Source of the DNA: Candidatus Omnitrophota bacterium | GTDB lineage: Bacteria > Omnitrophota > Gorgyraeia > Zapsychrales > JANLHA01 | Assembly: GCA_029560465.1 (NCBI GenBank) | Contig: JAKQKX010000016.1 | Coordinates: forward strand, 206,221 to 270,220 | Direction of reading: 5' to 3' | Length of the DNA: 64,000 nt | Part shown: positions 1 to 64,000 of the stretch, in pieces | Layout: the number at the start of each line of letters is the position of its first letter | Position numbering within the stretch: position 1 is the first letter of the stretch | Notes under the pieces: generated by a model | The model's database searches: none | What the model was told of the DNA's origin: nothing | What the model saw: the letters and a program-made list of their open reading frames with translations, nothing else | Made by a program: the position numbers and the translations under genes

Positions 1-2278
1 CGGCCCGTGGCAGTATGGTCAATGCGGCTATCCCGGGTATTATGACGACACTTATCTTGTGGATTTCCGGGAGCCGACCAATCCTCTTTGCAGCCCGATT
101 TTTGGGGACGTGTTCGGCCCGAATAAAGATGAATGCTGCAATTATCCGGAGCCGAGCGTGCAGTGCGGCGGCACGTGGGATGGCGTGGATTATCCCGAAA
201 CCACGTGTATTTATGGCGCAAGTAAACCGGCCAATCCTAATTGCCCGGATTGTTTTGGCGGGGTCGAAGAAATGTGCGATTACTGCTGCGACTATGAGGT
301 CACCAGCGCCCATTGCGGGGACGGCGTGACTTATCCGGTGACAACGCTGTTTGAGACGTTGACACCTGCTAATCCCAGCTGTGATGTTCTTGTTGACCAG
401 GCGACGCCTGACGGCTGCTGCGGATACGGGGGATTCACCCGGATTTGCGGTTATGACGGCCGTCCCCTGACAACGTCTGTCCAGGTTATGACGCCGACGC
501 AGAATTTCGCGGAATGCCCCACGGTCGTGCAGAATGAAATCGCGAATGACCCGTTCTGCTGTGGTTACGGCGGCTTCCAGGCACCGCAATGCGGATATTC
601 CGGCTGGTATCCGGGTCATACGCTGCTGGAAGTGAACGAACCGAGCAATGCGTACCCGGGGTGTGACCCGCTGTTTCAGAATGTCGTCCCGAATGAATAT
701 ACCTGTTGCGCTTATGGATCGGCGACATCGGCCTGCGGGGACGGCGTGACGTACCCGACGAGTTCCTGGGTTACCACCCAGATATCGGCCACGGGGTGCG
801 ACCCGATCGTGACCGAACAGGCGAATCATCAGAGCTGCTGCGATTACCCGGCGTCCCCGACGACGGAATGCGGGGCTTTGAGCTATCCTATCACGTATCT
901 GGTTTCTTATTTTGAGTCGCCCACCAATCCTACCTGCGCGGTGCAGATTGTGGGGGTCCCGGCTTTTGATGAGGTATGCTGCCAGTATGGATCCCTGCAG
1001 CAAAGCTGCGGGGACGGGGTTATGTTCCCGGTCACGGATTACGTGAGCTGGCAGGAACCGGGGATTGTCCATGCGTCCTGCCCGATCAAAGTGATCAGCC
1101 AGATTCACAATGATAACACTTGCTGCGGATACCCGCCGACGTATACCCTGATGTGCGGATACGCGCCTTTAGGGTATCCGGAAACAACCCGGGTGGAAAT
1201 TAAAGAGCCGACTTTGACCGAATGTCCAGTCAGGTCCCGGAATCCGTATCCGTACCACGACACGTGCTGTGAGTATACGACGAACTATTATTGTGGATAC
1301 GGGGCCCCTTTAAACGTTCCGGCTACGCATTATGTTGCGGTGAAGGAACCCGGCGGGGGCAAAAGCTGCCCGGTCGTTAAGGTGAGCCAGACGAATTACG
1401 CGGAAATTTGCTGCGGGTACACGACCGGCACAACCGAGGATTTGGGCTGTGGGGCCTCCTATGACGGGCTGACCTGCAACTATGACCGAAGGTTGATCGT
1501 GACCACTCCGGTTAACACTAATTGTCCTGTGCAGAAGACGTGTACGTATGCCGCCTCGTGCACGACATGTTCAGCTGGAGAAACGCTGGCCTGTCCTCCG
1601 GTCAACGGCTGCCCGTATCAGCGCGTGTGCGTGGGCGGTGTCTGGAGCGCTTGCCAGCAGGCCAACCCGGTCTGCACGCCAGGAGAAGTCGTGAATTGCG
1701 AGCCGAACCCTGACGGGTTTATTTCCAGGAAAACGTGTAATATTTGCGGAACAGGCTGGGGGCCGTGCTGGTGCGACCCGCAGGAAACCCAGATATGCAC
1801 GACGTCATCTTCGTGCCCGGGGATCGGGACCTGTTCCGGCGGGGGATGGACGGCTTGTGAGCAGAGCAATCCGACCTGCGGGCCCGGCAGCACCCGGGAC
1901 TGTACTCTGGGCGATGGGAACCCGGGAGTGGAAGAGTGCGTCTCCTGCGGGAATGCCTATGAGGCGTGCCGGTGCCTTCCTGGGGTGGTGTATTGTTATA
2001 TTGATGGTGTCTTAGGGACGCAGAGCTGTAATACCTCAACCGGCCTTTACGGGACATGCGTTTGTATCAGCGGATCAACAAAGACCTGTACGGCCGCGAC
2101 CGGTTGCACTTCGGGGGTCGTGTATTGTAACAATGCGACCGGCGCTTTTGACGGGGCGTGCGAGCTTCCTTATAGTGACTGTACCCCTGGCGCAACCCGT
2201 TCCTGTTTGAAATATTTTATCATCCCCGGGACGGAGTCGTGTACGGACTGCGGGAATTGGAGCGGCATTTGTTTGTAA
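1..2278 (+). CDS. Cysteine-rich tandem-repeat protein (5-prime partial; reading frame open to window edge)
   Basis: Frame 2 is open from nt 2 (GPWQYGQCGYPGYYDD...), so the tracked GTG at 59 is internal. There are about 10 copies of a ~50-55 aa unit: CC-x-Y-x(5-9)-CG-x(3-5)-YP ... P-x-NP-x-C. The C-terminal ~230 aa is a different Cys-dense module (CPPVNGCPYQRVC, CWCDPQ, CRCLPG). The protein has more than 85 Cys. Confidence 0.6.
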   Translation, partial: GPWQYGQCGYPGYYDDTYLVDFREPTNPLCSPIFGDVFGPNKDECCNYPEPSVQCGGTWDGVDYPETTCIYGASKPANPNCPDCFGGVEEMCDYCCDYEVTSAHCGDGVTYPVTTLFETLTPANPSCDVLVDQATPDGCCGYGGFTRICGYDGRPLTTSVQVMTPTQNFAECPTVVQNEIANDPFCCGYGGFQAPQCGYSGWYPGHTLLEVNEPSNAYPGCDPLFQNVVPNEYTCCAYGSATSACGDGVTYPTSSWVTTQISATGCDPIVTEQANHQSCCDYPASPTTECGALSYPITYLVSYFESPTNPTCAVQIVGVPAFDEVCCQYGSLQQSCGDGVMFPVTDYVSWQEPGIVHASCPIKVISQIHNDNTCCGYPPTYTLMCGYAPLGYPETTRVEIKEPTLTECPVRSRNPYPYHDTCCEYTTNYYCGYGAPLNVPATHYVAVKEPGGGKSCPVVKVSQTNYAEICCGYTTGTTEDLGCGASYDGLTCNYDRRLIVTTPVNTNCPVQKTCTYAASCTTCSAGETLACPPVNGCPYQRVCVGGVWSACQQANPVCTPGEVVNCEPNPDGFISRKTCNICGTGWGPCWCDPQETQICTTSSSCPGIGTCSGGGWTACEQSNPTCGPGSTRDCTLGDGNPGVEECVSCGNAYEACRCLPGVVYCYIDGVLGTQSCNTSTGLYGTCVCISGSTKTCTAATGCTSGVVYCNNATGAFDGACELPYSDCTPGATRSCLKYFIIPGTESCTDCGNWSGICL

Positions 2279-2295
2279 GTTGATGTGATCCTATT

Positions 2296-2358
2296 CATGC
2301 GCCCCGCGGCGTTCTCATCGTGTTGTCAGGCATCATCGCGGGGCGCATGAACTTTTTG
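2296..2358 (+). terminator. Rho-independent terminator-like hairpin after Cys-rich gene
   Basis: A perfect 13-bp inverted repeat, CATGCGCCCCGCG (2296-2308) / CGCGGGGCGCATG (2337-2349), is followed by the T-run aacTTTTTgggg. Confidence 0.5.
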
Positions 2359-2504
2359 GGGCCCAAGTGTATCCCCATCTTCCTTCAATATTATTATCCG
2401 GCCAGCAGTTTAATTCGTGTTTCTTTTCTTCCCCCTTGACTTTGGTGTATTACTGTATTATGCTTATAATACACATGGGTTCTGTGGATTTTGGAGAATA
2501 AATT

Positions 2505-2909
2505 ATGACAGAAGAGTCTAATTTTTATTTTCATATTGCGACAACATCCGGCGTCCCGATTTACCGGCAGATTATCGATCAGGTGAAAACACTAGCTGCT
2601 TTCGGCCGGGTCAGCCCCGGCGATTTCCTGCCTTCTGTGCGGCAGGTGGCCCAGGAACTTGAGATTAATCCGATGACGGTTTCTAAAGCGTATTCCTGGC
2701 TTGAGAAGGAGGGGGTCCTTGAATCTGTCCGGGGGCAGGGGATGCGGGTTAAAGAAGACAGGATTTCAAAAAAGGACATGAAAGAACGTAAAGACGCTCT
2801 GCTTCCTCTTTTAAAGCAGGTCGTTATCCAGGCCAGCCAACTATCTCTTGAGCCGGAGACGGTTATGGCTCTGCTCGAACGTTTATGGAAGGAGACTCCT
2901 CATGAATGA
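2505..2909 (+). CDS. GntR-family (YtrA-like short) transcriptional regulator
   Basis: N-terminal wHTH (IYRQIIDQVK...GDFLPSVRQVAQELEINPMTVSKAYSWLEKEGVL) with a short C-terminal tail. It is immediately upstream of an ABC transporter, as is typical for YtrA-type GntR regulators. Confidence 0.7.
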   Translation: MTEESNFYFHIATTSGVPIYRQIIDQVKTLAAFGRVSPGDFLPSVRQVAQELEINPMTVSKAYSWLEKEGVLESVRGQGMRVKEDRISKKDMKERKDALLPLLKQVVIQASQLSLEPETVMALLERLWKETPHE

Positions 2910-3780
2910 TCCCGTGATCCAGGCGCAGCGTGTCACCAAGCGGTATAAGGCCAAAACGATCCTCAATGATTTGTTTTTAGCGGTGCCCCGGGGCTCGGTG
3001 TTCGGGCTCTTGGGCAAGAACGGCGCCGGGAAGACAACACTCATCAAATGTGTGTTAGGGCTTGTGTATCCTCAGGACGGGCTGATATCGGTTTTGGGTG
3101 ATAACCCTAGGAATTTTCTGGAGAGGACCAAAGAACGGATCGGTTACGTCCCGCAGTCTGACCGGCCTTATCCCTGGCTGACTGTCCGGCAACTTGTCAC
3201 GTACACGGCATCTTTTTATCCGCTTTGGAATATGGCTTTGGTTGACAGGCTGTTGAAGGAATGGGAACTGGAGGAGGAGGACAAGGTCGGGCTTCTCTCC
3301 GAGGGGCAGGCACAGAAGCTTTCCATTATTCTCGCTCTGGGGCATGAGCCTGAATTGCTGATTTTTGATGAGCCGGTGGCGAGTTTGGACCCGGCGGCGC
3401 GGCGGAAGTTTTTGAAAACGATTTTAGACATTGTTGCGGACCGTGAATGCACGATATTCTTTTCCACGCATATTACGAGCGATTTGGAACGCGTGGCAGA
3501 CCGGGTTGCCCTGCTTAAAAACGGGACGATCGATTTCTGCGGAGAACTGGATGTCCTGAAAGATGAAGTAAAGCGTTTAAGGATTGTCTCTCCCGTCCCG
3601 TTGCCCCGGGATATTCCCGTAAACGGCGTCCTGCGCTGCGAGCTGTCTCAATATGAGGCGGTCCTGTCCGTGCGTGGGTTTCATGCCGGGATCAAATCTC
3701 AAATGGAGCAGCGCCTTAACGCCAGGATTGAAGTGGAAGACTTAAACCTGGAAGAAATATTCCTGGAGCTGCACGCATGA
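2902..3780 (+). CDS. ABC transporter ATP-binding protein
   Basis: Walker A GKNGAGKTT, signature LSEGQAQKL, Walker B LLIFDEP. The start is taken at internal ATG (MNDPVIQ), which overlaps the GntR stop. The tracked start at 2848 lies inside the GntR gene. Confidence 0.8.
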   Translation: MNDPVIQAQRVTKRYKAKTILNDLFLAVPRGSVFGLLGKNGAGKTTLIKCVLGLVYPQDGLISVLGDNPRNFLERTKERIGYVPQSDRPYPWLTVRQLVTYTASFYPLWNMALVDRLLKEWELEEEDKVGLLSEGQAQKLSIILALGHEPELLIFDEPVASLDPAARRKFLKTILDIVADRECTIFFSTHITSDLERVADRVALLKNGTIDFCGELDVLKDEVKRLRIVSPVPLPRDIPVNGVLRCELSQYEAVLSVRGFHAGIKSQMEQRLNARIEVEDLNLEEIFLELHA

Positions 3781-5165
3781 AAACCCGTTATTGTCAGATC
3801 GTCCTTCTTTATTTCCGGTACCTGCCTTACCGGATCCTGGCGCTGAGTCTTCTTGGGACGGCCCTGCTTTCAAGATTTTCCTTAGAACACAGACTTGTGG
3901 CCATCGCGGATGATTTCTTCACGTTTTTTGTCGTTGTCAGCGTGTGGCTGGCTTTTACCGCCGGAGTGCTTTTAAAACGGCAGATGGCCCAGCACCGGGC
4001 TTCGCTCCTGCCGCGCTACCGGCTCCCGCACATTATAGTCCCTTTCGGATTTTTCGCGTTTTTTCTCATCGTTTTTTGTTACTGGCTGGTCAGCCTCTAC
4101 CCGATCATTATTGTGAACCCGGGTGCGATTTGGTCGGTGTTTGTTTTATGCGCCCTTGTGATCTCAGTGGTCATATGGGTGGGTTACCTGTCGATTAACA
4201 TGCTTGTTTACCTGTCTTATTTCTCCATGCTTTTGGTCTCCTGGCAGGCGTATAACCTTGTTGTTTTTTTGACGGAACATACGGCCTGGCAATTTATCGT
4301 GGGTTGCGGGAGCGCCGTGTTGATGTTGGCCTTGGCCAGGAGGGGGATGTTTCTTAAAGAAGAATCCTTTGAGTACGGGTATATTATGATGTGGCCCCAA
4401 AAAGAGTTTTTGCATAATCAAATCAAAGCGGGCGAACTGTACACCCGCAGTGTGCGCGCTTTCCGGAAACGTTTTGGGATGCCAGCTGTGGTCCTAACGC
4501 TTCCGGGATATCCTCGGCGTGCTGCGCTTTGGCGCCGGGCGTTCCACTGGCACCGGATTGATTTTGCTGAATTAAAGGGCATATGGATGGCCTTGCTGGT
4601 CATGACACCGGTGTACCTCGCCAGCATCAGCCGACTGCCTCTCTGGCATGGATTTTTAAAAGACCCGTACAATAATTTCTTGTTGTATACTGTCGCCCCG
4701 GTTTTGCTTGTGCTGTGTGCGAACCACCGTAATATGACGACGTGGGGTTATGACGTGCTGAAGCCTGTCCGCAAGGGAGATTTTGTGCAGGAGCAGGGGG
4801 TGGCCCTGGTCGCAGGGCTGGGCTTTTATTGGTTCCTGTTCGTTTTTTACCTGGTTTTAACCCCGCACCTGGTCCTTAAGCCGGCTGAGTTGGCCCTGCC
4901 GCGCTTTTGGGGGTATCTTCTGTTGACGGGAAGTTTCGCGTTGTTGACGTTGTCCTGGGTTATTTTTATGAGCTGTTATTCATCGCGGCCGTGGTTTGTC
5001 ATTATCCACGGGGGTATCCTGTGCATGCTCGCCCAGCTGTTATTCATGGTCAGCGTACGCTTTTCCGGGATGATCAGCCTGGCAGTCAGCGTGGCCTGTT
5101 GGGTGGGCATATATGTATTTTTAAAGAGCGGTTATCGGAAATGGTGTGAAGCCGAATTCAACTAG
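3777..5165 (+). CDS. Polytopic membrane protein, putative permease partner of ABC ATPase
   Basis: ATGA overlap with the ATPase stop. It has more than 10 hydrophobic helices and no recognisable soluble domain. Confidence 0.45.
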   Translation: MKTRYCQIVLLYFRYLPYRILALSLLGTALLSRFSLEHRLVAIADDFFTFFVVVSVWLAFTAGVLLKRQMAQHRASLLPRYRLPHIIVPFGFFAFFLIVFCYWLVSLYPIIIVNPGAIWSVFVLCALVISVVIWVGYLSINMLVYLSYFSMLLVSWQAYNLVVFLTEHTAWQFIVGCGSAVLMLALARRGMFLKEESFEYGYIMMWPQKEFLHNQIKAGELYTRSVRAFRKRFGMPAVVLTLPGYPRRAALWRRAFHWHRIDFAELKGIWMALLVMTPVYLASISRLPLWHGFLKDPYNNFLLYTVAPVLLVLCANHRNMTTWGYDVLKPVRKGDFVQEQGVALVAGLGFYWFLFVFYLVLTPHLVLKPAELALPRFWGYLLLTGSFALLTLSWVIFMSCYSSRPWFVIIHGGILCMLAQLLFMVSVRFSGMISLAVSVACWVGIYVFLKSGYRKWCEAEFN

Positions 5166-5207
5166 GGCGGGCTTGAGGAAAAATTTAATGAGAAAGGAGG
5201 GGTTCCT

Positions 5208-5417
5208 ATGACACCGGAAGCCATTCGAAGTTTATGTAAAGCGGCTGCTTTGGTTTCGGCTGTGGCAGGCGCTTACGGCATGATGTTATGTGTGCCGTTC
5301 ATCGCCGGCACGCAGGTGGTTTTGATTGCCGCCGCCAGCTTGCCGTTTATCGCCGGAGCCGTCTTGGTAGCCGGAGGGTTGGTCAGTTACACGCTGCTCA
5401 TTCGCAAAGAAGCATAA
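5208..5417 (+). CDS. Small membrane protein (2 TM)
   Basis: 69 aa, mostly hydrophobic, with a GGAGG RBS upstream. Confidence 0.35.
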   Translation: MTPEAIRSLCKAAALVSAVAGAYGMMLCVPFIAGTQVVLIAAASLPFIAGAVLVAGGLVSYTLLIRKEA

Positions 5418-5516
5418 TGTTTTTCAACAGGCGGCCGCCTGGTTTTTTGAAGCGGATGACCCGTGAATAAGAATGGTTTTGGCGGGGGCTAACGGGGAGC
5501 CAGAAGGAGGGGGGCG

Positions 5517-6314
5517 TTGCCGAAGGTCCAGGAATATTTTAAACTTGCGATGCATTTAGCCGGCTCCGCAGCGTTCGGGTGCGTCGCGGCGATCGCTTGG
5601 CATGAAGCCGGCCACATTATTTTTATCCTGGGTTGCGGGGGAGAGGTGACGGGAATCCACGTGCAGCCTTTTACCCGGTCGGCGGTGACATATAACATCC
5701 CGGCCACTGCGTCGTCCTGGATTGCGGCCTCGGGTATTTTAGCGGGGGTAACGGGCGGGGCGGTCCTGTTGGTGCCCTTGAGGGCAACCCGGAATCCTTA
5801 TGCGCTGCCGCTGGTGATGGCGGGGGTCGCGTCCTGGCTCGGGAACGGCTTATATCTCGTTTTAGGGAGCACCATTTTGAAGGGGTTCGGTGATCCGGGC
5901 CGGATGATCGCGCAGGGTTTCCCGGTCGGCGGGCTTTTTACGGCGGGGGTTTGTTGTGTGGCCTTGGGCGGCCTGGCGTTTATGCGGTTCCTTCCCCTGA
6001 CGGGTATTTCCCCGGACATGGCCATTTTGCCGCGGACGGGGATATTGCTCGGCGGTGTTTTCCCTTACCTGGCCGGGATCATTATTTATAATGGCATTCA
6101 TGATTTCCCTCGGCTCATGCGTTATTGCGTTTTTATGGCGTGGATACTGGGCCTGGCCTTATTGGGGAGCTGGATGGCGGGGCATCCGGCGGCGCGCTTG
6201 TTTAGAGGCGCGTATCCTGTTTTATCTGTCCGTTGGCCTCATGCCTGGACAGCGGCCGGCCTTGGGATTGGCGTTATTGCTGCGGCGCTTTATGCGGCGG
6301 GCGCCGCTGTTTAA
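5517..6314 (+). CDS. Integral membrane protein with HExxH motif (putative intramembrane metalloprotease-like)
   Basis: TTG start preceded by AGGAGG. WHEAGH is embedded in a hydrophobic segment. It has multiple Gly-rich TM helices. Confidence 0.35.
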   Translation: MPKVQEYFKLAMHLAGSAAFGCVAAIAWHEAGHIIFILGCGGEVTGIHVQPFTRSAVTYNIPATASSWIAASGILAGVTGGAVLLVPLRATRNPYALPLVMAGVASWLGNGLYLVLGSTILKGFGDPGRMIAQGFPVGGLFTAGVCCVALGGLAFMRFLPLTGISPDMAILPRTGILLGGVFPYLAGIIIYNGIHDFPRLMRYCVFMAWILGLALLGSWMAGHPAARLFRGAYPVLSVRWPHAWTAAGLGIGVIAAALYAAGAAV

Positions 6315-6359
6315 GGCAGTGTTGGCAGGGATGCTCCCGGTTCAAGAAGGATACTTTTT

Positions 6360-7049
6360 ATGCACGCGTTTTTCTCTTTTATAGCGGCGGTGTTGCCCGC
6401 CTTACTTTTGGTGAGGTATTTTTACAAGGCCAACCCTGCGCCGAAAAGGTTTATTGTTAAGGTGTTTCTCCTCGGAGTTATCTATACACTGCCGGTTTAT
6501 ATCCTGGAAGTGATCCTGGCTCGGTATAATATGTTTCCCCGCTGGTCATTTGTCCTTTATTATTTCTTTGAAGCCTTTATCGTCGCAGGATTATGCGAGG
6601 AATATATCAAATTAAGGATTATTAAAAAATATGTTTACGGAACCGTTTTTTTTCAGGGGGAGCGGGACGGCATTATTTTTACTGTGGTGGCCAGCATGGG
6701 GTTTGCCTGCATGGAGAACATCCTTTATGTGGTCAATCATTCTTGGAATATGGCGCTGGCCCGGGGCTTCACGGCGGTGCCCATGCATGCCGTTTGCTCT
6801 GGGGTGATGGGCTATTCTTTGGGGAAGGCCAAGCGTTCTCAGATATTAAACCGCCTTGCGGAAGAAAAAAAATATATAAATCAAGGGTTGTGGGAGGCGA
6901 TTTTGATCCACGGGTGTTATGATTTTTTTCTTTTTTTATCGCCGATATTAGGGTCTGTTTTCGCGATGTTCACGATCCCGCTTGTTTTAGGATATTACCT
7001 GGAACTCAGGAATAAGATGAAAAGGATGGGGCCGGAGGCCCGAATATAA
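6360..7049 (+). CDS. PrsW-family intramembrane protease-like protein
   Basis: EE-x-x-K (GLCEEYIKLR), FACMENILY and two His-containing TM motifs (HAVCSG, LIHGCYDFFLF) match the PrsW/CPBP-type signature. It has ~6 TM. Confidence 0.5.
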   Translation: MHAFFSFIAAVLPALLLVRYFYKANPAPKRFIVKVFLLGVIYTLPVYILEVILARYNMFPRWSFVLYYFFEAFIVAGLCEEYIKLRIIKKYVYGTVFFQGERDGIIFTVVASMGFACMENILYVVNHSWNMALARGFTAVPMHAVCSGVMGYSLGKAKRSQILNRLAEEKKYINQGLWEAILIHGCYDFFLFLSPILGSVFAMFTIPLVLGYYLELRNKMKRMGPEARI

Positions 7050-7064
7050 ATAAAGGAAGGTTGT

Positions 7065-7508
7065 TTGACAAATTTTATCTACAACTTGTTCGCTTACCCA
7101 TCGGCCTGGCTGACCGCTGTGTTTCATGACGCCGCGATTGCCTCCGCTAACGGGGGGGAGCTCTGGATCCTGCTCGTTCCCCGCCCGATTCATGTGACGC
7201 CGGAGTGCTGCGGGTTCAATTTTTTCGTTTTGCTCGGTGGTTATACGCTGTTGTTTATTTTACGCCGTTACCCTAGGCCCTGCGCCGGGCCTGCAGTTCT
7301 GCTGGCGCTTCCCGTGGTCTATGTGACAACCATTTGCGCCAACGCCGTACGGATGACATGTGCGTATCATGTGGCCTGTTTAAGCCGGACGCTGTTCCCC
7401 GCGTGTTTTCAGCCGGTGATTCACATGGCGGTGGGGATCGCCGTTTTTTTAAGTGCCCTTATCTTGAGCCATTTATTGATCGAAAGGATCGGCCTCTATG
7501 GAAAATGA
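7065..7508 (+). CDS. Minimal exosortase/archaeosortase-family protein (XrtN-like)
   Basis: TTG start with AAGGAAGG RBS. Candidate catalytic Cys (PECCGFNFF), Asn-x-x-Arg motif (ICANAVRMT) ~50 aa downstream, and a following His (AYHVAC). It has 4-5 TM and is only 147 aa. Confidence 0.45.
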   Translation: MTNFIYNLFAYPSAWLTAVFHDAAIASANGGELWILLVPRPIHVTPECCGFNFFVLLGGYTLLFILRRYPRPCAGPAVLLALPVVYVTTICANAVRMTCAYHVACLSRTLFPACFQPVIHMAVGIAVFLSALILSHLLIERIGLYGK

Positions 7509-10473
7509 CGCGCGGGAATCCGTTTTGCCCGGAATCTTAAAAAGGACCACGATGCTTTTCTGGGTTTTTATCCTGCCCCAAAGCGTGCTGTTAGCGCTCA
7601 ATTGTTTTTCCTTCTGGATTATCCGGGAGGAAATCCTCCCGCAAAATCTTATGGCGTCCTCGGTGTTGTTCGGCAGCGAAGTGTTCCTGATCGTGTTCCT
7701 TGGGGCTTTGTTTTATTCCTGGAAACGGGGCGGGCGCCGCGAGATCCCATGGACATGGAATTGGTTTTTTCTTTTGTTCCACATCGCCTATTTGTGGTTT
7801 GCGACGTCCGAGATCCCGCATATTATTCCCGGTGCTGTGGAATCCTGGGTTCTTGACCTGGGGCAGGTGATCCTGCAGCAATACACGTTTATGATGCCGG
7901 GATTATTTTATGCGGCGATGCGGCTGGCGTGTTTTGAAACCCGGTTGGACCGGGGGGTTGATATTGGGCGCAGCTTGCTGGTGGCGGTGGCGGCGCCCGC
8001 ATTATGGTATACGGCCATGCTGGGGTTGTCAACGTGCGTCCGGTGGACGTGGGGCTGGTTTCCGCCGGTTGTGGGGATTATTTTTTTCGTCGGGACCACC
8101 CTGGTCACGCTTGTTGCGCTGATCCGGCTGAGCGTGTTCTTTTACGGTTGGTATCAGAAGCGGGACCCTTGGATTCACAACACGGTTATCGCGCTGGTCG
8201 CAGTCGCCGGCCCGTTGGCGGGTTTGCTTTTGAACGCGCATATCCCTTTTCCGGCTGATTTTCAGGCCCCAGGGATATACATTTTAGCGATCTTAAACGG
8301 GCTTGTCTTGCTTGCCCCCTCGCTTTGGGGTGTCCGCGGCAAGGGCTGGCTTCTGTTTTTGCGCGCCTTGGCATATCCTTTTACCGTTTATTTCTTCCTG
8401 GTTTTTCTCCCCTTTCTGCCTTTATCGCTTTTAGCGATTTGCGCTCTGGGCCTGGGTTTTCTTTTCCTGATTCCGTTAACCTTGTTTTTGATTCATACGA
8501 AGATTCTTGTTGAAGACGCCCGGATGTGGTCGGCCCGGCGGGGACGGGCATCGGCTGCGGTTTTGCTTTGCTCCGCCTGTCTGGTTTTGCCGGGTTATTT
8601 GATCCTGGAAGCGGCGTGGGATAAGTCCGCCATTCAGCAGGCGCTGGATTACGTGTATTCTGCCGATTATGAACAACCGCAGCATTTTCAGGGTTCCCTT
8701 TATACGGTCAAGAAAGTTTTAGTCAAGATGAAGCGGGTTAAAGCCGGGGCCCGGATGCCGTATCTTTCCGCTTTTTATAATAAAGTCGTTTTTAACGGCA
8801 TGGTTTTGCCTGATGACAAAATCGAATATATGTACCGGCTTTTTACAGGGGAAGCTGTGCCGGATGTGCAGGCTCCGGCGGCTTTTTTCGGCGGGAGAGG
8901 TCGTTTGCGGTCTTCCCGGGGCGGGGGACAAGGCCGCCGGATACAGCGTAACCGCGAGGTTATATTGTCTTCGTTCAAGAGGTTCAGTGAGGATAAGGAG
9001 TTTACCACCGTCACAAGATTACAGTTGTATATGCAGAACACCGGCGGGGATGATGCGGCGGAATTTTTTCAGGAATGCGAGATCCCCGCTGGTGTTCTGA
9101 TTTCGGATTTCCGCCTGCTTGTGAACAAAGAAGTCGTGCGGGGGCAACTGTTTGAAAAAGAAACCGCCACGTGGGTTTATCATATGATTCGGGACTGGAC
9201 GCGCCGTGATCCGGGGCTCCTTGTTTATGTTTCGCCCACCCGGGTGGAGATGAGTGTCTTCCCGTTTCAGAAAAACGAAATGCGTTACGCCGAATTGGAA
9301 TTGACGTATCCCCGGGGGATGGCCCCGGTCATCAAGATCGGCCAATATCCGATATTTTTGAAAGATAGCCCCGTGCACAATGGGGCGATGCCGATGGCCT
9401 TGACGGGCGGCGATCCCGGCGGGGAGGATTATGCTTTTGTCCTGACGCATCCCGCGTATTCTTCCCTGTTCTTCAGGCGGAAGCCTTACCTGCATTTTAT
9501 CCTTGATTTTTCCGCCGGGTCGGAATTGTCTGCGGATGCCGCCCTGCCGAGGATTCTTGAGGCGGCTTCTGTGTTCCCTGAGGCGGACCTGGTCCATGTC
9601 AGCGCGGTGAATTTTGAAGTTGAGCTCTTGAGTCGGGATTATATTGCTGTCCGCGATAAGGCGCTGATCCGGGCGGCGATAGACGCGGCCCGTCTTCCCC
9701 GCCGGGGGAGCGTGGACCTGTCCCGGGCGATGAAACGGATTTTGTCGCTTTATCAGGCCAAGCGGGCAGCCGGGGTTCCCGAGACATGGCAGCGGTATCC
9801 GGTTTTTGTTGTTATCTCGGATAGGGCAGACCATCTCCTAGGGCCGGACGATATGGCGTTTTATCAGGACCTGGTTCCGGAACAGACCCGGTACTATATT
9901 TCGACCCTGGACCAGGGTTTAAAAGATTACCCCCTTTTCCTTCCCAGCGCGGTTGCCACGGAACAGGTCGTGGTGATTAAACACGGCCCGCACATTTCTT
10001 GGGTCCCGGTTTCCGCGGACCCGCAATGGCGGTTGGCCGCAAGCCTTGGACAAAATCTGAAGGCTGTTTATGAAGTGTATTTCCCCGGGGAAGACATGTT
10101 TGCTCCTTTACAGTCCATGCCCCTCCCTTCCCAGTCGGATTACGCGCAGGATATGGGGCTTTTTATCCGTAACGCCCGTATGATGAAGAACCCCGCCAGG
10201 TTGGCGTCGGGGCTGACGGCGCTGGTGCGGGACAGTAAGTCCAGGCGGGTCATGATCCCATCGACGTCCTATATTGTCGTTGAGCGCAGCTCTCAGTGGA
10301 AAACCTTGACTAAGAAAGAGGGGCAGAAAATGGCCAGCGCGCCGGGGTTGGAATTTGAAGAGGATTTTGATACTCCGGCGCCTTCGATGTGGCTGGTTGG
10401 AGGACTGTTTCTCCTGTGGTTGTGCCGGCGGCAGCGAAGACCGGGCCGTTTCCTGGCCCCGTCTGTCCGTTAG
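7498..10473 (+). CDS. Large polytopic membrane protein with VIT-like and vWA-like domains and a C-terminal sorting-signal-like tail
   Basis: Overlaps the upstream gene by 11 nt. The N-terminal ~330 aa has more than 10 TM. The central part is VIT-like (ECEIPAGVLISDFRLLVNKEVVRGQLFEKETATWVY), then vWA-like with a near-MIDAS motif LDFSAGSE. The C-terminus is PAPSMWLVGGLFLLWLCRRQRRPGR, i.e. motif, TM helix, then an Arg cluster. Confidence 0.55.
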   Translation: MENDARESVLPGILKRTTMLFWVFILPQSVLLALNCFSFWIIREEILPQNLMASSVLFGSEVFLIVFLGALFYSWKRGGRREIPWTWNWFFLLFHIAYLWFATSEIPHIIPGAVESWVLDLGQVILQQYTFMMPGLFYAAMRLACFETRLDRGVDIGRSLLVAVAAPALWYTAMLGLSTCVRWTWGWFPPVVGIIFFVGTTLVTLVALIRLSVFFYGWYQKRDPWIHNTVIALVAVAGPLAGLLLNAHIPFPADFQAPGIYILAILNGLVLLAPSLWGVRGKGWLLFLRALAYPFTVYFFLVFLPFLPLSLLAICALGLGFLFLIPLTLFLIHTKILVEDARMWSARRGRASAAVLLCSACLVLPGYLILEAAWDKSAIQQALDYVYSADYEQPQHFQGSLYTVKKVLVKMKRVKAGARMPYLSAFYNKVVFNGMVLPDDKIEYMYRLFTGEAVPDVQAPAAFFGGRGRLRSSRGGGQGRRIQRNREVILSSFKRFSEDKEFTTVTRLQLYMQNTGGDDAAEFFQECEIPAGVLISDFRLLVNKEVVRGQLFEKETATWVYHMIRDWTRRDPGLLVYVSPTRVEMSVFPFQKNEMRYAELELTYPRGMAPVIKIGQYPIFLKDSPVHNGAMPMALTGGDPGGEDYAFVLTHPAYSSLFFRRKPYLHFILDFSAGSELSADAALPRILEAASVFPEADLVHVSAVNFEVELLSRDYIAVRDKALIRAAIDAARLPRRGSVDLSRAMKRILSLYQAKRAAGVPETWQRYPVFVVISDRADHLLGPDDMAFYQDLVPEQTRYYISTLDQGLKDYPLFLPSAVATEQVVVIKHGPHISWVPVSADPQWRLAASLGQNLKAVYEVYFPGEDMFAPLQSMPLPSQSDYAQDMGLFIRNARMMKNPARLASGLTALVRDSKSRRVMIPSTSYIVVERSSQWKTLTKKEGQKMASAPGLEFEEDFDTPAPSMWLVGGLFLLWLCRRQRRPGRFLAPSVR

Positions 10474-10542
10474 GCCCGCCGGCTGTATGATCAGCTTTGT
10501 TTTTAATGGCAAAGTTGTTTAGTTTCTGTTAAGATAATCGCC

Positions 10543-11319
10543 ATGAAGCGATTCTCTCCGTATTGGTTTCGTTGCATTTTGCCTTTAGGGATCTTTTGGA
10601 TGGTGGTATGCGGCTTTTCTTCCGTCACCTTGGAGGACATTGAGACCGCGGTGATTGAGAGGGAGTACGCGAAGGCAAAATCTTTGGCCCAGAAATTCCT
10701 GGATGCGGGGCCCGGACTCGCCCAGAAAAACGAGGCCATGTATTTTTTAGGGTTAAGCGAGCTTTTTCTGGGGGAACCCGAGAGCGCCCGGGAAATATTT
10801 GTGAGGGTCTTGAATAATAATCCCAATCCCCATTTGAAAGGCCGGGTCCTGATTGGCGAAATCGATGCGTATTCTTTTCAGGATAAATATGAAGTGGCGC
10901 TGCATAAAGCTGAGGCGTTGTTGCGCGATAAACCCGACAGAGGGATGGAAGGGCTCATTTATTTGAAAATCGCCCGGGCGAATTTGAGGTTGGGCCGCTG
11001 GGAGGATTCCCGCCGGGCCCTGAATAAGATCATTGCCCTGGGTCCTGACAGCCTGGAAGCCGTTACCGCCCGGCAGCTTTTGGAGGAAAAACAATTTTTT
11101 TCCGTGCAGTGCGGATCTTTCCTGCAGAGGTCCCATGCCGAGAATCTGGTTGCGGAACTTAAAGATCGGGGAGAATACGCGTATATCGTTGAAACGGTTG
11201 ACAAAAACGGGACCGGCTTTTACCGTGTGCGGGTCGGGCGCTTGACAACGCTTCTTGAAGCAAAAAATTTAAAAACGAAACTGGCCAATTGGGGTTATCC
11301 TACCTTAATCTATCCCTAG
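10543..11319 (+). CDS. TPR-repeat protein with C-terminal SPOR (septal peptidoglycan-binding) domain
   Basis: Signal/TM at the N-terminus and TPR-like helices. The C-terminal FSVQCGSF...GFYRVRVGRLTT...A..L matches the SPOR consensus. Confidence 0.6.
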   Translation: MKRFSPYWFRCILPLGIFWMVVCGFSSVTLEDIETAVIEREYAKAKSLAQKFLDAGPGLAQKNEAMYFLGLSELFLGEPESAREIFVRVLNNNPNPHLKGRVLIGEIDAYSFQDKYEVALHKAEALLRDKPDRGMEGLIYLKIARANLRLGRWEDSRRALNKIIALGPDSLEAVTARQLLEEKQFFSVQCGSFLQRSHAENLVAELKDRGEYAYIVETVDKNGTGFYRVRVGRLTTLLEAKNLKTKLANWGYPTLIYP

Positions 11320-11320
11320 C

Positions 11321-12262
11321 ATGCCGCATAAGCGCATTATTTTTATCGTCGGCCCGACCGCGGTCGGAAAAACAGAGGTGGCCTGTTTGCTGGCACAACA
11401 GCTGGACGCGGAAATTGTGTCTTGTGACGCCATGCAGGTTTACCGGGATGTGGATATCGCCACGAACAAGCCTTCCTGGGATATCTTAAATCGGGTGCGT
11501 CATCATCTCATTGATATCCGGGACGTTGAGGAAGAGTTTGACGTCGCTGCTTTTGAAGACCTGGCGTTGCGGTCGATCCGGGAGATTCAGGCCCGGCAGA
11601 AAACGGCCCTTGTCACTGGCGGCAGCGGAATGTACATGCAGATTCTTTTAGACGGTATTTTTGAGGGGGCGCCTAAGCAACAACACGTGCGGGATGAATT
11701 GTGGCAGCGGGTCGAAGCCGAAGGGGCCGGCGCGCTTGTGAAAGAACTTGAGGCCCGGGATCCGGCTGCGGCGCAGAAAATTCATCCGCATGATGTCCGA
11801 AGGCTTGTCCGTGCGTTGGAGATTTGCCGCTCCACGGAGAAGCCGTTTTCACAACTTAAAAAAGAACGGCAGGGGCTCTGGGGGCGCTATGATATGACGC
11901 TGGTCGCGCTCAACCGCCAGAGGGAAGAATTATATGCCCGTATCGATGCCCGGGTGGAGAAGATGTTTGAGGACGGCCTTGTGGAGGAAATCCGCCGCCT
12001 TCTGCGCCGCCCTTTAAGTATAACGGCTGGGCGGATTATTGGTGTCAGCGAAGTGGCGGGTTGCTTAAACCAAGATTATGACGAAAATCATGCCCGGTAT
12101 TTAATGAAATTGCACACCCGGCATTACGCGAAACGGCAGCTCACATGGTTTCGCAAGGAGGCGCGGCTTCGCTGGGTCGATATCCAGAAGGAGATGACGG
12201 CGGATGATGTGGCTGAGCATATCAGGGCGAACGTTTTCCAGCCCGGCGGGCAGGAGCGTTAG
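11321..12262 (+). CDS. miaA: tRNA dimethylallyltransferase
   Basis: IFIVGPTAVGKTE P-loop, DAMQVYRDVDIATNKP, ...LIDI... conserved MiaA blocks. Confidence 0.85.
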   Translation: MPHKRIIFIVGPTAVGKTEVACLLAQQLDAEIVSCDAMQVYRDVDIATNKPSWDILNRVRHHLIDIRDVEEEFDVAAFEDLALRSIREIQARQKTALVTGGSGMYMQILLDGIFEGAPKQQHVRDELWQRVEAEGAGALVKELEARDPAAAQKIHPHDVRRLVRALEICRSTEKPFSQLKKERQGLWGRYDMTLVALNRQREELYARIDARVEKMFEDGLVEEIRRLLRRPLSITAGRIIGVSEVAGCLNQDYDENHARYLMKLHTRHYAKRQLTWFRKEARLRWVDIQKEMTADDVAEHIRANVFQPGGQER

Positions 12263-12293
12263 GATTGAACCTTTAAGATAGGACTATTAAAAT

Positions 12294-13565
12294 ATGGTGG
12301 GCGAAAAAGAAAAAGTTTTTTTGGTGGTTATAGATTATGAGTTGACTCGCGGTTGGCAGATTGACGAGGTCGCGCGGGAAATGGAAGAGCTGGTCCTGGC
12401 CTGTTACGGGGATGTGGTGGAAACCTTGATCTGCAGGCTGGAGAAGCCGACGGCGGCTTATTTCCTTGGAAAGGGGAAAGTCCAGGAGTTGGCCGCGCTT
12501 TGCGCCCAGCTTGAGGTGGATACCATGGTGTTCAGCCATGACTTGAAAGGGAGTCAGCAGCGTAACCTGGAGGAAATTCTTAAAGTCAAAACGATCGACC
12601 GCACCCAGTTGATCCTGGATATTTTCGTGCGTCACGCCACAAGCCAGGAAGGGAAGATGCAGGTTGAGCTGGCGCAGCTGGAATATCTTCTCCCGCGTCT
12701 CGTCGGGAAAGGGATCGCGCTTTCCCGGCTGGGCGGCGGCATCGGGACCCTGGGGCCGGGGGAAACCAAGCTGGAAGTGGACCGCCGTCGTATCGGGGAG
12801 CGGATTGCCAAACTGAAGAAAAATTTGAAAGAACTGTCATTCAGCCGCGCGACCAAAAGGAAGAAGCGTCATGATTTGTCTTTGCCGCTCATATCGCTTG
12901 TGGGCTATACCAACGCCGGGAAATCGACGCTGTTGAACCGCTTGACCGGCGCTGAGCAGTTGGTCCGAGACGGGCTGTTCACGACGTTGGATTCGTTGTC
13001 CCGGCAATGTGTCTTGCCCAACCGTCAGAAAGTGATCTTGTCTGATACAGTGGGGTTTATGCATAATTTGCCGCACAATTTGATTGAAGCTTTCAAAGCC
13101 ACTCTTGAAGAAGTGGTCTTTGCCGATATGCTCCTTTTGGTCCTGGATGTCAGCGATGTCCATTTCCGGAACCGGCACAACGCTGTTTTAGAGGTGTTAA
13201 AAGAGCTGGGGGCGGACCAGAAGTTGATTATAACTGTTTTAAACAAGATCGACCTCATTGATGACCGGGCTTGGTTGAGCGAGCTGAAAAGCATTTGCCA
13301 GCATCCTGTCGCGATTTCGGCCGGGACCGGAGAACAGGTGGAGGAATTGTTGAGGACAATTCAGCGGTTGCTCGGAGAGTTTGTCACGGAGGTGGACGTG
13401 ACCCTGCCGATATCCCGGATGGACCTTGTTCATCGCGCTTATTCTGAAGGCCAGGTTTCTGCGGTGAAATATTATAATGAGGCCATTTATCTGCGCGCAT
13501 CGGTTCCTTCTAAAACAGCTTCCTTTTATTATAACGGTCAAATTTCCAAGCCAGAAGAATCGTAA
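12294..13565 (+). CDS. hflX: GTPase HflX
   Basis: HflX N-domain, then G-domain with G1 GYTNAGKST, G3 DTVGF and G4 NKID. Confidence 0.85.
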   Translation: MVGEKEKVFLVVIDYELTRGWQIDEVAREMEELVLACYGDVVETLICRLEKPTAAYFLGKGKVQELAALCAQLEVDTMVFSHDLKGSQQRNLEEILKVKTIDRTQLILDIFVRHATSQEGKMQVELAQLEYLLPRLVGKGIALSRLGGGIGTLGPGETKLEVDRRRIGERIAKLKKNLKELSFSRATKRKKRHDLSLPLISLVGYTNAGKSTLLNRLTGAEQLVRDGLFTTLDSLSRQCVLPNRQKVILSDTVGFMHNLPHNLIEAFKATLEEVVFADMLLLVLDVSDVHFRNRHNAVLEVLKELGADQKLIITVLNKIDLIDDRAWLSELKSICQHPVAISAGTGEQVEELLRTIQRLLGEFVTEVDVTLPISRMDLVHRAYSEGQVSAVKYYNEAIYLRASVPSKTASFYYNGQISKPEES

Positions 13566-13626
13566 TGTTTTGTGAGTCAATGATTTCCGAATGGTTAGAT
13601 AATCTAACTAGAATAATTAGAAATAC

Positions 13627-13655
13627 TTGACAACACGGTTAGATTGTGTTATATT
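13627..13655 (+). promoter_or_regulatory. Sigma70-type promoter with embedded palindromic operator upstream of hspR
   Basis: TTGACA (13627-13632), 17-nt spacer ACACGGTTAGATTGTGT, then TATATT (13650-13655). The spacer is itself an ACAC...GTGT palindrome containing GGTTAGATT. A 7-1-7 perfect palindrome GTTAGAT-A-ATCTAAC sits at 13594-13608. Confidence 0.5.
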
Positions 13656-13683
13656 TTCCGTGAGATTAGGGAGAGATATAAAA

Positions 13684-13959
13684 ATGGATGAACCATATCC
13701 AGACAATTTTGATATTGAAATTAATCCAACCGAACCTTTATTCGTCATTAGCGTTGTCAGTGAAATGGTTCACATTCCCATCTGGACATTGAGGAAACTG
13801 GATGAAAAAGGAATTGTTTGCCCGGAGAGAATCGGTAAGAAAACCCGCTGTTATTCCAAGGAGCAGATCAAGAAATTGAATTATATCCGTTATTTGTTAT
13901 TTATCAAAAAAGTTAATATCAGTGGCATACGGATTATTTTAAATTTGGAAGAAGAGTAA
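13684..13959 (+). CDS. hspR: MerR-family heat-shock repressor HspR-like
   Basis: ISVVSEMVHIPIWTLRKLDEKGIVCPERIGKKTRCYSKEQIKKLNYIRYL matches the HspR HTH block. The start is taken at ATG 13684 (RBS GGGAGAG), because the tracked start at 13627 lies inside the promoter. Confidence 0.7.
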   Translation: MDEPYPDNFDIEINPTEPLFVISVVSEMVHIPIWTLRKLDEKGIVCPERIGKKTRCYSKEQIKKLNYIRYLLFIKKVNISGIRIILNLEEE

Positions 13960-14030
13960 TTTTTTTTATTCTAAAGATAGCAGTCTTAGGCAGAGTCTGC
14001 TAAAACGGAAAACAACAAAAGGAGGGTTTT

Positions 14031-14474
14031 ATGTCACTCATAAAATGGAAAAGAGCAGAATCAGATATGTGGAATGATGTTTTTGATTTGCAGCATCCGT
14101 TTCTGGGGTTGTCTCTTCTCCCTTTAATAGGGGAAGGCGGCGGCCCCCGGGTATTTTTCCCGGCCTTTGATGTTACGGATAACAAGGAACAATTCGTTGT
14201 TAAAGCGGATGTCCCGGGCTTGAAGAAAGAGGATATCCAGATTCATCTGGACCGGAATATTTTGACGGTCCGGGGAGAACGAAGACAGGAACCGGATAAA
14301 GAGGATGGGGGCTACCGGAGGATCGAGCGTTCTTCCGGGGCCTTTGAGCGTAGCGTTGTTTTTGATTCCAAGATCGATGCCGCGGGAGCGACAGCGAAGT
14401 ATCAGGATGGGGTGCTTGAGATCGTCCTCCCGAGAACGAAAGGATCAGAAGCGCAGCGCATTGAAATTAAGTAA
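14031..14474 (+). CDS. Hsp20/alpha-crystallin small heat-shock protein
   Basis: ACD block FVVKADVPGLKKEDIQIHLDRNILTVRGER...GAFERSV...DGVLEIVLPR. It has a GGAGGG RBS. Confidence 0.85.
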   Translation: MSLIKWKRAESDMWNDVFDLQHPFLGLSLLPLIGEGGGPRVFFPAFDVTDNKEQFVVKADVPGLKKEDIQIHLDRNILTVRGERRQEPDKEDGGYRRIERSSGAFERSVVFDSKIDAAGATAKYQDGVLEIVLPRTKGSEAQRIEIK

Positions 14475-14500
14475 TAATGGCGTATGGGACACTGGGGGCA

Positions 14501-14523
14501 GGGGAATGGCTGGGCCATTCCCC
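14501..14523 (+). other. GC-rich stem-loop in hsp20-clpB intergenic region
   Basis: GGGGAATGG-ctggg-CCATTCCCC is a perfect 9-bp stem. No downstream U-run follows. Confidence 0.4.
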
Positions 14524-14579
14524 TGTAGCTCAATCGCATATTTAATAAAATAGAATTTCTTTAAAGAAAAGAGGCGGCC

Positions 14580-17183
14580 ATGTTGCCTTTCAACAAATTT
14601 ACGAATAAAAGTCAGGAAACTCTGCAGAAAGCCGTTGAGCTGGCCGGGGAACTCCAGCATCAGCAGGTCGATGCGGAGCATGTGATTTTGTCGCTTTTGC
14701 AGGATAAGGCCGGAGTCGTTCCTGCGATCTTGGGGCGGTTGAGCGTCTCGGCGGAATCCGTGTCTTCTGTCTGTGAAAGGGAATTGAGTAAAAAGCCTCG
14801 GGTGGAGGGGCCGCCGCCTTTTTTATCGCCGGAGATAACGAAGCTCCTGTCCCAGGCCGTTAAGGTTGCGGGGCAGATGAAAGATGAGTACGCTTCCCAG
14901 GAGCATATGTTACTCGTCCTGTACCGGGAAGGAAAGAACTCCCTCGGCCGGGAATTAAGGAAACACGGCGTGTCCGAAGAGGATCTCTTGCGCATTCTCC
15001 GGGAAATCCGGGGGGGGCAGCAGGTCACGGATGCCAACGCGGAGGAGAAGTACCAGGCTTTGGAGCGCTATGGCCGGGATTTAACGGCTTTGGCGGGGGA
15101 GAGAAAGCTGGACCCGGTGATCGGGCGTGACGCTGAAATACGGCGGGTGATCCAAGTTTTGTCCCGGAGAACCAAGAATAATCCTGTCCTCATCGGCGAA
15201 CCGGGGGTCGGCAAGACCGCTATCGCCGAAGGCCTCGCCCAGCGGATTTTTTCCGGGGACGTGTCAGAGGGGTTAAAAAACAAAAAAGTTGTCGCCCTCG
15301 ACATGGGGGCGCTGGTCGCGGGGGCTAAATACCGGGGAGAATTTGAGGACAGGTTGAAAGCCGTGCTGAAAGATGTGGAAAACCGTGACGGCGATGTGAT
15401 CCTTTTTATTGACGAACTTCATACGATTGTCGGGACCGGGAAGGCGGAAGGCGCGCTGGATGCCTCCAATCTGTTAAAGCCCGCTTTGGCCCGTGGAACT
15501 TTGCGGTGCGTCGGGGCGACCACCCTGGATGAATACCGCACATATATTGAGAAAGACGCCGCTCTGGAGAGGCGATTCCAGCCGGTGATTGTCAGTGAGC
15601 CGTCTGTGGAAGACACGATCGCGATCCTGCGGGGGCTTAAAGATCGCTATGAAGTCCATCATGGCGTCCGCATCCAGGACGCGGCTTTAATCGCAGCCGC
15701 GACGTTATCCCAACGGTATATTACGGAGCGGTTTTTGCCGGACAAAGCCATTGACCTTATTGACGAGGCCGCTTCGCGGCTGCGTATTGAAATCGACAGC
15801 ATGCCTCAGGAGCTTGACGTCAATGAGCGCCGGATCCGGCAGTTGGAAATAGAACGGCAGGCGTTAAAAAAAGAAAAGGACGAAGCGTCGGTCAAGCGCC
15901 TGCGGGCGCTTGAAGCGGACCTGGAAGGGCTTAAAGAGGAGAATAAAAAGTTGCGGTTACGCTGGGAAGCCGAGAAAGAATCCATTCATAAAATTCAGTC
16001 GATCAAAGCGGAGATTGACCGGCAGAAGAGCGAGGAAAGCCGTTTTGAGAAAGAAGGGAACTTTGGGAAAGTCGCGGAGATCCGTTATGGAATCATAGTG
16101 GATTTGGAAAAGAAACTTCAGGGAGAAAATCAGTCGCTCTCTGTCCTGCAGGCCAGCGGCGCTCTTTTAAAAGAAGAGGTTGATGATCAGGACATCGCGG
16201 AAATTGTGTCGCATTGGACAAAAATACCGCTGTCCAAGCTGATGGAGGGGGAGACGGAGAAATTGGTTCACATGGAAGCGTGCCTGAAGTCCAGGATCGT
16301 GGGGCAGGAGCAGGCTGTGGATTTGGTCGCGGCCGCCATCCGCCGCTCACGGACGGGGCTCAGCGATCCGCATCGCCCGATCGGCTCGTTTATTTTTGTG
16401 GGGCCGACAGGAGTCGGGAAAACCGAGCTGGCCAAATCGCTGGCTTGGTTTTTGTTCGACGACCCGGAAGCGTTGATCCGGATCGACATGAGCGAATACA
16501 TGGAGAAGCACAGTGTGTCCCGGTTGATCGGGGCGCCTCCGGGTTATATCGGCTACGATGAGGGGGGGCAACTCACGGAGGCGGTTCGGCGGCGGCCATA
16601 TACGGTCGTGCTTTTTGACGAGATTGAAAAAGCCCACCACGACGTTTTTAACGCCTTGCTGCAGATTCTGGATGACGGGCGATTGACCGATGGCCAAGGC
16701 CGGGTTGTCAATTTCAGGAACACGATTATTATCATGACATCCAATATCGGGGCGGAGGTTTTTGCCGACAACACAAGTGACGCGCGCGTTGAGGCCCGTA
16801 TTAACGACGCGCTTAAAGGGGTCTTCCGCCCGGAATTTTTGAATCGCGTCGATGAGAAAATTATCTTCAACCGTCTTAAGGAGGAGGATATCCGGCAGAT
16901 TGTTGATATCCAGGTCAGCATTTTGAAGGACAGGTTGGCGCAGAAAAATATGGCGCTTTCCATTACTCCGGAAGCCCTGTCATGGCTCGGCCAAAAGGGG
17001 TATGATCCGGTTTATGGAGCCAGGCCGTTAAAGAGGGTGGTTCAAAAATACGTCCAGGACCCCGTGGCCCTCATGATCCTTCAAGGGGAACTTCGGGAGG
17101 GAGACGGGGTGAACGTGGATGTTTCCAGGGACCAGAAGGGCGCTCTGCTGGTCAAGAAATCTTCCCCCGATTCTGGAATATAA
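14580..17183 (+). CDS. clpB: ATP-dependent chaperone ClpB
   Basis: Clp N-domain, NBD1 GEPGVGKT, long coiled-coil M-domain, NBD2 GPTGVGKTE. 867 aa. Confidence 0.9.
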
Positions 17184-17292
17184 TAATTGAGAAATTATAA
17201 TGATTTGATAGAATAGGAATACTCTTGGGTGTCCCTTGGAATGGTGAACGGACGGTAGGTTGCGGTGGCTTAACAGATTAAAAGGATCGAAT

Positions 17293-17964
17293 ATGAATAA
17301 TTTTATTGTTCTCGGGATCATCGGCCTGGTTATTCTCATCTTTGTAAAGAAAGATACCAGCAAGTCCGCCGATGCCAAGAAATACCTTAAAGCTATGGCG
17401 AAGTTTTTGGGCCAGGGGCAGGATCTGCAGGGCGATGATCCGTGCCCGCAAAGGATAGATTTCATGTACGCAGGCAAGCCGTTTGTTTTTGAGCACATTG
17501 AGGAAAGCGTTTCCGGCGGCAAGAAACGCCACCGGGCCTGCCTCAAAGGGGAAACGCCCCTTCCCCTGACGCTTAATTTTTCCGAGCGCAGCCGGACGTC
17601 CATCCGGGTGAGCCTTGATTCCCTTTTGGATGTGACTAACCCGCAGGCGTTAACGCATATTCCATTGCCGAAAGGGTTGGGGGATTTTGAGCTGATCACG
17701 AATGATCGGCTTAAGGCGATAGAGTTGTTGAGCGATGAGAGAATCTTGAAGACTTTCGAAGCTTTTAAAAATCGGGACGCCGTGGGACACCCGGTTATGT
17801 CGTTGGAAATCGTTGAAGGATTTGTCATCCTGCATTTTCATCCTCCGGGGGGGCTCAAGCCCAGTTTGCTTAATTTGCAGTTGAATGTGTCGTCGATTGA
17901 AGAATATATAAAAAAGATCCTTCCCTTAATCTTAAAAATGACGGAAATGAAAGGACGCGCTTAG
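17293..17964 (+). CDS. Hypothetical membrane-anchored protein
   Basis: ATG at 17293 (MNNFIVLGIIGLVILIFV) gives an N-terminal TM helix. The tracked start at 17260 is less likely. There is no recognisable domain. Confidence 0.35.
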   Translation: MNNFIVLGIIGLVILIFVKKDTSKSADAKKYLKAMAKFLGQGQDLQGDDPCPQRIDFMYAGKPFVFEHIEESVSGGKKRHRACLKGETPLPLTLNFSERSRTSIRVSLDSLLDVTNPQALTHIPLPKGLGDFELITNDRLKAIELLSDERILKTFEAFKNRDAVGHPVMSLEIVEGFVILHFHPPGGLKPSLLNLQLNVSSIEEYIKKILPLILKMTEMKGRA

Positions 17965-17972
17965 GTCGCTTT

Positions 17973-18593
17973 ATGATCGCCAGGCTGAAACATTTCTTTA
18001 AAACTTCCGTTATCGGCGGACTCACCGTGATCCTGCCGGTGGTGATTTTATTGGCTGTTTTTAGCTGGTTGTTTAATTTCATCACGGGCCTGTTGCAGCC
18101 GATGACCGATCTGATTGTGGCCCATTCAAGGGTGAAGGAGCTTCTTGCCCATTTTTTGGGATTGTTTATTATCGTGATTCTGTGTTTTGTGGTCGGGGTT
18201 GTTGTCCGTACCGGGTTGGGGCGGCTTGCCCATTCCTTAATTGAGGAAAAATTTTTAAGAATTGCTCCGGGATACAATTTGATCAAAGAAACGGTGTCAC
18301 AATTTTTGGGGAGTAAAGAACATTTTTTTTCGAAAGTTGCGTTGGTAAAGCTGGGAGGCTCTGAGGCCCTGATGACCGCTTTTGTCACGGCCGAACATCC
18401 GGACGGAATTTATACGGTTTTTATCCCCACGTCTCCCAATCCTACCAGTGGGCTGATTTTTCATCTTCCGGCAAGTTCCGTTTTTCTTGTCTCGGTTTCC
18501 GTGGAAGACGCCATGCGGTCCATTATTAGTTGTGGAACCAGTTCCATCCCTCTGATAGACAGTTTCCTGAAAGCTCGAAAAAACACATTATAG
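17973..18593 (+). CDS. DUF502-family membrane protein
   Basis: N-terminal pattern LKHFFKTSVIGGLTVILPVVILLAVFSWLFNFITG followed by a second TM is typical of DUF502. Confidence 0.5.
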   Translation: MIARLKHFFKTSVIGGLTVILPVVILLAVFSWLFNFITGLLQPMTDLIVAHSRVKELLAHFLGLFIIVILCFVVGVVVRTGLGRLAHSLIEEKFLRIAPGYNLIKETVSQFLGSKEHFFSKVALVKLGGSEALMTAFVTAEHPDGIYTVFIPTSPNPTSGLIFHLPASSVFLVSVSVEDAMRSIISCGTSSIPLIDSFLKARKNTL

Positions 18594-18672
18594 CGTTCCT
18601 GTTCCTGCTGGTTCCCGGAAGTTCTCGGGAGAGGGCAACGGCAGGGCGGGGGGAAAGGAAAGAAAAACATTA

Positions 18673-18700
18673 TTGACAAGGATGTGAAATTTGTTATAAT
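18673..18700 (+). promoter_or_regulatory. Sigma70-type promoter of hrcA operon
   Basis: TTGACA (18673-18678), 16-nt spacer, TATAAT (18695-18700). Confidence 0.55.
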
Positions 18701-18706
18701 ATCCGC

Positions 18707-18733
18707 CTAGCAATCAAAGCGTAAGAGTGCTAA
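18707..18733 (+). promoter_or_regulatory. CIRCE (HrcA operator) element
   Basis: CTAGCAATC-N9-GAGTGCTAA against consensus TTAGCACTC-N9-GAGTGCTAA. The right half matches perfectly and the left half 7/9. It lies directly downstream of the -10. Confidence 0.6.
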
Positions 18734-18782
18734 CGGTCAAAGTTTGTGTAATATCAAGTAGTTACAATTTCAAGGAGCAGTT

Positions 18783-19520
18783 ATGGCCGTGAAAAATATT
18801 GATTATCAACTCAGGAAAGAACGGGTTTTGGGGATTGTCGTGAGGGAATATATCAAGACCGTATCTCCAGTGAGCTCATCATTTATCGCTCAGGAATATC
18901 TGCCGGATTTGAGTTCCGCGACAATCCGGAACATCCTCGCTGAGTTAGAAGAGGAAGGATACCTGACGCACCCCCATGTTTCTGCCGGCCGGATCCCCAC
19001 CCAGGATGGGTACCGGTTTTATGTGGATAACCTGATGTTTGAGATAAAACTCCTTGAAGAAGAAAAAGTCCGTATTAAGGGTGAATATGATCGGGGCATC
19101 AAAGACCTGGAAGCATTGCTGGAGAAAACTTCGGAACTATTGTCAGATATAACGCATTACACCAGTATTGTTTCTGTAGATTGCTGGCAAGGCCGCATTT
19201 TTTGCCGGGGCACAAATTATGTTGTGACATATCCAGAATACCATGATATTCAGAAAATTCGTGGTATTCTCGTCCTCCTGGAAGAAAAGGAACGGTTGTT
19301 ATCGATCATCAATCAGGAACTGGAAAAGAAGGTTAAGATTTTAATCGGGAACGAAATCGCGTGTGAAAGCATTTCGGATTCCTGCGCTTTAGCGGTTTTA
19401 GGATTTAGAACATCCCTGGGCGCGAGTGGCCGCATCGCTGTCTTGGGGCCCCAGCGCATGGATTATGCGCGGGTCGTTTCGACTTTGGATTATTTGAAAA
19501 GTGTTATTGAAGAAATTTGA
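18783..19520 (+). CDS. hrcA: Heat-inducible transcription repressor HrcA
   Basis: N-terminal wHTH (SSSFIAQEYLPDLSSATIRNILAELEEEGYLTHPHVSAGRIPT). It sits at the head of grpE-dnaK-dnaJ and is preceded by CIRCE. It is short for HrcA (245 aa). Confidence 0.7.
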   Translation: MAVKNIDYQLRKERVLGIVVREYIKTVSPVSSSFIAQEYLPDLSSATIRNILAELEEEGYLTHPHVSAGRIPTQDGYRFYVDNLMFEIKLLEEEKVRIKGEYDRGIKDLEALLEKTSELLSDITHYTSIVSVDCWQGRIFCRGTNYVVTYPEYHDIQKIRGILVLLEEKERLLSIINQELEKKVKILIGNEIACESISDSCALAVLGFRTSLGASGRIAVLGPQRMDYARVVSTLDYLKSVIEEI

Positions 19521-19545
19521 TAACTCCTCGTAAGGATAAAGAACT

Positions 19546-20205
19546 ATGTTCGAAGATAAAAAGAAAACTCAGGCGCCGGAGGATCAGAATTCAGCCCGGG
19601 AACCCAAGCCGGCTGAAAATGATCCTGAAAAAAGGGCGCAAGAAGTGAAATCAGATGCGGTTTTTGCAGATGACGGCGCTTTGTTGAAGGCGCAGTTGCG
19701 GGAAACTCGGGATAAATATATCCGCCTTTGTGCGGAATTTGATAATACGCGTAAACGGTATGAAAGGGAGCGGAGCGAATATGTGAAGTATGCCAATGAA
19801 AGGCTCCTGGTCGATTTCTTGTCGGTCCTCGATGACCTGGATCGGACTGTTGACGCAGCCCGCGCGCAACACCAGGACTACAAAGCTTTTCTGAAGGGGG
19901 TTGAAATGGTGATGGCCCGGGTGCGGGACGTGCTGAAGAATTATGCTGTCAAGCCGATTGAGGCGGTTGGGCAGAAATTCGACCCGCATTACCATGAAAT
20001 CCTTATGCAGGTGGAGAGCGATGAGGTGGAGGGCGTTCAGGTGGTTGAAGAATTTCAGAAAGGGTATTCCCTCGGGGACCGGGTGATCAGAACCGCCAAG
20101 GTCAAGGTGGCGGTCGAAAAAACTGCCCGGCCAGCCGTTTCTCAAGGCCCATCGTTGGAGCAGGTCGAGGGAGAGGATTCAGACGATAATAAAGAATTAA
20201 CGTAA
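19546..20205 (+). CDS. grpE: Nucleotide exchange factor GrpE
   Basis: Coiled-coil, then [17 protein letters not shown], and the C-terminal [12 protein letters not shown] block. Confidence 0.85.
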
Positions 20206-20222
20206 TACGGAGGGACGATATC

Positions 20223-22154
20223 ATGGCAAAAGCAATTGGAATTGATTTGGGTACATCTAATTCGGCGGCGGCGGTCCTGGAAGGCGGGCGTCCGGTCATC
20301 CTCCCTTCCGCCGAAGGGGCTGGCGTTGCCTCGGGGAAGGCTTTCCCCTCTTTTGTCGCGTTTACGAAAGAAGGTCAGCGGCTGGTGGGCGAACCTGCCC
20401 GCAGGCAGGCGCCGATTAATTCGGAAGGGACGATTTACGCGGCCAAGCGCAAAATGGGGACCAGCCATAAATTTAAGGTGTGGGATAAGGAATTTACCGC
20501 CCAGCAGATCAGCGCGTTTATTTTGCAGAAGATCAAGGTGGACGCTGAAAAATATCTCGGGGAGCCCGTTGAAGAAGCGGTCATTACTGTCCCGGCGTAC
20601 TTTAACGATAACCAGCGTCAGGCGACCAAGGATGCCGGGGAGATCGCCGGACTGAAAGTGTTGAGGATTATTAATGAGCCCACGGCGGCTTGTCTGGCGT
20701 ATGGCCTGGATAAAGCCGGCAAAGAGCAGAAGATTATGGTTTTCGATTTCGGCGGGGGGACCCTGGACGTCACAGTGCTGGAAATGGGGTGGGATGAAGA
20801 GAGCAAGGCGGCGACGTTTGAGGTTTTGTCCACCAGCGGCGACAATAATCTGGGCGGCACGGACATGGATAACGTGCTCATCGATTATATTACGGAAGAA
20901 TTTAAAAAGGAAACCGGTGTTGACCTGAGTAAGGATAAAATGGCCTTCCAGCGGCTGAGGGAAGCGGCGGAAAAAGCCAAGGTCGAGTTGTCCAGCACGA
21001 TCTCCACGGATATCAATTTGCCGTTTATCACGGCGGATCAGTCGGGCCCTAAACATATGAACATGACCATTGAACGGGCGAAGCTTGAGAGCTTGATCAG
21101 CAGCATTGTTGAGCGCTGCCGCGGCCCGATTCTCCAGGCGCTTAAAGATGCCAGCGGCAAGCTGGGTGAGCAGGTTAAAATTGACAGGATCATCCTTGTG
21201 GGCGGGCCGACGCGTATGCCGATCATTCAGCAGTTTGTCGAGAAAGAAGTGGGCCAGAAAATCGAGCGCGGGATTGATCCGATGGAATGTGTGGCTTTAG
21301 GCGCCGCGATCCAGGCGGGGATTGTGAGAGGAGAGGCCAAGGAAGTGCTGCTTTTGGATGTGACGCCCTTGTCGCTGGGGATTGAAACCCTGGGAGGCGT
21401 TTTTACGAAACTGATCGAACGCAACACGACGATCCCCACGAAAAAGAGCCAGGTTTTTTCCACCGCGGAAGACAATCAGCCGGCCGTCACTATCCGTGTT
21501 TTGCAGGGGGAACGGCAGATGGCCAATGACAACACCGAACTGGGGCGTTTTGACCTTGTCGGAATCCCCCCGGCTCCACGAGGGGTGCCTCAGGTCGAGG
21601 TGACGTTTGATATTGACACGGACGGGATCGTTCATGTGTCGGCCAAGGATAAAGGCACGGGCAAAGAACAGTCGATCCGGATCACTGCCCCGACGAAATT
21701 ATCCGAGGAAGAGATCGAGCGGATGGTCAAAGAAGCGGAAAAATACGCGGGGGAGGATAAGAAGAAAAAAGAGGAGGTTGAGGTCGTCAATCAGGCGAAC
21801 AGCCTTGTTTATTCAACGGAGAAATCCCTTAAGGATTACGGTGATAAAATTCCGGCCGGCGATAAAGAGAATATTGAAAAGGAAATCAATAATCTTAAAG
21901 AGGCGGTGAAAAGCCATGATTTGGAGAAGATGAAAGCCGGCATGGAGTCCTTGCAAAAGGTGAGCCATAAACTGGCGGAAGAAATTTATAAGTCGACGGC
22001 TTCACAGCAGGCGGCCCAAGGGCCGGCGGGGGAGCCCCAAGCCGAAACGCAGTCCCGGGAGCAGGACAGTTCATCTAAAAAGGAAGGCCCCGCAGGCGGG
22101 AGCAAGGATGATGTCATTGACGCGGACTTTAAAGCGGAAGATGACAAAAAATAA
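20223..22154 (+). CDS. dnaK: Molecular chaperone DnaK (Hsp70)
   Basis: [38 protein letters not shown], substrate-binding domain and acidic C-terminus. Confidence 0.95.
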
Positions 22155-22247
22155 GGCGCGCGCCAACTCTGCCGGTTTCGCACAGCGTGAGCCGGTTCAA
22201 GAAAAGAAGCCGTTTATAGTTTTGGCACCCTAGCTAGCGGTTTTTTT

Positions 22248-23420
22248 GTGACATATTTTGAGGTTATTATGAAGAAAGATTATTATGAGATTCTTGGCTT
22301 ACCCAAAGATGCCAGCCCCCAACAGGTGAAGAAGGCATACCGGTCGTTGGCGTTGCGGAATCATCCGGACCGTGTTCCGCAGGAGAAGAAGAAGGAGGCG
22401 GAAGAAAAATTTAAGGAGATTTCCGAGGCGTACGCTGTTTTGTCCGACCCGCAGAAACGCCAGATGTATGATCAGTATGGCCATTCAGGGATTGACCAGC
22501 GGTATACCACTGAAGACATTTTCCGCGGTGCGGATTTCAGCAGTATTTTCGGGGAAGGCGGGCTGGGGGATATTTTCGGCCAGTTTTTCGGGGACTCCAT
22601 CTTCGGCGATGTCTTTGGGGGGGCGGGTGCCGGAAGCCGCCGCGGACGGGCCAGGCGTGGCCGGGATATTCAATATGAAGTGAATATTTCCCTGGAAGAA
22701 GCCTTTGCCGGGGTGCGGAAGAATATTAAGGTGCCAAGAGAGGAAATCTGTACCCATTGTAACGGCAGCGGGGCCAAGCCGGGGACACAACCTAAAACCT
22801 GCCCGACCTGCGGAGGCCAGGGCCAGGTGTTTATGACGAGTGGGTTTTTCCGCATGGCCCAAGCGTGTGGCGCGTGCCGGGGGCAGGGTAAGATCATTGA
22901 GGCGGTTTGCCCGCAATGCCAGGGCCGCACGGTGGTCCGCACGACAAGGAATATTGAGGTTAATATCCCTGCCGGTGTGGATAATGACAGCCGTTTGAGG
23001 GTGCGTGGGGAGGGAGAGGTGGGGAGTGCCGGGGCCGGGGACCTTTATTTGTATATTGCTGTTAGCCCGCATTCCAAATTTGAAAGAGACGGTCGGGATA
23101 TTTATTGCCAGCTGCCAGTCAGTTTTGTGACTGCGGCGTTAGGCGGGGAGGAGAGCGTGGCGACCCTGAATGGCCAGGTCATGATGAAAGTGCCAGCCGG
23201 TACGCAAAGCGGTAAGATGTTCCGTTTAAAGGGAAAGGGCATGCCTGATTTGCACGGCGGAGCCCCTGGGGACCAGTTTGTCAAGGTGATGATCCATGTC
23301 CCGACCCGTTTGACTGCGGAGCAACGCCGTTTGCTGGAGGAGTACGCGCGCGTGAGCGGGCAGGATGTTCTCAAGGGGAATGATTCCTTCAAGGAAAAAA
23401 TTAAAAGTGTTTTCAAATAA
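22248..23420 (+). CDS. dnaJ: Molecular chaperone DnaJ
   Basis: J-domain with HPD (LRNHPDRV), G/F region, and four CxxCxGxG zinc repeats. Confidence 0.9.
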
Positions 23421-23436
23421 AATGAGGTGAACAATT

Positions 23437-23706
23437 ATGCCAACGTATCAGTATGAATGTGCCAGTTGCGGACAGAGTATGGAAATCATGCAAGCCATTA
23501 CGGATGCTAAGCTGACGCAGTGCCCTCAATGCGGGCAAAACACGCTTCAACGCTTGATTGGGGCCGGAAGCGGGATTATCTTCAAAGGCAACGGGTTTTT
23601 TGAAACAGATTATAAGCGGAAATCCGCCAAGAAAGATGCTCCTAAGCATTGCCCGGTTGGGGAAGGGAAATCCTCTTCCTGCCCATGCTCGTGCGATGAA
23701 TCCTGA
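23437..23706 (+). CDS. FmdB-family zinc-ribbon regulatory protein
   Basis: MPTYQYECASCGQ...CPQCGQ is the classic FmdB N-terminal zinc ribbon. It has a C-terminal Cys cluster. Confidence 0.7.
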   Translation: MPTYQYECASCGQSMEIMQAITDAKLTQCPQCGQNTLQRLIGAGSGIIFKGNGFFETDYKRKSAKKDAPKHCPVGEGKSSSCPCSCDES

Positions 23707-24043
23707 TTGCCGTTTCAGAGACTTCTTGGAATCATGGGGCACACTATCCCGTAAGTCTATAATATAAAATAAGTTCCGAAAGATTTCTTGCCGGCTGATT
23801 TCTTTGGGATTATGGATGCCCCTCTTTTAAAGTCCTTTATGCGGCATAAGGCCAACCTTTCACTTCCGGTAACAGCTTTTTTCCCCTGCAAATGAGAAAC
23901 GAAATTTCATAGAAATCAATTCCCAGAATGGCGTTATTTTGCTATTATGGCGTGTTAGTTCTGTTAATGGAAACAGGCAGGACCGTTATCAAACTGAAAG
24001 AAAGGAGATATTCCTTTTAAAGAAGGATGTTTTATAAATACAT

Positions 24044-25309
24044 ATGAGCGCAATACAACCTTTTAAAGCCCTTTATTACAACAAAACAAAACTGGGGGAT
24101 TTGTCAAAAGTCGTGTGCCCCCCTTATGATGTTATCACCCCGGAACACCAGGCGGATTATTATAATCAGAGCGAGTTTAATTTTGTCCGCATCATCCTTG
24201 GGAAGGATCAGCCGGAAGACGACCGGAACAGTAATAAATACAGCCGGGCCAAGGACCTTTTTCAGAAATGGCAGCAGGACGGCATTTTTCTTGAGGATGA
24301 TCAGCCTAGTATTTATTATTATAAACAAGAATATAGGGTCATGGGGGAGAAACACAGCCGGTTGGGATTTATTTCTCTGATGAGGATCCATGATGACCAG
24401 GATGCGAAAATATTTCCGCATGAGAACACCCATATGAAAGCTAAAGAGGACCGTTTAAAGTTGTGGAAGAGCCTCTCGGCGAATCTCAGCCCGATTTTTG
24501 TGTGTTTTTCCGATACGACCAAAAGAGTCAACACGATTTTTTTTGAGAAGGTCGCCTCGACCGAACCGATGCTTGACGTTGAAGATGACGAAGGGGTCCA
24601 CCATACGCTGTGGCGGTTGAGCGACGCCGGGCTGGTTCAGAAGATTGTCGAAGCCTTGGCGGGACAGCCGTTATTTATCGCTGACGGCCATCACCGTTAT
24701 GAAGTGGCGAGAGAACTTCAAAAGCAGATGAAAGAAAAGGTGTCTCATTATACCGGAGAGGAACCGTTTAACTTTGTGATGACGTATTTGACGGATATCA
24801 GCTCGCGGGACTTGAAAATATTTCCGATGCACCGGATTATCAAAAAGATATCGCTGAAAACAGAATGGCTGGAAGAACTGTTTCGCGTAGACAAATTTAA
24901 AACCAAGGAAGATTTGAGCATTCGCCTTGCGAAAGCCGGGAAGAATGAGCATGCGTTCGGCTTGTATACCGCCGACAGCACCAGGCTGTTGCGTTTGAGA
25001 AATCCGTCGCTTATTGATAAATATATCCAGGAAGGATCGGAAGAATTCCGCCGTTTGGACGCCACCATTTTGAAGCATTTTATCCTTGACCGGGCGGGCG
25101 TGGCTTCAGAGGATATTGTGTACACTCACGATTTGGCCCGTGCGACCCGTGACGTGGATGCGGGGCTGGCTGAGGCGAGCTTTATCATGAATCCGGTTAA
25201 GATTCAACAATTGAAAGCCATCGCGCTTAAGGGTGAGAAAATGCCTCCCAAGACAACGTATTTTTATCCCAAAGTTTTATCCGGCTTAACTATTCATAAA
25301 ATTCATTAA
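24044..25309 (+). CDS. DUF1015-family protein
   Basis: N-terminal I.PFKALYYN and overall length (~420 aa) are consistent with DUF1015. I could not verify this without an HMM search. Confidence 0.4.
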   Translation: MSAIQPFKALYYNKTKLGDLSKVVCPPYDVITPEHQADYYNQSEFNFVRIILGKDQPEDDRNSNKYSRAKDLFQKWQQDGIFLEDDQPSIYYYKQEYRVMGEKHSRLGFISLMRIHDDQDAKIFPHENTHMKAKEDRLKLWKSLSANLSPIFVCFSDTTKRVNTIFFEKVASTEPMLDVEDDEGVHHTLWRLSDAGLVQKIVEALAGQPLFIADGHHRYEVARELQKQMKEKVSHYTGEEPFNFVMTYLTDISSRDLKIFPMHRIIKKISLKTEWLEELFRVDKFKTKEDLSIRLAKAGKNEHAFGLYTADSTRLLRLRNPSLIDKYIQEGSEEFRRLDATILKHFILDRAGVASEDIVYTHDLARATRDVDAGLAEASFIMNPVKIQQLKAIALKGEKMPPKTTYFYPKVLSGLTIHKIH

Positions 25310-25335
25310 TTGAAGCGGGGATCAGGGCGGTCGCT

Positions 25336-26178
25336 ATGTCATTGTTCGGCAAAAAGCAGTACACGCTTATCAGTGTGAAGAAAAAAAATATCCCGGAAGG
25401 GATATGGTCCAAGTGTCCGGAGTGCCAGTCCCCGACCTATGTCAAAGCCCTGCAGGATAACCTGAACGTGTGCCCGAAATGCCGCTACCATTTTTCCCTG
25501 ACAGCCCAGCAACGCATCGATCTTTTAATAGATCCCGGGACATTTGAGGAGTTTGACGCACATCTGGTTTCCCAGGACCCTTTGGAGTTCAAGGGGCCCA
25601 AGACGTATCTTGAAAAATTGTTCAGCGACACTAAAATCACGGGATTGAAGGACGCCGTGATTACGGGGAGAGGGGACATGAATGGCCAGCCCCTGGTTTT
25701 TTGCGTGACAGATTCCCGTTTTATTATGGGATCCATGGGGTCGGTGGTCGGAGAACGGATCACGCGCGCGATTGAGTATGGCACGCGCCAGCAGCTGCCC
25801 GTGGTGATTGTGTCTGGTTCCGGTGGCGGCGCGAGAATGTACGAAGGCCTGTTTTCTTTGATGCAGATGGCCAAGACCTGTGCGGCCTTGGCAAAGCATC
25901 ACGAAGCGGGCTTGTTGCATGTTTCTGTGTTGACGAATCCTACGATGGCTGGAATTATGGCGTCTTTTGCCGGTATCGGGGATGTGATTATTGCTGAACC
26001 CAAGGCCCTGATAGGATTTACCGGCCCTCGGGTTATTGAGCAGACAATCCGGCAAAAGCTTCCGGGTGGGTTCCAGCGTTCAGAATTTCTCTTGGAGCAC
26101 GGCTTGATCGATATGATTACCGATCGTAAAGACATGAAGCAGCTCCTGACCCAGCTGATTCAGTATTGCCAAGTATAA
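25336..26178 (+). CDS. accD: Acetyl-CoA carboxylase carboxyltransferase subunit beta
   Basis: N-terminal zinc ribbon CPECQSP...CPKCRYHF and a carboxyltransferase domain (GSMGSVVGE, GGARMYEG). Confidence 0.9.
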   Translation: MSLFGKKQYTLISVKKKNIPEGIWSKCPECQSPTYVKALQDNLNVCPKCRYHFSLTAQQRIDLLIDPGTFEEFDAHLVSQDPLEFKGPKTYLEKLFSDTKITGLKDAVITGRGDMNGQPLVFCVTDSRFIMGSMGSVVGERITRAIEYGTRQQLPVVIVSGSGGGARMYEGLFSLMQMAKTCAALAKHHEAGLLHVSVLTNPTMAGIMASFAGIGDVIIAEPKALIGFTGPRVIEQTIRQKLPGGFQRSEFLLEHGLIDMITDRKDMKQLLTQLIQYCQV

Positions 26179-26267
26179 TTCTTAACTCCCGTAAAATAAA
26201 AAAGTTGCAAGATTTTAATTTTTTTAATAAAATAGAAACCATGTCTTTAACTTAAAAGGATAGCGTC

Positions 26268-27371
26268 ATGGCACAAATCAGCATTAAGAATGTTAGTAAA
26301 ATATATAAAGGCGGGGTCAAAGCCGTTGACAATGTGTCCCTTGGCATTGAAAATAGGGAATTCCTGGTCCTGGTCGGGCCTTCCGGATGCGGGAAGTCCA
26401 CGACCCTGCGTATGATTGCGGGGCTGGAGGATATTTCCGAAGGCAATATCTGGATTGGAGACAGGCTTGTTAATGATGTCCCGGCAAAAGACCGCAACAT
26501 TGCCATGGTGTTCCAGAATTATGCTCTTTACCCGCACATGACGGTTTTTGAAAATATGGCTTTTGGTCTTCGGCTAAGGAAATATCCCAAGAGTGAAATT
26601 ACCCGCCGGGTTCATGAAGCGGCGGAAATCTTGGGGATCAAAATGTACCTGGAACGCAAGCCTCGTCAGCTTTCCGGCGGGGAGAGGCAGCGCGTGGCCT
26701 TGGGCCGGGCGATTGTCCGTAAACCGGAAGTATTTCTGTTTGATGAACCCCTCAGCAACCTGGACGCGAAGATGCGGGTCTTGATGCGTACGGAAATCCA
26801 TAAGTTGCGGCTGCGGTTGCAGACCACGTTCGTTTATGTGACTCATGACCAGGTCGAGGCCATGACCTTGGGCGACCGGATTGCCGTCATGCTCAAAGGC
26901 AAGATTCAACAATGCGCGGATCCGATAACAATTTATGATAAGCCGGCGAACAAGTTCGTGGCGAGCTTTATTGGGTCGCCGCCGATCAACTTAATGGAAG
27001 GCCGTATCATCAAAAAGGACCGCCGGTATTATTTTGACGAGGGGAAATTCCATATTAAAATCGTTGAAGAAATGCATAAGCCGATCGCTCCGTACCAGGG
27101 GAAAGACATCATCTTCGGGATACGGGCGGAAGATATTTATGATAAACTGTTTGTGTCGGAGGCGTCTCCCGAGAACACGATCAAGGCGACCTGTGAAGTG
27201 GTTGAACCGATGGGCTCTGAAGTATATTTGTACCTAAATTCCGGGAAAAACACGTTTCTTGCCCGGGTAGGCGCTCATGACCGCCCGGAAGTCAACCGTG
27301 ATATGGATCTGGTTTTTGATATGAGCAAGGTACACTTTTTTGATAAGGACACTGAAGAAACAATTATATAA
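26268..27371 (+). CDS. ABC transporter ATP-binding protein, MalK/UgpC-type sugar importer ATPase
   Basis: GPSGCGKST, LSGGERQRVALGRA, FLFDEPLSNLD, and a C-terminal TOBE-like regulatory domain. Confidence 0.8.
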   Translation: MAQISIKNVSKIYKGGVKAVDNVSLGIENREFLVLVGPSGCGKSTTLRMIAGLEDISEGNIWIGDRLVNDVPAKDRNIAMVFQNYALYPHMTVFENMAFGLRLRKYPKSEITRRVHEAAEILGIKMYLERKPRQLSGGERQRVALGRAIVRKPEVFLFDEPLSNLDAKMRVLMRTEIHKLRLRLQTTFVYVTHDQVEAMTLGDRIAVMLKGKIQQCADPITIYDKPANKFVASFIGSPPINLMEGRIIKKDRRYYFDEGKFHIKIVEEMHKPIAPYQGKDIIFGIRAEDIYDKLFVSEASPENTIKATCEVVEPMGSEVYLYLNSGKNTFLARVGAHDRPEVNRDMDLVFDMSKVHFFDKDTEETII

Positions 27372-28641
27372 TCAACGCTGTTTCTACCTTACCGCTGTAT
27401 CCCTGCCCCTTATAGGTTTTTTTGTCTACGCCACCCTGTATCATCCCGCTTTTTTTTATCTTTTAGCTTTGGACCTACTGGTCGGCCTGCTTTACCTTTT
27501 TTATATTTATCAAGATATGGCGCAACGCCGCGCCGGTGTTGAACTCCAGAAACAGGACATGACGGAGAAAGCCAACCTTTTAGACGAAGAAATGAACCAG
27601 GAATGGACCAGCATTGAATCTTACTGTAAGAAAATATTGAATTATTCCCAGCTGAAGGGGCTCACGGAAAAATTGTGCGTCAGTTTTACGCTGCAGGAAA
27701 CGTCCGCGGTCCTCTCTTCGGAAGTGAATAAGTTTTTCGGAGACAGGGACGCGACGGTGATCCTGTACCTGTTTCATTCCCGTACGGGCGAATTGGGGTT
27801 GTCGGCGTCCCAAAAAGGCGAGATGCGCATTAATGTCGAGGCCAAAAAGGGGGATTTATATGACCAGTGGGTCGTGAAGACTTTAAAACCGCTTTTGATC
27901 GAGGATATCCGGACGGATTTCCGCTTCGACGCCGATAAACTGGAGGGCGAGCGCTCCCGGGCTGTCCGTTCTTTAATGAGCGTCCCGATGTGCCTGGGGG
28001 CCAAAGCGGTCGGTATCCTTCGGGTGGACAGCACGCGGGAGAATTATTTTACGACGGAAGATGTCCGGCTGCTGAATACGATCGCGGATCTGGGGGCCAT
28101 GGCGGTTGAAAACGCCCAGTTGTACGAACGGATTGAAGATTTGGCGATCCGGGACAGCCTGACAGGGCTTTTTTTGCGGCGGCATTTTCTTGAGAGGATC
28201 GGGCAGGAGATGGCCCGGCAACTGAAGCGCCAGCAGCCGCTTTCATTCCTGATGCTGGATCTTGACGAGTTTAAACAATACAATGACCGTTACGGCCATC
28301 CGGCCGGAGACATTGTCCTTAAAACCATAGGGCAGATTCTGAGGGAGATGTTTTCATCCCCGGAGTTTTTTATCTGCCGTTACGGGGGGGAGGAGTTCGC
28401 GGTGCTGTTACCGGATTGCCCCAAGGACGAAGCGTTGGTTCTGGCGGAAAGACTCCGGGAACGGATTCAAAACCAGCCGGTTGTGCTGCGCCGGGAACGA
28501 ACCCGCGTGACAGTCTCTATCGGGGTGGCGACATTCCCCGATGACGCTCAACTCAAGGAAGATCTGGTGGCGAAGGCGGATATGGCCATGTACCGGGCTA
28601 AAGCCACGGGGCGGAACCGAGTTTGCCCCGCGGCCCCATAA
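27340..28641 (+). CDS. Diguanylate cyclase (TM + GAF + GGDEF)
   Basis: Two N-terminal TM helices, a GAF-like region, and RYGGEEF (GGEEF) with the upstream D-x-LTG block. The tracked start overlaps the preceding gene by 32 nt, so the true start is uncertain. Confidence 0.75.
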   Translation: MIRTLKKQLYNQRCFYLTAVSLPLIGFFVYATLYHPAFFYLLALDLLVGLLYLFYIYQDMAQRRAGVELQKQDMTEKANLLDEEMNQEWTSIESYCKKILNYSQLKGLTEKLCVSFTLQETSAVLSSEVNKFFGDRDATVILYLFHSRTGELGLSASQKGEMRINVEAKKGDLYDQWVVKTLKPLLIEDIRTDFRFDADKLEGERSRAVRSLMSVPMCLGAKAVGILRVDSTRENYFTTEDVRLLNTIADLGAMAVENAQLYERIEDLAIRDSLTGLFLRRHFLERIGQEMARQLKRQQPLSFLMLDLDEFKQYNDRYGHPAGDIVLKTIGQILREMFSSPEFFICRYGGEEFAVLLPDCPKDEALVLAERLRERIQNQPVVLRRERTRVTVSIGVATFPDDAQLKEDLVAKADMAMYRAKATGRNRVCPAAP

Positions 28642-28662
28642 ACCCGTTTTGGGATAAAAAGC

Positions 28663-29697
28663 ATGATGAATTTCACCTCGATAGAATGGCTTTCCGCGGC
28701 AGGGTATTTTGCTTGTGTTGTGTTTGTCCTCCGGCGGATGCATGTGTCTTTTCAGCATAAATGCGCCATTGATGTGCTGGAAGCCCGCCGGTATTTCAAT
28801 TCCTTGCAGCAGAAAAAGATGGAGATTGATGAAGAGAAAGTAAAATTCGCCGAGGAAGCCCAGGAGATTTTTGCCCTGTATGATATGACAAAGGAGCTGA
28901 GCAAGAATTTCAGCGAGGACGATTCGATCCGCATTTTTAAAGCCAAGTTGTCCGACAGCGTCCGTTGCGACGAATGCCGGTTTGTGCTCCCGGCCGTGGA
29001 AGAAAAGAAAACCATCCCGCAGGCACCGGAAGGGTCCGTCATCCCTTTGATCGCTCAACAGCAGCTTTTGGGGTATTTGCTCCTGAAAGGGTGCTCTTCG
29101 GAGGGGCTTGAAAAAGCGGCCATCCTGGCGCATCAATTGGCTCTGGTGGTCCGGAGGGACCGGTTATACCGGCAGGTCGAGTCCCTGGCTATCACAGACA
29201 GTTTAACCGGGGTCCACACGCGCCGGTATATTTTGGAACGGTTCCACGAAGAGCTTCTCCGGGCCCGCACCCAGAAGATTCCTATTTCGTTTCTGATGAT
29301 CGACGTGGATTATTTCAAACACTTCAATGACCAATACGGGCATTTGACCGGGGACCAAATATTGAGAAACGTGGCCACTATTATTCAGGAGAATATCCGT
29401 CAGATCGATATTATCGGCCGGTATGGGGGGGAGGAGTTTTGTGTCATCCTCCCGGAGGCGGATGGCAGTGGGGCGCAGTATGTGGCGGAACGTATGCGCC
29501 AGGCTGTGGAAAAAGCGGTGGTCAAAGCTTACGATACCAAAGTGCGGCTGACGATCAGCATTGGCATTGCCTGTTATCCAGCCGATGGAAGAAAGGTGGC
29601 GGAGCTGATAGACAAGGCGGATTGGGCGCTTTACCGGGCCAAGAAAATAGGGCGCAATAAAGTGTGTGTATTCGGGGTTTATGACGAAAAAGACTGA
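28663..29697 (+). CDS. Diguanylate cyclase (TM + sensor + GGDEF)
   Basis: N-terminal TM helix, a GAF-like sensor, and RYGGEEF with the RxGGDE context. Confidence 0.75.
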   Translation: MMNFTSIEWLSAAGYFACVVFVLRRMHVSFQHKCAIDVLEARRYFNSLQQKKMEIDEEKVKFAEEAQEIFALYDMTKELSKNFSEDDSIRIFKAKLSDSVRCDECRFVLPAVEEKKTIPQAPEGSVIPLIAQQQLLGYLLLKGCSSEGLEKAAILAHQLALVVRRDRLYRQVESLAITDSLTGVHTRRYILERFHEELLRARTQKIPISFLMIDVDYFKHFNDQYGHLTGDQILRNVATIIQENIRQIDIIGRYGGEEFCVILPEADGSGAQYVAERMRQAVEKAVVKAYDTKVRLTISIGIACYPADGRKVAELIDKADWALYRAKKIGRNKVCVFGVYDEKD

Positions 29698-29803
29698 CGC
29701 GGGCCCACGGGCGAGACGGGTACGGCTTCCTCGCTTTTCACCTTGAATCCCTCCTGGAAATCGTGTAGAATGAAAGCAATTTTTCTTATTATAAAATATT
29801 ATT

Positions 29804-30730
29804 ATGAATAAAATTATTATAGGCGTTGATGTCGGCGGCACAAACACGAAATGCGGCCTTGTTGACACGCGGGGACGGGTTGTGGACAGGGCCCGGATTG
29901 ATACAAGGCAGTATTTGTCAAAACAAAGTTTGTTGTTTTCGGCTATCGTGGATACGGTCTTAGGCCTTATTCAAAAATACCGCGGCGAGCGTTCTGATAT
30001 CTTGGGGGTCGGGATGGGGCTGCCGGGGTTGATTGACACGGAGAAAGGGATCGTGAGAATCTTGCCGAATATCCCCGGATGGCGCAATGTCCCGCTCCAG
30101 CGCATGATGGAAGATAGACTGGGTCTGCCGACCAGGATTGAGAATGATGTGAACCTGATTACCCTAGGGGAATGGAAGTATGGCGCTGGCATTGGTTGCC
30201 GAAATCTTGTGTGTATGACTTTGGGCACGGGCGTCGGCAGCGGCTTGATCCTGGATAACCGCCTGTATCGAGGAGAAGGCTTTGCCGCCGGAGAAATCGG
30301 GCATATGCCGCTTAAGAGGCATGGGCTTAAGTGTAATTGCGGAGGTTCCGCCTGTTTTGAACGTTACGTGGGCAATACTGTCTTGGTGAAAAAAGCCAGG
30401 AGATTGTTCCGGGACAAAACAATAACTCTGGAACAGGTTTCTTTATTGGCCGCCCGGGAAGACCCCCGGGCGGTTGCTTTCTGGCACGAAACTGCGGTTA
30501 CGGTCGGCGACGCTTTAACCGGGGTCGTCAATCTGCTGAACCCGAGGCTGATCATTATCGGGGGAGGGGTTGCGAACGCTCACCGGTTTTTATTTAAAAC
30601 AATCACGGACACGATCCGGGCCCGGGCCATGACCGTCCAGGGCGCGATGTTTGTGATCAAGAGGGCCAATTTGGGGGATGACGCCGGTCTCATCGGCGCC
30701 CGGGTACTTGTTGATAATCCGGACCTGTGA
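29804..30730 (+). CDS. ROK-family sugar kinase (glucokinase-like)
   Basis: IGVDVGGTNTKCG, zinc motif GHMPL...CNCGGSACFE, and GGGV near the C-terminus. Confidence 0.75.
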   Translation: MNKIIIGVDVGGTNTKCGLVDTRGRVVDRARIDTRQYLSKQSLLFSAIVDTVLGLIQKYRGERSDILGVGMGLPGLIDTEKGIVRILPNIPGWRNVPLQRMMEDRLGLPTRIENDVNLITLGEWKYGAGIGCRNLVCMTLGTGVGSGLILDNRLYRGEGFAAGEIGHMPLKRHGLKCNCGGSACFERYVGNTVLVKKARRLFRDKTITLEQVSLLAAREDPRAVAFWHETAVTVGDALTGVVNLLNPRLIIIGGGVANAHRFLFKTITDTIRARAMTVQGAMFVIKRANLGDDAGLIGARVLVDNPDL

Positions 30731-30754
30731 TGGCGGCAGCGTATTATAAGGATA

Positions 30755-32899
30755 ATGTTTTCAATCCATTTTAAAATTCCGCGGACAAAAAGAAACCGGC
30801 CCCGGCTGTTCCTGTGGGGGGCGTTTTTATTGGTTCAGGGAATGTTTTTTTCCGGAGTGGCCGGGGCCGGAGGGGACATCACACCCGTCGAGATTAATGG
30901 CGACCGCGTCGAATATTTGATCCATGAGAACAAGGTTGTTGCTCAGGGGAACGTGTCTGTGAAAAAAGAGGGCGTGACGCTGCTTTGTGATTCCGTGGAG
31001 TTTTCCAACCAGTCCAGCATGGCTTATGCCGAAGGCAACGTTGTTCTAATCCGCGGCAATCAGAGATTGACTGGAGACAGCCTGAATTTTAATTTTTCGA
31101 GCATGAAGGGCGATTTTGAGGAGACAGTCATCGCCGCCGAACCTTTTTACGGGGCCGGGGAAAAAGTTTCCAGGATTGCAGAGAACCATCTGGTCCTTGA
31201 CCGCGGCTTTATTACGACCTGCGACCTGGATGACCCGCATTTTCGCTTTGTGGCCCGGAAGATTGATATTTACCCGGGGGATAAAGCTGTCGCCAGAAAC
31301 GTGCGGTTGCAGATCGGGCAGGTGCCCATCTTTTATCTTCCGAAATATACCCAGGACCTGACCGGCCGGAAACCGGCTTTTCTTGTGACTCCGGGGTATG
31401 ACAAAGACTGGGGGCCTTTTCTGTTAGGCCGGTGGCGGTATGAGTTGTCCCCGAAGGTTAAAGGGACCGTGCATGTGGATTACCGGCAAAAGAAGGATGT
31501 GGCGTGGGGCGTGGATACGGATTATAAAACGGACCGGTACGGGCACGGCCTGATCCGGACATATTACATGAACGAGCGTGACGTCAAAGCCGATTATTTT
31601 TTTGATGAACGGACCGAGCCCACTGTCGAACGGGAACGCTATAAAGTGGAGTGGCGGCATAAGTGGAACGTGGATCAGGATACGAGCGCGGTTCTGCAGT
31701 ATTATAGACTCAGTGACGCGGCTTTCCTGAAGGATTATTTCCAAAGAGAAAATGAGGCCGAGAACAATCCTTCCACCTATTTTCTTCTAAGCCGAAATTT
31801 CCCGACCGGGACATTAAGTTTCAGGACGGATGCCAGGGTCAACCGCTTTACAAGCATTGTGGAGCGGCTTCCCGAAATCAGTTATGCCCTCCCGAACCGG
31901 GAGCTTGGAAACACAGGGTTTTATTTCAAGGACACATCCACCTATTCGAACCTTTCGTTGAAACCGGCCAGCCCGTCCGAGGACGCGCTTAAAACCATGA
32001 GGGTGGACTCGGAAAACGAACTGTCTTATCCCCTGAAGGTCAGTTTTATCGAAGTCAAACCTTATGCCGGACTCCGGCAGACATATTACAGCCGCACCAA
32101 GGACCCGGCGGATTATAATTCTGTCCGGGGACTTTTTTTCACCGGCTCGGACTTGAGCACAAAATTTTATAAGATCTATGAAGCCTATATCGACCAGTGG
32201 GGGCTGGATATCAAGCGGTTACGGCACGTGGTTACTCCGTCGGTGTCTTATTTGTACCGTCATGACCCCACCCTGGAGAATGAGGCCCTCGACCAGTTTG
32301 ACAGTATCGATTCCCAGGTGCGGGCGCATTCGCTCAATTTCAACCTGGAAAACAAATTCCAGACCAAACGCCAGGGCAAAAGCGTTGATCTCGCCCGGGT
32401 GATGGTGGGGACCAATTTCCTTTTAAAAGAGGACCCGGGAAAGGGCGGCTTTAACACGGTTTCCGGGGACCTGGAGCTGATGCCGTATGACTGGTGGTCT
32501 TTGTATTTTGACGCCGGGTATGATACGATCGAGGAACATTTAAGCACCGCGAATGTCGATTTCTACATCAACGATGAAGGTGACCAGTGGTACGGGAAAT
32601 TCGGGAAACGTTTTAACCGGGAGGTGGATGACCAGCTCACCACGGAATTGGGGTGGAGAGTAAATCCTAAGTGGACGTTCAACGTGTATCACCGGTTCGA
32701 CCTTGATACGGGGGCCCTCAAGGAGCAGCAGTACGGTTTTAAGCGCGACCTTCATGCCTGGACGATGGCGTTGACGTTTAATGAAACCCGCGGGGAGGGC
32801 ACGGAAATCTGGGTTGTGATGACGATGAAAGCTTTCCCGGAGATCGGATTCGATGTGGGCACGAGTTTTAATCGCCGGAAAGCCGGTTCCCAGAATTAG
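30755..32899 (+). CDS. lptD: LPS-assembly protein LptD (OstA family)
   Basis: Signal peptide and an N-terminal OstA/LptA-like beta-jellyroll (INGDRVEY...AQGNVSVKKEGVTLLCDSVEF...AEGNVVLIRGNQRLTGDSLNFNF). This is followed by a ~550-aa beta-barrel-like region rich in alternating aromatics. Confidence 0.65.
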   Translation: MFSIHFKIPRTKRNRPRLFLWGAFLLVQGMFFSGVAGAGGDITPVEINGDRVEYLIHENKVVAQGNVSVKKEGVTLLCDSVEFSNQSSMAYAEGNVVLIRGNQRLTGDSLNFNFSSMKGDFEETVIAAEPFYGAGEKVSRIAENHLVLDRGFITTCDLDDPHFRFVARKIDIYPGDKAVARNVRLQIGQVPIFYLPKYTQDLTGRKPAFLVTPGYDKDWGPFLLGRWRYELSPKVKGTVHVDYRQKKDVAWGVDTDYKTDRYGHGLIRTYYMNERDVKADYFFDERTEPTVERERYKVEWRHKWNVDQDTSAVLQYYRLSDAAFLKDYFQRENEAENNPSTYFLLSRNFPTGTLSFRTDARVNRFTSIVERLPEISYALPNRELGNTGFYFKDTSTYSNLSLKPASPSEDALKTMRVDSENELSYPLKVSFIEVKPYAGLRQTYYSRTKDPADYNSVRGLFFTGSDLSTKFYKIYEAYIDQWGLDIKRLRHVVTPSVSYLYRHDPTLENEALDQFDSIDSQVRAHSLNFNLENKFQTKRQGKSVDLARVMVGTNFLLKEDPGKGGFNTVSGDLELMPYDWWSLYFDAGYDTIEEHLSTANVDFYINDEGDQWYGKFGKRFNREVDDQLTTELGWRVNPKWTFNVYHRFDLDTGALKEQQYGFKRDLHAWTMALTFNETRGEGTEIWVVMTMKAFPEIGFDVGTSFNRRKAGSQN

Positions 32900-32937
32900 G
32901 AACGGCCGGTGGGTGTTCTATTAAGAAAGGATTTTGT

Positions 32938-34248
32938 ATGAATATTTCAATCATTGGATGTGGTTATGTGGGGCTGGTGACGGGGGTGTGTTTGGCCTCG
33001 ATCGGGCACAGGGTTCTTTGTGTGGATAGTGACCAGGAAAAGATCAAGAAATTGAAGGCGGGCCATGTGCCGATTTACGAGCCCGGCCTGGATGCCCTTA
33101 TGCGTGAGGCGGTGAAGAAAGGTCGCTTGAGTTTTGGCGGGTCGGTCCGGGAGGCGACACAGAAGACGGACGTCATCTTTATCGCCGTGGGAACGCCGTC
33201 CAAAAAGAACGGGGAGGCGGATTTAACGTATGTTGAGAATGTCGCCCGGCAGATCGCCATGAGCATGACAGCTTATAAATTGATTATTGAAAAGTCCACC
33301 GTGCCGGCGGAAACGGGAAAGCGCATTGAACGCACGATCCGGCTGAATTTGCCTAAACGCAGTAAGACGATCCCTTTTGACGTGGCGTCCAACCCGGAAT
33401 TTTTACGGGAAGGCTCAGCAATCGAAGATTTTATGAACCCGGACCGGGTGGTGATCGGGGTCGAGTCCGCCCGGGCTGAGAAAATTTTGCGCGAAATTTA
33501 TCAGCCGCTAAACCCGCATATCGTGGTGACAAATATTAATTCCGCGGAAATCATTAAGCACGCGTCCAATTCGTTTTTAGCCACAAAAATTTCTTTCGCG
33601 AACGCTCTGGCGCAGATCTGCGACCGCGTCGGCGCGGACGTCCTGAAGGTGGCCGAGGGCATGGGGTATGATAAAAGAATTGGGAAAAGTTTTTTGAGGG
33701 CCGGAATCGGGTACGGCGGCAGTTGTTTCCCCAAAGACGTTGACGCCTTTATCCGCCTTAGCGAACGGAGCGGGTACCAGTTTAACCTTCTCAAGGAAGT
33801 CCGGCAGGTGAATGAGGAACAGAAAGCTATTTTTGTCCGGCTGATTGAGGACAAGCTGTGGATTTTGAAAGATAAAGTGATCGGCGTCCTGGGGCTGGCT
33901 TTCAAGCCGGACACGGACGACATGCGCAATGCCCCGTCCCTGGATATCATCGCCGCTTTGCAGAAAGAAGGGGCGAAAGTGAAAGCCTATGACCCACAGG
34001 CGATGGGGCAGGCCAGGAAAGTGCTTAAGAAAGTGACTTTTTGTAAAGATATTTACGCGTTAGCCAAGGGCTGTGACTGTTTGTTGTTGCTGACCGAATG
34101 GGGAGAGTTTAAGAAAATAAATTTTAAGAAAGTTAAAACGCTTATGAGGCAAGCTGTTATTTTCGATGGGAGAAATTTGTATCACGCAGACCGTTTGAAC
34201 GATTTGGGGTATGAATATTATGGCATCGGCCGGGGCGTTTCTGTTTAG
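32938..34248 (+). CDS. ugd: UDP-glucose 6-dehydrogenase
   Basis: IIGCGYVGLVTG Rossmann, catalytic GGSCFPKD, and the UDPG_MGDP_dh C-terminal domain. Confidence 0.8.
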   Translation: MNISIIGCGYVGLVTGVCLASIGHRVLCVDSDQEKIKKLKAGHVPIYEPGLDALMREAVKKGRLSFGGSVREATQKTDVIFIAVGTPSKKNGEADLTYVENVARQIAMSMTAYKLIIEKSTVPAETGKRIERTIRLNLPKRSKTIPFDVASNPEFLREGSAIEDFMNPDRVVIGVESARAEKILREIYQPLNPHIVVTNINSAEIIKHASNSFLATKISFANALAQICDRVGADVLKVAEGMGYDKRIGKSFLRAGIGYGGSCFPKDVDAFIRLSERSGYQFNLLKEVRQVNEEQKAIFVRLIEDKLWILKDKVIGVLGLAFKPDTDDMRNAPSLDIIAALQKEGAKVKAYDPQAMGQARKVLKKVTFCKDIYALAKGCDCLLLLTEWGEFKKINFKKVKTLMRQAVIFDGRNLYHADRLNDLGYEYYGIGRGVSV

Positions 34249-34266
34249 GAGACCGAAAGGGGAGAA

Positions 34267-35571
34267 ATGATGGCGGCTTCTTTGAAAAGAAAGATTGAAT
34301 CCCGGAAGGCGAAAATCGCTGTCTTGGGCCTGGGCTATGTGGGGCTTCCCTTGGCCGTTAATTTCGCCAAGCAAGGATATTCCGTCCACGGGCTCGATAA
34401 AGACCAGGACAGGGTTGATCATGTCCGGGAGAGGGTGAGTTATATTTCTGATATCCCGACCAAGGATGTCGCGGCTGTCGTTCAAGCCGGGCGCCTGGAT
34501 GCGGGAATGGACTTTTCCGTGATCTCGGACATGGATGTCCTGATCATTTGTGTGCCGACCCCGCTTAAAAGCAAGTACACGCCGGATATCTCGTATATTG
34601 TGGACGCCGTCAGGACCATCCGGCGTTATTTACGGAAAGGCACGCTGATTGTTTTGGAAAGCACGACCTATCCCGGCACCACCAAAGAGCTCATCCTGCC
34701 GGAGATTGAAAAATCCGGGCTGAAGAGCGGAAAAGATTTCTTCCTGGCGTTCTCTCCGGAGAGGATCGATCCCGGCAACAGCCAGTATGACGTGACAAAA
34801 ATTACCAAGGTCGTGGGCGGCGTCACGCCGGAAAGCGGGCGGCTGACGAAGGCCCTTTATGAAAAGATTATCTGTAAAGTCCATTGCGTGGCGACGGCGG
34901 AAGCGGCGGAGATGACCAAGCTCCTGGAAAACTCCTTCCGTATCATTAATATAGGATGGATTAATGAGTTGGCGATGATGTGCCACAAGTTGGGCGTCGA
35001 TATCTGGGAAGTGATTGAGGCGGCCAAGACCAAGCCTTTCGGCTTTATGCCTTTCTATCCCGGCCTGGGCGTGGGCGGACATTGTATCCCGGATGACCCG
35101 CTTTATTTATACTGGAAGGCTAAACAATACGGGTTCAGCTCGAAATATATTAAAATATCCGCAGACACGAATTCATACATGACGCAATACGCCGTTGAGC
35201 GCCTGCGTGATATTCTCGCCGGGAAAGGGAAGGATATGAAGGGGGCCCGAATTTTTATCCTGGGGGTTACGTATAAAAAAGACGTCAAGGACCTTCGCAA
35301 GTCGCCGCCGCTGAAATTGTTACAACTTTTGCAGGCGGCGGGGTGCCAGGTCGACTATCACGACCCGATGATCCCTTATCTGGATTTCCCCGGCATCCAT
35401 CTCACAGCTGTGCCGTTAACGCCCAAAACAGTTAAGGCGAGTGACTGCATCGTGATCGCGACGGACCACACAAAAGTTGATTACGCCATGGTCCGCCGCC
35501 ACGCGAGGCTGATTTTTGATATCCGTAATGTTTATAAAAATACGCCGCACACGAAGGTGATAAAACTGTAA
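34267..35571 (+). CDS. UDP-N-acetyl-D-mannosamine/glucosamine dehydrogenase (WecC/WbpA family)
   Basis: [23 protein letters not shown], nucleotide-sugar dehydrogenase family. Confidence 0.7.
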
Positions 35572-35593
35572 ATCAATAGCGAAGGAGTCTGCC

Positions 35594-36541
35594 ATGGGGT
35601 CGAGGAAGAAGGTCGCTGTCGTCACGGGAGGAGCCGGATTCTTGGGAAGTCACCTGTGTGATCGTTTGCTTAAGGAAGGTTGCCGGGTTTTCTGCGTGGA
35701 TAATTTTATTACCGGCAGCGAACAGAATATTCAGCATTTGTATGACAATAAATATTTCCGCCTCATCCGGCATGATATTTCCAAGGAGATACGGATGCCG
35801 GGGCCGGTTGATTATATCCTGCATTTTGCCTCTCCGGCGAGCCCGATTGATTATTTGTTGTTCCCTATTCCCACGTTAAAGGTGGGGTCGCTGGGGACAT
35901 ACAACACTTTGGGGCTGGCGAAATTGAAAAAGTCCCGGTATCTGTTAGCCTCGACATCAGAGGTTTACGGGGACCCGCAGGAGCACCCGCAGAAAGAAAC
36001 GTATTGGGGGCATGTCAATCCCATCGGGCCGCGCGGTGTTTATGACGAGGCTAAACGGTTCGCGGAAGCCATGACCCTGGCGTATCACCGGTACCACAGG
36101 TTGGACACGCGGATCGTGCGGATTTTTAACACCTACGGTCCGCGGATGCGGATCAAAGACGGGCGTGTTGTCCCCAATTTTATTTTTCAGGCGCTTCATC
36201 ATAAACCCCTTACGGTTTACGGGACCGGACAGCAAACCCGGTCGTTTTGTTTTTACACGGACCTTCTGGAAGGCATTGTGAGGCTTCTTGGTTCCGGCTA
36301 TACTGGCCCCGTGAATATCGGGAATCCTGAAGAGTTTACTATTTTGCAGTCGGCAAAATTGGTGTTAAAATTGTCGGGGTCAAAGTCCAAGATTGTGAAG
36401 AAACCCCTTCCCAAAGATGACCCTCAGCAGCGGCGGCCGGATATCTCATTGGCCAAACGCCTGTTGAAATGGTCACCCCGGGTTTCCTTGGAAAAGGGCC
36501 TGGCCGAAACAATAGAGTGGTTTAAACTGCAAAAAATTTGA
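35594..36541 (+). CDS. UDP-glucuronate decarboxylase (UDP-xylose synthase)
   Basis: [16 protein letters not shown]...VDNF.TG, YDEAKR. UXS-type extended SDR. Confidence 0.75.
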
Positions 36542-37536
36542 TATGCGCCATGAATGAAAACCATCAAAACGAGATTGGCACGGAACAGCTTTGGGACCTT
36601 TACCGGGTCATGGCTCGCATCCGCCTGGTCGAATTAAAGATCGAAGAGTTGTATCATCTGGATGACATGAAAACACCCATTCATCTCTCCTTGGGAGAGG
36701 AGGCCGTTGCGGCGGGCGTGTGTGCCCATTTACGTTTGGATGATTTTGTCTTTAGCAATCATCGCAGTCACGCGCATTATCTGGCCAAAGGCGGCGACCT
36801 TAAAGCCATGATCGCCGAGTTGTATTGTAAAGAAACCGGTTGCGCCAAAGGCCGTGGCGGATCCATGCATTTGATTGACACGGCCGTCGGCCATCTGGGG
36901 TCTTCCGCGATCGTGGGCGGGAGCATCCCTCACGCGGTGGGGGCGGCGTTGGCGTTTGTGATGCAAAACAAAACGGCTGTTGCTGTCTCCTTTTTCGGGG
37001 ACGCAGCCAGCGAGGAGGGGGTTTTCTTCGAAAGCATGAGCCTAGCGGCGCTGAAGCGCCTGCCAGTCGTTTTTGTCTGTGAAAATAATTTCTATTCCGT
37101 GTGTTCGCATATTTCCGCGCGCCAGCCGAATCCGGATATCGCCATGCGTGCGCGGGCTTTTGATATCCCTTCTGTGAAAGTTGACGGGATGGATGTGGGG
37201 CAAGTTTTTATGAAAGCAGGAGACGCTATTCATCACGCCCGTCAGGGGCGCGGGCCGTATCTTTTGGAATGCCGTGCTCAGCGCTGGCGCGCGCACGCGG
37301 GTTCCGGTGACCCGCTCCGGGAAAAATACCGCAAGCCGGAAGATTTAGAACCGGATTGGATGCGAGATCCTTTGTCCGAATTGGAACAGGTTTTGCGTTC
37401 CCGGCGGGGTATAGGGGAGCAGACGATTCGTGATATAACCGGAACATTGAATGCGGAAATTGACGAAGCGTTCTATGCGGCTCAATCCGGCCCGCTTCCC
37501 CGGAAAGAAGACCTTAAAAAATATCTATTCGCGTGA
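36538..37536 (+). CDS. TPP-dependent 2-oxoacid dehydrogenase E1 component, alpha subunit
   Basis: [14 protein letters not shown]...NN.Y TPP-binding fold. ATGA-coupled to the previous gene. Confidence 0.75.
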
Positions 37537-37539
37537 ACT

Positions 37540-38580
37540 ATGCCTTGGACAAAATTACAGATTGAAAGAGAAGAACCCGTTTTCGATGAAAACGCCGGGC
37601 AGGATGTCCGGAAGTTGAGTTTCGGGGAAGCCCTGCGGGAAGCGTTAGACCAGGCTCTTCAGAGAGACCCCCGCGTGTATGCCATGGGGCAGGGCATTGA
37701 CGATCCCGGTGGGATTTTTGGGACAACCCTCGGGTTGCAGGAAAAATACGGGCCGCAGCGGATTTTCGACGCCCCCTTAGCCGAAGAAGCGACGATCGGC
37801 ATGGCCATCGGGTCGGCTATGGCGGGTTTAAGGCCGGTGTCTATTCATAACCGCCCTGACTTCCTGATGATGGCCATGGACCAGATCGTCAATGCCGCGT
37901 CAAAATGGTGTTATATGTTTTCGGGCCAGGTGCCGATCCCGCTTGTTATCCGGGCCTGCATTGGCCGGGGCTGGGGCTCGGCCGCCCAGCATTCGCAGTC
38001 TTTGCACGGGCTGTTCACGCATGTCCCGGGCTTGAAAATTGTCATGCCCAGCACCGCTTATGATGCTAAGGGGCTGTTTATCGCCAGTGTGGCGGATAAT
38101 AACCCTGTGATATTTATAGAGCACCGGTGGCTCTATCAGCACAAGGGGTATGTCCCGCAGGATGTGTATGCGGTCCCCTTTGGCCAGGGTACGGTTAAAA
38201 GGCCAGGCCGGGACATCACGGTGCTCGCGATATCGCACATGGTGATCGAGTCCCTCCGGGCGGCGGAACAGTTGGAGAAACAAGGGATCAGCCTAGAGGT
38301 CCTTGACCCCCGAACCCTGTGCCCGTTTGACGAAGAGATTCTTCTTAAGTCGCTTGCGAAAACCGGAAAGCTGATTGTCGCGGATGTTGACTGGAAGACT
38401 GGCGGGTTCGCGGCGGAAGTCGTGGCCCTGGCCGCGGAAAAAGGGTTTGGCTATCTTAAGAAACCCCCGGTGCGGGTGTGCCTTCCCGATATCCCGACGC
38501 CGGCCAGTTATGTCCTGGAAGAGGCTTTTTATCCCGGGGTGGCGGACATTGTCGCCGCGGCGGAACACCTGATGGCATGA
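37540..38580 (+). CDS. TPP-dependent 2-oxoacid dehydrogenase E1 component, beta subunit
   Basis: Transketolase-like pyrimidine-binding and C-terminal domains (GEEATIGMAIG, FIEHRWLY, ISLEVLDPRTL). Confidence 0.75.
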   Translation: MPWTKLQIEREEPVFDENAGQDVRKLSFGEALREALDQALQRDPRVYAMGQGIDDPGGIFGTTLGLQEKYGPQRIFDAPLAEEATIGMAIGSAMAGLRPVSIHNRPDFLMMAMDQIVNAASKWCYMFSGQVPIPLVIRACIGRGWGSAAQHSQSLHGLFTHVPGLKIVMPSTAYDAKGLFIASVADNNPVIFIEHRWLYQHKGYVPQDVYAVPFGQGTVKRPGRDITVLAISHMVIESLRAAEQLEKQGISLEVLDPRTLCPFDEEILLKSLAKTGKLIVADVDWKTGGFAAEVVALAAEKGFGYLKKPPVRVCLPDIPTPASYVLEEAFYPGVADIVAAAEHLMA

Positions 38581-38643
38581 ATTTCCATGGCCTCAGGGCC
38601 CGGCGGGAAATTTGTAAAATACACGTATACAGGGGAGTGAAAC

Positions 38644-39576
38644 ATGAAAATACTGGTGACCGGCGGAGCCGGTTATATCGGCTCGGTTCTTGTGCCGCGC
38701 CTGTTGGCGGAGGGCCATGAGGTTGTGGTGCTGGATAATTTTATGTACAACCAGACACCGCTCTTGGACTGCTGTCATGACCCCCGGCTCACGATTGTGC
38801 GGGGTGATGCGCGGGATAAGGTGCTTTTGGAACGTTTGATGAAAGACGCGGATGCTGTTTTTCCCATGGCCTGTCTGACGGGCGCGCCCTTGTGCAAGAA
38901 AGACCCTTGGGCGGCGCAGACGGTATTGCTGGATGCGGTTCGACTGGTCATAAGCTTGAGCGGCCGTGATCAGAGGATCGTTTTCCCGACCACGAATAGC
39001 GGATACGGGGTGGGGCAGAAAGATCATTTTTGCACCGAAGAAACGCCCTTAAATCCGATTTCATTATACGGGCAGCTCAAGGTTCAGGCGGAAGAAGCTG
39101 TTTTGTCTTCGGGCCGGGGGGTCACGCTGCGGTTGGCCACCGCTTTCGGGATCAGCCCCCGTATGCGCCTGGATCTTTTGGTGAACGATTTTACTTACCG
39201 GGCTGTGAATGACCGTTTTATTATTTTGTTTGAGGCGCATTTTAAACGGAATTTTATCCATGTCCGCGATGTGGCCAAAGCATTTATTCATAGTTTGAAG
39301 AATTTCGAGTCTATGAAGGGCGAACCTTATAACGTCGGGTTAAGCGACGCGAACTTGAGTAAAAAAGAACTCTGCGATGAAATCCGCAAACAGGTCCCGG
39401 AATTTTATGTCCTGGAGTCTGCGATCGGAGAAGATCCGGATAAACGGGATTATGTCGTTTCCAATGAAAAGATTGAAAAAACCGGATATCGTCCGGATGT
39501 TTCCCTGCCGGCCGGCATCGGCGAGCTGATCAAGGGATATCAGATTATTAAGAGAAACCAGTTCGCCAACATTTAA
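38644..39576 (+). CDS. NAD-dependent sugar epimerase/dehydratase (extended SDR)
   Basis: ILVTGGAGYIGS Rossmann, Y-x3-K (YGQLK). Confidence 0.65.
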   Translation: MKILVTGGAGYIGSVLVPRLLAEGHEVVVLDNFMYNQTPLLDCCHDPRLTIVRGDARDKVLLERLMKDADAVFPMACLTGAPLCKKDPWAAQTVLLDAVRLVISLSGRDQRIVFPTTNSGYGVGQKDHFCTEETPLNPISLYGQLKVQAEEAVLSSGRGVTLRLATAFGISPRMRLDLLVNDFTYRAVNDRFIILFEAHFKRNFIHVRDVAKAFIHSLKNFESMKGEPYNVGLSDANLSKKELCDEIRKQVPEFYVLESAIGEDPDKRDYVVSNEKIEKTGYRPDVSLPAGIGELIKGYQIIKRNQFANI

Positions 39577-39739
39577 CCGCCGGCCGGGTTCCTGAAACGC
39601 GTGATGCCTTGTGTTTCTGGAAGAAGCTTATAATTTGTGGTGAGGAGAAAGGCCGCGCGGATTTCAGAGACGGCCTTGACCGCCTCGCGCATTCAACATA
39701 TAATGACCACACGGTTTATTAAAGAATCGGGGAGCGCCC

Positions 39740-41245
39740 ATGACGGACATTGTACTGATAAAAGCGAATAACCAGAAAAAAGCCTATCAGGACCTCAGCC
39801 GGGATTTTACCGGGCTGGAACCGCCGTTGTGGATCATTTTAACCGCCGCCTTCCTTCGGGAACAAGGGTTTCAGGTTCAGGTGATTGATGCTGAAGTGGA
39901 GAATTTTGACGCGCGGGAAACCGTTCAGAGGGCTTTGGCCTACAAACCCCTTTTAGTGTCTGTTGTGGTTTCCGGCACCAACCCATCCGCCTCAACGATC
40001 AATATGCCCGGCGCCAGTGAATGTTTGAAAGAGCTGAAGCGGAGGCAGCCGCAGTGCCCGGCGGCGATTTCAGGGCTTCATCCCTCCGTTTTGGCGGCGC
40101 AGACGATGCAGGAAGAGGTCGCGGACTTCTTGTGCGAGGGCGAGGGCTTCACCACGTACGCCCAATTGCTGAATCTCTTAAAATCGGGAAAAACCCTCGG
40201 AGATGATTTCACGGTTGACGGGTTGTGGTATAGAAAAGGCGAACAGATTATTTCCAACGCGCGGGCTGAGAATATCCCGGATTTGGGCGTACTGCCGATG
40301 CCCGCCTGGGACCTCTTGCCGATGCAGAAATACCGCGCGCATAACTGGCACGCATTTGATGACGTGGAGAAACGCCAGCCTTACGCGGTTATTTACACCA
40401 GCCTGGGCTGCCCGTTTCATTGCAGTTTCTGCTGTATTAACAGTATTTTCGGGGGGCCCGGCATCCGTTATCGTCCGCCGGAGAAGGTCGTTGAAGAAGT
40501 GGATTATTTGGTCCGGAATTACGGTGTGAGGCATATTAAGATTCTGGATGAAATGTTCGCCCTGAAGATCAGCCATGTGGAGGAACTGTGCGACCGGTTG
40601 ATCGCCTTGGGGCACGATTTGAATTTCTGGGTCTATGGACGGATTGACACGGTGAAAGAGCCCATGTTTAAAAAGATGAAACAAGCCGGCATCAACTGGA
40701 TCGCTTACGGGATCGAAGCGGGGAGCAAGAAAGTCCGTGAGGGGGTTTCAAAGGGGCGGTTCGATCAGGACCAGATTAAACGGGTTATTGAGATGACGCA
40801 TGCCGAGGGAATTCATATTGTCGGGAATTTTATCTTCGGTCTGCCGGATGACGACCTTGAAACGATGGGGGAAACTTTGACTCTGGCCAAAGAATTGAAT
40901 TGTGAGTACGGGAATTTTTACTGCGCCATGGCGTATCCGGGTTCGAAGCTGTATGATGAAGCCGTCGCCCAAGGGGTCCCTCTGCCGGACACGTGGTCCG
41001 GGTTTGCCCAGTTCAGCGAGGACACGTTGCCTCTTCCGACCAAATACCTTTCCAGCGGGGAAGTCCTGCGCTTCCGGGACAAGGCGTTTCAGGAGTATCA
41101 CACCAGCGGACCGTATCTGAATATGATTGAACACAAGTTCGGAATGAAAACGAGGAAACATGTTGAGGACATGTGCGCGATGAAGTTGAAACGGAAGCAT
41201 TATGATGACACGGAAGGCATCCATTTTCATCAGGAAGTGGACTAA
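39740..41245 (+). CDS. B12-binding-domain radical SAM enzyme (class B)
   Basis: N-terminal cobalamin-binding-like domain, CPFHCSFCC (CxxxCxxC) radical SAM core. Confidence 0.75.
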   Translation: MTDIVLIKANNQKKAYQDLSRDFTGLEPPLWIILTAAFLREQGFQVQVIDAEVENFDARETVQRALAYKPLLVSVVVSGTNPSASTINMPGASECLKELKRRQPQCPAAISGLHPSVLAAQTMQEEVADFLCEGEGFTTYAQLLNLLKSGKTLGDDFTVDGLWYRKGEQIISNARAENIPDLGVLPMPAWDLLPMQKYRAHNWHAFDDVEKRQPYAVIYTSLGCPFHCSFCCINSIFGGPGIRYRPPEKVVEEVDYLVRNYGVRHIKILDEMFALKISHVEELCDRLIALGHDLNFWVYGRIDTVKEPMFKKMKQAGINWIAYGIEAGSKKVREGVSKGRFDQDQIKRVIEMTHAEGIHIVGNFIFGLPDDDLETMGETLTLAKELNCEYGNFYCAMAYPGSKLYDEAVAQGVPLPDTWSGFAQFSEDTLPLPTKYLSSGEVLRFRDKAFQEYHTSGPYLNMIEHKFGMKTRKHVEDMCAMKLKRKHYDDTEGIHFHQEVD

Positions 41246-41272
41246 TTCAACCCAGAATCCGAGAGGTTCATT

Positions 41273-42268
41273 ATGATTATCAGCCGCACGCCGTTTCGAA
41301 TATCATTTTTTGGCGGGGGGACGGATTATCCGGCCTGGTATGAAAAGCACAAAGGGGCGGTGCTGGCGACGACGATTGACAAGTATTGTTATATCACCAC
41401 CCGTTATTTACCGCCGTTTTTCAGCCATAAATCCCGTATCGTTTATACCAAAACCGAACTGGTCAAGAAGCTTTCTGAGATCGACCACCCCGCTGTCCGG
41501 GAGGTTTTAAGATTTTTAAAAATTCATCAGGGGATTGAAATCCATCATGACGGCGACCTCCCCGCCCGCACCGGGCTGGGGTCCAGCTCTTCGTTTACGG
41601 TGGGGCTTTTAAACAGCCTTTACGCTCTTAAGGGGGTTATGCCGACCAAAGAGCGCCTGGCCAAGGAAGCCATTTATATCGAGCAGGAGATGTGCCGTGA
41701 TAATGTCGGGTGCCAGGACCAGGTCCTGGCCGCGTATGGCGGATTCAATTTTATCGAGTTCGGGGGCTCTAACCATCTTCAGGTCCGGCGCGTGACGTTC
41801 CGCAGCGACAAGATCAAGAAGCTGGAAAAACATCTGATGCTTTTTTTTACGGGTTTTGCCCGGATGGCCTCGGAGATCGCCGCGCATCAAATCAGGAACA
41901 TCCCGAAGAAAACGGCCGAACTCAAAACCATGCATCAAATGGCTTATCAGGCGATTGATATCCTCAATGCGAACGACATCCTGGCGTTCGGGAAACTCCT
42001 CGACGAATCATGGAAGCTGAAGCGGAGCCTCTCGGATAAGATTTCAACGCCGTTTGTGGATGACATGTATGGGACGGCTAAAAGGGCCGGTGCGGTCGGG
42101 GGGAAGCTGCTCGGCGCGGGAGGCGGGGGGTTCCTGCTTTTATGCGTTCCTCCGGCGCGGCAGAAAAGCGTGCGAGAAAAACTTAAGAAATCTCTGTTGA
42201 TCCCGTTTAAGTTTGAAGATTTGGGTTCGCAGATTATCTTTTATCAGCCCTATAGCGGAAAAGTTTAG
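41273..42268 (+). CDS. hddA: GHMP sugar kinase, D-glycero-alpha-D-manno-heptose-7-phosphate kinase-like
   Basis: RTPFRISFFGGGTD N-terminus and GHMP motif PARTGLGSSSSF, as in HddA. Confidence 0.65.
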   Translation: MIISRTPFRISFFGGGTDYPAWYEKHKGAVLATTIDKYCYITTRYLPPFFSHKSRIVYTKTELVKKLSEIDHPAVREVLRFLKIHQGIEIHHDGDLPARTGLGSSSSFTVGLLNSLYALKGVMPTKERLAKEAIYIEQEMCRDNVGCQDQVLAAYGGFNFIEFGGSNHLQVRRVTFRSDKIKKLEKHLMLFFTGFARMASEIAAHQIRNIPKKTAELKTMHQMAYQAIDILNANDILAFGKLLDESWKLKRSLSDKISTPFVDDMYGTAKRAGAVGGKLLGAGGGGFLLLCVPPARQKSVREKLKKSLLIPFKFEDLGSQIIFYQPYSGKV

Positions 42269-42296
42269 CACTTGAGGGCGAGGGCCGGGGAGACAC

Positions 42297-43040
42297 GTGG
42301 CGCATACGGGCACGACAGACGTGGTGGTTTTGGCCGGGGGGCTGGGGACCCGGCTCCGTTCCGAGATCGGGCTAACTCAAAAAACCATGGCGGCCATCGG
42401 GGATCGGCCGTTTTTGTTTTTTATGCTGAAGCGGCTCGCCTGGCAGGGCTTTCGCCGGATCATCCTGTGCACCGGTTTTCAGGCCCAGGCGGTGGAAGAA
42501 TATTTCAAAAGGGAACCTCTCGGGCTGGACATTGTTTTTTCAAGGGAGGACACCCCTCTGGGGACGGGCGGCGCTTTTAAAAAGGCGGCTAGTTTGGTCC
42601 AGGGCGACCTGTTCCTGCTCTTGAACGGGGATTCGTTGTGTGACATGGATTACGCGGCCCTGCTGGATTTTCACGCCCGGAAACAGGCGTTGGTGACGCT
42701 GACCCTGTCTGAGGTCCCGCCCCGCATGGATACGGGGTCCGTTATCATGAATTCCTCGGGTGCCATTGTGGATTTCCGGGAGAAATCGAATAGGGAAGCC
42801 CGGGTCCCCTCGGGGCACCACGTTTATGTGAATGCCGGCGTTTATTGTTTTAACAGGAGAATTTTTTCTTTTTTCCCACCGGGGGACGTGTTTTCCCTGG
42901 AAAACGATTTTTTCCCTTCTTTGCTCACGGAACGGGTTTACGGTTTTGTCATTAAGAAGGGTTTTTTGGATATCGGGACGCCGCAGCGCTACGCTGAGGC
43001 CAGAAGAGATTTGAAGTTAACGGGCTTGGGAGAAGAATGA
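42297..43040 (+). CDS. hddC: Sugar-1-phosphate nucleotidyltransferase (heptose-1-P guanylyltransferase-like)
   Basis: VVLAGGLGTRL at the N-terminus, short single-domain NTP-transferase, adjacent to an hddA-like gene. Confidence 0.6.
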   Translation: MAHTGTTDVVVLAGGLGTRLRSEIGLTQKTMAAIGDRPFLFFMLKRLAWQGFRRIILCTGFQAQAVEEYFKREPLGLDIVFSREDTPLGTGGAFKKAASLVQGDLFLLLNGDSLCDMDYAALLDFHARKQALVTLTLSEVPPRMDTGSVIMNSSGAIVDFREKSNREARVPSGHHVYVNAGVYCFNRRIFSFFPPGDVFSLENDFFPSLLTERVYGFVIKKGFLDIGTPQRYAEARRDLKLTGLGEE

Positions 43041-43094
43041 GGTTCCTCCCTGGAAAGTCCGACGGGCGTAAATTTAGAGAAAGGCAGGGATCCC

Positions 43095-44267
43095 GTGGCA
43101 ACGCATAAAGAGCAAAGCATCGAAACCAAAACGCAGTACCAGGTGCCGTTTGGCACTGTTTCTATCACTCCCGAAGCCCGGACGCTTATCGATAAAGCTT
43201 TAGAAACGAAATTTGTAACCCGCGGGAAATACGTCGCGGAATTTGAGCAACTGTTTGCCCGGCTTTTTAAACGGAAATACGCCATCGCGGTTTCCAGCGG
43301 CACGGACGCCGACGCCTTGTCCCTTGCGACGCTTTATGACTATGGGGCCCGCCGGGGTGATGAAATCATCGTGCCGGCTTTGTCTTTCGTCGCCACCGGC
43401 AACGCTGTTTTTCAGGCGGGTTTTAATCCGGTCTTCGTGGACGTTAAGCGGGAAACGTTGAATATTGACGTCGACAAAATTGAAGTGGCCATCACCCAGC
43501 GCACCCGCGCCATTATGCCGGTGCATTTGATGGGCAAACCGGCTGATATGGACAGGATCATGGCGATCGCTGAAAAGCACAAGCTGTACGTGATTGAAGA
43601 CGCGGCTGAAGCCCACGGCGCGGAATATAAAGGGCGGCTCATCGGCACGCTCGGGCACATGGCGGCTTTCAGCCTTTACGCCGCACATATCGTGACCTCG
43701 ATCGAGGGCGGGATGGTGATTACGGATGATAAACAGATGGCGGAAGCGGTCCGCTCGTTGCGGAACCATGGCATTGTCAACAAGTTTGAATTCCGGCGTA
43801 TCGGGTTTTCGGCCAAGATGAACGAAATAGAAGCCGCGGTCGGAATCGGCAATATCAGGATTTTTGAGGAAATCCTCAACACCCGGAGGCGCAATCTCCT
43901 GTATCTTATCGAACGCTTTCGGAAGTTTGACGAGTATTTTATCAGCGTCAAAGAAGACGAGGGGGAAAAAATCGGCCCGCACGCTTTTTCTATCATCCTC
44001 AGGGAGGGGCTGAATTTCACCAAAGACGAGATTGTCGCAGACCTGGACCGGCAGGGGATCGATTCCCGCAACCTGTTTTATTCCATGCCGACGCAGTGCC
44101 CGAGTTATGCGTTTTTGGGGCACACCCTGGGGGACTTCCCGGAAGCCGAATATTGCGCGGATCAGGGTTTTCATATCGGCATTCATCAGGATATCGGGTT
44201 GGCGCAACTCGATTATGTCGCCGAGGGCGTTGAGGCATTTCTAAAATCCAAAGGGCTTTCCGCGTGA
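43095..44267 (+). CDS. DegT/DnrJ/EryC1/StrS-family PLP-dependent sugar aminotransferase
   Basis: AVSSGTDA, IIVPA.SFVAT, and catalytic Lys region SLYAAHIVTSIEGG. Confidence 0.75.
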   Translation: MATHKEQSIETKTQYQVPFGTVSITPEARTLIDKALETKFVTRGKYVAEFEQLFARLFKRKYAIAVSSGTDADALSLATLYDYGARRGDEIIVPALSFVATGNAVFQAGFNPVFVDVKRETLNIDVDKIEVAITQRTRAIMPVHLMGKPADMDRIMAIAEKHKLYVIEDAAEAHGAEYKGRLIGTLGHMAAFSLYAAHIVTSIEGGMVITDDKQMAEAVRSLRNHGIVNKFEFRRIGFSAKMNEIEAAVGIGNIRIFEEILNTRRRNLLYLIERFRKFDEYFISVKEDEGEKIGPHAFSIILREGLNFTKDEIVADLDRQGIDSRNLFYSMPTQCPSYAFLGHTLGDFPEAEYCADQGFHIGIHQDIGLAQLDYVAEGVEAFLKSKGLSA

Positions 44268-44311
44268 GATCCTGATGCCACCCGGGCCTTCGGCTGCGGG
44301 GGATTGACTTT

Positions 44312-45481
44312 ATGCGTGTCGCGATTAACTGCCGATCATTTCTCAAAGAAAATAAGACGGGTATTGGCCGGTACGCCTTTAACCTGGTCCGCTCCTTGGG
44401 GGAGATTGACCCGGACAACGAGTACTGGCTTTATGCCCGGAAAAGGATATTGGACTTTAGGAGGCGGTTGCCGCGGTTCTCTTCCGGCAAGTTTAAGGTC
44501 AAGGCGGATTATTTTAACCGCGGGACGGATGCGGTCCTCCGCGGGGCGGATGTGTATCATTCCCCGAGCCTTGATTTTATCGGTTTCACATCCGGTAAAG
44601 TCGTGGTCACGGTGCATGACCTGATTTACAAGGTTTTCCCGCAGGGGCACACCCCGGAGACGCGTGATATTTCCGAGAGGCAGATGCGGGAGGTTGTCCG
44701 CAAAGCCGATCATATTATCTGCTGTTCGCAGGCGACGCTGGATGACCTGGTGCGGCATTTTCCTGTGGATAAGGCGCGGCTGTCGGTGATCCACCAGGGG
44801 GTTGACAAGGGTGTCTTTTTCCCTCTGCGCGGCCAGGCTTTGGCCGCCGCCCGGCGTGTCGTTCAACAAAAAGGCGTGGACGGCCCTTTCCTGCTTTTTG
44901 TGGGGACACTGGAGCCGCGGAAGAATCTTCTTCACCTGCTGGAGGCGTTTGAGCGGGTTAAAGCGCGCGGGACTTTTCGCGGCCGGTTGGTTGTCATTGG
45001 CATGCGGGGGTGGATGATGGAACAGCTGCAGACCCGTTTGGCGGGCATGAAAGCGCGGGCGGATGTCATTTTGCCGGGGTTCGTGACAGACGAGGAACTG
45101 CGCTGTTTTTATAATTGCGCGGATGTTTTTATTTTCCCTTCCTTTTATGAAGGCTTTGGTTTTCCGGTCCTGGAAGCGTTTTGTTGCGGGGCGCCGGTGA
45201 TCACATCACGGGGATCGGCGTGCGGGGAAGTGGCGGCCGGCGCGGCGGAAATGATTGATCCGGAATCCCCGGCGGAGATCTCGGAAGCCATCCGCCGTAT
45301 CGTGCACGATGAAGGGTGCCGCCAGCGGCTGAAAGCTGCTGCTTTAAAAAGAGCGGAGGATTTTTCTTTCCGCAAGACGGCGGAGGAAACGTTGCGCGTT
45401 TATCAGCGGGTTTTTAAAGGAAAGGGCGGCCACCCGTCCTGTTTTAGCCGGGGCATCCCCAAAGACAAGGAGTTGCAATGA
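44312..45481 (+). CDS. Glycosyltransferase family 4 (GT-B)
   Basis: C-terminal EGFGFPVLEAFCCGAPVITS E-x7-E motif. Confidence 0.75.
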   Translation: MRVAINCRSFLKENKTGIGRYAFNLVRSLGEIDPDNEYWLYARKRILDFRRRLPRFSSGKFKVKADYFNRGTDAVLRGADVYHSPSLDFIGFTSGKVVVTVHDLIYKVFPQGHTPETRDISERQMREVVRKADHIICCSQATLDDLVRHFPVDKARLSVIHQGVDKGVFFPLRGQALAAARRVVQQKGVDGPFLLFVGTLEPRKNLLHLLEAFERVKARGTFRGRLVVIGMRGWMMEQLQTRLAGMKARADVILPGFVTDEELRCFYNCADVFIFPSFYEGFGFPVLEAFCCGAPVITSRGSACGEVAAGAAEMIDPESPAEISEAIRRIVHDEGCRQRLKAAALKRAEDFSFRKTAEETLRVYQRVFKGKGGHPSCFSRGIPKDKELQ

Positions 45482-46320
45482 AGATCAGCGGTTTTACGAT
45501 CGCCCGCAATGCGGTTAAATTCCAGTACCCCTTAGTGGAATCTATCCGGTCTGTCCTGCCGTTGTGCGATGAAATGATTGTGAATGTCGGGGATTCTGAA
45601 GACGACACCCTCGGGCTTGTCCGGTCTATCCGCGACGCCAAGATAAAAATTTTACAAAGCCGCTGGGATATGTCCTTGGGTAAAGAGGTCCTTTCCCAAC
45701 AGACGAATTTGGCCTTGGCCGCTTGCCGCGGCGACTGGGCGGTGTATCTGCAGTCGGATGAAGTTTTGCATGAAAAAGACCTCCCCTCCCTTCGGAAACG
45801 CATGGAGGGGTGTTTGAGCGAACCCGGGGTGGACGCCTTAAGGTTCCGCTGGCTGCATTTTTACGGAAGTTATTACCGTTACCGGATCGACCGGGGCTGG
45901 TATCAGAAGCAGGACCGGATCGTCCGTAATAACGGGCAGGTCGAATCGTTTGGCGATGCCTATGGGTTCCGGAGGAAAGACGGCCGTCCCCTGGGGCGTA
46001 AGAACACCGGATGCCTGTTATACCATTACGGGTGGGTTCACTCCGGGGATGTCATGGCGCAGCGCCGGAGCAACGCCAAGGAGATCGGGTACGCGGCTTT
46101 GAGCCCGCAGGATAACCGGGATCAGTATTCTTTCGGGGCCCTGACCCGGTTTCCCGCTTATTTCGGGTCTCATCCCGCGGTGATGCGGGAGAAGGTTTTG
46201 TCTCATGCGTTGAGCATGTCGGACCTTCAGACGATCAACCGGACGTTCTGGTGGCACCCAATGAAAATTTTTAAAGTCCGGTACAAAACATTTAAACGCT
46301 ATAAAAAAAGTTTATCATAA
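45478..46320 (+). CDS. Putative glycosyltransferase (GT2-like)
   Basis: ATGA-coupled. MKISGFTIARNA...DEMIVNVGDSEDDT is a GT-A-like N-terminus. Confidence 0.4.
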   Translation: MKISGFTIARNAVKFQYPLVESIRSVLPLCDEMIVNVGDSEDDTLGLVRSIRDAKIKILQSRWDMSLGKEVLSQQTNLALAACRGDWAVYLQSDEVLHEKDLPSLRKRMEGCLSEPGVDALRFRWLHFYGSYYRYRIDRGWYQKQDRIVRNNGQVESFGDAYGFRRKDGRPLGRKNTGCLLYHYGWVHSGDVMAQRRSNAKEIGYAALSPQDNRDQYSFGALTRFPAYFGSHPAVMREKVLSHALSMSDLQTINRTFWWHPMKIFKVRYKTFKRYKKSLS

Positions 46321-46333
46321 ACGCGGCCAATGA

Positions 46334-47827
46334 TTGAGCCCTATGTTGCGAGGTCAATTTATACAATCCGCCTTTAACGGCGGAAAAGCTGTTGTGCCGT
46401 TGTTTTTCTGTTGCTTCCTCTTCGGAGGGGGCTGGGCGCAGCCGCTTTCCTGGGCCCAGGATGTTTTGGACCCTCCCTCCGGGCAGAACGCTGCCCGGGG
46501 CGGGGCCCAACAGTTTTTTACTTACGGCCCTCAGGGAAAGGAAGGCTCCGCCGCGTTGGTCCCCAACGAGGCGCTCCGGGAAGGGATATTCTTAAAGCGC
46601 AGCCAGCATTCCGGCCAGTTAACTAAAAAGGCGATCCAACTCATGCAACAGGGCGACCTTGAAGCCGGCCGGCAGGTCCTTTGGGATGCGCTTGCATACG
46701 CGCCCAATAATTCCATGGCGCACTCTTTGCTAGCCCAGATTTATTTTTGGCGGGGGCAGGACAATGAGGCCCTTGCCATCCTGGAACAGGCCGGGCGGTA
46801 TCAGGTCAAGGGAGACCTTATATACGGATTTTTAGACCGGGCCTTGTCTTTCTTTCGGCAAAAGAACCGGAACACGCCGGAGCTTCCGCTCGTGTCCGTC
46901 GCGCGCTATAAAGGGAACAAACAATGCGCGATTTCCTTTAATTTTGACGACGGATCCAAGACCGTCTACACCAAGGTGTTGCCGGTTTTTGACAGGTACG
47001 GCTATAAAGCGACGGTGCTGATTAACCCGGGATGGACCGCGGACCAGCCGGGCAACCCCTATTACGGCAGTTGGGAGGAATGGAAAGATGCTTCGGAGCG
47101 CGGGCATGAGATCGGGAACCACTCCATGAATCATCGTTATTTGATGCAGGTGCCGGATGATGTTTTTGACAGCGAGATTCATGAAAGCTATTATTTGATT
47201 TCGGAAAAGATCGGAACGCCTCCACGGTCTTTCGCGTTCCCGTTTGACCAGTCAACTCCAGAGATGATCAGCAAAGTCAGCGAGTTTCACCCCGCTATCC
47301 GTGACCGGGAGTACTTGTCGCGGCTTTCTGATAATCTTTTCTTGCCGGTTTACGGGGGCGATAAATTTTCCGCTGCCGTCGGCCGGAAACTTATTGATTT
47401 GGTGTTGGTCAAGCGCCTCTGGGTGGTGGCTGAATGCCACGCCATGCAGACTGAAGAGGTCATGACATTCAAGCCGATCACCGAGGAATTCCTGGAAGAC
47501 CATTTGGCGTATATTAAAGAGAATGAAGAACAGATATGGGTGGACACGTTCGCCAACACCTATAGTTATATAGCGGAACGCCAGGCCAGCCGTTTCAATA
47601 TCCTGGAGTCCGGAGACGGGCGCCTTGTTTTTGTCCTGGATCACGATTTGGACAAGTCATTTTATCAGGTGCCGCTGACCGTTGTCGTGAATGTTTCTCC
47701 CCAAGCGCCGTCCTCGGCCGGGGCTCAGAGGGAGGATGGACGGGCTTTATCCGTCGCTATCCGTGGGGCATGTCTCATCCTCGATGTTCTCCCGGGGCCT
47801 GAACCGGTCACGGTTTTCTGGGATTAG
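46334..47827 (+). CDS. Polysaccharide deacetylase (NodB homology) with N-terminal TPR region
   Basis: Signal peptide and TPR-like helices. NodB motifs FNFDDGSKT, HEIGNHSMNH. Confidence 0.65.
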   Translation: MSPMLRGQFIQSAFNGGKAVVPLFFCCFLFGGGWAQPLSWAQDVLDPPSGQNAARGGAQQFFTYGPQGKEGSAALVPNEALREGIFLKRSQHSGQLTKKAIQLMQQGDLEAGRQVLWDALAYAPNNSMAHSLLAQIYFWRGQDNEALAILEQAGRYQVKGDLIYGFLDRALSFFRQKNRNTPELPLVSVARYKGNKQCAISFNFDDGSKTVYTKVLPVFDRYGYKATVLINPGWTADQPGNPYYGSWEEWKDASERGHEIGNHSMNHRYLMQVPDDVFDSEIHESYYLISEKIGTPPRSFAFPFDQSTPEMISKVSEFHPAIRDREYLSRLSDNLFLPVYGGDKFSAAVGRKLIDLVLVKRLWVVAECHAMQTEEVMTFKPITEEFLEDHLAYIKENEEQIWVDTFANTYSYIAERQASRFNILESGDGRLVFVLDHDLDKSFYQVPLTVVVNVSPQAPSSAGAQREDGRALSVAIRGACLILDVLPGPEPVTVFWD

Positions 47828-47953
47828 GCGGGGCGTGCGGTGAAGGTTTTAAGGACGCCTTTCCCTGGAAATTGTGAAATGGGTTGAAAAGTCCGGGGCA
47901 TTTCAGTAGTCTATGTAAGAGGCATCTGTGAGATAAGGTTAAGGAGGTCTTCC

Positions 47954-48277
47954 ATGTTTATGAGTGAGGATAAAGTTAAAGCGTTGCTCCAGGACATTAT
48001 CAAGGAGGCGAACCTTAAACGCACGCTGACCGAAGTGATGTTCCGGGAGGATTACCAGGATTACCGAGTTATTCTGGATGATGTGTGCCGGTGTGAAATC
48101 AGAGAAAAACTTGTGCAGGATTATATTGAATTTCATCATAAGGACACTTTTAATGAAATGTGCTATCTGATGGAACACGCAATCGTTGATGAGGAATTGC
48201 AGTATGAAAAGGACCTTTCCAGCGGGGGAGGCCCGGATGGAGTTGTGACGGACGATAATAAATATGATTTTTTATAA
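47954..48277 (+). CDS. Hypothetical small acidic protein
   Basis: 107-aa ORF with AAGGAGG RBS and no recognisable domain. Confidence 0.3.
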   Translation: MFMSEDKVKALLQDIIKEANLKRTLTEVMFREDYQDYRVILDDVCRCEIREKLVQDYIEFHHKDTFNEMCYLMEHAIVDEELQYEKDLSSGGGPDGVVTDDNKYDFL

Positions 48278-48505
48278 ACCGCTGTTTTCCGCCCGGCGAA
48301 AGGGCCATGATTGCGCTTATGCCTAAGAAGAAAAAAAAGGTCATCTGGCACAAGAAACAATCCCGGTTTATCCCCTCCGCCTCCCTGAAAGGGCAGCATC
48401 CCGCTCCCGGAGGTGGGGGGCCAGCGTTACCGGCGGGGTCCTCCGCGCGCGGGAAGGGAGATTTTAAACAGAGCCTTGTTGAAAAGATCAGGCGGGCCGC
48501 GCAGA

Positions 48506-50014
48506 ATGGCTGAGCCCAGCGCCCGACGTGCGTTCCTTCGGGGTGTGTTAATAATAGCCGGCGCGGCCACGTTCTTCTGGCATAGTGTTACTCTTCATCC
48601 CGGGCATAACTGGGGCGGAGACTTCGCGCAATACATTTTGCACTCGCGCAACATCCTCACCGGAGAAGAATATTCTGCAGGCATCATGATGGATAACCCG
48701 GTTTTGTTCCCTCCCGGATTTCCCCTTTTGTTGGCCCCTCTTTTACGTTTTTTCGGGATGAATTTTAAAATATTGAAAATATGGAATATCGTATTTTGGT
48801 ACGGGACGTTAGTTTTTCTTTACACGCAGTTCCGCAGGAGTTTCGGCGAAGTCCTCGCGGGGTTAAGCGTATTGTTTTTTTCGGTTAACGCGTATTTTTT
48901 TTCTTTCAAACAGAATGTCTTGTCTGATATCCCCTTCGTCTTTTTTGTGTGGGCGTCGCTGGCCGCTGTTGCTTCTTATGAAAGGCATCGGGTGGCGGGG
49001 CGTAAATGGAAAGCCATGCTTACGTTCACGCTGGCGGTGAGCCTGACGCTTGTCGCGTTTTGCGTCCGGGCCGCCGGGGCCGCGTTGGTCGTCGCGGTTA
49101 TTTATTACCTCGCGGTGATCCGTAAGGAGTTTCTTAGGGCCGGGATCCTTGGGGCCGCTTTTCTGCTCTGTATTTTTGTTTTGGCCGGCACAATCGGTTC
49201 TCTCCCGGGGGATATCCGGCTTCTCGGGGAGCAACCGGCGGCTGCGGTTCGGGCGGTGATGGCTAATTTTTCTTTAATAACCAGAAGCCTGTGGATAGCC
49301 TGCTTTCCCATTGAGACCAGATTCATGCGGGCTCTTTATCAAGGGATGGCCCCTTTGTTAGACGCCGCGGCCGGGGTGTTTTATGCCGGCCTTTGTGTTT
49401 TTTTCGTCAGGAAATCTTTTGCAAAAACCCTGACGCTCCCGGAAACGTTTTTTGTTTTCTACTGTGGGATACTTTTTGTTTTGTCGGCGTTCGATAACAC
49501 GCCGTGGGAATTTATACGCTTCCTTTTGCCTGTTTGGGGATTTATGATTTATTTTATGATCCAAGGGGCGGTCAGGGTTGGCGCGGGGGGAAGCCCCGGA
49601 AAGGCCCTCCGGGGAGCTCCTGTGCGGGTTGTGAAAGCCGGGCTTGTTGTGATGATTTTGGTCAATATCGGAACGCTCGCGGTGGCACCCCCGCCTCAAG
49701 AGGATGTCCTTTTCAGACAAGAGAACAAGGAATTATTTTCCTGGGTCCGGGAGAACCTCACTCCGGAAGAGCATTATATTTTTTGGCATCCGCGGACCCT
49801 GGCCCTGATGACAGGACGCGTCGGGACTGACCGCTGGAACCATCCGTCCCAGCAGGGGCAGCTGGTTCAGCGTATCGTACGGATGGATATCCGGTTCCTG
49901 TTTTTGGACAGGATGGTAGACGCGGATTTGCTGGCCGCCGTGGATGCCGGATGCCTTCCCGCCGATGAAATATGGCAAAACAACCAGTACCGCGTTTTCC
50001 GAATGAAGAGGTGA
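48506..50014 (+). CDS. GT-C-fold membrane glycosyltransferase (ArnT/PMT-like)
   Basis: About 11 TM helices followed by a ~130-aa soluble C-terminal domain. The start is taken at MAEPSARR, because the tracked 48413 start adds a non-hydrophobic Arg-rich extension. Confidence 0.4.
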   Translation: MAEPSARRAFLRGVLIIAGAATFFWHSVTLHPGHNWGGDFAQYILHSRNILTGEEYSAGIMMDNPVLFPPGFPLLLAPLLRFFGMNFKILKIWNIVFWYGTLVFLYTQFRRSFGEVLAGLSVLFFSVNAYFFSFKQNVLSDIPFVFFVWASLAAVASYERHRVAGRKWKAMLTFTLAVSLTLVAFCVRAAGAALVVAVIYYLAVIRKEFLRAGILGAAFLLCIFVLAGTIGSLPGDIRLLGEQPAAAVRAVMANFSLITRSLWIACFPIETRFMRALYQGMAPLLDAAAGVFYAGLCVFFVRKSFAKTLTLPETFFVFYCGILFVLSAFDNTPWEFIRFLLPVWGFMIYFMIQGAVRVGAGGSPGKALRGAPVRVVKAGLVVMILVNIGTLAVAPPPQEDVLFRQENKELFSWVRENLTPEEHYIFWHPRTLALMTGRVGTDRWNHPSQQGQLVQRIVRMDIRFLFLDRMVDADLLAAVDAGCLPADEIWQNNQYRVFRMKR

Positions 50015-50104
50015 TTTTCGGGTATATCTTGGCTATGCTACAATAAAATAAGAGGGGAAGAAGGATGTTGGCTCTCTTTGGAATTATTTTAAGGGGAGGC
50101 TGGG

Positions 50105-50749
50105 ATGCGGGTTATTAAACAATCCGGCCGGGTTCCGAACCGGGCTGGGCAGTTGAGTGTTGAGAAAGTGGCGGTGTTGGTTTTGGCTCTGCTTCTCTTG
50201 GCGGTGGCTTGGTATCGGTTTCAACCGGTTAAGTTTAAAGACGGGCCTGTGGCGCCGGATTTCCCGCGGCAGCGGATGTTTGAGTCACCCTCGTTTGAAC
50301 ACATGGGGTATACGGTGACCCCGGTGGCGTCCTTTGAATTGGAAGCGCTGGTTTTGGGGGCTAAACATTATAACTGGGGCCGGACCGGCCGTTTGGTTCC
50401 CGTTGACCTCGCTTTGGGGTGGGGGCCGATGTCTGACGGCAAGGTTGTTCGTAAAATCGGGATTCATCAATATAACCGTTTTTATCATTGGTGGACGCGG
50501 GACTCGATTATTCAACGCCGGGAGATTGAAATCAACAGCGCGAACATGCATCTTATCCCGGCCCGGGAAGACGTGGCCAGGGAAATGAAGAAGGCCAAGC
50601 GGGGCCAGGTGGTTTCCATCGAAGGGCTTCTCGTTAACGTGTCGGGTGCTGATGGGTGGCGCTGGAATACGTCCCAGACAAGGGAAGATATTGGGTGGGG
50701 GGCGTGTGAGTTGATATGGGTGGAAAATTTTTCCGCGCGCACTCCGTAA
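50105..50749 (+). CDS. Hypothetical protein with N-terminal TM anchor
   Basis: VAVLVLALLLLAVAW TM segment, remainder without a recognisable domain. Confidence 0.3.
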   Translation: MRVIKQSGRVPNRAGQLSVEKVAVLVLALLLLAVAWYRFQPVKFKDGPVAPDFPRQRMFESPSFEHMGYTVTPVASFELEALVLGAKHYNWGRTGRLVPVDLALGWGPMSDGKVVRKIGIHQYNRFYHWWTRDSIIQRREIEINSANMHLIPAREDVAREMKKAKRGQVVSIEGLLVNVSGADGWRWNTSQTREDIGWGACELIWVENFSARTP

Positions 50750-50797
50750 TCAAGGATGGGGGCTGCGGGTTGGGGATCAAGCCAGGCAAGGAACTGG

Positions 50798-52234
50798 TTA
50801 CTGTTTGGGCAGGAAGGGGAGGGTGGATAACGTCGCGCTGTTTTCCTTCCACCAGGATTGGAGGCCGTTGACAAGTTGTTCCCAGAGGTAAGACTGCCAG
50901 CGTTCTTTGAACGCCAGTTTTTGCACCAAGGTGTCTTGGTTATAAATTTCTTCTGTTTTGATGAACCCGTTTTTATAATACGTCCGCACAAGGCCATGCA
51001 GTTTCCCTCCCAGGAAAGCGCCTTCCTGCAGAAGAGAGCCTTCTTCGTAATACATCTTAAACAGGCCGTCCAGTTGTCCGTCTTGAAACGTGAACTGCAC
51101 CTTGGGGGAGCCTTGGGGATAGTACTCCCACACAACGCCCTCGATTTTATCCTGTTCGTAGACTTTGACGTAATGAGTATAACCATCGGTGTAATATTCT
51201 TTTACAACACCCTGTAGCAGATCGGTTTTGTATGTGCCCTCCCGTTTTATCACGCCCGATCCGAAATATTCTTTAAAGGGGCCTTCTAGGTGGCCGTTTG
51301 TGTAATTCGCTTCTCTGAGCAGTTGCCCTTTCTCATCATATTCCAGCATCACTCCGTTTAAGACTCCTTCGGCGTAGTTGAGGTAGAGCTTGAGCTTGCC
51401 GTTGGGGTAATAAAACTTTCTCTCTCCATGAATTTGGTTGTCTTTCACAAGGGTTTCTTCTTTGGCCGTGAAATTTTTATGGTAGATCCTGTACCCCATC
51501 AAATTCCCTTCCGAGTAGTGCATCTGCATGTAGATTTGCCCGGAATCGTCAACGACCTTGGCCGCCCCTTCCAGGACGTTTTGGTTGTAATTATAAAAAT
51601 CAATGTCCCCGCTGTGATAATAACGGTTTTCGGAACCGCTTTTTTGCCCGTTTTTATAGCGGACTTTGAGCTTGGGGGATCCGTCCCGGAAATATTCCAT
51701 GTAGACGCCATTCAGTTTTCCAAGGTTGTAAAACCCTTCGGTCTTCAGGTTGCCGTTATCATAATATTCTTTGTAACTGCCGAAGATTTGCCCGTTTTTA
51801 TAATCATTTTCAATTTTTTTGGAGCCGTTTTCATAAAATTCTTTATAAGGCCCGTCGAGAGTCCCGTTCTTATATTCCGCCAGCAACGTGATCTGACCGT
51901 CGGGCAGCGCTTTTTTAATGACGCCGTGCAGAATGTCGTTTTGATATTCCACCGACTCTTTGATTTGCCCGTTTTCGTAATATTCGTTAAAACGGCCATT
52001 TTTCTTCCCTAGCGTGTAATGGGCGACGGTTTTCTGATTGCCATTTTCGTAGAATTCGACGAATTGCCCGTCTGGTTTTCCGTCCGTGTATTTTCCTCTT
52101 TTCCGGACCTCTCCGTTATTGAAGTACAGCGTGAACCACCCATCGGAAGGAGGCGGATCCTGTCCCGGCGAGGGACAGGGGAAGGAAACGAGAAGGCAGG
52201 CCGTGAAGAATATGATTTTAGCTGTGTGTTTCAT
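50798..52234 (-). CDS. MORN-variant (YwqK-type) repeat lipoprotein
   Basis: Signal peptide with lipobox-like FPCPSP. About 17 tandem ~23-aa repeats G-x-x-x-G-x-x-x-EYY-x-NG-x-x-K. Confidence 0.7.
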   Translation of the reverse strand: MKHTAKIIFFTACLLVSFPCPSPGQDPPPSDGWFTLYFNNGEVRKRGKYTDGKPDGQFVEFYENGNQKTVAHYTLGKKNGRFNEYYENGQIKESVEYQNDILHGVIKKALPDGQITLLAEYKNGTLDGPYKEFYENGSKKIENDYKNGQIFGSYKEYYDNGNLKTEGFYNLGKLNGVYMEYFRDGSPKLKVRYKNGQKSGSENRYYHSGDIDFYNYNQNVLEGAAKVVDDSGQIYMQMHYSEGNLMGYRIYHKNFTAKEETLVKDNQIHGERKFYYPNGKLKLYLNYAEGVLNGVMLEYDEKGQLLREANYTNGHLEGPFKEYFGSGVIKREGTYKTDLLQGVVKEYYTDGYTHYVKVYEQDKIEGVVWEYYPQGSPKVQFTFQDGQLDGLFKMYYEEGSLLQEGAFLGGKLHGLVRTYYKNGFIKTEEIYNQDTLVQKLAFKERWQSYLWEQLVNGLQSWWKENSATLSTLPFLPKQ

Positions 52235-53790
52235 GATTTTTTATTTTTCCGGCCGGGCAAAAATTCGTTCGCGGTTTCATTCCCAAGGATATTCATGCCC
52301 TGGAATTCTTTGAGCAGATGGTAAAATTCTTTATAATAACGGTTGATATGGCGGAAGTATTGATAAATAAGAGATATTTTAAGCTCGAGGGGTTCAATTT
52401 CGGTTAAAATTTCTTTTATAAGAGTGTCCTGCTCGGCCTGGTCGGGCGTGTCTTGGAAAGATTCCCGTAGCATGGCGTGGAATTGCCGGAAAATATTTGC
52501 TTCACTGAAAGGCATGTGGCTGAAGGTTTCCCTGAAATATTGTTCAACTTTTTCTTTTTTAATCAGGGCGCACTTAAGGTCTTCGGGGTTGTAATGCTTT
52601 TGCGTGATGACAGAGGCGCGCCGTATGCGGGCCGGTGTCAGGAAGTTGTCCAACTGAGCGAATTGACCCGAGATGATCTGGAGAAAGAATTTGTGGGGGA
52701 ACTGAAGGAAGTTCAGGATCCCCTGCTGCGCTTTGCCCCGTTGCAGCCTTAAAAGGGCGTTGTCCATCTGGGCAAAGGAGTCGGAAAAAATTTGGTAGCT
52801 GGGCTGGATGAATTCGCTGTAAAGTTTGTCCTGACCGGAGAACGGGGCCAGTTCAAACGCAATTAAAGACTTGAGTTCTTTGAGGTTCAGTATGTAAAGC
52901 AAGGGGAGCCCGATGCACAGGGAGCGCTGTTTGAGCAGGCCGTTAAATGTGTTGAGGTTGCTTTTTCGAACGATAATCTTGGGTTCGGCGTGCAGCACAA
53001 GAACCTCCGGCTCGGGAACCCGCAGCGCCACGCAGATTTCCTTGACAATTGCTTTGAGCGAGGAGTTCATCTCCGGGTCAATGAGGAGCCCGGGCTGAAT
53101 AGGGGGCTCCAGAATAAATGTCGTGTGTATGGCCTGAAATGTGATGAGGACACATACGGTCTGGATTGCGATCAGGAGGATCCAGATAATTTGGGGCATA
53201 GAGGTGGCGTTCAGCCCCAGGAACAGCAGCCAGAAGGCCAGGCACAGGGGGGAAAGGATGAATATGATAAAACTTAAATAGATCATGGGGAAAGAGAGGA
53301 TTGAAAACACAAAAAGGAATATCGAAATTTTTTGCGGTTGTGCGGTCATGTTTATCTTCAGGGATGACTCCGGGAGGTCCTCTTCCTGTTCGGATCGGGA
53401 AGACATGGACACATAAAGGCCGAGGAACGCCCCGATGGCGGTCATGCAGAGGCGCATCGTGCTTTCGGTGAGTTCAAGCAGCTCCTGGGTATTGCGGAAG
53501 ATGTCGAAATAAAGAATGGCCAGGAACAATAAACTGATAAAGGATGTCCCGGCTAAGACTTTCATCTTTTTCCTGACAAACAAAAGGCTCAGCCAGATTG
53601 CGGCACAAACAGAAACCGTGTCGACTAAAATAAATTCGAGCCCGGAGATGTCTTCCATCCCCATCCAGCTAACGAAATTATCCAGCGTGTTCACGAAAAA
53701 AAGATACGTGATGGCAAAAAAACTGGCGGAGAAAGCCAGGGAAAGGAAATCCCCAAAAGTAAGTTGTACGTCTTCCCGAGGTTTTGTCAT
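52231..53790 (-). CDS. Hypothetical polytopic membrane protein with large cytoplasmic/periplasmic C-terminal domain
   Basis: ATGA-coupled to the MORN gene. It has an ~8-TM N-terminal half, a soluble ~280-aa C-terminal half, and no confident family assignment. Confidence 0.35.
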   Translation of the reverse strand: MTKPREDVQLTFGDFLSLAFSASFFAITYLFFVNTLDNFVSWMGMEDISGLEFILVDTVSVCAAIWLSLLFVRKKMKVLAGTSFISLLFLAILYFDIFRNTQELLELTESTMRLCMTAIGAFLGLYVSMSSRSEQEEDLPESSLKINMTAQPQKISIFLFVFSILSFPMIYLSFIIFILSPLCLAFWLLFLGLNATSMPQIIWILLIAIQTVCVLITFQAIHTTFILEPPIQPGLLIDPEMNSSLKAIVKEICVALRVPEPEVLVLHAEPKIIVRKSNLNTFNGLLKQRSLCIGLPLLYILNLKELKSLIAFELAPFSGQDKLYSEFIQPSYQIFSDSFAQMDNALLRLQRGKAQQGILNFLQFPHKFFLQIISGQFAQLDNFLTPARIRRASVITQKHYNPEDLKCALIKKEKVEQYFRETFSHMPFSEANIFRQFHAMLRESFQDTPDQAEQDTLIKEILTEIEPLELKISLIYQYFRHINRYYKEFYHLLKEFQGMNILGNETANEFLPGRKNKKS

Positions 53791-54041
53791 ATGCGAGGAC
53801 TGTTTGGGAACTATTTATATCCTAAATTCTAAAAGCTTGTTATAATATAACCTCTTGTTTTTTATGGAACACGCGCAAGAGGCCCGCGCCTGAAAGCGTT
53901 AATGCGTATATTATACAATAAGAATGAGATTTTTGTACCAGGTTTATTGGAGTGTTTTTCCTTGACCTTGCCTCGGAGGGAGGGCTTCTTGCGGCTCACT
54001 GGCAGAGGAGACCCCGGCCCGGTTAATTCTAAATTAATATT

Positions 54042-54800
54042 ATGAAACGATCCCGGTCCCATATGTCTCGCACAGGGCAGGTTATCTCTTCGAAAATCGG
54101 GCAGGCGATCGGGGATTACAACCTTGTTGAAGAAGGGGATAAGATCCTGGTCGCAGTTTCTGGAGGGAAAGACAGCCTGACGCTTCTTCACCTCCTGGAA
54201 GCCCGGAGAGGATGGTCTCCGGTTTATTTTGAGATCAAGGCCGCGCATATAGAAACGGATATGGCCTGCAGCACGGCGGTGCCGAAATCTCCGCTGGAGG
54301 AGATGTTCCGGGCCCTGGGTGTCCCGTATTATTTCCGTGCCATGAAGGTTTTGGACGATCAGGCGCGGACAACCTGTTTCTGGTGTTCCTGGAACCGGCG
54401 TAAAATGCTTTTTAACCTCGCCGCTGAAACGGGGTGCAACAAGGTGGCTCTGGGGCATCATAAGGATGACATTATTGAAACGATTTTGTTAAACCTTTTT
54501 TATAAAGGAGAAGTTTCCACGATGCAGCCACGGCAAGAGATGTTTAAGGGGCAGTGCGTGATCATCCGCCCTTTATGCTATGTCGAAGAACGGATGACCC
54601 ACCGGTTCGCGCAGGAAAGCGGATTTCCTATGCAGACCCAACACTGTCCTTTTGGCGAAGACACGCAAAGGCGGCGGATGAAGGAGATGATTTGTCAACT
54701 TCAGAAAGAAACGCCGGGCACGAATATTAAAACCAATATTTTTAACAGCGTGGCCAGGGTCAACACGGAATACATCGGTCTTAAGGAAGAGGCCCGTTGA
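54042..54800 (+). CDS. ttcA: tRNA 2-thiocytidine(32) synthetase TtcA-like PP-loop ATPase
   Basis: PP-loop VAVSGGKDS, CxxC pairs (CFWC, CPFG). Confidence 0.7.
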   Translation: MKRSRSHMSRTGQVISSKIGQAIGDYNLVEEGDKILVAVSGGKDSLTLLHLLEARRGWSPVYFEIKAAHIETDMACSTAVPKSPLEEMFRALGVPYYFRAMKVLDDQARTTCFWCSWNRRKMLFNLAAETGCNKVALGHHKDDIIETILLNLFYKGEVSTMQPRQEMFKGQCVIIRPLCYVEERMTHRFAQESGFPMQTQHCPFGEDTQRRRMKEMICQLQKETPGTNIKTNIFNSVARVNTEYIGLKEEAR

Positions 54801-54894
54801 ACGCAGCCGCCCTTTTGTGCCTCTAGGGTGTTGGCCAGGAATAAAGGATGGGGAGGCGTGGGGCTGTTTAATATTAAACCATTGATTAAAGGGG

Positions 54895-55962
54895 TTGAGC
54901 ATGTCATCAAACCGGAATGCCTATGCGGTTATTTTAGCCGGCGGGTCGGGAACGCGTTTCTGGCCGCTGAGCCGTCCGCAAAAACCAAAACAGTTTTTGA
55001 ATATTTTGACCGCGAAGACACTGTTCCAAAAGACGGTGGAAAGGGTCCTTCCCCTTATCCCGGCGGAACGTATTTATATCGTGACCGGGGCGTCGTATAA
55101 AGAAACAGTGCGTCAGCAGATCCTGCCTTATAAGATCCCATCCCGGAATGTTTTCCTGGAGCCGGAGGGGAAAAATACCGCTCCGGCGATTTGCTGGGCG
55201 GCGGCGACGCTTTTTAGAAAGAACCCCATGGCGGTTTTGGCGGTTTTTCCTGCGGACCATTTGATCCTCAAGCCACGGGCTTTTTGCCGGCACCTGAAGG
55301 AGGCGTTCGCGCTGGCTGAACAGCAATATCTGGTGACCATGGGCATCGTTCCTCATCGCCCGGAAACCGGATATGGATATATGAAATGCAGGAAACAGCG
55401 TTTGGGGAAAACGACGGTTTGGGCCGTCGAGAAATTCGTGGAAAAACCGGACCTTAAGAAAGCGCGGCAATACCTTAAAGAGAAAACCTATTTGTGGAAT
55501 AGCGGGATTTTTATCTGGCGGGCGGATAATATATTGACAGAGTTTGCGGTCCATTTGCCGGAAGTTTATAACAGCCTGTTTGATCAGCCGTGTTCATCTG
55601 TGCGCGCGAACTGGTCGCGGCTGCCCAGCATTTCCGTGGATTATGCCATCCTGGAGAAGGCGGAGAACGTCATTTCTGTTCCGGCGGCTGATATGGGATG
55701 GTCTGATCTTGGGAGCTGGGAAGCCTTGTATGATGTCCTGCCTAAAGATAAAAATGGAAACCATTTGTCCGGGGATGTCATCGAACAGGAATGCCGGAAC
55801 GTTTTTATCCGCGCCGAAGGCCGCCCGGTGGCGGCGATTGGGTTGGAGGATATCGTGATTGTTTCGACGGGTGACGCTGTCCTGGTCTGCCGGAGGGACG
55901 ATTCGCAGAAGGTGCGCGTGGTCGCGGAGGCGTTTAAACAGCGCGGGAGGGGTGGTCGTTAG
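54895..55962 (+). CDS. manC: Mannose-1-phosphate guanylyltransferase
   Basis: AVILAGGSGTRFWPLSR, IVTGASYKE, short ManC lacking a PMI domain. Confidence 0.75.
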   Translation: MSMSSNRNAYAVILAGGSGTRFWPLSRPQKPKQFLNILTAKTLFQKTVERVLPLIPAERIYIVTGASYKETVRQQILPYKIPSRNVFLEPEGKNTAPAICWAAATLFRKNPMAVLAVFPADHLILKPRAFCRHLKEAFALAEQQYLVTMGIVPHRPETGYGYMKCRKQRLGKTTVWAVEKFVEKPDLKKARQYLKEKTYLWNSGIFIWRADNILTEFAVHLPEVYNSLFDQPCSSVRANWSRLPSISVDYAILEKAENVISVPAADMGWSDLGSWEALYDVLPKDKNGNHLSGDVIEQECRNVFIRAEGRPVAAIGLEDIVIVSTGDAVLVCRRDDSQKVRVVAEAFKQRGRGGR

Positions 55963-56026
55963 CCGGCTTTGCAAAGGGGCCTCCTGGAGCCTCGGGGTTT
56001 TGACCTGATCGGGGAAACATTTTTTC

Positions 56027-57148
56027 ATGGCGCAGCAGATAAAAAAAGTATTGGTCGTTAATATATTCGGCATCGGGGACGTGTTATTCACAACCCCGCT
56101 GTTGCGCAATATAAAGAATACCTATCCGGGCTGCTCGGTCATTTATGTGGCCAACCGGCGGGCGGCGGAAGCGCTTGAGCGCAACCCTTGCGTTGACCGG
56201 GTTATCATTTATGAGCGGAGTGATTTTGTCGCCGCTTTAAAGAAATCCCGGCGGCGGTACTGGTTGAAAATCGTTTCTTTTGTCCGGTCCATCCGCAACG
56301 AACAATGCGATATCGCCTTTGATCTGTCTTTAAACAGCGGCATCAATTTTTTGTTGTGGTGCTGCGGCATAAAAAATATCGTTGGCTATAAATATAGGAA
56401 CCGGAGTTTTTTCTTAAACCAGGCTATCCCGTTGTCGGGGTACGAGGACCGCCACGTCGTGGAGTATTACCTTGCCTTGGGAGAGGCCGCCGGCTTGAAA
56501 GGCGCGTCCCGGCATATGGAGTTGCCGTTCGCGTTTGAGGACCGGGCATGGGTGGAAGCGTGTTTTAAGAAAGAGGGGGTCCGGGGAGACGGCCCGGTTA
56601 TCGCGTTTTTCCCAGGCGGGGGCGCGTCCTGGGGCAAGGACGCCCGGTTCAAGCAGTGGCCCGTGGCTTCGTATGCCGGACTGATCAATAAAGTGATTGA
56701 AAAATTTTCAGCGAAGGTTATACTGTTGGGTGACCAGAAAGACCGGAGCTTGTCTCAGGGGCTCGCGCGGTCTGTTGCCGGGCCAGTCATCAATTTATGC
56801 GGGGACACGACCCTTTTGCAGATTGCGGCTTTGTTGACGCGCTGTGACGTCGCGGTGATGAATGATGGCGGGCCGCTGCATGTAGCGGTGGCTTCCGGCG
56901 TTCGAACCGTGTCAATTTTCGGCCCGGTGAATGAAATCGTGTATGGCCCTTACCCGAGGGAAGGGCATGAGGTCGTCACTTCTGCTATGATGTGCCGGCC
57001 GTGTTACCGGTATTTCCGCAGGGCGGAGTGCGCGCATGTGAGTTGTTTGAACCGCGTCACTCCGGAAGACGTGTTTGAAAAAATTGAAGTTATTTTATCA
57101 ACCCAGGGCAAAATCAAAGCCGGCGATAAAAACCGGGGGCAGGCATGA
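56027..57148 (+). CDS. Glycosyltransferase family 9 (LPS heptosyltransferase-like)
   Basis: KVLVVNIFGIGDVLFTTPLLRNIK N-terminus and GDTTLLQIAAL...NDGGPLH GT9 motifs. Confidence 0.75.
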   Translation: MAQQIKKVLVVNIFGIGDVLFTTPLLRNIKNTYPGCSVIYVANRRAAEALERNPCVDRVIIYERSDFVAALKKSRRRYWLKIVSFVRSIRNEQCDIAFDLSLNSGINFLLWCCGIKNIVGYKYRNRSFFLNQAIPLSGYEDRHVVEYYLALGEAAGLKGASRHMELPFAFEDRAWVEACFKKEGVRGDGPVIAFFPGGGASWGKDARFKQWPVASYAGLINKVIEKFSAKVILLGDQKDRSLSQGLARSVAGPVINLCGDTTLLQIAALLTRCDVAVMNDGGPLHVAVASGVRTVSIFGPVNEIVYGPYPREGHEVVTSAMMCRPCYRYFRRAECAHVSCLNRVTPEDVFEKIEVILSTQGKIKAGDKNRGQA

Positions 57149-57206
57149 GTCGCCGGGTGTCCTTGGGGTTGGCCGGTCAGCTTTATTTATATTAGAGAAA
57201 GGCAGG

Positions 57207-58316
57207 ATGTCCATGAAGGTACCGTTTATCGATTTTTCCGGTCAGTATGAAGCGATTCAGGATGAGATCGAGGTGAATCTTAAGGCTGTGTTCCGGAAAG
57301 GAAATTTTATCCTGGGGCAGGAAGAAAAGCAGTTTGAGGAAGCCTTCGCCTGTTATTGCGGGGCACGATATGCGGTCGGGGTGAACTCCGGAACAGATGC
57401 GTTGTTCCTTGCTTTGGCGTCCCTGGACATTGGCGGCGGTGACGAAGTCATCCTGCCCACGCACACGTTTATCGCGACGGCGTTGTGTGTTTCTTATACT
57501 GGCGCGACCCCGGTTTTTGTTGATATTGACGAAACAACTTATAACATGAGTGTCGCGTCTTTGCAGGGCGCGATCACCAAGAGGACGAAGGCGATTATCC
57601 CGGTGCATCTTTATGGGCAGGCCGCGGACATGGATGAAATCAAAGCGATGGCCCGCCCCCAGGGCATTCAAGTCGTGGAGGACGCGGCCCAGGCCCACGG
57701 CGCTGTTTATAAAGGACAGAAGGTGGGGTCTCTGTCTGACCTGGCCTGTTTCAGTTTTTACCCGACAAAAAGCCTCGGCGCCTTCGGAGACGGAGGCATT
57801 GTGGTGACGAATAACGAGTCTTGCTATAAGAAAATTCTTATGTTGCGGGATTACGGCCGGGAGGGCCGGTATGAGCACAAAATCAAAGGGTATAATTCCC
57901 GGCTGGATACTGTCCAGGCCGTCGTCCTAGCCGCGAAACTCAAATTTTTGGATGAATGGAACCGGAAGCGCAATACGGTCGCGGCGTGGTATGGGAATCA
58001 CCTCAAGGACGTGCCGGGCGTGGTGCTGCCGCGGACGCTCCCTGACCGGACGCATATCTTTCAAACTTTCGCGGTCAGGATTAAAAACCGGGATGCGGTT
58101 TTGGAAGAGTTGCAGAAGAAGGGCGTTGGGGTTTTGATCCATTACCCGATTCCGGTCCATCTGCAGGAAGCTTATGCGGATGCCGGATATCAAAGAGGGG
58201 ATTTGCCGGCCGCCGAACGCGTCGCGGACGAGATTTTATCCCTTCCGATGTTCCCTCATATGTCGGAAGAACAGGTGGAATATGTCTGCCAGTCTTTGAA
58301 GGACGTGATGAGATAA
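57207..58316 (+). CDS. DegT/DnrJ/EryC1/StrS-family PLP-dependent sugar aminotransferase
   Basis: FIDFSGQYEAIQ, GVNSGTDALFLAL, SFYPTKSLGAFGDGG (Lys). The start is taken at MSMKVPFIDF, because the tracked 57075 start overlaps the GT9 gene. Confidence 0.75.
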   Translation: MSMKVPFIDFSGQYEAIQDEIEVNLKAVFRKGNFILGQEEKQFEEAFACYCGARYAVGVNSGTDALFLALASLDIGGGDEVILPTHTFIATALCVSYTGATPVFVDIDETTYNMSVASLQGAITKRTKAIIPVHLYGQAADMDEIKAMARPQGIQVVEDAAQAHGAVYKGQKVGSLSDLACFSFYPTKSLGAFGDGGIVVTNNESCYKKILMLRDYGREGRYEHKIKGYNSRLDTVQAVVLAAKLKFLDEWNRKRNTVAAWYGNHLKDVPGVVLPRTLPDRTHIFQTFAVRIKNRDAVLEELQKKGVGVLIHYPIPVHLQEAYADAGYQRGDLPAAERVADEILSLPMFPHMSEEQVEYVCQSLKDVMR

Positions 58317-58579
58317 ATATTTTATGAGGTGAACTTAACCATCCGCCGCCTTTTGTAGAGGACCTGTCTCTAGGGAAAATTTTTTCCCTGTTGGATTGTT
58401 TTCCCTTCTGGAATTTTTTGTGGTTTTGGCAGCAGTATTTAAAGAATATCGTGTCTGATATCCCGCCGCAAGCCCATTTTCTTTTGATTGTCCCTGCTTG
58501 ATCTTCAGAGTAAAAAAAACGCTATTTGCATTGATTCTCACCCTGCCGTTTTGTATACTTATACAGTGATTTTAACAAA

Positions 58580-59356
58580 ATGGCCAAAATCCCGCTAACA
58601 GTTGTTATTCTTGCCAAGAATGAGGAAGCCGTTATTGGCGCCTGTTGTGAAAGCGTTTTTGGCTGGGTTGATGAAATTCTTGTTGTGGACGATACCAGCT
58701 CCGACCACACGGTTGATATTGTAAAACGTTATACAAGTCGGGTTTATACCCAGGCCATGTTGAACGAAGGGCGGCACCGAAACTGGGGGTATGCCTTGGC
58801 TCAAAACGATTGGGTTTTGAGCCTTGATGCCGATGAGCGGGTTTCTGAGGGGCTCCGGGACGAGATGTGTTCGGGGCTTTTTAAAACCGGCACTGAAAAA
58901 GCCTGGGCCATCCCGATTAAAACTTATATTGGTGACTATTGGGTCCGTTACGCTGGCTGGTATCCGGCCAGTAAGATTCGGCTTTTTGATAAGAATTTCT
59001 TCCGTTATGAAGAAGCGGAAGTGCATCCCAGGGCTTTTGTGGATGGGCCGGTCGGGGAACTGCGGCAGGCGATTGTTCATCTGGGATATCCTGATTTTGA
59101 ACATTTTTTGGCCAGTTTGAACCGCCAGACGACATTAGAAGCACGGAAATGGGCCCGGACGGGGGTCAATATGCCTTTGGGCCGTGCAGTTCGCCGCACG
59201 CTGGACCGTTTTATGAGGTCCTATTTCCGGAAAAGAGGCTATAAAGACGGGTTTATGGGATTTATGGTGGCGTTTTTTGCCGCATTATATCAGTTGATGA
59301 GTTATGCCAAATATTGGCAAATAAAGAAAAATGAAATAAATCATGAAAGGTTATGA
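58580..59356 (+). CDS. Glycosyltransferase family 2 (LPS-core-type)
   Basis: LTVVILAKNEE...DEILVVDDTSSDHT, DxD-type GT-A. Confidence 0.7.
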   Translation: MAKIPLTVVILAKNEEAVIGACCESVFGWVDEILVVDDTSSDHTVDIVKRYTSRVYTQAMLNEGRHRNWGYALAQNDWVLSLDADERVSEGLRDEMCSGLFKTGTEKAWAIPIKTYIGDYWVRYAGWYPASKIRLFDKNFFRYEEAEVHPRAFVDGPVGELRQAIVHLGYPDFEHFLASLNRQTTLEARKWARTGVNMPLGRAVRRTLDRFMRSYFRKRGYKDGFMGFMVAFFAALYQLMSYAKYWQIKKNEINHERL

Positions 59357-60021
59357 TGGAAAGTAAAGGGCAGCCAGTGTCTGAACGAGAACTTAAGATC
59401 GTATTTTTGGACCGTGACGGGGTGATTAACGTCTTTCCAGGGCATGGGAAATATGTGACCAAGGTCAAAGATTTCCATTTTTTGCCCCGGGCCCTGGATG
59501 CGATGAAATTGCTCTCGGATGCGGGGTACACCATCTTTGTGGTTTCCAACCAGGCCGGGGTCGGCCGGGGTGTGTTTTCCCAGGATAAATTAAACCGCAT
59601 CACTCGTAAAATGATGGCGGGCGTGGAAAAGGCGGGGGCCCGGATCAAGAAAGTGTATTATTGCACGCACCGTCCGGATGCGGGTTGCAGTTGCCGCAAA
59701 CCCGATATCGGTTCGGTTCGCCGTGCGCTGAAATCGGTTGAAAAAACGCTGGATTCCGCACGTAAAACATATTTTGTCGGGGATACCAAACAGGATATTG
59801 AAACCGGTTATAATGCCGGGTGCAAAACAGTTTTTGTCCTTTCCGGGCGGGAGAACCGGCGCTATATGAATGGCTGGATCGTTAAGCCTGATTATATTGT
59901 AAAAGACCTTTATGACGCGGCCAAAATCATTTGCGGTCAAAACGGTTTTCAGAAACCGGCGAAACCCGTGAAAACGGCTTGCCCTGCTCCCAACAAGTCG
60001 GGTACAGTAAAAAGAAAATAA
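59353..60021 (+). CDS. gmhB: D-glycero-D-manno-heptose 1,7-bisphosphate phosphatase
   Basis: HAD-IIIA DRDGVIN, zinc motif C.H....GC.CRKP, GDT.QD. Confidence 0.8.
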   Translation: MMESKGQPVSERELKIVFLDRDGVINVFPGHGKYVTKVKDFHFLPRALDAMKLLSDAGYTIFVVSNQAGVGRGVFSQDKLNRITRKMMAGVEKAGARIKKVYYCTHRPDAGCSCRKPDIGSVRRALKSVEKTLDSARKTYFVGDTKQDIETGYNAGCKTVFVLSGRENRRYMNGWIVKPDYIVKDLYDAAKIICGQNGFQKPAKPVKTACPAPNKSGTVKRK

Positions 60022-60058
60022 ACATTTTCCCGTTATCAACAAGGCGTTTTCATAACGT

Positions 60059-61138
60059 ATGAAAATTCTGGTGATTTACGCTACGGCCGGGGCTGGGCAT
60101 CGAAAAGCCGCTGAGGCCATTTCTAAGGGGTTTGTGCTTTCCTCTCACCAGGTTCATTACGTTGACGCGCTGGATTATACCAGCCGTTTTTATAAACATA
60201 TTTACACCCAGACATACACGTTCTTAATCAGCCGGATCCCCTGGCTGTGGGGATTATTGTTTCGCCTTTTGGATATCCCGGCCCTTTTGCCCCTGGTCAG
60301 GAGTCTCCGCCGTATTCAGAACGCGATTCATGCCGGGCCATTAGCCCGGTTTCTTGTCCGGGAGCAGTTTGACTGCATCTTTTCCACCCATTTTTTCCCC
60401 TGCGAGGTGGCGAGTTATTTGAAAAGGCAGGGGCGGATCTCGTCCCGGCTTATCTGCACCGTCACGGATTATGATGTCCACTCGATTTGGGTCAGCCGGG
60501 GAGTCGATTATTACACGGTCGCGACAGACTGGACCAAACGGAAAATGCAGCATCTCGGAGTTCCAGACTCGCTGATTGCGGTGACAGGGATTCCGACAGA
60601 TGAGAAATTTTCTCAGCACAAAAATCTGGGCGCGCTCCGGACGCGGCTGGGGTTGCAGCCCGGGGAGACGACGGTGCTGATTGCCACGGGATCGTTCGGG
60701 ATCGGCCCTATTGAAGAAATTATCAATCAGTTGAACGGGTTTCAGCTGGTGGTCGTCTGCGGTCATAATAAAAGCCTTTACCAGAAATTGAGTCAGCAGA
60801 AAAAAACGCTTGTCAAAGTGTGCGGGCTGGTTGACAATATGGATGAATTGATGGCGGCTTCTGATGTTATGGTGACCAAGCCGGGAGGTTTGTCGATCTC
60901 AGAGGCCTTGGTCACTGGCCTGCCACTTGTTTTCTTTAACGCGATCCCGGGCCAGGAAACCAATAACATCAAGGTCCTTGAAACATACGGGATTGGCCGG
61001 CTCTGCGTGACCGTTGACCAGATTGCGCAAACCCTCCGTGGATTCAAAAATGACCCCCAAGCATTGAGCGCCGCAAAGTCCCGGGTTCAGTTGCTGGCGA
61101 GGCCAGGGGCGGTCAAAGACATTATTAAGCTTTTGTAA
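60059..61138 (+). CDS. MGDG-synthase-family glycosyltransferase (GT28, UgtP/MurG-like)
   Basis: KILVIYATAGAGHRKAAEAI N-terminus, GT-B C-domain. Confidence 0.65.
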   Translation: MKILVIYATAGAGHRKAAEAISKGFVLSSHQVHYVDALDYTSRFYKHIYTQTYTFLISRIPWLWGLLFRLLDIPALLPLVRSLRRIQNAIHAGPLARFLVREQFDCIFSTHFFPCEVASYLKRQGRISSRLICTVTDYDVHSIWVSRGVDYYTVATDWTKRKMQHLGVPDSLIAVTGIPTDEKFSQHKNLGALRTRLGLQPGETTVLIATGSFGIGPIEEIINQLNGFQLVVVCGHNKSLYQKLSQQKKTLVKVCGLVDNMDELMAASDVMVTKPGGLSISEALVTGLPLVFFNAIPGQETNNIKVLETYGIGRLCVTVDQIAQTLRGFKNDPQALSAAKSRVQLLARPGAVKDIIKLL

Positions 61139-61220
61139 ATGAAATTCAAAAAAACGGTTTGACCTTCTGTGCCTTTGCAAAGGCTGTCCTTTCAAGAGGC
61201 TTGGAGAAGAGTTTAAGGTT

Positions 61221-63074
61221 ATGCCCCGAACTATTGCTGAAATTGTTGTCCCTCTTCCGATTGAAGGGCCTTTTGATTATGCGGTCAGCCCGGAGATGGC
61301 GGAAAGCATCGCGGAAGGGCAAAGGGTTTATGTCCCTTTCGGGAACCGGTCGCTTGTGGGGTTTGTGGTGGGGTTTAAGACGCAGAGCGTGTCAAAAGTT
61401 TTAAAGCCGATAAGCCAGGTTCTTGATATAATTCCGTCTTTGGATCAGAACGCCATGACTTTGGCCAGGGATTTTTCCTGTTATTATGGTTGTTCTTTAG
61501 GGGAAGCGATTGAGACAATCCTGCCCGCCGCCTTGCGTAAGAAGGTGCGGTGGGACGGCGGGGTGGCTGCTCCAGTTCCTTTTTCTTTAAAAAAACAAGA
61601 ATCCCCCCGGCATGTTGTGTGCCAGGAGTTCCTGGATGAGCGCGGTTGGGGCTGGCTTTGTGAACGGATAGGCCCGGCCTTGAAGGACGGGCGGGGGGTT
61701 CTTGTTTTGGCGCCGGAAGTGTTACAAGCGCAAAAAATTAAGCTCCGGCTTGAGAAAGATTTCAGGGCAGAGGTTGTGTTGCTGGGCCGTCGGCTTCCCG
61801 CCAAAACAGAGCTGGAAGTGTGGGCCAAGGTCAAGAGCGGGGAAAAAAAGTTTGTGGTGGGGACCCGGTCAGCGGTTTTTTCCCCGGTGCAGAACTTGGG
61901 GTTGATTGTGGTTATTGAGGAAGAGAACCGTTCTTTCAAACAGGAACAGACCCCATTTTATCACGCACGGGATATTGTCATGATGCGGGCCCGTATTGAA
62001 GGGGCGCAAGCCGTTTTCAGCTCCTGTGCGCCTTCGGCGGAATTGATGCATGAGGCGCGGTGCCGGGATTTTGAAAGAATATCCCTTCTGCCGGATTTCC
62101 AAGGCCGGATGCAGATTATTGATTTGTCTAATTACAGGCCGAACCGGAAAAGGATCCTTTCTTATCCGGTGCAAACCCGTATTCAGGAGGTTTTAAAGGA
62201 GCGGGGTCGCCTGTTGCTTTATTATAACCGTTTGGGTTTTTACACCGCCACCCGGTGTGGTGGTTGCGGAGAGGCTTTTCGTTGCCAGCGGTGCGACATT
62301 GTTGTCCCATATCTTTTTGAGCGCAAGAGCATGGTTTGCCCGTTATGTGGCTGGACAGCGCCTCTTCCGGATGTCTGCCCGCAGTGTCAGGGGAAATACC
62401 TGCGGTCCTGGGGCATTGGGCATGAGAAAGTCGAAAGTGAATGCGCCAGAATTTTCCCGGAGGCCCGGATCGTGCGGGTGGACAAGGACACAAACCGGAT
62501 CCCTTCAGGGGGGGATATCGTTGTTGCGACTCAGGCGGTCTGGCGTTATTTGGATGAGCTGAATTTCCATACTGTTGTTGTTCTTGACTTTGATGCTGAG
62601 TTGAGCCGTCCGGATTTCCGTTGCGGTCAACAGGCGTTTACCCTGTTGACCCGGCTGCATAAGTCTGCGGAACATCAGCTTATTGTGCAAACGCATCAGC
62701 CGGACAATTATATCCTTACTGCGGTGAGGGATGGGGATTCAGAGGCGTTTTATAAGAAAGAATTAAAACTCCGCCAGGAATCCGGGCTCCCTCCCTTTCG
62801 GCATTTGGTGGAAGTGACGTTGCGGGGTTTGATGGAAGAAGCTGTGCGGGAGCATATTCAGATTTTGTATGAAAAGCTGCGGGCCGGGCAGGAACCGGAT
62901 CTTGAAGTCTTGGCGCCCCAGCCGGATTTTCATCCGAAATTGCGGGACCAGTACCGTTTTATGATTATGCTCAAAACCTCCTCTTTGGAGAAGGCGCACG
63001 CTTTAATTCGCGGTGTTCAGAAAGCCATGAAGAGACGCAGCCGTTTGATTTTGACCGTGCAGGTCGACCCTTGA
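61221..63074 (+). CDS. priA: Primosomal protein N-prime (PriA), ATPase motifs degenerate
   Basis: N-terminal 3-prime-binding/WH region, Cys-rich zinc-binding insert (CGGCGEAFRCQRCD...CPLCGW...CPQCQ). Walker A is absent and Walker B reads VIEEEN instead of DEEH. Confidence 0.75.
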   Translation: MPRTIAEIVVPLPIEGPFDYAVSPEMAESIAEGQRVYVPFGNRSLVGFVVGFKTQSVSKVLKPISQVLDIIPSLDQNAMTLARDFSCYYGCSLGEAIETILPAALRKKVRWDGGVAAPVPFSLKKQESPRHVVCQEFLDERGWGWLCERIGPALKDGRGVLVLAPEVLQAQKIKLRLEKDFRAEVVLLGRRLPAKTELEVWAKVKSGEKKFVVGTRSAVFSPVQNLGLIVVIEEENRSFKQEQTPFYHARDIVMMRARIEGAQAVFSSCAPSAELMHEARCRDFERISLLPDFQGRMQIIDLSNYRPNRKRILSYPVQTRIQEVLKERGRLLLYYNRLGFYTATRCGGCGEAFRCQRCDIVVPYLFERKSMVCPLCGWTAPLPDVCPQCQGKYLRSWGIGHEKVESECARIFPEARIVRVDKDTNRIPSGGDIVVATQAVWRYLDELNFHTVVVLDFDAELSRPDFRCGQQAFTLLTRLHKSAEHQLIVQTHQPDNYILTAVRDGDSEAFYKKELKLRQESGLPPFRHLVEVTLRGLMEEAVREHIQILYEKLRAGQEPDLEVLAPQPDFHPKLRDQYRFMIMLKTSSLEKAHALIRGVQKAMKRRSRLILTVQVDP

Positions 63075-63093
63075 GGAGGCTTTAGGAGGGAAC

Positions 63094-64000
63094 ATGAAGA
63101 TTGTCTTTTTCGGCAGTGATGATTTTGCCGTCACGAATTTACAGGCTTTGATTCAGTCCGGGCGCCGGGTTATGGCGTGCGTGACCCCTCCGGATCCGGA
63201 AAAAGGGCGCGGGTTGCGCACCTCTTTCCCACCGGTGAAAGCGTGCGCCCTGGAACATGAAATCCCGGTCTTCCAGCCGGATAGCCTAGAAGACGGATCT
63301 TTTCTCCGGGCGATCCGGGGATTTCAGAGCGATCTTTTTGTGGTGATCGCCTACGGCAAGGTTCTACCGGAATCGCTTTTGTCCGTTCCGCGGCTTTTTT
63401 CTGTGAATGTCCATGCTTCGCTTTTGCCGAAATACCGGGGCGCGGCGCCGATCAACTGGGCGATTATCAACGGGGAACGGCAGACGGGGGTTACGGTCAT
63501 TAAATTGAGCCCCTGCATCGACGCCGGGGACATCTTGTCCCAGTCCCGGCTGGACATTGAAGACGCGGATACGGCCGTTACTTTACGCGAAAAGTTGGCC
63601 AGACTAGGGGCGGGATTATTAAATGACACGATTCAGGCGGTTCAGTCCGGGCAGGTTCAATGTGTTCCTCAGGAAAGAAAAGAGGCGACATTCGCGCCTA
63701 AATTGACCAAGCAACTCGGGAAAATTGATTGGCAGCACCCGGCGCAGCGCATTCATAACCTGGTGCGCGGCTTGCAGCCTTGGCCGTCCGCATATACTTT
63801 TTATAAAGGCAAATTGTTAAAAATTTTGGAAACGGAAGTCGTCTCTGGATCTGCCGGGACGCCGGGAACAGTCATCGGGGTTGTCCCTGCCGGTTTTATC
63901 GTTCAGACCGGGGATCAGGGCCTTTGCGTGAGGAAGGTCCACTTGGCGTCGGCCAAGGCCATGGTGGCTGAAGATTTTGTTCGCGGGCACCGGCTTGACC
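63094..64000 (+). CDS. fmt: Methionyl-tRNA formyltransferase (3-prime partial, runs off window)
   Basis: AGGAGG RBS. MKIVFFGSDDFAV, HASLLPKYRGAAPINWAIING formyltransferase core. There is no in-frame stop before the window end, which explains its absence from the ORF track. Confidence 0.85.
   Translation, partial: MKIVFFGSDDFAVTNLQALIQSGRRVMACVTPPDPEKGRGLRTSFPPVKACALEHEIPVFQPDSLEDGSFLRAIRGFQSDLFVVIAYGKVLPESLLSVPRLFSVNVHASLLPKYRGAAPINWAIINGERQTGVTVIKLSPCIDAGDILSQSRLDIEDADTAVTLREKLARLGAGLLNDTIQAVQSGQVQCVPQERKEATFAPKLTKQLGKIDWQHPAQRIHNLVRGLQPWPSAYTFYKGKLLKILETEVVSGSAGTPGTVIGVVPAGFIVQTGDQGLCVRKVHLASAKAMVAEDFVRGHRLD

Follow-up and report, generated by a model that had tools for sequence, protein, structure and literature searches.

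The Omnitrophota are widespread, uncultured bacteria that are thought to depend or prey on other cells (PMC10066038; bioRxiv 10.1101/2023.11.21.568195). Most are ultra-small and host-dependent, and it has been suggested that large proteins on the surface act as their adhesins (PMC10066038). Type IV pili and giant proteins have been at the centre of discussion on how they attach (PMC10066038; bioRxiv 10.1101/2023.11.21.568195). Exported, cysteine-rich proteins are described from the same PVC superphylum: the YTV proteins, which are documented wall components in Planctomycetes, and chlamydial OmcB are both thought to work through disulfides (PMC8567305). A further cysteine-rich repeat, CysRRep, has the spacing Cx6-9Cx5-7Cx8-11Cx7-8CC (Daugavet et al. 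2026). The window analysed here, a 64,000-nucleotide stretch of DNA from a Candidatus Omnitrophota bacterium, opens with part of a gene for a secreted protein built from two other cysteine-rich modules, a ‘CC repeat’ and a ‘10-Cys module’. On sequence grounds these are two new cysteine-rich domain families in a kind of protein that is already familiar, and literature searches returned no earlier description of the family.

The gene occupies positions 2..2278 of the + strand in frame 2, with codons at 2-2275, a stop at 2276-2278 and an open 5′ edge; stops are abundant in both other frames across it. The window holds its 3′ part (758 codons plus the stop), as established by translation and by the match to P0001, a 1,270-aa protein that is 99% identical to the window protein along its entire length. 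The missing 512 codons at the 5′ end lie outside the window, and the complete gene is present in public contigs (L001:5962-9774 and L002-L004). A sequence-only reading of the window had recognized a protein of cysteine-rich tandem repeats in which two module types can be told apart, which is borne out by the open reading frame and by the conservation of its cysteine columns in orthologues. That reading had overestimated the visible cysteines at more than 85: there are 82 (10.8%) in the 758 residues of the window and 124 in the full-length protein, which at 1,270 aa is also not the ‘giant’ protein it had been called. The predicted pI is acidic (~4.1).

The full-length protein is composed of a signal peptide, an N-terminal domain, a cysteine-rich linker, ~17 CC units and three C-terminal 10-Cys modules. 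The signal peptide, visible once the upstream sequence called for in the sequence-only reading had been obtained from public contigs, is of the Sec type, with a hydrophobic N-terminus and an AxA-type site; in the homologues examined, the mature protein begins after it with the conserved residues (Q)(T)W(T/S)D. Because the full-length protein bears this peptide, predicted export via Sec is supported; the sequence-only reading had proposed an extracellular, oxidising location. The N-terminal domain is conserved, spans ~110 aa and contains three ‘IRxxHxxELR’ motifs. Beyond the signal peptide, neither end of the protein carries a membrane anchor or sorting motif. All cysteine columns are invariant among orthologues ranging from 76% down to 32% identity, and the mature cysteine count is even in six of eight family members and odd in the other two.

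The CC-repeat array (2..1558, + strand) was delineated from matches to a unit HMM, the positions of the CC dipeptides and an AlphaFold model. It contains a cut unit (aa 1-44) followed by 10 units of 44-50 aa, slightly shorter than the 50-55 aa first estimated, with four cysteines each and CC dipeptides at residues 45, 95, 139, 186, 235, 279, 326, 374, 422 and 470 of the window protein; the final unit is degenerate. The units share the skeleton CC-x8-12-CG-x20-25-C-x11-15. The cysteines of the ‘CC...CG...C’ core are thus invariant, as had been stated for a longer CC...C-G...YP...NP-x-C pattern, but the remaining elements of that pattern are not: ‘YP’ is found in 6 of the 10 window units and ‘NPxC’ in 3. 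The unit HMM matches the window protein 11 times (E 1e-7 to 1e-16) and 200 shuffles of that protein not at all, the score being partly by construction since the model was built from family units that include those of the 99% identical P0001. Pairwise identity among units is only 32% (26% without the cysteines) and no DNA-level tandem repeat was found in the array, so the repeats are old and diverged. The AlphaFold model of residues 173-385 is confident and β-rich (pLDDT 87.8), with three strands per unit and one helical turn at the CC; its alignment drew partly on the protein’s own paralogous units. In a MAFFT alignment of sliding four-unit fragments, the cysteine columns are in register, with a coverage of 30-54 rows.

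The C-terminal region (aa 520-758; 1559..2275, + strand), defined by module HMM matches and a regular expression, was correctly singled out as a separate cysteine-rich part of ~230 aa; it measures 239 aa and is itself made of three repeated modules. These span residues 523-591, 591-658 and 688-758 (66-70 aa), with a 29-aa cysteine-containing insert (659-687) between the second and third. The spacing is C-x7-C-x5-C-x5-C-x7-C-x6-C-x7-C-x8-12-C-x2-CG-x5-C over ~68 aa, with no CC pairs and one CxxCG per module. The AlphaFold model of this region has a pLDDT of 92.8 and consists of β-hairpins throughout.

As the sequence-only reading had suspected, the repeat family matches nothing that can be named. 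Neither the window protein nor its full-length homologues have matches in Pfam (E <= 1), NCBIfam or PHROGs (E <= 0.1), and sequence searches of the PDB returned nothing significant, whether started from the single protein or from profiles of the N-terminal domain and C-terminal modules. Foldseek found no match at E <= 1e-3 for either AlphaFold model against the PDB, or for the repeat model against viral structures. The N-terminal 171 aa also gave no match in a word-index search; the search missed P0001 itself, which marks a limit of sensitivity and not an absence of relatives. Profile searches of 1.84 billion proteins located the CC repeat in ~15 clusters, and all those carrying a name are from Omnitrophota. 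The 10-Cys module recurs in ~100 other proteins, most of them small and membrane-anchored, where it lies at the outer end of a protein with an N-terminal membrane-helix anchor; the named examples (7 of 7) are from Micrarchaeota archaea. Family members have 6-20 CC motifs between N- and C-terminal parts that are retained. With distant orthologues, the repeats share 30% identity, the N-terminal domain 43% and the C-terminal modules 47-50%.

The only conserved neighbour of the gene across six divergent loci is a secreted, tail-fibre-like protein of ~290 aa, encoded upstream on the same strand and therefore outside the window. The partner gene is present in L001, L014, L010, L012, L015 and L016, which represent four different genomic contexts, and lies directly upstream of the cysteine-rich gene at a distance of 14-52 bp (24 bp in L001). 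Contigs are shared by six pairs of the partner and the cysteine-rich protein. The partner has a Sec signal peptide, matches the PHROG tail-fibre families phrog_9942 and phrog_18345 (E 2e-8 to 7e-4) and belongs to a large Omnitrophota group of tail-fibre-like and YadA-head-like proteins. Its relatives, named ‘tail fiber domain-containing protein’, carry Peptidase_S74 and YadA_head domains. The partner shares their N-terminal module (a signal peptide, TYYPAPFGxYxxLRLVPR, two cysteines and VGIGTxxPxxxL motifs), which is present in all eight relatives fetched, but lacks the Peptidase_S74 and YadA_head parts found in larger members of the group. The cysteine-rich protein itself has no sequence similarity to this group. 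The other neighbours in the six loci are housekeeping genes, for example those for SHMT, NrdR, the CCA-adding enzyme, aconitase and pyrimidine synthesis. Close to the cassette, L012 and L015 have a DsbA-family gene; the window has none, which in a sample of 64 kb is uninformative. L010 has a B12-binding radical SAM gene after the homologue, and L014 has one within its downstream locus. A role as a radical-SAM thioether-crosslinked substrate was considered for the cysteine-rich protein and rejected, since the window lacks such a gene, as do the parts of L012, L015 and L016 that were covered.

Our preferred reading, which we hold tentatively and at slightly less than even confidence, is that the protein supplies the stalk and tip, stapled by disulfides, of a surface fibre or adhesin. 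We infer that its cysteines form disulfides, presumably two in each CC unit and five in each C-terminal module. The bonds would staple a rigid, protease-resistant, β-rich rod that serves as the stalk, and the C-terminal modules would form the distal binding tip, the choice of distal end being a guess. The N-terminal domain could attach the rod to the envelope or to the fibre protein encoded alongside it, and the two proteins together would give a surface fibre or adhesin, distinct from a pilus, by which the cell is held to other cells or surfaces. The signal peptide and variable-number repeat stalk by which fibrillar adhesins are recognized are both found here. Also in favour are the invariant cysteines, the confident β-rich models, the conserved pairing with a fibre-like partner, the position of the 10-Cys module at the outer end of anchored proteins in other organisms, weak fold resemblances of the two models to fibronectin type I pairs and to a phage tail fibre protein, and the published proposal of surface adhesins in the phylum. 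Anaerobic digesters are the source of these organisms, and disulfides exposed there may not be stable, which counts against this reading. Omnitrophota are taken to be diderm, and neither an outer-membrane secretion signal nor a cell-wall or outer-membrane anchor was found in the protein; it could therefore remain in the periplasm.

A periplasmic location would also suit the most serious alternative, in which the protein is a structural component of the envelope, part of a proteinaceous wall or periplasmic matrix that is cross-linked by disulfides and analogous to those built with YTV proteins and OmcB. The signal peptide without an outer-membrane export signal or anchor is consistent with this, as are the very high and invariant cysteine content and the precedent of the planctomycetal wall proteins. 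The repeat and the architecture differ from those of YTV and OmcB, however, and searches of Pfam at E <= 1 gave no hit to its YTV, Chlam_OMP6 or DUF11 models. The variation in CC count between distinct, better-conserved ends is stalk-like behaviour that suits a fibre better than a matrix, and the conserved neighbour is tail-fibre-like. A phylum-wide wall component should moreover be widespread, whereas this family is rare in the proteins searched. We consider such an envelope role unlikely. If the protein is nevertheless an ordinary envelope component, the value of the present analysis is limited to two new domain definitions.

The cysteines might instead serve as ligands for Zn, Fe or chalcophile metals, or be redox-active, the protein then acting as an extracytoplasmic scaffold for handling metals or electrons. 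This would fit an anaerobic habitat and the odd cysteine counts in two of the eight mature proteins, and the second half of the 10-Cys module (C-x-PG...C...CxxCG) weakly resembles zinc ribbons in the PDB (Elf1, E 0.03; a CPxCG zinc finger, E 0.36). These matches are not significant, and each module has one CxxC knuckle where a zinc ribbon needs two. A cysteine content of 10% spread across regular β-structure is unlike metallothioneins, the counts per unit and per module (4 and 10) are even, and the protein contains no His/Asp ligand patterns or haem motifs. Metal or redox chemistry is therefore a doubtful explanation for the cysteines.

Still less probable is that the cassette is a prophage or tailocin remnant comprising a receptor-binding tail fibre and an accessory protein. 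The PHROG matches of the partner and the Peptidase_S74 chaperone domain of its relatives point in that direction, as does the top match of the repeat model among viral structures, a phage tail fibre protein (E 5e-3, a weak match). None of the six loci has a further phage gene within 10 kb, and their surroundings are of the housekeeping kind described above. Virion proteins are normally made without Sec signal peptides, whereas both proteins of the cassette have one, and the cysteine-rich protein matches no PHROG.

Downstream of the gene, an inverted repeat at 2294..2358 (+ strand), identified from the sequence and its fold, forms a hairpin with a perfect 15-bp G+C-rich stem (2294-2308 pairing with 2338-2352), a long loop and a T5 tract (2354-2358). 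Its folding energy is −36.5 kcal/mol (z = −3.84), a stability reached by 0 of 200 shuffles. A consensus terminator scan missed the structure at 2294-2352 because of the long loop. The ‘strong terminator’ of the sequence-only reading is thus a plausible one, in that the stable hairpin and T5 tract are present; its function as a terminator is a prediction. Further downstream lies the membrane and sorting locus that had also been pointed out, with PrsW (6360-7049), an exosortase-family, XrtK-like protein (7065-7505) and an MSEP-CTERM protein (7498-10470); these genes are as described, and their connection to the cysteine-rich gene is unsupported. The downstream genes are unrelated in four of the six divergent loci, and in L014 the first of the inserted genes before the exosortase locus are those for an ECF sigma factor and a zf-HC2 anti-sigma-like protein. 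The idea that the protein is a substrate of this exosortase (XrtK/MSEP-CTERM) or PrsW machinery, raised by its presence in the window, is largely refuted: the C-terminus (...CGNWSGICL; TESCTDCGNWSGICL) has no sorting tail, no hydrophobic helix and no match to an NCBIfam CTERM model, the MSEP-CTERM protein is itself the expected target of the neighbouring exosortase, the two loci have between them the hairpin and a GntR gene that has a promoter-like site of its own, and the XrtK-like and MSEP-CTERM genes are not beside the homologues in L010, L012, L015 and L016 and are separated by four genes in L014, so that the clustering looked for among homologues is not seen.

Among domains of known structure, the 10-Cys modules show a weak resemblance to eukaryotic fibronectin type I, which forms strings of small disulfide-stapled β-hairpin modules. 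Ranked by probability, the top Foldseek matches of the C-terminal model are 2cg6 (0.96, E 0.13; TM 0.37, rmsd 4.9 over 76 columns) and 9a3y_B (0.92), and the fibronectin type I matches as a whole are weak (E 0.014-0.13, target-normalised TM 0.26-0.37, 76-152 aligned columns). Fibronectin type I has 4 cysteines in ~45 aa, compared with 10 in ~68 aa here, and is found neither as a Pfam fn1 match nor in the PDB profile search. The label ‘EGF/granulin-like’ that had been given to the C-terminal region is not supported; such structural likeness as there is, itself weak, is to fibronectin type I pairs. EGF-like domains have six cysteines in EGF spacing within ~40 aa, and granulin (PF00396) is a 12-Cys motif with four CC pairs. 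At E <= 1, the Pfam EGF models recognized neither the window protein nor the full-length homologues, and no granulin match was obtained; the CC units have one CC and four cysteines per 47 aa. The CysRRep spacing fits neither the CC unit nor the 10-Cys module. Myxobacterial-type repeats of ~35 aa with the pattern ‘CxPGxxxxCxCxxGxxGxQxCxxDGxxWxxCxC’ (in P0015, P0020, P0022 and P0048, among others) align with the second half of the 10-Cys module; they are single half-modules with other cysteine spacing and are also unnamed in Pfam.

The 10-Cys module of the proposed tip is shared, at 25-39% identity (E down to 1e-8), with proteins of Candidatus Micrarchaeota. These proteins have 100-240 aa, a single N-terminal membrane helix and one module, lack the CC repeats and the N-terminal domain, and are encoded after an NfeD/S49 protease, a context unlike that in Omnitrophota. 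Micrarchaeota, which belong to the DPANN archaea, live attached to hosts, and the Omnitrophota include a reported predator of archaea. It is conceivable, if improbable, that the module serves in cell contact in both domains of life, in three copies on the tip of a long, disulfide-stapled Omnitrophota fibre and in one on a short Micrarchaeota membrane stalk. Were this so, the sharing would reflect ancient transfer between two ultra-small, host-attached lineages or, alternatively, the fibre tip would recognize the same archaeal surface structure and act as a device for prey or host recognition.

The cassette thus adds to what is described in Omnitrophota two new, confidently foldable cysteine-rich domain families, an unexpected sharing of the putative tip module with Micrarchaeota, and a conserved pairing of a tail-fibre-like protein with a putative cysteine-rich rod that offers a tractable candidate surface fibre. 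At 1,270 aa the protein is small enough to express, which makes cell-cell attachment in the phylum easier to test than with the proteins of 30,000-80,000 aa. No adhesive domain or anchor (LPXTG, autotransporter barrel, T9SS CTD or PEP-CTERM) was detected in it by Pfam, NCBIfam or inspection of the ends. Like fibrillar stalk-and-tip adhesins, it combines a signal peptide, tandem β-rich repeats that vary in number and better-conserved ends; those adhesins build their stalks from Ig-like or other known domains, whereas the stalk proposed here would be built from a new 47-aa, four-cysteine unit.

The cysteine-rich gene is cut by the 5′ edge of the window. Frame 2 of the plus strand is open from base 1 to a stop codon at 2276–2278, and the remaining two plus-strand frames contain many stops across this region. 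The encoded part spans 758 residues, 82 of which are cysteine (10.8%). No other ORF of at least 100 aa in the 64-kb window exceeds ∼7% cysteine, and those nearing this value are short and probably not genes. CC dipeptides at residues 45, 95, 139, 186, 235, 279, 326, 374, 422 and 470 (spacing 44–50 residues) mark ten tandem units of four cysteines each, with the skeleton CC-x8–12-CG-x20–25-C-x11–15; residues 1–44 are the C-terminal end of a further unit truncated by the window edge. The sequence-only reading had proposed about ten such units. The cysteine skeleton of its consensus also stands, but ‘YP’ and ‘NPxC’, listed there as invariant, occur in six and three of ten units, respectively; only the cysteines and the glycine following the third cysteine are invariant. 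A unit HMM gives 11 matches to the window protein (E 1e-7 to 1e-16) and none to 200 shuffles, a score that is partly by construction because P0001, a protein 99% identical to the window part, is among the family members whose units went into the HMM. The units are 32% identical among themselves and no tandem repeat was found at the DNA level across the array, indicating that the array is old and diverged and is neither a recent expansion nor an assembly artefact.

Longer contigs of the same organism were retrieved by exact match to the neighbouring GntR protein, and a protein search yielded the full-length product, P0001 (1,270 aa, 124 cysteines). The signal peptide that was to be sought upstream is present at its N-terminus and is of Sec type (…FLAGGPRAGA|QTWTD), which supports export of the protein. 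It is followed by a ∼110-aa domain bearing three ‘IRxxHxxELR’ motifs, a cysteine-rich linker beginning CCGDGxC…NCPxDC, ∼17 CC units and three C-terminal modules. The modules form a separate second repeat type, as previously proposed: residues 520–758 of the window part differ from the CC array and contain three copies of 66–70 aa (523–591, 591–658 and 688–758), each with ten cysteines, together with a 29-aa insert. No C-terminal anchor or sorting signal was found in P0001.

AlphaFold2 models were obtained for both repeat types. The model of four CC units (window residues 173–385) used an alignment of orthologous and paralogous four-unit fragments in which the cysteine columns were confirmed in register. 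It has a mean pLDDT of 87.8, and each unit is built of three β-strands, with its CC at a helical turn. The C-terminal model (239 aa, 86-row alignment; pLDDT 92.8) consists of β-hairpins throughout, with each module forming two hairpin sub-domains. The cysteine columns are invariant (four per unit, ten per module) and total counts are mostly even. Foldseek searches of both models against the PDB, and of the repeat model against viral structures, gave nothing at E ≤ 1e-3. The best PDB match to the repeat model has E 0.05 and TM 0.15, and its top viral match is a siphovirus tail fibre protein (E 5e-3, TM 0.24). The best-probability PDB matches to the C-terminal model are pairs of fibronectin type I modules (probability ≤0.96, E 0.014–0.13, TM ≤0.37).

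A word-index search of 5.8 billion clusters matched six proteins. A profile built from an alignment of the window region and five homologues, searched exhaustively against 1.84 billion representatives, returned 119 proteins at E ≤ 1e-3. About 15 of these bear CC units, the longer ones sharing the same overall architecture (P0002–P0013, P0049, P0066); every named one is from Omnitrophota. Family members contain 6–20 CC units but retain the N-terminal domain and C-terminal modules, and identity is 30% in the repeats versus 43–50% at the better-conserved ends. Genome records of the carriers are Candidatus Omnitrophota, with one labelled uncultured Planctomycetales; the isolate name Go_SlDig suggests digester sludge as the source. 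The other ∼100 matches contain only the C-terminal module. Most are 100–240 aa long and pair a single membrane helix at the N-terminus with a single C-terminal module, and all seven bearing a name are Candidatus Micrarchaeota. A few are myxobacterial-style proteins whose shorter repeat resembles the second half of the 10-Cys module. No Pfam family covers the matching region in the profile-search hits, and the libraries and literature searched contain no description of either repeat type or of the N-terminal domain.

In two Micrarchaeota contigs (L017:2971–4345 and L018:3022–4390), a small membrane-anchored 10-Cys-module protein lies directly after an NfeD/Peptidase_S49 membrane protease, and CarS is encoded upstream. 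In other archaea this position is occupied by stomatin. The association may be a clue to the role of the module.

At all six loci a partner gene lies directly upstream of the cysteine-rich gene on the same strand (gap 14–52 bp); in the window organism it falls just beyond the window edge. The partner is a secreted protein of 282–333 aa with invariant TYYPAPxGxY…LVPR, two cysteines, GIGTxxPxxxL motifs and a C-terminal GYYAxYAP, and it matches two PHROG tail-fibre families. By profile search the partner has 315 relatives, many of them larger Omnitrophota proteins with Peptidase_S74 and/or YadA_head domains, and some named ‘tail fiber domain-containing protein’ or, by their source, trimeric autotransporter adhesin. 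All eight relatives compared (P0197, P0169, P0187, P0229, P0246, P0233, P0163, P0199) have the partner's ∼110-aa N-terminal module: a signal peptide, then LTLTTYYPAPFGAYDRLRLVPR, two cysteines and a VGIGT motif. The parts behind it vary (tail-fibre, YadA-head, Peptidase_S74, even intein-like), and several bearers are named Omnitrophota. The module apparently has no name and seems to be a lineage-specific base or anchor for fibres.

One Omnitrophota contig (L016:2572–10029) has two cysteine-rich genes flanking the partner gene, in the order 727-aa gene, 303-aa tail-fibre-like partner, 1,342-aa P0007. The 727-aa product equals the short paralogue P0009 in length. The CC units of P0007 have 6 cysteines per ∼52 aa rather than 4 per 47. 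Two other contigs encode a DsbA/thioredoxin-family protein four genes from the partner–cysteine-rich gene cassette (L012:16731–17597 and L015:13441–14316, both on the minus strand), with CPFS (CxxS) replacing the usual CxxC motif; no homologue of it was found in the window.

Downstream, the strong terminator-like element noted earlier is a hairpin with a T-run at 2294–2358, the first element after the gene. It is followed on the plus strand (2505–7049) by a GntR regulator with a promoter-like site, an ABC ATPase, a 462-aa 8-helix membrane protein without a family match, proteins of 69 aa (two helices) and 265 aa (five helices), and a PrsW intramembrane protease. Contig L001 has two gene calls (192 and 259 aa) in place of the 462-aa one, suggesting a frameshift or assembly difference there. 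A 147-aa XrtK-like exosortase-family protein (7065–7508, +; TIGR04178 signature 27.4 bits, cutoff 23; XrtK-like E 5e-7) is encoded by a gene that shares 11 nt with the start of the one for a 991-aa MSEP-CTERM sorting-domain protein (7498–10473, +; TIGR04286 385 bits) with nine N-terminal membrane helices and a weak VIT domain. They look like a dedicated exosortase-and-target pair in this Omnitrophota genome. The sorting locus is therefore real, but its implied link to the cysteine-rich gene does not hold, because the protein lacks a sorting tail and its neighbours vary. In a 76%-identical genome (L014) four genes, led by an ECF sigma/anti-sigma-like pair, are inserted between the two, and distant loci have unrelated downstream genes: radical SAM and ferredoxin in L010, TP_methylase and glmS on the opposite strand in L012 and L015, and an outer-membrane channel in L016. 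In L010 the cysteine-rich homologue is followed by a B12-binding radical SAM gene (14010–15894, with ferredoxin), and one is also present within the downstream locus of L014 (18826–20268); its absence from the window makes this neighbour probably coincidental.

Our leading, still tentative reading is that the cysteine-rich protein contributes both stalk and tip to a surface fibre or adhesin: the CC units would make up a rod stapled by disulfides, and the 10-Cys modules would provide the binding end. This fits best with the export, the invariant cysteines, the confident β-rich models, the variable unit number between better-conserved ends, the obligatory tail-fibre-like neighbour at six loci, and the placement of the tip module in other organisms on the outer side of a membrane anchor. 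Against it, the protein has no recognised outer-membrane crossing route and no anchor, and the habitat is reducing. A cross-linked envelope protein, equally exported and cysteine-invariant, is a distinctly less likely reading, and a metal or redox scaffold built on the same cysteines is improbable. That the protein is a phage-derived fibre, as the partner's PHROG matches and the repeat model's siphovirus match might invite, seems very improbable. An exosortase substrate is the least credible, given the missing sorting tail, and the remaining probability falls to explanations beyond these.

The stalk-and-tip reading agrees with the published view of Omnitrophota as largely host-dependent organisms that make contact via large surface proteins (PMC10066038). 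That paper and preprints on giant Omnitrophota proteins do not mention cysteines, and ‘disulfide’ occurs solely in a reference title. The most unexpected result is the tip module common to the Omnitrophota protein and Micrarchaeota. As far as the libraries and papers searched show, the two repeat types and the N-terminal domain are new, in what is likely an already familiar type of molecule, the repeat-stalk surface protein.

Follow-up and report, generated by a model that had tools for sequence, protein, structure and literature searches.

A probable exosortase K-type sorting pair with lineage-specific features in an uncultured Omnitrophota bacterium

Closest described systems

The exosortase K (XrtK)/MSEP-CTERM system (TIGR04287/TIGR04286) of Bacteroidota consists of a sortase and a single substrate; the sortase gene lies immediately 5' of the substrate gene, usually overlapping it, and the substrate ends in a tripartite tag. 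The exosortase N system (XrtN, TIGR04476, with its partner family TIGR04477) follows the same logic of a dedicated exosortase and one large multi-TM target with a VIT domain. Archaeosortase A (ArtA) of Haloferax volcanii, the enzyme of the PGF-CTERM system, belongs to the same superfamily and shares the tripartite C-terminal signal and the conserved Cys and Arg, but it is larger and archaeal and has many substrates. Cleavage and lipid attachment have been demonstrated experimentally for ArtA (PMC9263693, PMC6098224), whose activity requires Cys173, Arg214 and Arg253 (PMC9263693). Bacterial vault/inter-alpha-trypsin-inhibitor-like VIT-vWA proteins also have an ectodomain that ends in a sorting tag and a dedicated adjacent enzyme; their tags are interchangeable, in GlyGly-CTERM, PEP-CTERM or LPXTG versions, each with dedicated sortases (PMC3237569). 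No experimental study of any exosortase K or MSEP-CTERM protein was found in the literature that could be searched, and we therefore infer cleavage, acceptor and biological role for the pair described here, as we do its topology and any role of neighbouring proteases or of an ABC module.

The pair lies in a 64-kb stretch of DNA (the window) from an uncultured Omnitrophota bacterium, a host correctly predicted to lie outside the Bacteroidetes. The original prediction saw in three genes of the window a candidate undescribed exosortase-type module of a PrsW-like protease, a minimal exosortase and a VIT/vWA protein. A dedicated exosortase-type module is upheld by the match of the small protein to the general exosortase signature and by the XrtK/MSEP synteny, but the system is not undescribed, because the large protein matches TIGR04286 along its whole length and above the threshold, and NCBI has already named it accordingly. 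What the window encodes is the catalogued XrtK/MSEP-CTERM pair in an Omnitrophota host and with lineage-specific features.

The operon

Three co-directional ORFs, with junctions and motifs as originally predicted, occupy 6360-7049 (229 aa), 7065-7508 (147 aa, TTG start) and 7498-10473 (991 aa). The prsW stop, ending at 7049, and the TTG at 7065 are 15 nt apart, with AAGGAAGG just 5' of the TTG; the second and third genes share 11 nt (7498-7508). All three are under purifying selection (dN/dS 0.10-0.25). The last two form the end of an eight-gene operon, which is predicted to run in the order GntR, ABC ATPase, 462-aa membrane protein, 69-aa membrane protein, M50B-like metalloprotease, PrsW, XrtK-like protein and MSEP-CTERM protein:

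2436..2464, + strand: sigma-70-like promoter match 5' of the GntR gene (TTGACT-17-TATGCT, 9/12 matches)
2505..2909, + strand: short GntR-family transcription regulator, 134 aa, first gene of the cluster (PF00392, 52.5 bits)
2902..3780, + strand: ABC-transporter ATPase, start overlapping the GntR stop (PF00005, 90.2 bits)
3777..5165, + strand: 462-aa polytopic membrane protein, overlapping the ATPase stop (8 hydrophobic segments)
5208..5417, + strand: 69-aa protein with two TM helices, present in every Omnitrophota locus with the GntR/ABC module
5517..6314, + strand: divergent M50B-like (site-2-protease-type) zinc intramembrane metalloprotease, 265 aa (HEAGH at 29-33, Asp126)
6360..7049, + strand: PrsW-family glutamic-type intramembrane protease, 229 aa, clade-specific insertion (motifs intact)
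7065..7508, + strand: exosortase K-like protein, N-terminally shortened, 147 aa, presumed sorting enzyme (TIGR04287, TIGR04178, invariant residues)
10492..10517, + strand: terminator-like hairpin directly 3' of the MSEP-CTERM stop (10-bp stem, then T-rich tail)

The promoter match at 2436..2464, of a kind no more frequent in the region than in shuffled sequence, could possibly mark the start of the operon, and the hairpin at 10492..10517 its end. The GntR gene has the same position in 11 loci and its product clusters with theirs; the ATPase recurs in 16 loci, with 67% identity in a sister lineage, L097. The 462-aa protein has no match in Pfam or NCBIfam, has homologues of ~460 aa at the same position in 12 loci and is probably the permease partner of the ATPase. 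The 69-aa protein is the most conserved of the operon (78% identity in L097, against 44% for the MSEP-CTERM protein). These four genes appear to be the part common to Omnitrophota.

The large protein and its tag

Over positions 4-915 of the 920 of TIGR04286, the 991-aa protein scores 384.6 bits (cutoff 150). An identical sequence from a Candidatus Omnitrophota MAG already bears the name MSEP-CTERM at NCBI, as do relatives from Planctomycetota, Verrucomicrobiota, Kiritimatiellota, Gammaproteobacteria and Hymenobacter. The system originally invoked for comparison joined MSEP-CTERM to XrtN; MSEP-CTERM in fact goes with exosortase K, and the partner of XrtN is TIGR04477. To that family the window protein has a local match only, a homologous membrane segment at residues 283-353 (43.6 bits, cutoff 250; E 1.2e-11).

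An AlphaFold2 model (pLDDT 86.7, pTM 0.84) bears out the polytopic VIT/vWA architecture with a tripartite C-terminal tag, and has 11 N-terminal helices between residues 18 and 387:

7498..8658, + strand: N-terminal polytopic domain, residues 1-387 (conserved PFPADFQ and YFFLVFLPFLPLS motifs)
8959..9447, + strand: VIT-like beta-rich domain, ~residues 488-650 (PF08487, 24.3 bits, just under the 26.5 cutoff)
9481..10122, + strand: vWA-like alpha/beta domain, ~residues 662-875, with incomplete MIDAS (D670 and S672 conserved, third Ser not)
10372..10473, + strand: tripartite sorting tag of TPAP (959-962), hydrophobic helix (~964-979), RRQRR and stop codon, aligned with the Bacteroidota MSEP motif

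The VIT-like domain matches the VIT domains of ITIH4 and ITIH1 in profile comparison and ITIH1 (6fpy) in Foldseek (E 2e-11). The vault-like VIT-vWA proteins have an N-terminal signal peptide where this protein has its 11-helix membrane domain, and their sorting enzymes are a rhombosortase, a full-size exosortase or a sortase.

The tag had been predicted to differ from the known one. It does read TPAP rather than MSEP, but, judged from aligned sequences, the TPAP type is the commonest form in the sampled MSEP-CTERM family: the final proline (Pro962) is invariant in 85/85 sequences, the second position is P in 72/85 and the third A or E in 81/85. The rest of the 64-kb window has no other tripartite tail of this kind.

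The small protein

The 147-aa protein, annotated by NCBI as 'hypothetical protein', finds its best family in exosortase K (TIGR04287, 29.4 bits) and passes the general exosortase signature TIGR04178 (27.4 bits, cutoff 23); it has no match to XrtN (TIGR04476). Having failed the curated 55-bit cutoff of TIGR04287, it is not an XrtK equivalog by NCBI's rule. The hallmark Cys and Asn-x-x-Arg that had been noticed in it occupy family-invariant positions: C48 (the first Cys of PECCGF), N93 and R96 (in ANAVR), H120 and G124 do not vary among 69 homologues. By the match to the signature model, C48 and R96 would be equivalent to Cys173 and Arg214 of ArtA. The AlphaFold2 model (pLDDT 86.7) shows 4 helices together with a small sheet of three strands, roughly the predicted scaffold of 4-5 TM helices. 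The TIGR04287 model has 163 positions and relatives have ~175-190 aa; the window protein lacks the first 25-30 residues of that model, i.e. the first helix, so that 46-47 residues precede the Cys in the short form against at least 70 elsewhere. A sortase without its first helix, annotated only as "hypothetical", and a pair that ends an eight-gene operon, in the company of a GntR/ABC module and two intramembrane proteases, are what is new here.

An XrtK-like ORF is present in 75 of the 83 loci examined. In 64 of the 69 loci where both could be placed, this ORF and the MSEP gene adjoin or overlap each other, across several phyla including Bacteroidota (L080, L083). All of the 24 MSEP partners sampled match XrtK among their families, with scores of 93-139 bits for the Bacteroidota type and 26-44 bits for all others, and by sequence relationship the XrtK-like partners form one continuous family.

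Proposed mechanism

Given these family memberships, the conservation of residues and gene neighbourhood, the folds and the selection, 7065-10473 very probably encodes a sorting pair of the exosortase K type, a single enzyme dedicated to a single substrate, to which PrsW is an add-on. From the predicted helices and the positive-inside rule, the substrate would have a cytoplasmic N-terminus, eleven TM helices and a periplasmic ITIH-like VIT-vWA ectodomain, and its final TM helix would re-enter the cytoplasm, placing RRQRR there. The XrtK-like protein would be a membrane cysteine transpeptidase-like enzyme, with Cys48, Asn93/Arg96 and His120 close to where three of its helices end on the periplasmic side, the place where TPAP would sit. 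By analogy with archaeosortase A, it may cut at TPAP, removing the C-terminal helix and the basic tail, and the new C-terminus would probably be passed to an acceptor, e.g. a lipid head group or an envelope glycan. PrsW, which is under selection, would be co-expressed with the pair.

The two intramembrane proteases

The predicted PrsW-signature membrane protease is confirmed by PF13367 (98.4 bits, cutoff 23.5) and by intact motifs (EEYIK at 80, FACMEN at 115, H143, H184); its 117.4 bits to NF033739 fall under the 225-bit equivalog cutoff. All 37 relatives of the M50B-like protein keep its H29, E30, H33 and D126, and 27 of them match PF13398; the window's own protein has no direct family match in Pfam or NCBIfam, and its profile matches the S2P structure 3b4r (E 3.5e-6).

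PrsW adjoins the pair only in the window's clade (window/L001/L002, L004, L005, L006 and L084). Some 70 further XrtK/MSEP loci, from at least seven lineages, lack it, and so does L097, where the rest of the operon is shared and tblastn finds no remnant. The recurrence looked for in other genomes thus exists in a trivial form, the triad being found again solely in close relatives. Because of this distribution PrsW, originally described as built into the operon, is not an integral part of the system; gene comparisons indicate that it is a recent insertion limited to the window's clade and not a defining component. The operon's M50B-like gene is found only in that clade and L097. Absence of the first XrtK helix is likewise common to the clade and this one sister lineage, with prsW inserted later in the clade alone, so that the two proteases appear to have been gained stepwise. 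The tight coupling and strong within-clade conservation of PrsW may still reflect a genuine link in function between it and the pair within this lineage.

As to what the proteases do, they might form a regulated intramembrane proteolysis pair that serves unrelated signalling, such as cleavage of an anti-sigma factor or other membrane regulator, and merely rides in the operon, which is possible though on balance doubtful. The composition resembles Bacillus subtilis PrsW and RasP, the site-1/site-2 protease pair of the sigma-W pathway, in that a protease of the PrsW family is encoded alongside a zinc protease of the M50 type; the PrsW family occurs widely, and relatives of both proteins occur in other contexts, those of PrsW outside the clade beside carbamoyl-phosphate synthase, radical SAM, alkaline phosphatase, Lnb and YitT genes and those of the M50B-like protein at L093. 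However, profile searches of the operon proteins reveal no sigma or anti-sigma gene, the window PrsW is not above the NF033739 cutoff, in L097 the M50B-like gene stands without prsW, which argues against an obligate pair, and no M50B-like gene was found next to the PrsW relatives outside the clade.

It is unlikely, though conceivable, that both proteases act on the XrtK/MSEP pathway in this sub-lineage. They might clear the TM and basic-tail peptide that remains in the membrane after cleavage by XrtK, much as M50 proteases such as RseP break down remnant signal peptides, or they might cut the substrate elsewhere, e.g. to free the VIT-vWA ectodomain from the N-terminal membrane domain. Such action could make up for the lost XrtK helix or be connected with its loss. 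In favour are the stepwise insertions, which fall precisely into the gap that separates xrtK from the conserved 69-aa gene, the co-occurrence of short XrtK with the M50B-like gene in the clade and L097, and the tight coupling and purifying selection throughout. Nevertheless, the association is confined to one small sub-lineage, most XrtK/MSEP systems operate without either protease, and the shared location could simply be due to entry of the genes at an intergenic site that tolerates insertion.

A new three-component sorting system with an obligatory PrsW is highly improbable. [quoted passage not shown] Set against this are the absence of PrsW from the other lineages and from L097, the unrelated contexts of its nearest relatives outside the clade, and the fact that the substrate and sortase families were already defined without it.

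Least probable of all is that the 147-aa protein is a decaying XrtK remnant, cut by the insertion of protease genes, and the 991-aa protein no longer processed: although the first helix, which almost all relatives have, is missing and the score lies under the XrtK cutoff, all five family-invariant residues are retained, the model is compact and confident, the substrate tag is intact and conserved, dN/dS of the XrtK-like gene is 0.17-0.25 across the clade, and the same short form is kept in L097 at 45% identity.

The three genes

The region at 6360-10473 holds a catalogued exosortase K (XrtK)/MSEP-CTERM pair with a divergent, shortened and unannotated XrtK and a sorting tag of the form TPAP, in an operon to which two intramembrane proteases have been added. 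The original prediction was of an undescribed system joining a PrsW-like protease, an exosortase-like protein and a large VIT/vWA protein. The dedicated exosortase-type module is upheld, while its novelty is not: the substrate is a catalogued MSEP-CTERM protein, already so named in GenBank. The result is mainly corrective, since what appeared to be an undescribed sorting system had been catalogued before. The three co-directional open reading frames lie exactly where they had been placed.

Open reading frames of the region (positions in the window)
6360-7049, + strand, PrsW, 229 aa
7065-7508, + strand, XrtK-like protein, 147 aa, TTG start
7498-10473, + strand, MSEP-CTERM protein, 991 aa

The TTG start of the XrtK-like gene is 15 nt beyond the PrsW stop codon, with AAGGAAGG directly 5' of it, and the XrtK-like and MSEP-CTERM genes overlap by 11 nt. 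The dN/dS ratios against the closest relatives are 0.10-0.13 for PrsW, 0.17-0.25 for the XrtK-like gene and 0.16-0.20 for the MSEP-CTERM gene, which marks each of the three as a real gene that is under selection.

A single split or fused PrsW-XrtK gene was considered since the two share a reading frame in the window. It is ruled out by locus L006 of the same clade, where the frames differ and the genes overlap by 4 nt, and by the conserved start that each gene has of its own. A 271-aa antisense ORF within the MSEP-CTERM gene (9019-9834, minus strand) is an artefact rather than a gene; antisense ORFs at this position cluster over 53 loci because they shadow conserved MSEP-CTERM coding sequence.

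The MSEP-CTERM protein and its sorting tag

The 991-aa protein reaches 384.6 bits on TIGR04286 (MSEP-CTERM sorting domain-containing protein), whose curated cutoff is 150; the match runs end to end, with residues 15-980 on model positions 4-915 of 920. An identical sequence is in GenBank under the name MSEP-CTERM from a Candidatus Omnitrophota MAG (GCA_035400085.1) and also occurs on JGI metagenome contigs. Relatives carrying the same name come from Planctomycetota, Chthoniobacterales, Rariglobus, Kiritimatiellota, Hymenobacter and Gammaproteobacteria, the last including the isolate Thalassotalea sp. PS06. The parallel drawn with an "XrtN / MSEP-CTERM" system was a conflation, as MSEP-CTERM pairs with XrtK; the match of the 991-aa protein to the exosortase N (XrtN) target model TIGR04477 is 43.6 bits, under the cutoff of 250, and local, confined to a 70-residue membrane segment.

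The AlphaFold2 model of the protein, built on an 85-sequence alignment, is confident (pLDDT 86.7, pTM 0.84) and has the following parts.

Segments of the 991-aa model (residues)
18-387, eleven helices
463-479, Arg/Gly-rich linker of low confidence
~488-650, beta-rich domain
~662-875, alpha/beta domain
881-946, helical region
964-979, final helix

The ectodomain carries a VIT domain. The direct PF08487 score is 24.3 bits, slightly under the 26.5-bit cutoff, and a precomputed PF08487 match is present in most homologues. Profile searching gives matches to the VIT domains of ITIH4 and ITIH1, and Foldseek places the model on ITIH1 (E 2e-11, ~590 columns). The description of DFSAGS as "near-MIDAS" was a fair one: D670 and S672 are near-invariant, the third MIDAS serine varies, and a complete MIDAS (DxSxS plus distal Thr and Asp) was not found in the vWA fold. 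The helices of the model, read with the positive-inside rule and the charged loops (KR at 15-16, KRGGRRE at 75-81, QKRD at ~219-222, RGKG at ~275-278, ARRGR at ~347-351), suggest a cytoplasmic N-terminus, eleven membrane passes, a periplasmic VIT-vWA region and a last helix that would lead back to a cytoplasmic RRQRR cluster. The linker FFGGRGRLRSSRGGGQGRRIQRNRE (window 8860-8940, residues ~455-482), rich in Arg, Gly and Ser and predicted to be disordered, stands between the membrane and VIT domains; its sequence varies within the family and its basic character is retained.

The C-terminal tail had also been predicted correctly. The TPAP motif (959-962), hydrophobic helix and RRQRR cluster align with the MSEP tag of the Bacteroidota members. 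In the 85-sequence alignment the first motif column is T, S or A, the second is P (72) or S (13), the third is mostly A (43) or E (38) and the fourth is P in all 85; after the motif come a hydrophobic stretch and an R/K cluster. The serine that MSEP has at the second position is thus found in only 13 of the 85 sequences, and MSEP is the Bacteroidota form of the tag; in this sample, which is biased toward relatives of the query, the tag is commonly TPAP or SPEP, the latter PEP-CTERM-like. Within the 64-kb window the 991-aa protein is the sole ORF with such a tail; within the limits of a single window, this agrees with one enzyme dedicated to one substrate.

The XrtK-like protein

The 147-aa protein, named "hypothetical protein" by NCBI, has exosortase K (TIGR04287) as its best family. 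The score is 29.4 bits, under the 55-bit cutoff, and the match covers only model positions 65-157 of 163; neither the first hydrophobic helix nor the full TIGR04287 architecture was found in the protein. The general exosortase/archaeosortase signature TIGR04178 is passed (27.4 bits, cutoff 23), with residues 43-139 on model positions 2-92 of 97, and the XrtN model TIGR04476 gives no match. The predicted exosortase character is supported at the level of the signature, but not at the level of the XrtK cutoff, and not for XrtN.

A 9-sequence alignment was built from homology searches with the protein. The AlphaFold2 model of the protein is confident (pLDDT 86.7).

Segments of the 147-aa model (residues)
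2-20, helix
24-44, three-stranded sheet
51-68, helix with Cys48 at its start
after helix 51-68, basic RRYPRP turn
71-110, long helix carrying Asn93 and Arg96
113-144, helix carrying His120 and Gly124

All 69 XrtK-like partners compared share five residues without exception: Cys48, Asn93, Arg96, His120 and Gly124. The Cys and Asn-x-x-Arg singled out from the sequence are thus at family-conserved positions, the Cys being the first in PECCGF. In the archaeosortase ArtA of Haloferax, mutagenesis showed that the conserved Cys173, Arg214 and Arg253 are needed for activity (PMC9263693). By the same positive-inside reading, the conserved residues of the 147-aa enzyme would all lie toward the periplasmic face, where the TPAP motif of the substrate is expected.

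Only 46-47 residues precede the Cys in the clade of the window and in L097, its sister lineage; in the other partners the number is 70 or more (median 84). The sole odd exception is locus L049 (5559-5981) of a Gammaproteobacterial MAG (Exilibacterium). Its XrtK-like ORF does not exceed 140 aa and has 39 residues ahead of the Cys, through either a truncation of independent origin or a sequence error of the MAG. The 143-148-aa form consists of four helices and a small sheet with the conserved Cys, Asn-x-x-Arg and His. As it is shorter than all other XrtK-like partners except that one questionable locus, it could be a minimal scaffold for first structural or biochemical work.

Distribution of the pair and the annotation gap

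An alignment-based scan of one genome per species recovered 80 loci, where a single-protein query had yielded no relatives, and the loci were surveyed by ORF calling and iterative HMM searches. An XrtK-like ORF is present in 75 of 83 loci. Both genes could be placed in 69 loci, and in 64 of these the XrtK-like ORF is directly beside the MSEP-CTERM gene or overlaps it. These loci belong to Omnitrophota, Planctomycetota, Verrucomicrobiota, Lentisphaerota/Victivallales, Kiritimatiellia, Gammaproteobacteria and Bacteroidota (L080 of Hymenobacter and L083 of Cytophagaceae). All-against-all clustering of the loci leaves the XrtK-like and MSEP-CTERM genes as the only universally conserved neighbours.

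Every sampled partner (24 of 24) matches the XrtK model, and every one passes TIGR04178. The TIGR04287 cutoff is passed only by the Bacteroidota-type partners (114.7 bits in L080, 139.3 in L083 and 92.9 in a third such locus, L081), whereas partners from Omnitrophota, PVC bacteria and Gammaproteobacteria score 26-44 bits. The partners form one continuous family, and the curated model is narrow. The pair of the window resembles the known exosortase K/MSEP-CTERM system in its top-scoring XrtK subfamily, its full-length TIGR04286 match and a synteny that extends through to Bacteroidota; it differs in a sortase that is under the cutoff and N-terminally shortened, and in the TPAP tag. From the exosortase N system it is distinct, as neither protein reaches TIGR04476 or TIGR04477.

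The consequence is an annotation gap. TIGR04287 recognises Bacteroidota-type enzymes alone, and scores of 26-44 bits in Omnitrophota, Planctomycetota, Verrucomicrobiota, Lentisphaerota and Gammaproteobacteria therefore leave the cognate sortases as "hypothetical" or under generic names. Synteny and invariant residues clearly mark these low-scoring proteins as the probable cognate sortases, and a rebuilt XrtK model would mend the annotation in many genomes.

Loci of the Verrucomicrobia type (L019, L039, L050, L060 and others) have a different upstream set before XrtK: a ~216-aa protein, a regulator of the HTH_34/ArsR-like type, and membrane proteins (one or two, 410-500 aa) without a family match. 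In more than one phylum, then, the pair follows a small regulator and membrane proteins.

Layers of the wider operon

Five further genes precede PrsW, and a promoter-like site and a terminator-like hairpin, both on weak evidence, may bracket all eight.

Further features of the operon (positions in the window)
2436-2464, promoter-like site, weak evidence
2505-2909, GntR regulator
2902-3780, ABC ATPase
3777-5165, 462-aa membrane protein of no known family
5208-5417, 69-aa two-TM protein
5517-6314, M50B-like gene, 265 aa
10492-10517, terminator-like hairpin, weak evidence

In diverse Omnitrophota the order is GntR regulator, ABC ATPase, ~460-aa membrane protein, ~69-aa two-TM protein, XrtK and MSEP-CTERM. 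The module of GntR, ABC and 462-aa genes recurs 5' of the pair across Omnitrophota in 11-16 loci, and in one Verrucomicrobia locus (L040) a GntR/ABC/membrane-protein module lies downstream; the recurrence hints at a functional link between the transporter and the sorting pair. The 69-aa protein, which has no family match, is the most conserved of the operon (78% identical in L097, against 38-44% for its large neighbours) and occurs in every Omnitrophota locus with the GntR/ABC module. On the JGI contig L001 (2280-3668) the counterpart of the 462-aa ORF is split into ORFs of 192 and 259 aa, which is either an interrupted variant or a metagenome assembly error.

The 265-aa protein has no direct Pfam or NCBIfam match, and good indirect evidence suggests that it is a divergent M50B-like (site-2-protease-type) zinc metalloprotease of the membrane. 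It has 117 relatives in the representative library. Among 37 relatives, H29, E30 and H33 (the HEAGH motif) and D126 are invariant and 27 match PF13398; the profile of the protein finds the S2P structure of M. jannaschii (3b4r) with E 3.5e-6. The gene was found only in the clade of the window and in L097, and the short XrtK occurs in exactly these lineages. The distribution indicates that in one Omnitrophota sub-lineage the M50B-like gene was inserted as XrtK became shorter.

PrsW itself had been recognised correctly. The 229-aa protein scores 98.4 bits against PF13367 (cutoff 23.5) with the four motifs intact (EEYIK80, FACMEN115, His143, His184), and it falls under the cutoff of the B. subtilis-type equivalog NF033739 (117.4 of 225 bits). 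Its proposed place as an integral component of the system does not survive the comparison of loci. Among the loci compared, the gene is confined to the clade of the window: L001 and L002, both with the same sequence as the window, L004, L005, L006 and, added by the metagenome scan, L084 from activated sludge. Around the relatives outside the clade (L085-L091, 39-51% identity), the nearest 5 kb hold neither XrtK nor MSEP-CTERM nor an M50B-like gene; these relatives are instead neighboured by genes for carbamoyl-phosphate synthase, radical SAM, alkaline phosphatase, Lnb-domain and YitT proteins. L097 settles the point. Its order is GntR, ABC ATPase, 461-aa protein, 69-aa protein, M50B-like, 143-aa XrtK and MSEP-CTERM, with a short XrtK 45% and an MSEP-CTERM protein 44% identical to those of the window and a tag of DTPSPS; the position of PrsW is taken by an 84-aa ORF, and tblastn found no PrsW remnant. 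PrsW is a late, clade-restricted addition. In the loci sampled, the neighbourhood is conserved across phyla as the XrtK/MSEP-CTERM pair, and PrsW is not beside it outside the clade.

The distributions of the pair, the module, the M50B-like gene, the short XrtK and PrsW therefore give a history of four layers. The first is the XrtK/MSEP-CTERM core pair, in all lineages sampled; the second is the GntR/ABC/69-aa module, in Omnitrophota; the third is the M50B-like gene with the loss of XrtK helix 1, in one sub-lineage; the fourth is PrsW, in the clade of the window only. This layered neighbourhood can guide questions on the function of the VIT-vWA membrane protein.

Possible mechanism and function

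The searchable literature yielded no paper, experimental or descriptive, on XrtK or MSEP-CTERM. Bacterial VIT/vWA "vault/ITI-like" proteins with GlyGly-CTERM, PEP-CTERM or LPXTG tags and dedicated enzymes have been described (PMC3237569), so that the general theme has been in print since 2011. By analogy with its enzyme family, XrtK most likely recognises TPAP, the helix and the basic cluster at the periplasmic face of the membrane. It would then use Cys48, aided by Arg96 and His120, to cut at the motif and would pass the new C-terminus to an acceptor. The most probable product is a processed VIT-vWA ectodomain still held by the eleven-helix N-terminal domain. What the comparison itself establishes is the families to which the proteins belong, the conserved residues, the synteny, the folds and the selection; topology, cleavage, transfer and biological role are inferred.

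The target of the M50B-like protease and PrsW may be the MSEP-CTERM substrate, the tail cleaved from it or an unrelated molecule. A more elaborate proposal is that the sub-lineage remodelled the system, the sortase losing helix 1 while the M50B-like protease and then PrsW were recruited directly upstream, so that three peptidases embedded in the membrane would work in sequence on one VIT-vWA substrate, possibly under GntR/ABC control. This proposal is judged rather improbable. If it were true, one possible scheme would have XrtK cleave the tag and the tail then be cleared within the membrane; in an alternative scheme the ectodomain would be freed from the N-terminal membrane domain.

Across the window (1-64000) nearly all long ORFs are on the + strand and the GC skew is positive in every 2-kb bin, which is consistent with the leading strand of one replichore.

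Follow-up and report, generated by a model that had tools for sequence, protein, structure and literature searches.

A 147-residue exosortase-family protein from an Omnitrophota bacterium and its predicted dedicated MSEP-CTERM partner

Introduction

Can an open reading frame (ORF) of only 147 amino acids, resembling no more than the catalytic core of an exosortase, encode a working enzyme, and if so, on what would that enzyme act? This question is raised by a locus in a stretch of 64,000 nucleotides from a Candidatus Omnitrophota bacterium (assembly GCA_029560465.1, contig JAKQKX010000016.1), which we call the window and in which positions are counted from the first letter. A first-pass annotation, made from the letters without database searches, had described the ORF as a real but extremely short exosortase-like gene. 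It had overlooked what proved to be the decisive context, an adjoining and overlapping gene for an MSEP-CTERM protein, the predicted substrate. Here we describe the gene, its family, its partner and its neighbourhood, and weigh the alternative readings of the locus.

Results

The short ORF is a conserved gene

The ORF was found exactly as first called, on the plus strand with a TTG start codon and a product of 147 aa (Table 1). The start position is conserved among relatives, with TTG in loci L001 and L004 and ATG in L005, each preceded by its own ribosome-binding site; an AAAGGA/GGAGGGA motif is kept at the equivalent site in all three. A promoter scan gave a signal no higher than the shuffled background and carries no evidential weight. 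Public data contained an identical 147-aa protein from a Candidatus Omnitrophota metagenome-assembled genome and five further clusters at 47-73% identity, all from Omnitrophota, with complete members of 147-148 aa; this protein and the named cluster representatives recovered are labelled 'hypothetical protein'. The length of 147-148 aa recurs at 47-67% identity in independent, diverged Candidatus Omnitrophota genomes. Pairwise dN/dS of the exosortase gene was 0.18-0.25 at saturated dS values of 0.9-2.3, and the gene is under purifying selection over its whole length.

Table 1 Features of the exosortase locus, with positions in the 64,000-nucleotide window.
Feature	Position	Strand	Evidence
GntR regulator	2505-2909	+	Pfam GntR
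ABC ATPase	2848-3780	+	Pfam ABC_tran
462-aa membrane protein without family	3777-5165	+	Synteny
69-aa membrane protein (p69)	5208-5417	+	Synteny
265-aa polytopic membrane protein (p265), HEAGH (HExxH) motif near N-terminus	5517..6314	+	Translation
PrsW-family intramembrane protease gene	6360..7049	+	PF13367 98.4 bits; NF033739 117.4 bits
Shine-Dalgarno-like AAAGGAAGG	7052..7060	+	Read from the sequence, 5' of the exosortase TTG
Minimal exosortase gene, XrtK-like, 147 aa	7065..7508	+	ORF; TIGR04178, TIGR04287, hhalign, AlphaFold, dN/dS
N-terminal helix, residues 2-20	7068..7124	+	DSSP of model; hydropathy 1.09; family charge distribution
Three-stranded beta-sheet region, residues 24-44, leading to the catalytic Cys	7134..7196	+	Model secondary structure
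Cys48 codon, proposed catalytic nucleophile	7206..7208	+	Invariant in 97, 71 and 38 sequences
Asn93-Ala-Val-Arg96 codons (N-x-x-R motif)	7341..7352	+	N93 and R96 invariant
His120 codon	7422..7424	+	Invariant in 97 and 38 sequences; at least 90% once canonical exosortases are added
MSEP-CTERM protein, 991 aa, predicted sole substrate	7498..10473	+	TIGR04286; VIT; TM scan
Tripartite sorting signal: T959-P-A-P962, helix S963-C976, R977-R-Q-R-R981	10372..10440	+	Translation

The protein is a short member of the exosortase/archaeosortase superfamily

Profile evidence places the protein in the exosortase/archaeosortase superfamily, with a similarity well above chance. The superfamily signature TIGR04178 was matched at 27.4 bits against a cut-off of 23, with residues 43-139 on profile positions 2-92 of 97. 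Profile-profile comparison with canonical exosortases by hhalign, a check that the first-pass annotation had suggested, gave a probability of 95.9% and an E-value of 6.3e-9 over 128 aligned columns. Query residues 4-142 map to columns 157-296 of 315; relative to exosortases of ~280-320 aa, the protein spans the C-terminal half only and shares their end point. The earlier description of an exosortase-family protein cut to its catalytic core was thereby borne out. A Pfam search of the 147-aa protein returned no match at E ≤ 1, including to PF09721 (Exosortase_EpsH); precomputed PF09721 matches are present in relatives such as P0003 and P0154.

The best specific model was that of exosortase K (XrtK, TIGR04287), matched at 29.4 bits against a cut-off of 55 and over profile positions 65-157 only. 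On these matches the protein falls outside XrtK proper, both in score and in full-length architecture. An exhaustive HMMER search with a clade profile returned 324 representative clusters at E ≤ 1e-3, and the best 150 of the 324 are mostly 160-200 aa long (median 178). Of 97 relatives, 96 matched TIGR04178 as well as XrtK, which is the best specific model for them too. Among the 38 enzymes linked to a partner gene of the kind described below, 30 matched XrtK at E ≤ 1e-5 and none reached ~55 bits on that model; they therefore form a sister clade outside its capture. The profiles of XrtK and of ArtE (TIGR04124) are themselves only 163 and 153 positions long, and that of XrtN (TIGR04476) has 406. 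The suggestion that such minimal forms are rare does not stand, given that two short families are already curated and that relatives fill 324 clusters.

Two candidates were set aside. P0055 (L007 5896-6456) had appeared to be a naturally minimal 151-aa member; its start is mis-called and the real ORF encodes 186 aa with an N-terminal helix. P0074 (684 aa, 11 matched stretches) is a repetitive, eukaryote-like low-complexity protein with repeated 'CSP.WGVTPTQTGFLFFSVL' units, a false positive that was excluded from the alignments. More generally, some database entries of 140-151 aa in the exosortase family have mis-called starts, and lengths alone overstate the number of truly minimal forms.

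Catalytic residues, predicted fold and topology

Six residues (C48, N93, R96, H120, G124 and F128) are invariant across 97 diverse relatives, and the first four are also invariant in the 38 genome-derived partner-linked relatives, in agreement with the Cys...N-x-x-R...His block that had been read from the sequence at the outset. The neighbouring C49 is not conserved and is Ser in most relatives. C48, N93/R96 and H120 align with the CSG, N..R and H motifs of canonical exosortases, and residues 24-44 with their 'GN-vi-L...l-V-tEACSG' loop.

An AlphaFold2 model built on a 71-sequence alignment, the structural check proposed earlier, gave a confident fold (pLDDT 92.2, pTM 0.85). It contains a helix at residues 2-20, strands at 24-27, 33-36 and 42-44, and helices at 51-68, 71-110 and 113-142. 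Hydropathy picks out three strongly hydrophobic helices (48-66, 77-95 and 122-140) and a weak N-terminal one. The original estimate of ~4-5 transmembrane (TM) helices was thus only approximate, the model having four helices and a three-stranded sheet. Each of the conserved Cys, Arg and His lies at an end of one of three successive TM helices. In the family as a whole, the loop corresponding to 67-76 has 3.1 K+R versus 0.5 D+E, the C-terminal tail is basic and the sheet region is net acidic. From this charge pattern and the positive-inside rule we infer that Cys48, Arg96 and His120 lie at the periplasmic (outer) ends of the three hydrophobic helices. The RRYPRP loop and the C-tail would then be cytoplasmic, with the N-terminal helix and the three-stranded sheet on the outer face, where the weakly hydrophobic helix 2-20 is probably interfacial. 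With three TM helices as its probable complement, the window enzyme would have to pass its net-acidic N-terminal 47 residues across the membrane without a signal anchor. These 47 residues are net negative (D22, E32 and E47 versus R40), and a net negative N-tail is compatible with N-tail translocation during membrane-protein insertion. The PDB copy searched held no exosortase or archaeosortase structure, and sequence searches of the PDB with the enzyme profile and with the partner profile returned nothing meaningful.

The enzyme is paired with an overlapping MSEP-CTERM gene

Directly downstream lies the gene for a 991-aa protein that scores 384.6 bits with the MSEP-CTERM model TIGR04286, whose cut-off is 150, and covers its profile positions 4-915 of 920. 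Its ATG lies inside the exosortase gene, with an overlap of 11 nt that is conserved in relatives. The protein has ~9 or more N-terminal TM helices by TM scan and a VIT domain scoring 24.3-25.3 bits. Its tail reads ...DFD-TPAP-SMWLVGGLFLLWLC-RRQRR... and, as read from the translation, has the layout of exosortase sorting signals: a motif, a TM helix and a basic cluster. The motif here is T-P-A-P and not literally M-S-E-P; P960, P962 and R978 are invariant in the partner alignment (A6). We also compared the polytopic N-terminal domain of the partner with the exosortase half that the enzyme lacks, and homology between the two was rejected at an hhalign probability of only 1.4%.

To see how general the pairing is, an alignment of six partner proteins was scanned against one genome per GTDB species. 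This returned 46 partner loci, from Omnitrophota, Verrucomicrobiota, Kiritimatiellia, Lentisphaerota and a few other groups. A short exosortase was found directly upstream on the same strand, usually overlapping, in 38 of the 46; the same enzyme/MSEP-CTERM pairing is also seen in L005, L006 and L007. In the tails of the exosortase-linked partners, a [ST/A]-P-[AE]-P motif comes before a TM helix and basic residues.

No exosortase was detected at the remaining 8 of the 46 loci. Three of these are uninformative: upstream sequence is lacking in L046, the L047 homologue is truncated to an ORF of 605 aa, and L024, with no complete ORF, offers no tail. In the other five (L021, L023, L033, L035 and L036) the partner homologues end in PEP-CTERM-like tails of the form VPEPxT...LLxLxG...RRR, for example FEQVPEPTATLLALAGGAVILCRKRRR, which is the signal of general exosortases. 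The partner family has apparently switched its sorting enzyme in these five, to judge from the tails. The L021 partner ORF is also much longer, at 1523 aa. Since the type of tail co-varies with the presence of an adjacent short exosortase, there is strong comparative evidence that the short enzyme is dedicated to its neighbouring gene.

Loss of the N-terminal helix in the sub-clade of the window

The partner-linked enzymes differ at their N-termini. In 35 of the 38 there is an extension of at least 20 aa with a hydrophobic core, whose mean hydropathy is 2.28 and whose net charge is +2.6 before the core and ~0 after it; by these features the extension is a signal-anchor-like helix. It is absent only in the sub-clade of the window (the window itself, L001-L005 and L009-L011), where the enzymes begin directly at the conserved 'IYNLFAYPSAW' helix, and residues 5-21 are invariant within this sub-clade. 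The closest relatives of the window enzyme are 173-210 aa long and have the N-terminal helix. The alignments thus indicate that this Omnitrophota sub-clade has lost a signal-anchor helix of ~30 aa. A truncation has taken place, but it is this small, conserved loss of one N-terminal TM helix and not the loss of half a canonical gene.

The genes upstream also differ. In other Omnitrophota, namely L014, L015, L017 and L019, the ABC ATPase gene is followed in turn by the genes for the 462-aa protein, the 69-aa protein, a full-length exosortase (177-205 aa) that comes directly after p69, and the partner, whereas in the sub-clade of the window p265 and the PrsW gene sit between the 69-aa gene and the exosortase. 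PrsW occupies the position before the exosortase only in the sub-clade with the truncated enzyme, and most relatives have no PrsW nearby. Among the 46 partner loci p265 occurs in L009-L011 only, and it appears from gene order to have been co-inserted with PrsW in the helix-less sub-clade. Because the insertion is specific to that sub-clade, the loss of the helix coincides with it. p265 has no Pfam or NCBIfam family match; an HExxH membrane protein beside PrsW brings to mind the PrsW/RasP pair of Bacillus subtilis, a site-1 and a site-2 protease.

The genes from 2505 to 5417 are syntenic with the exosortase/MSEP-CTERM pair in L001-L005, L014, L015, L017 and L019. This gene order suggests that the GntR, ABC, 462-aa and 69-aa genes form one larger functional unit with the pair; no such linkage was seen in the Verrucomicrobiota loci. 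Two further observations concern this region. A B12-binding radical SAM gene lies between the 462-aa and 69-aa genes in L004 (4567-6057) and L005 (3662-5104); neither the window nor L001-L003 has it. The window also has, immediately 5' of the GntR/ABC genes and at 59-2278 on the plus strand, a gene for a 739-aa Cys-rich repeat protein (CCGYGG..., CGY... and 'TTxV...EP' units) with no Pfam match.

Discussion

A proposed function for the pair

We consider it likely that the ORF encodes a functional, dedicated XrtK-like membrane cysteine transpeptidase/protease whose single substrate is the overlapping downstream MSEP-CTERM protein. We base this reading on the homology to the C-terminal half of canonical exosortases, the invariant Cys48, Asn93-x-x-Arg96 and His120, the conserved adjacency of the two genes and the purifying selection on the enzyme. 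In the mechanism that we propose, two parts of the substrate would anchor it in the inner membrane, the polytopic domain at its N-terminus and the signal helix at its C-terminus, with RRQRR inside, and the enzyme would recognise the T-P-A-P that adjoins this membrane on its outer side. On the model of sortase A and archaeosortase A, Cys48 would attack this motif to form a thioacyl intermediate and release the stub of TM helix and RRQRR; water, or an acceptor such as a lipid or glycan, would then resolve the intermediate. Both the cleavage site and the acceptor in this scheme are pure inference. The enzyme could be impaired if, without a signal anchor, its N-terminal 47 residues fail to reach the outer face.

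Alternative readings of the locus

Alignment solely to the C-terminal half of canonical exosortases, the lack of even the N-terminal helix of its closest relatives and the apparent insertion of p265 and PrsW directly upstream might all suggest a pseudogene, in which the ORF would be what is left of the C-terminal part after a frameshift or other disruption of a canonical exosortase gene (~300 aa). We judge this very unlikely. The space upstream is taken up by a PrsW gene that is complete, with Pfam profile positions 2-193 of 196 matched, and that ends 15 nt before the start codon, and the frame upstream of the exosortase is closed in every member of the sub-clade, in the window by the stop 15 nt 5'. 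An HMM search for the canonical N-terminal half in all six frames of the 64 kb window found nothing near the locus, its best match (E 0.027) lying away from it at 363-467, and the 147-aa ORF is the sole exosortase core in the window; the frameshifted N-terminal half for which the first-pass annotation had advised looking is thus in no frame. Length and start position are conserved at 47-67% identity, dN/dS is ~0.2 at saturated dS with undisrupted reading frames in the relatives, every catalytic residue is kept, and the family as a whole is short. With the completeness of PrsW, the conserved length and the purifying selection, the claim of a real gene and not a fragment therefore holds. The PrsW gene could also be joined to the exosortase as one fusion protein through read-through of a single TAA (7047-7049), given that one stop codon and five sense codons are all that separates the two ORFs, which share a frame, in the window, L001 and L004, and that an exosortase-protease fusion is known, by its model name, in another family (TIGR04162, 'exosortase E/protease'). 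We find this highly improbable: in L005, at 47% identity, PrsW and the exosortase are read in different frames with a 4-nt overlap, the latter from an ATG and a ribosome-binding site of its own, a conserved Shine-Dalgarno motif lies inside the spacer, and PrsW is not near the exosortase in most relatives. Equally improbable is the XrtN-type assignment made at first, for which we could cite a weak match of the downstream protein to TIGR04477, the model for the VIT protein of the XrtN system, at 43.6 bits where 250 are required. TIGR04476 itself gave no match to the 147-aa protein at E ≤ 1, its length means that XrtN is not a minimal form, only 1 of 97 relatives matched it at E ≤ 1e-3 against the 96 that matched XrtK, and of the two target models it is that of MSEP-CTERM, not that of XrtN, whose cut-off the partner passes; the nearest specific family is exosortase K.

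The loss of the helix invites a different objection, namely that it blocks the correct topology and leaves a protein without catalytic activity, or one with a new role such as that of a non-enzymatic partner or chaperone for either the MSEP-CTERM protein or PrsW. The N-terminal hydrophobic helix with its positive N-flank, kept by 35 of 38 relatives, is missing from the clade of the window, the unusual invariance of residues 5-21 within the clade could mean a new interaction, and PrsW and the HExxH membrane protein were gained at the same time. We nevertheless regard this as unlikely, since C48, N93, R96 and H120 are kept throughout the clade, the T-P-A-P, TM and basic parts of the substrate signal are intact, purifying selection acts over the entire gene and the negative charge of the N-terminal 47 residues is compatible with N-tail translocation. 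A related and doubtful idea is that the protein is the smallest working exosortase, with three TM helices and a 47-residue outer cap but no signal anchor, and that it can work at this size only because the TM1-5 scaffold, which canonical exosortases have in cis, is provided in trans by another polytopic membrane protein. That scaffold could be the N-terminal domain of the substrate, which has 9 or more TM helices, or else PrsW and the HExxH protease, which were acquired together. If so, the dedication of minimal exosortases to polytopic VIT proteins would have a reason, as would the coincidence of the helix loss with the gain of two membrane proteases. The reading that we prefer remains that of a functional enzyme dedicated to the MSEP-CTERM protein.

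Comparison with known systems

XrtK (TIGR04287) and the MSEP-CTERM protein (TIGR04286) are designated partners in the TIGRFAMs/NCBIfam model descriptions, a curated sorting system of one enzyme and one substrate, and they are the closest curated counterpart of the system described here. XrtK is the best specific model for the window enzyme, both enzymes are short and both have an MSEP-CTERM gene adjacent, but the window enzyme scores 29.4 against the required 55 bits and has no N-terminal TM helix, and the signal of its partner is T-P-A-P and not M-S-E-P. A literature search gave no match for 'MSEP-CTERM' and only unrelated matches for 'XrtK', and no paper on XrtK/MSEP-CTERM was found. The system belongs to the 'dedicated' enzyme/target type described by Haft (bioRxiv 10.1101/2023.06.07.544157).

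Canonical 8-TM exosortases (EpsH/XrtA; TIGR02602, TIGR03109 and PF09721), which act on PEP-CTERM substrates, share with the window enzyme a core in which a Cys opens one TM helix, N-x-x-R closes the next and a His opens the last, all preceded by a helix and a beta loop. Their substrates likewise carry a tripartite signal, and the P-[AE]-P of the window-type partners resembles PEP. They differ in carrying ~130-150 extra N-terminal residues (4-5 TM helices) and in serving many substrates per genome, whereas the window enzyme is dedicated to the neighbouring gene. ArtE is another curated minimal member of the superfamily; it is archaeal, however, and gave no match to the window protein. The XrtN/VIT protein system (TIGR04476/TIGR04477) also pairs an exosortase with a large VIT-domain membrane protein, although XrtN is 406 positions long and undetected here, and the window partner stays far below the cut-off of the VIT model.

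The activity of archaeosortase A (ArtA) requires the conserved Cys173, Arg214 and Arg253, and its signal consists of PGF, a TM helix and basic residues (PMC9263693). This requirement supports the Cys/Arg-based mechanism proposed for the window enzyme. The substrates of ArtA become lipid-anchored (PMC7157517).

Implications

The pairing of enzyme and target is already catalogued, and the window system is a modest variant of it, not a new system, which will not surprise a specialist. What is unusual in this Omnitrophota sub-clade is that the membrane helix present at the N-terminus of 35 of 38 relatives has been lost. The partner family also offers a natural experiment, in which a dedicated short exosortase goes with a [ST/A]-P-[AE]-P signal and its absence with a PEP-CTERM-like one. 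The clade, found in Omnitrophota, Verrucomicrobiota, Kiritimatiellia and Lentisphaerota, lies under the XrtK cut-off, and a broadened model would name its members. The protein is useful as a minimal model enzyme: with only 147 residues on one side and the predicted single substrate encoded by the adjoining gene on the other, the two would lend themselves well to reconstitution in vitro and to structural work, and the pair could help to identify the acceptor of exosortase reactions.

Follow-up and report, generated by a model that had tools for sequence, protein, structure and literature searches.

Tripartite C-terminal signals and the dedicated systems in which one enzyme serves one target have been defined by Haft (Haft 2023, 10.1101/2023.06.07.544157). 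In the PEP-CTERM/exosortase XrtA system (TIGR02595, PF07589; Haft 2006, PMC1569441), a tripartite signal is paired with an exosortase-family enzyme containing Cys, Arg and His, and a single enzyme serves many targets. These three residues are the proposed catalytic triad of the exosortase/archaeosortase family, typical exosortases of which have eight or more membrane helices (10.1101/2023.06.07.544157). The MSEP-CTERM/exosortase K (XrtK) system, represented by the curated models TIGR04286 and TIGR04287, combines a target that has a polytopic N-domain, a VIT domain, a vWA-like domain and a tripartite tail with a small exosortase, the gene of which overlaps the target gene from upstream, as in Hymenobacter. 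In a further system, the XrtN system VIT domain-containing protein (TIGR04477) is sorted by its own dedicated enzyme, exosortase N. No papers on MSEP-CTERM or XrtK (exosortase K) were found in open-access PubMed Central and bioRxiv; a Flavobacterium paper was rejected, its subject being XrtF and not XrtK.

Here we examined a 64-kb stretch of DNA from a Candidatus Omnitrophota bacterium (hereafter the window) that encodes a 991-aa protein with an unusual C-terminal tail. An earlier note on this DNA had suggested that the tail may be a variant sorting signal. Our analysis supports this reading, to which we assign a probability of roughly 80%, in a specific form: the tail would mark an MSEP-CTERM-family protein for sorting at its C-terminus, as one lineage's variant of the PEP-CTERM signal, with Ala in place of the central Glu. 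The tail is not a new signal, as the combination of an enzyme with a single target is already known as a curated family (MSEP-CTERM/exosortase K). The locus thus has little weight as a discovery: the pair belongs to that family, and the identical sequence in GenBank, HPN55818.1, is already named MSEP-CTERM.

The 991-aa protein and its closest relatives

The gene for the 991-aa protein (7498..10473, + strand) encodes a polytopic N-domain, a VIT domain, a vWA-like domain, a helical region and the sorting tail. Judged by its sequence, the protein is clearly a member of the curated MSEP-CTERM family. Its score against TIGR04286 ("MSEP-CTERM sorting domain-containing protein", NCBIfam) is 384.6 bits (cutoff 150), with residues 15-980 aligned to profile positions 4-915 of 920, and each half of the protein passes the same cutoff alone (180.2 and 178.9 bits). 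Thus, the locus shares with the MSEP-CTERM/XrtK system a full-length match and all of its target domains, as well as a small exosortase gene that overlaps the target from upstream exactly as in Hymenobacter. It differs in having T-P-A-P instead of M-S-E-P, in its occurrence in Candidatus Omnitrophota rather than Bacteroidota, and in the score of the window sortase on the XrtK model, which is only 29.4 bits (cutoff 55).

The N-terminus is not a signal peptide but a polytopic domain of ~380 residues, with ~11 helices at residues 18-387 in the AF2 secondary structure. The helix count in the AF2 model, 11 N-terminal helices and one C-terminal helix, fits a topology in which the ectodomain lies outside and the basic cluster of the tail inside. 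The polytopic domain, which takes the place of a signal peptide, also distinguishes the protein from PEP-CTERM/XrtA targets. That the substrate lacks the usual PEP-CTERM signal peptide and is already anchored by ~11 helices is an observation that speaks against a sorting function, as it leaves processing with no obvious purpose.

The ectodomain has structural matches to ITIH1 and vWA domains, and the Pfam VIT model scores 24.3 bits, just under its cutoff of 26.5. As in the exosortase N system, a VIT-domain protein is coupled here to a dedicated exosortase, and the similarity between TIGR04477 and the 991-aa protein covers the VIT region and a membrane segment at residues 283-353; the score of 43.6 bits, far under the cutoff of 250, indicates a related family and not membership. 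For the whole ectodomain (VIT, vWA and the following region), the best structural match is the mammalian inter-alpha-inhibitor heavy chain ITIH1 (PDB 6fpy; Foldseek E 1.8e-10, ~597 columns). The sequence identity is ~12% and, in contrast to the bacterial protein, ITIH lacks membrane domains and an exosortase. In the 991-aa protein the MIDAS motif is incomplete: conservation extends to D670 and S672 but not to the third Ser. The inter-alpha-inhibitor heavy chains, which the ectodomain resembles, are themselves attached to a glycan through their C-termini, by an ester linkage to glycosaminoglycan (PMC7170535). This linkage is a suggestive analogy, and no more than that, for a possible C-terminal transfer of the 991-aa protein.

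The C-terminal tail and its motif across the family

The translated protein ends in TPAPS, a hydrophobic helix and then RRQRR. The tail, PAPSMWLVGGLFLLWLCRRQRRPGRFLAPSVR plus the stop codon (10375..10473, + strand), comprises residues 960-991, the last 32 of the 991-aa ORF. Its signature motif, T-P-A-P (residues 959-962; 10372..10383, + strand), aligns with the x-P-E-P or M-S-E-P of relatives. The hydrophobic segment MWLVGGLFLLWLC (residues 964-976; 10387..10425, + strand) is the predicted membrane-spanning helix of the tail and appears in the AF2 model as a helix at 964-979 with low confidence. It is followed by the basic cluster RRQRRPGR (residues 977-984; 10426..10449, + strand), the predicted cytoplasmic stop-transfer part, and by the extension FLAPSVR and the stop codon (to 10473, + strand), a non-conserved end that varies in length and sequence among relatives. 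A hydrophobic run is present at the position of the tail helix in all full-length relatives, and Arg/Lys clusters come after it in nearly all. The Cys preceding RRQRR and the 10 residues past the basic cluster are variable even between orthologues that are 70-79% identical. The tripartite exosortase-type layout described in the earlier note is therefore confirmed, with motif, helix and basic cluster at the positions given here.

That note had also likened the acidic stretch EFEEDFD to a generic spacer. It is indeed located directly upstream of the tail, but it is part of a family-conserved motif, [A/G]LEF followed by acidic residues, that recurs in the family and here reads GLEFEEDFD (residues 950-958; 10345..10371, + strand). 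In the full-length family alignment, L951 and P962 are nearly invariant, and the pre-motif Leu is present in at least 90% of family tails.

To describe the motif we counted residues in an alignment of 153 distinct family tails, which gives the consensus x-P/S-[A/E]-P. Position 2 is P in 125 of the 153 tails and S in 21, the central position 3 is Ala in 76 and Glu in 65, and the last Pro, at position 4, is kept in 150. PAP is the commonest form among the tails sampled, while MSEP is restricted to Bacteroidota-type members among those sampled. The central residue has undergone at least 13 changes on a tree of 101 proteins, the prolines staying in place, and an orthologue 73% identical to the 991-aa protein has TPEP. 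Literal M-S-E-P is absent from the 991-aa protein, where the aligned T-P-A-P shares only the last Pro with it. The description of the motif as neither PEP nor MSEP is hence correct to the letter but does not hold by alignment, in which T-P-A-P corresponds to the x-P-E-P of many orthologues and the M-S-E-P of Bacteroidota, and each position of the tail has a homologous counterpart in relatives with PEP or MSEP tails. The earlier note had made its proposal depend on conservation of the tail in orthologues; the tail proves to be conserved across phyla, most strictly at the last Pro. These data provide a testable hint as to what exosortases recognise, namely a motif in which the central residue is free to vary and both prolines are fixed. 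They also make the family name MSEP misleading outside Bacteroidota, as most sampled members have P-A-P or P-E-P.

The window tail has no match to the PEP-CTERM model (TIGR02595/PF07589) even at E ≤ 10 and, taken alone, is below the cutoff of every CTERM model in NCBIfam and Pfam (E up to 10). Its best match among these models is MYXO-CTERM (TIGR03901), with 16.2 bits (cutoff 20). This assignment was rejected because the motif contains no Cys, the score is below the cutoff and the helix-end Cys is not conserved in orthologues. Among family tails, 25 of the 43 with PEP pass the generic PEP-CTERM model, and none of the 71 with PAP does. As PAP tails escape this model, motif-based censuses of exosortase substrates will miss them. 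The locus thus resembles the PEP-CTERM/XrtA system in its tripartite signal, in an exosortase-family enzyme with Cys, Arg and His and in the true PEP motifs of orthologues; it differs in having, within the 64-kb window, one target per enzyme instead of many, in the change from Glu to Ala and in the missing model match of its own tail. A tail profile HMM built from the family, a check that had been suggested beforehand, gave only one non-family match at E < 0.01 across 8,738 ORFs from the window and 80 related loci, an ordinary PEP-CTERM protein in locus L061. In a six-frame pattern scan of the 64-kb window, no second ORF was found that ends in P-x-P, a hydrophobic run and a basic cluster.

The neighbouring sortase gene and its conservation

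A minimal, XrtK-like exosortase gene (7065..7508, + strand), which encodes the presumed processing enzyme, lies directly upstream of the target gene. The end of the sortase gene and the beginning of the target gene share 11 nt, and there is an AGGAAGG ribosome-binding site ahead of the TTG start. With 147 aa, the product contrasts with typical exosortases and their eight or more membrane helices. Its score on the exosortase/archaeosortase signature TIGR04178 is above the cutoff (27.4 bits, cutoff 23), and its best named subfamily is XrtK (TIGR04287), at the score below cutoff given above. All 70 homologues have Cys48 (codon 7206-7208) and Arg96, and 69 of them have His120; Asn93 and Gly124 are also conserved (69-70 of 70). 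No further sortase-like ORF is present in the 64-kb window. In GenBank the sortase is called a 'hypothetical protein'. The XrtK model cutoff misses every non-Bacteroidota partner tested; the model is too narrow, and non-Bacteroidota partner sortases consequently stay annotated as hypothetical proteins. The shortfall of the window sortase on the XrtK model and that of the isolated tail on all CTERM models both speak against the reading of the tail as a sorting signal of this family.

The gene pair recurs widely. Among 80 related loci, 70 have a sortase homologue that lies upstream and is encoded on the same strand, immediately adjacent in 65; the loci range over Omnitrophota, Verrucomicrobiota, Lentisphaerota, Kiritimatiellota, Planctomycetota and Gammaproteobacteria. 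In Hymenobacter, the gene that overlaps the target from upstream encodes a genuine XrtK (118.3 bits). Orthology of the window sortase to the XrtK partner is supported by this conserved synteny. In eight loci no sortase was found within the upstream DNA examined (1.5 to 8 kb). In four loci without an adjacent sortase (L014, L018, L025 and L073), the tails score 19.8-25.7 bits on the generic PEP-CTERM model, above its cutoff of 16. These comparisons support the suggestion that a dedicated sortase serves a single tagged substrate: the minimal exosortase is directly upstream, the pair is conserved across phyla, and the window contains one tagged ORF and one sortase.

A gene for a PrsW-type glutamic intramembrane protease (6360..7049; PrsW family, Pfam 98.4 bits) is located directly upstream of the sortase gene and two genes upstream of the target. 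It is found beside the sortase-target pair in only the three closest of the 80 loci (L001-L003), and both PrsW and an upstream HExxH membrane protein were rejected as system components because their conservation is limited to these three. Rfam and tRNA scans of the window found nothing.

Possible processing of the tail and competing explanations

By analogy with the described systems, the N-terminal 11-helix domain would insert in the inner membrane and place the VIT/vWA (ITIH-like) ectodomain in the periplasm, and the tail helix would cross the membrane from P-A-P at its outer surface to RRQRR on the inner side. Very probably the tail is a sorting signal for the small membrane enzyme that the neighbouring gene encodes. 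This XrtK-like cysteine enzyme may recognise P-x-P together with helix geometry and cut near the motif. The cut would remove the helix and the basic cluster, and the new C-terminus would probably be handed to an acceptor, a lipid or a glycan; we infer both cleavage and transfer from established knowledge of exosortases and archaeosortases. As the N-terminal membrane domain stays, such processing would not release the protein; its C-terminal end would be remodelled or re-anchored. The presence of one sortase and one tagged ORF in 64 kb is consistent with one enzyme acting on one substrate.

Other explanations of the tail were weighed against a sorting signal. The tail might be an uncleaved C-terminal membrane anchor, a stop-transfer helix oriented by the positive-inside rule, with the neighbouring exosortase-like protein acting elsewhere or as a non-catalytic partner. 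A protein already embedded via ~11 N-terminal helices has no obvious need for release or sorting, the tail fails all generic CTERM cutoffs and our literature search yielded no paper on the family or its enzyme, all of which would suit an anchor. We nonetheless consider it unlikely, as P-x-P marks the outer boundary of 150 of the 153 tails and the ALEF-acidic pre-motif is kept as well, neither of which a plain anchor would retain, an overlapping sortase gene that retains Cys, Arg and His and co-occurs in 70 of 80 loci would be unexpected, and PEP-tailed relatives score as true PEP-CTERM domains. Conservation of the tail across phyla also refutes the idea that its resemblance to sorting signals arose by chance in a non-conserved C-terminus, which has nothing in its favour except that short hydrophobic and basic tails carry little information, and to which we give practically no credence.

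Two further explanations accept a sorting signal but assign it to another enzyme, and both appear very improbable. Processing by the PrsW-type protease would parallel the action of CPBP-type myxosortases on MYXO-CTERM-like signals; the gene is next to the sortase, intramembrane glutamic proteases have been proposed for some tripartite signals (10.1101/2023.06.07.544157), and the tail has its sub-threshold MYXO-CTERM match. Against this, that match is below the cutoff, PrsW accompanies the pair in just the three closest loci, and Haft's proposed myxosortase signals have an invariant Cys in the motif (10.1101/2023.06.07.544157), which the window motif lacks, its helix-end Cys being unconserved. 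Alternatively, a general, XrtA-type exosortase encoded elsewhere in the genome, and not the neighbour, could act on the tail as an ordinary PEP-CTERM signal. The four loci that lack an adjacent sortase and pass the PEP-CTERM model suggest that some lineages may use a general enzyme. However, neither the window tail nor any of the 71 PAP tails passes the generic model, the sortase gene overlaps the target gene, and the window contains no other exosortase.

Starting again from a sorting signal read by the adjacent XrtK-like enzyme, a more far-reaching version can be imagined, although we regard it as doubtful. The Glu of PEP would be dispensable and the enzyme would read P-x-P and helix geometry only. 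The 147-aa sortase would transfer the C-terminus of the ITIH-like VIT/vWA ectodomain to an envelope glycan or lipid while the protein stayed tethered by its 11-helix N-domain, forming a doubly attached bridge, and the N-domain could supply the acceptor handling that is missing from the truncated sortase. If true, this bacterial bridge would have a parallel in mammals, whose inter-alpha-inhibitor heavy chains are esterified at the C-terminus. A pair consisting of one substrate and a 147-aa enzyme would also be a convenient model for exosortase chemistry.

Covariation between sortase and substrate was considered as evidence of recognition and rejected, as it is confounded by phylogeny. The residues concerned are at sortase position 41, which is Arg with a PEP substrate and Pro with a PAP substrate, and at position 52, which is Thr with PEP and Asp, Gly or Ser with PAP.

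Family membership and conservation of the C-terminal tail

The open reading frame (ORF) at 7498..10473 (+) encodes a 991-residue protein whose C-terminus, read from the sequence, is ...GLEFEEDFDTPAPSMWLVGGLFLLWLCRRQRRPGRFLAPSVR, followed by the stop codon. The earlier note proposed that a tail at 10375..10473 is a variant CTERM sorting signal, and this interval is confirmed as exactly the last 32 codons plus stop. The tail comprises a P-x-P motif (T959-P960-A961-P962), a hydrophobic run of 13 residues (M964-C976), a basic cluster (R977-R984) and a short extension up to the C-terminus. When all six frames of the 64-kb window were scanned for this pattern, other ORFs proved to terminate in a hydrophobic run and basic residues; the P-x-P motif before such an ending is absent from every one of them.

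The protein scores 384.6 bits against the NCBIfam model TIGR04286, "MSEP-CTERM sorting domain-containing protein" (curated cutoff 150), and each half alone exceeds the cutoff. Residues 15-980 align with profile positions 4-915 of 920, and thus the alignment takes in the tail. The identical GenBank sequences HPN55818.1 and HOY08986.1, from Candidatus Omnitrophota MAGs, already bear the TIGR04286 name; the system is of the known, curated MSEP-CTERM/exosortase K (XrtK) kind. We found no experimental literature on this system in open-access PubMed Central and bioRxiv full texts.

An AlphaFold2 model based on 40 homologues (mean pLDDT 84.4, pTM 0.83) places eleven long helices at residues 18-387. 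A beta-rich part follows, succeeded by an alpha/beta part and by three helices spanning 881-946; the chain closes with a helix at 964-979, which a linker of low confidence connects to the rest. A VIT domain at residues 503-603 scores 24.3 bits in Pfam, slightly below the gathering cutoff of 26.5. The best structural match of the whole ectodomain (window 8959..10300) is mammalian inter-alpha-inhibitor heavy chain 1 (6fpy; E 1.8e-10). The MIDAS motif of the window protein is incomplete, with D670 and S672 conserved but not the third Ser. The C-termini of inter-alpha-inhibitor heavy chains are ester-linked to chondroitin sulfate (PMC7170535); the structural likeness is suggestive, as an analogy only.

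To align 153 distinct family tails, we started from a conserved upstream anchor. The position of P960 holds Pro in 125 and Ser in 21 tails, that of A961 holds Ala in 76, Glu in 65 and Thr, Ser or Asp in a few, and that of P962 is Pro in 150 of the 153, so that the tail is conserved among orthologues, a lack of which the earlier note had named as telling against a signal. The alignment puts T-P-A-P at the site of x-P-E-P in many relatives and of M-S-E-P in Bacteroidota-type proteins. Outside Bacteroidota the motif is usually P-A-P or P-E-P rather than MSEP, a point that the present analysis adds to the description of the family. In orthologues that share 70-79% identity with the window protein, the motif is TPAP or TPEP. 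A neighbour-joining tree computed from 101 full-length proteins, minus their tails, shows at least 13 changes of the central residue. The acidic stretch preceding the motif, which the earlier note had likened to the spacer common before such tags, is not a generic spacer but a family motif (GLEF-acidic) with Leu in at least 90% of tails. Neither the Cys before RRQRR nor the extension after the basic cluster is conserved.

The neighbouring sortase and the conserved gene pair

The sortase ORF (7065..7508, 147 residues) begins with TTG, preceded by AGGAAGG, and ends 11 nt past the ATG of the target gene. The product passes the exosortase/archaeosortase signature TIGR04178 (27.4 bits, cutoff 23). 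Among named subfamilies XrtK (TIGR04287) matches best, though the 29.4 bits fall short of its cutoff of 55. In Hymenobacter (Bacteroidota), the overlapping gene at the same upstream position is a true XrtK with 118.3 bits, whereas partners from Thalassotalea, Omnitrophota, Verrucomicrobia and Opitutaceae reach only 27.7-45.5 bits. The comparison covered the window sortase and related loci L003, L006, L015, L061 and L082; in it the model misses every non-Bacteroidota partner tested, an escape likewise added here. Thus, the window sortase is best read, from these scores, as an XrtK orthologue that a Bacteroidota-trained model does not name, and its GenBank entry, HPN55817.1, is therefore listed as a hypothetical protein; in IMG it is annotated as an exosortase/archaeosortase family protein. 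Of 70 sortases (the window's plus 69 homologues from related loci), 69-70 retain Cys48, Asn93, Arg96, His120 and Gly124, and the catalytic triad proposed for the family consists of Cys, Arg and His (Haft 2023, 10.1101/2023.06.07.544157).

Relatives of the 991-residue protein were located in the genomes of 346 species with one conserved peptide pattern, and 80 loci were fetched, spanning Omnitrophota, Verrucomicrobiota, Lentisphaerota, Kiritimatiellota, Planctomycetota, Gammaproteobacteria and other groups. By iterated HMM search, 70 of the 80 have a sortase homologue upstream on the same strand, immediately adjacent or overlapping in 65 of these 70; two lack upstream DNA to assess, and in eight with such DNA none was detected.

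L002, L007, L010 and L013 are labelled "uncultured Planctomycetales" or "Planctomycetia", and their proteins share 34-76% identity with the Omnitrophota protein. Three of them, L002, L007 and L013, also carry the upstream gene set of Omnitrophota loci; the taxonomy given for these records may not be reliable. In a set of 58 sortases paired with their targets, position 52 of the sortase (window ~7218-7220), four residues past the catalytic Cys, is mostly Thr with a PEP target and Asp, Gly or Ser with PAP. At position 41 (~7185-7187), Arg is frequent when the target has PEP, and Pro when it has PAP; this covariation with A961 is confounded by phylogeny.

Relation to PEP-CTERM and proposed processing of the tail

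Scanned alone, the window tail matched no generic CTERM model above cutoff, and its sole match, MYXO-CTERM, reached 16.2 bits where the cutoff is 20. In a further scan, the family tails were sorted according to motif and searched at E <= 0.015, a limit roughly equal to the TIGR02595 cutoff of 16 bits. The generic PEP-CTERM model matched 25 of 43 PEP tails and 0 of 71 PAP tails, the latter escape being a further addition of this work. Because these 25 tails match, the family signal can be considered a true relative of PEP-CTERM; judging from the sequences compared, it is the Glu-to-Ala change that hides the window tail from this model.

Among the eight loci without a nearby sortase, C-termini are intact in five (L014, L018, L025, L049 and L073), which have no sortase gene in their ~5 to 8 kb of upstream DNA. 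The tails of L014, L018, L025 and L073 score above the cutoff of the generic PEP-CTERM model; that of the remaining locus has VPDAP. Some lineages may have passed the protein over to a general exosortase. The correlation between PEP tails and an absent sortase is only suggestive, since L013 and L015 combine a PEP tail with an adjacent sortase.

A profile HMM of orthologous tails, as the earlier note had suggested, matched one non-family ORF at E < 0.01 among 8,738 ORFs (window plus 80 loci), an ordinary PEP-CTERM protein with a signal peptide in L061. The 64-kb window contains one tagged ORF and one sortase, and no second sortase-like ORF was found in it. Dedicated one-to-one systems are defined by enzyme and target being consecutive genes (10.1101/2023.06.07.544157), a definition that the pair appears to fit within the window and 80 loci. 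The directly observed family membership, tail homology, conserved triad and conserved gene pairing support, in substance, the proposal of a sorting signal with a dedicated neighbouring sortase.

By analogy with exosortases and archaeosortases (10.1101/2023.06.07.544157), the N-terminal helices would enter the membrane and the ectodomain would be periplasmic; an inside location of RRQRR would be consistent with eleven helices before the ectodomain and one after. The sortase would cut near P-A-P, removing the helix and basic cluster, and possibly hand the new C-terminus to an acceptor. Processing could not simply free the protein, as the N-terminal domain stays after cleavage.

Were the tail an uncleaved membrane anchor, both the conserved P-x-P motif and the conserved sortase pairing would be left unexplained. 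Chance resemblance is excluded by the tail conservation. The upstream PrsW-type protease is unlikely to process the tail, because of the 80 loci only the three closest have its gene beside the pair, and because the motif lacks a Cys. A general exosortase (XrtA) encoded elsewhere in the genome is also an unlikely processor, given that the window tail fails the generic PEP-CTERM model and the target gene overlaps that of the sortase.

Other genes around the pair

The gene for the PrsW-family glutamic-type intramembrane protease (6360..7049 (+); Pfam 98.4 bits) is separated from the downstream sortase gene by 15 nt and is preceded by that of a 265-residue membrane protein with a HEAGH motif and no family match (5517..6314 (+)). 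Outside the window, L001-L003, the three loci closest to it, are the only ones in which these two genes accompany the pair. Further upstream, all on the (+) strand, are an ABC-type ATPase (2848..3780), a 462-residue polytopic protein without a family match (3777..5165) and a 69-residue membrane protein (5208..5417). Homologues of the latter two can be recognised in eight Omnitrophota-type loci (L001-L003, L006, L007, L009, L011 and L013), where they lie upstream of the sortase save for the 69-residue homologue of L007, which is downstream; the ATPase matches the same eight and ten more distant loci. These three genes may be linked to the system in Omnitrophota, or their arrangement may simply be synteny. 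No tRNA genes, and no Rfam families at gathering threshold, were found in the window (1..64000). Directly downstream of the target, 10543..11319 (+) encodes a TPR and SPOR-domain protein, followed by miaA and hflX homologues and then, from translations alone, a small heat-shock protein and ClpB; of these, the three compared between loci (TPR/SPOR, miaA and hflX) adjoin the pair only in L001-L003.
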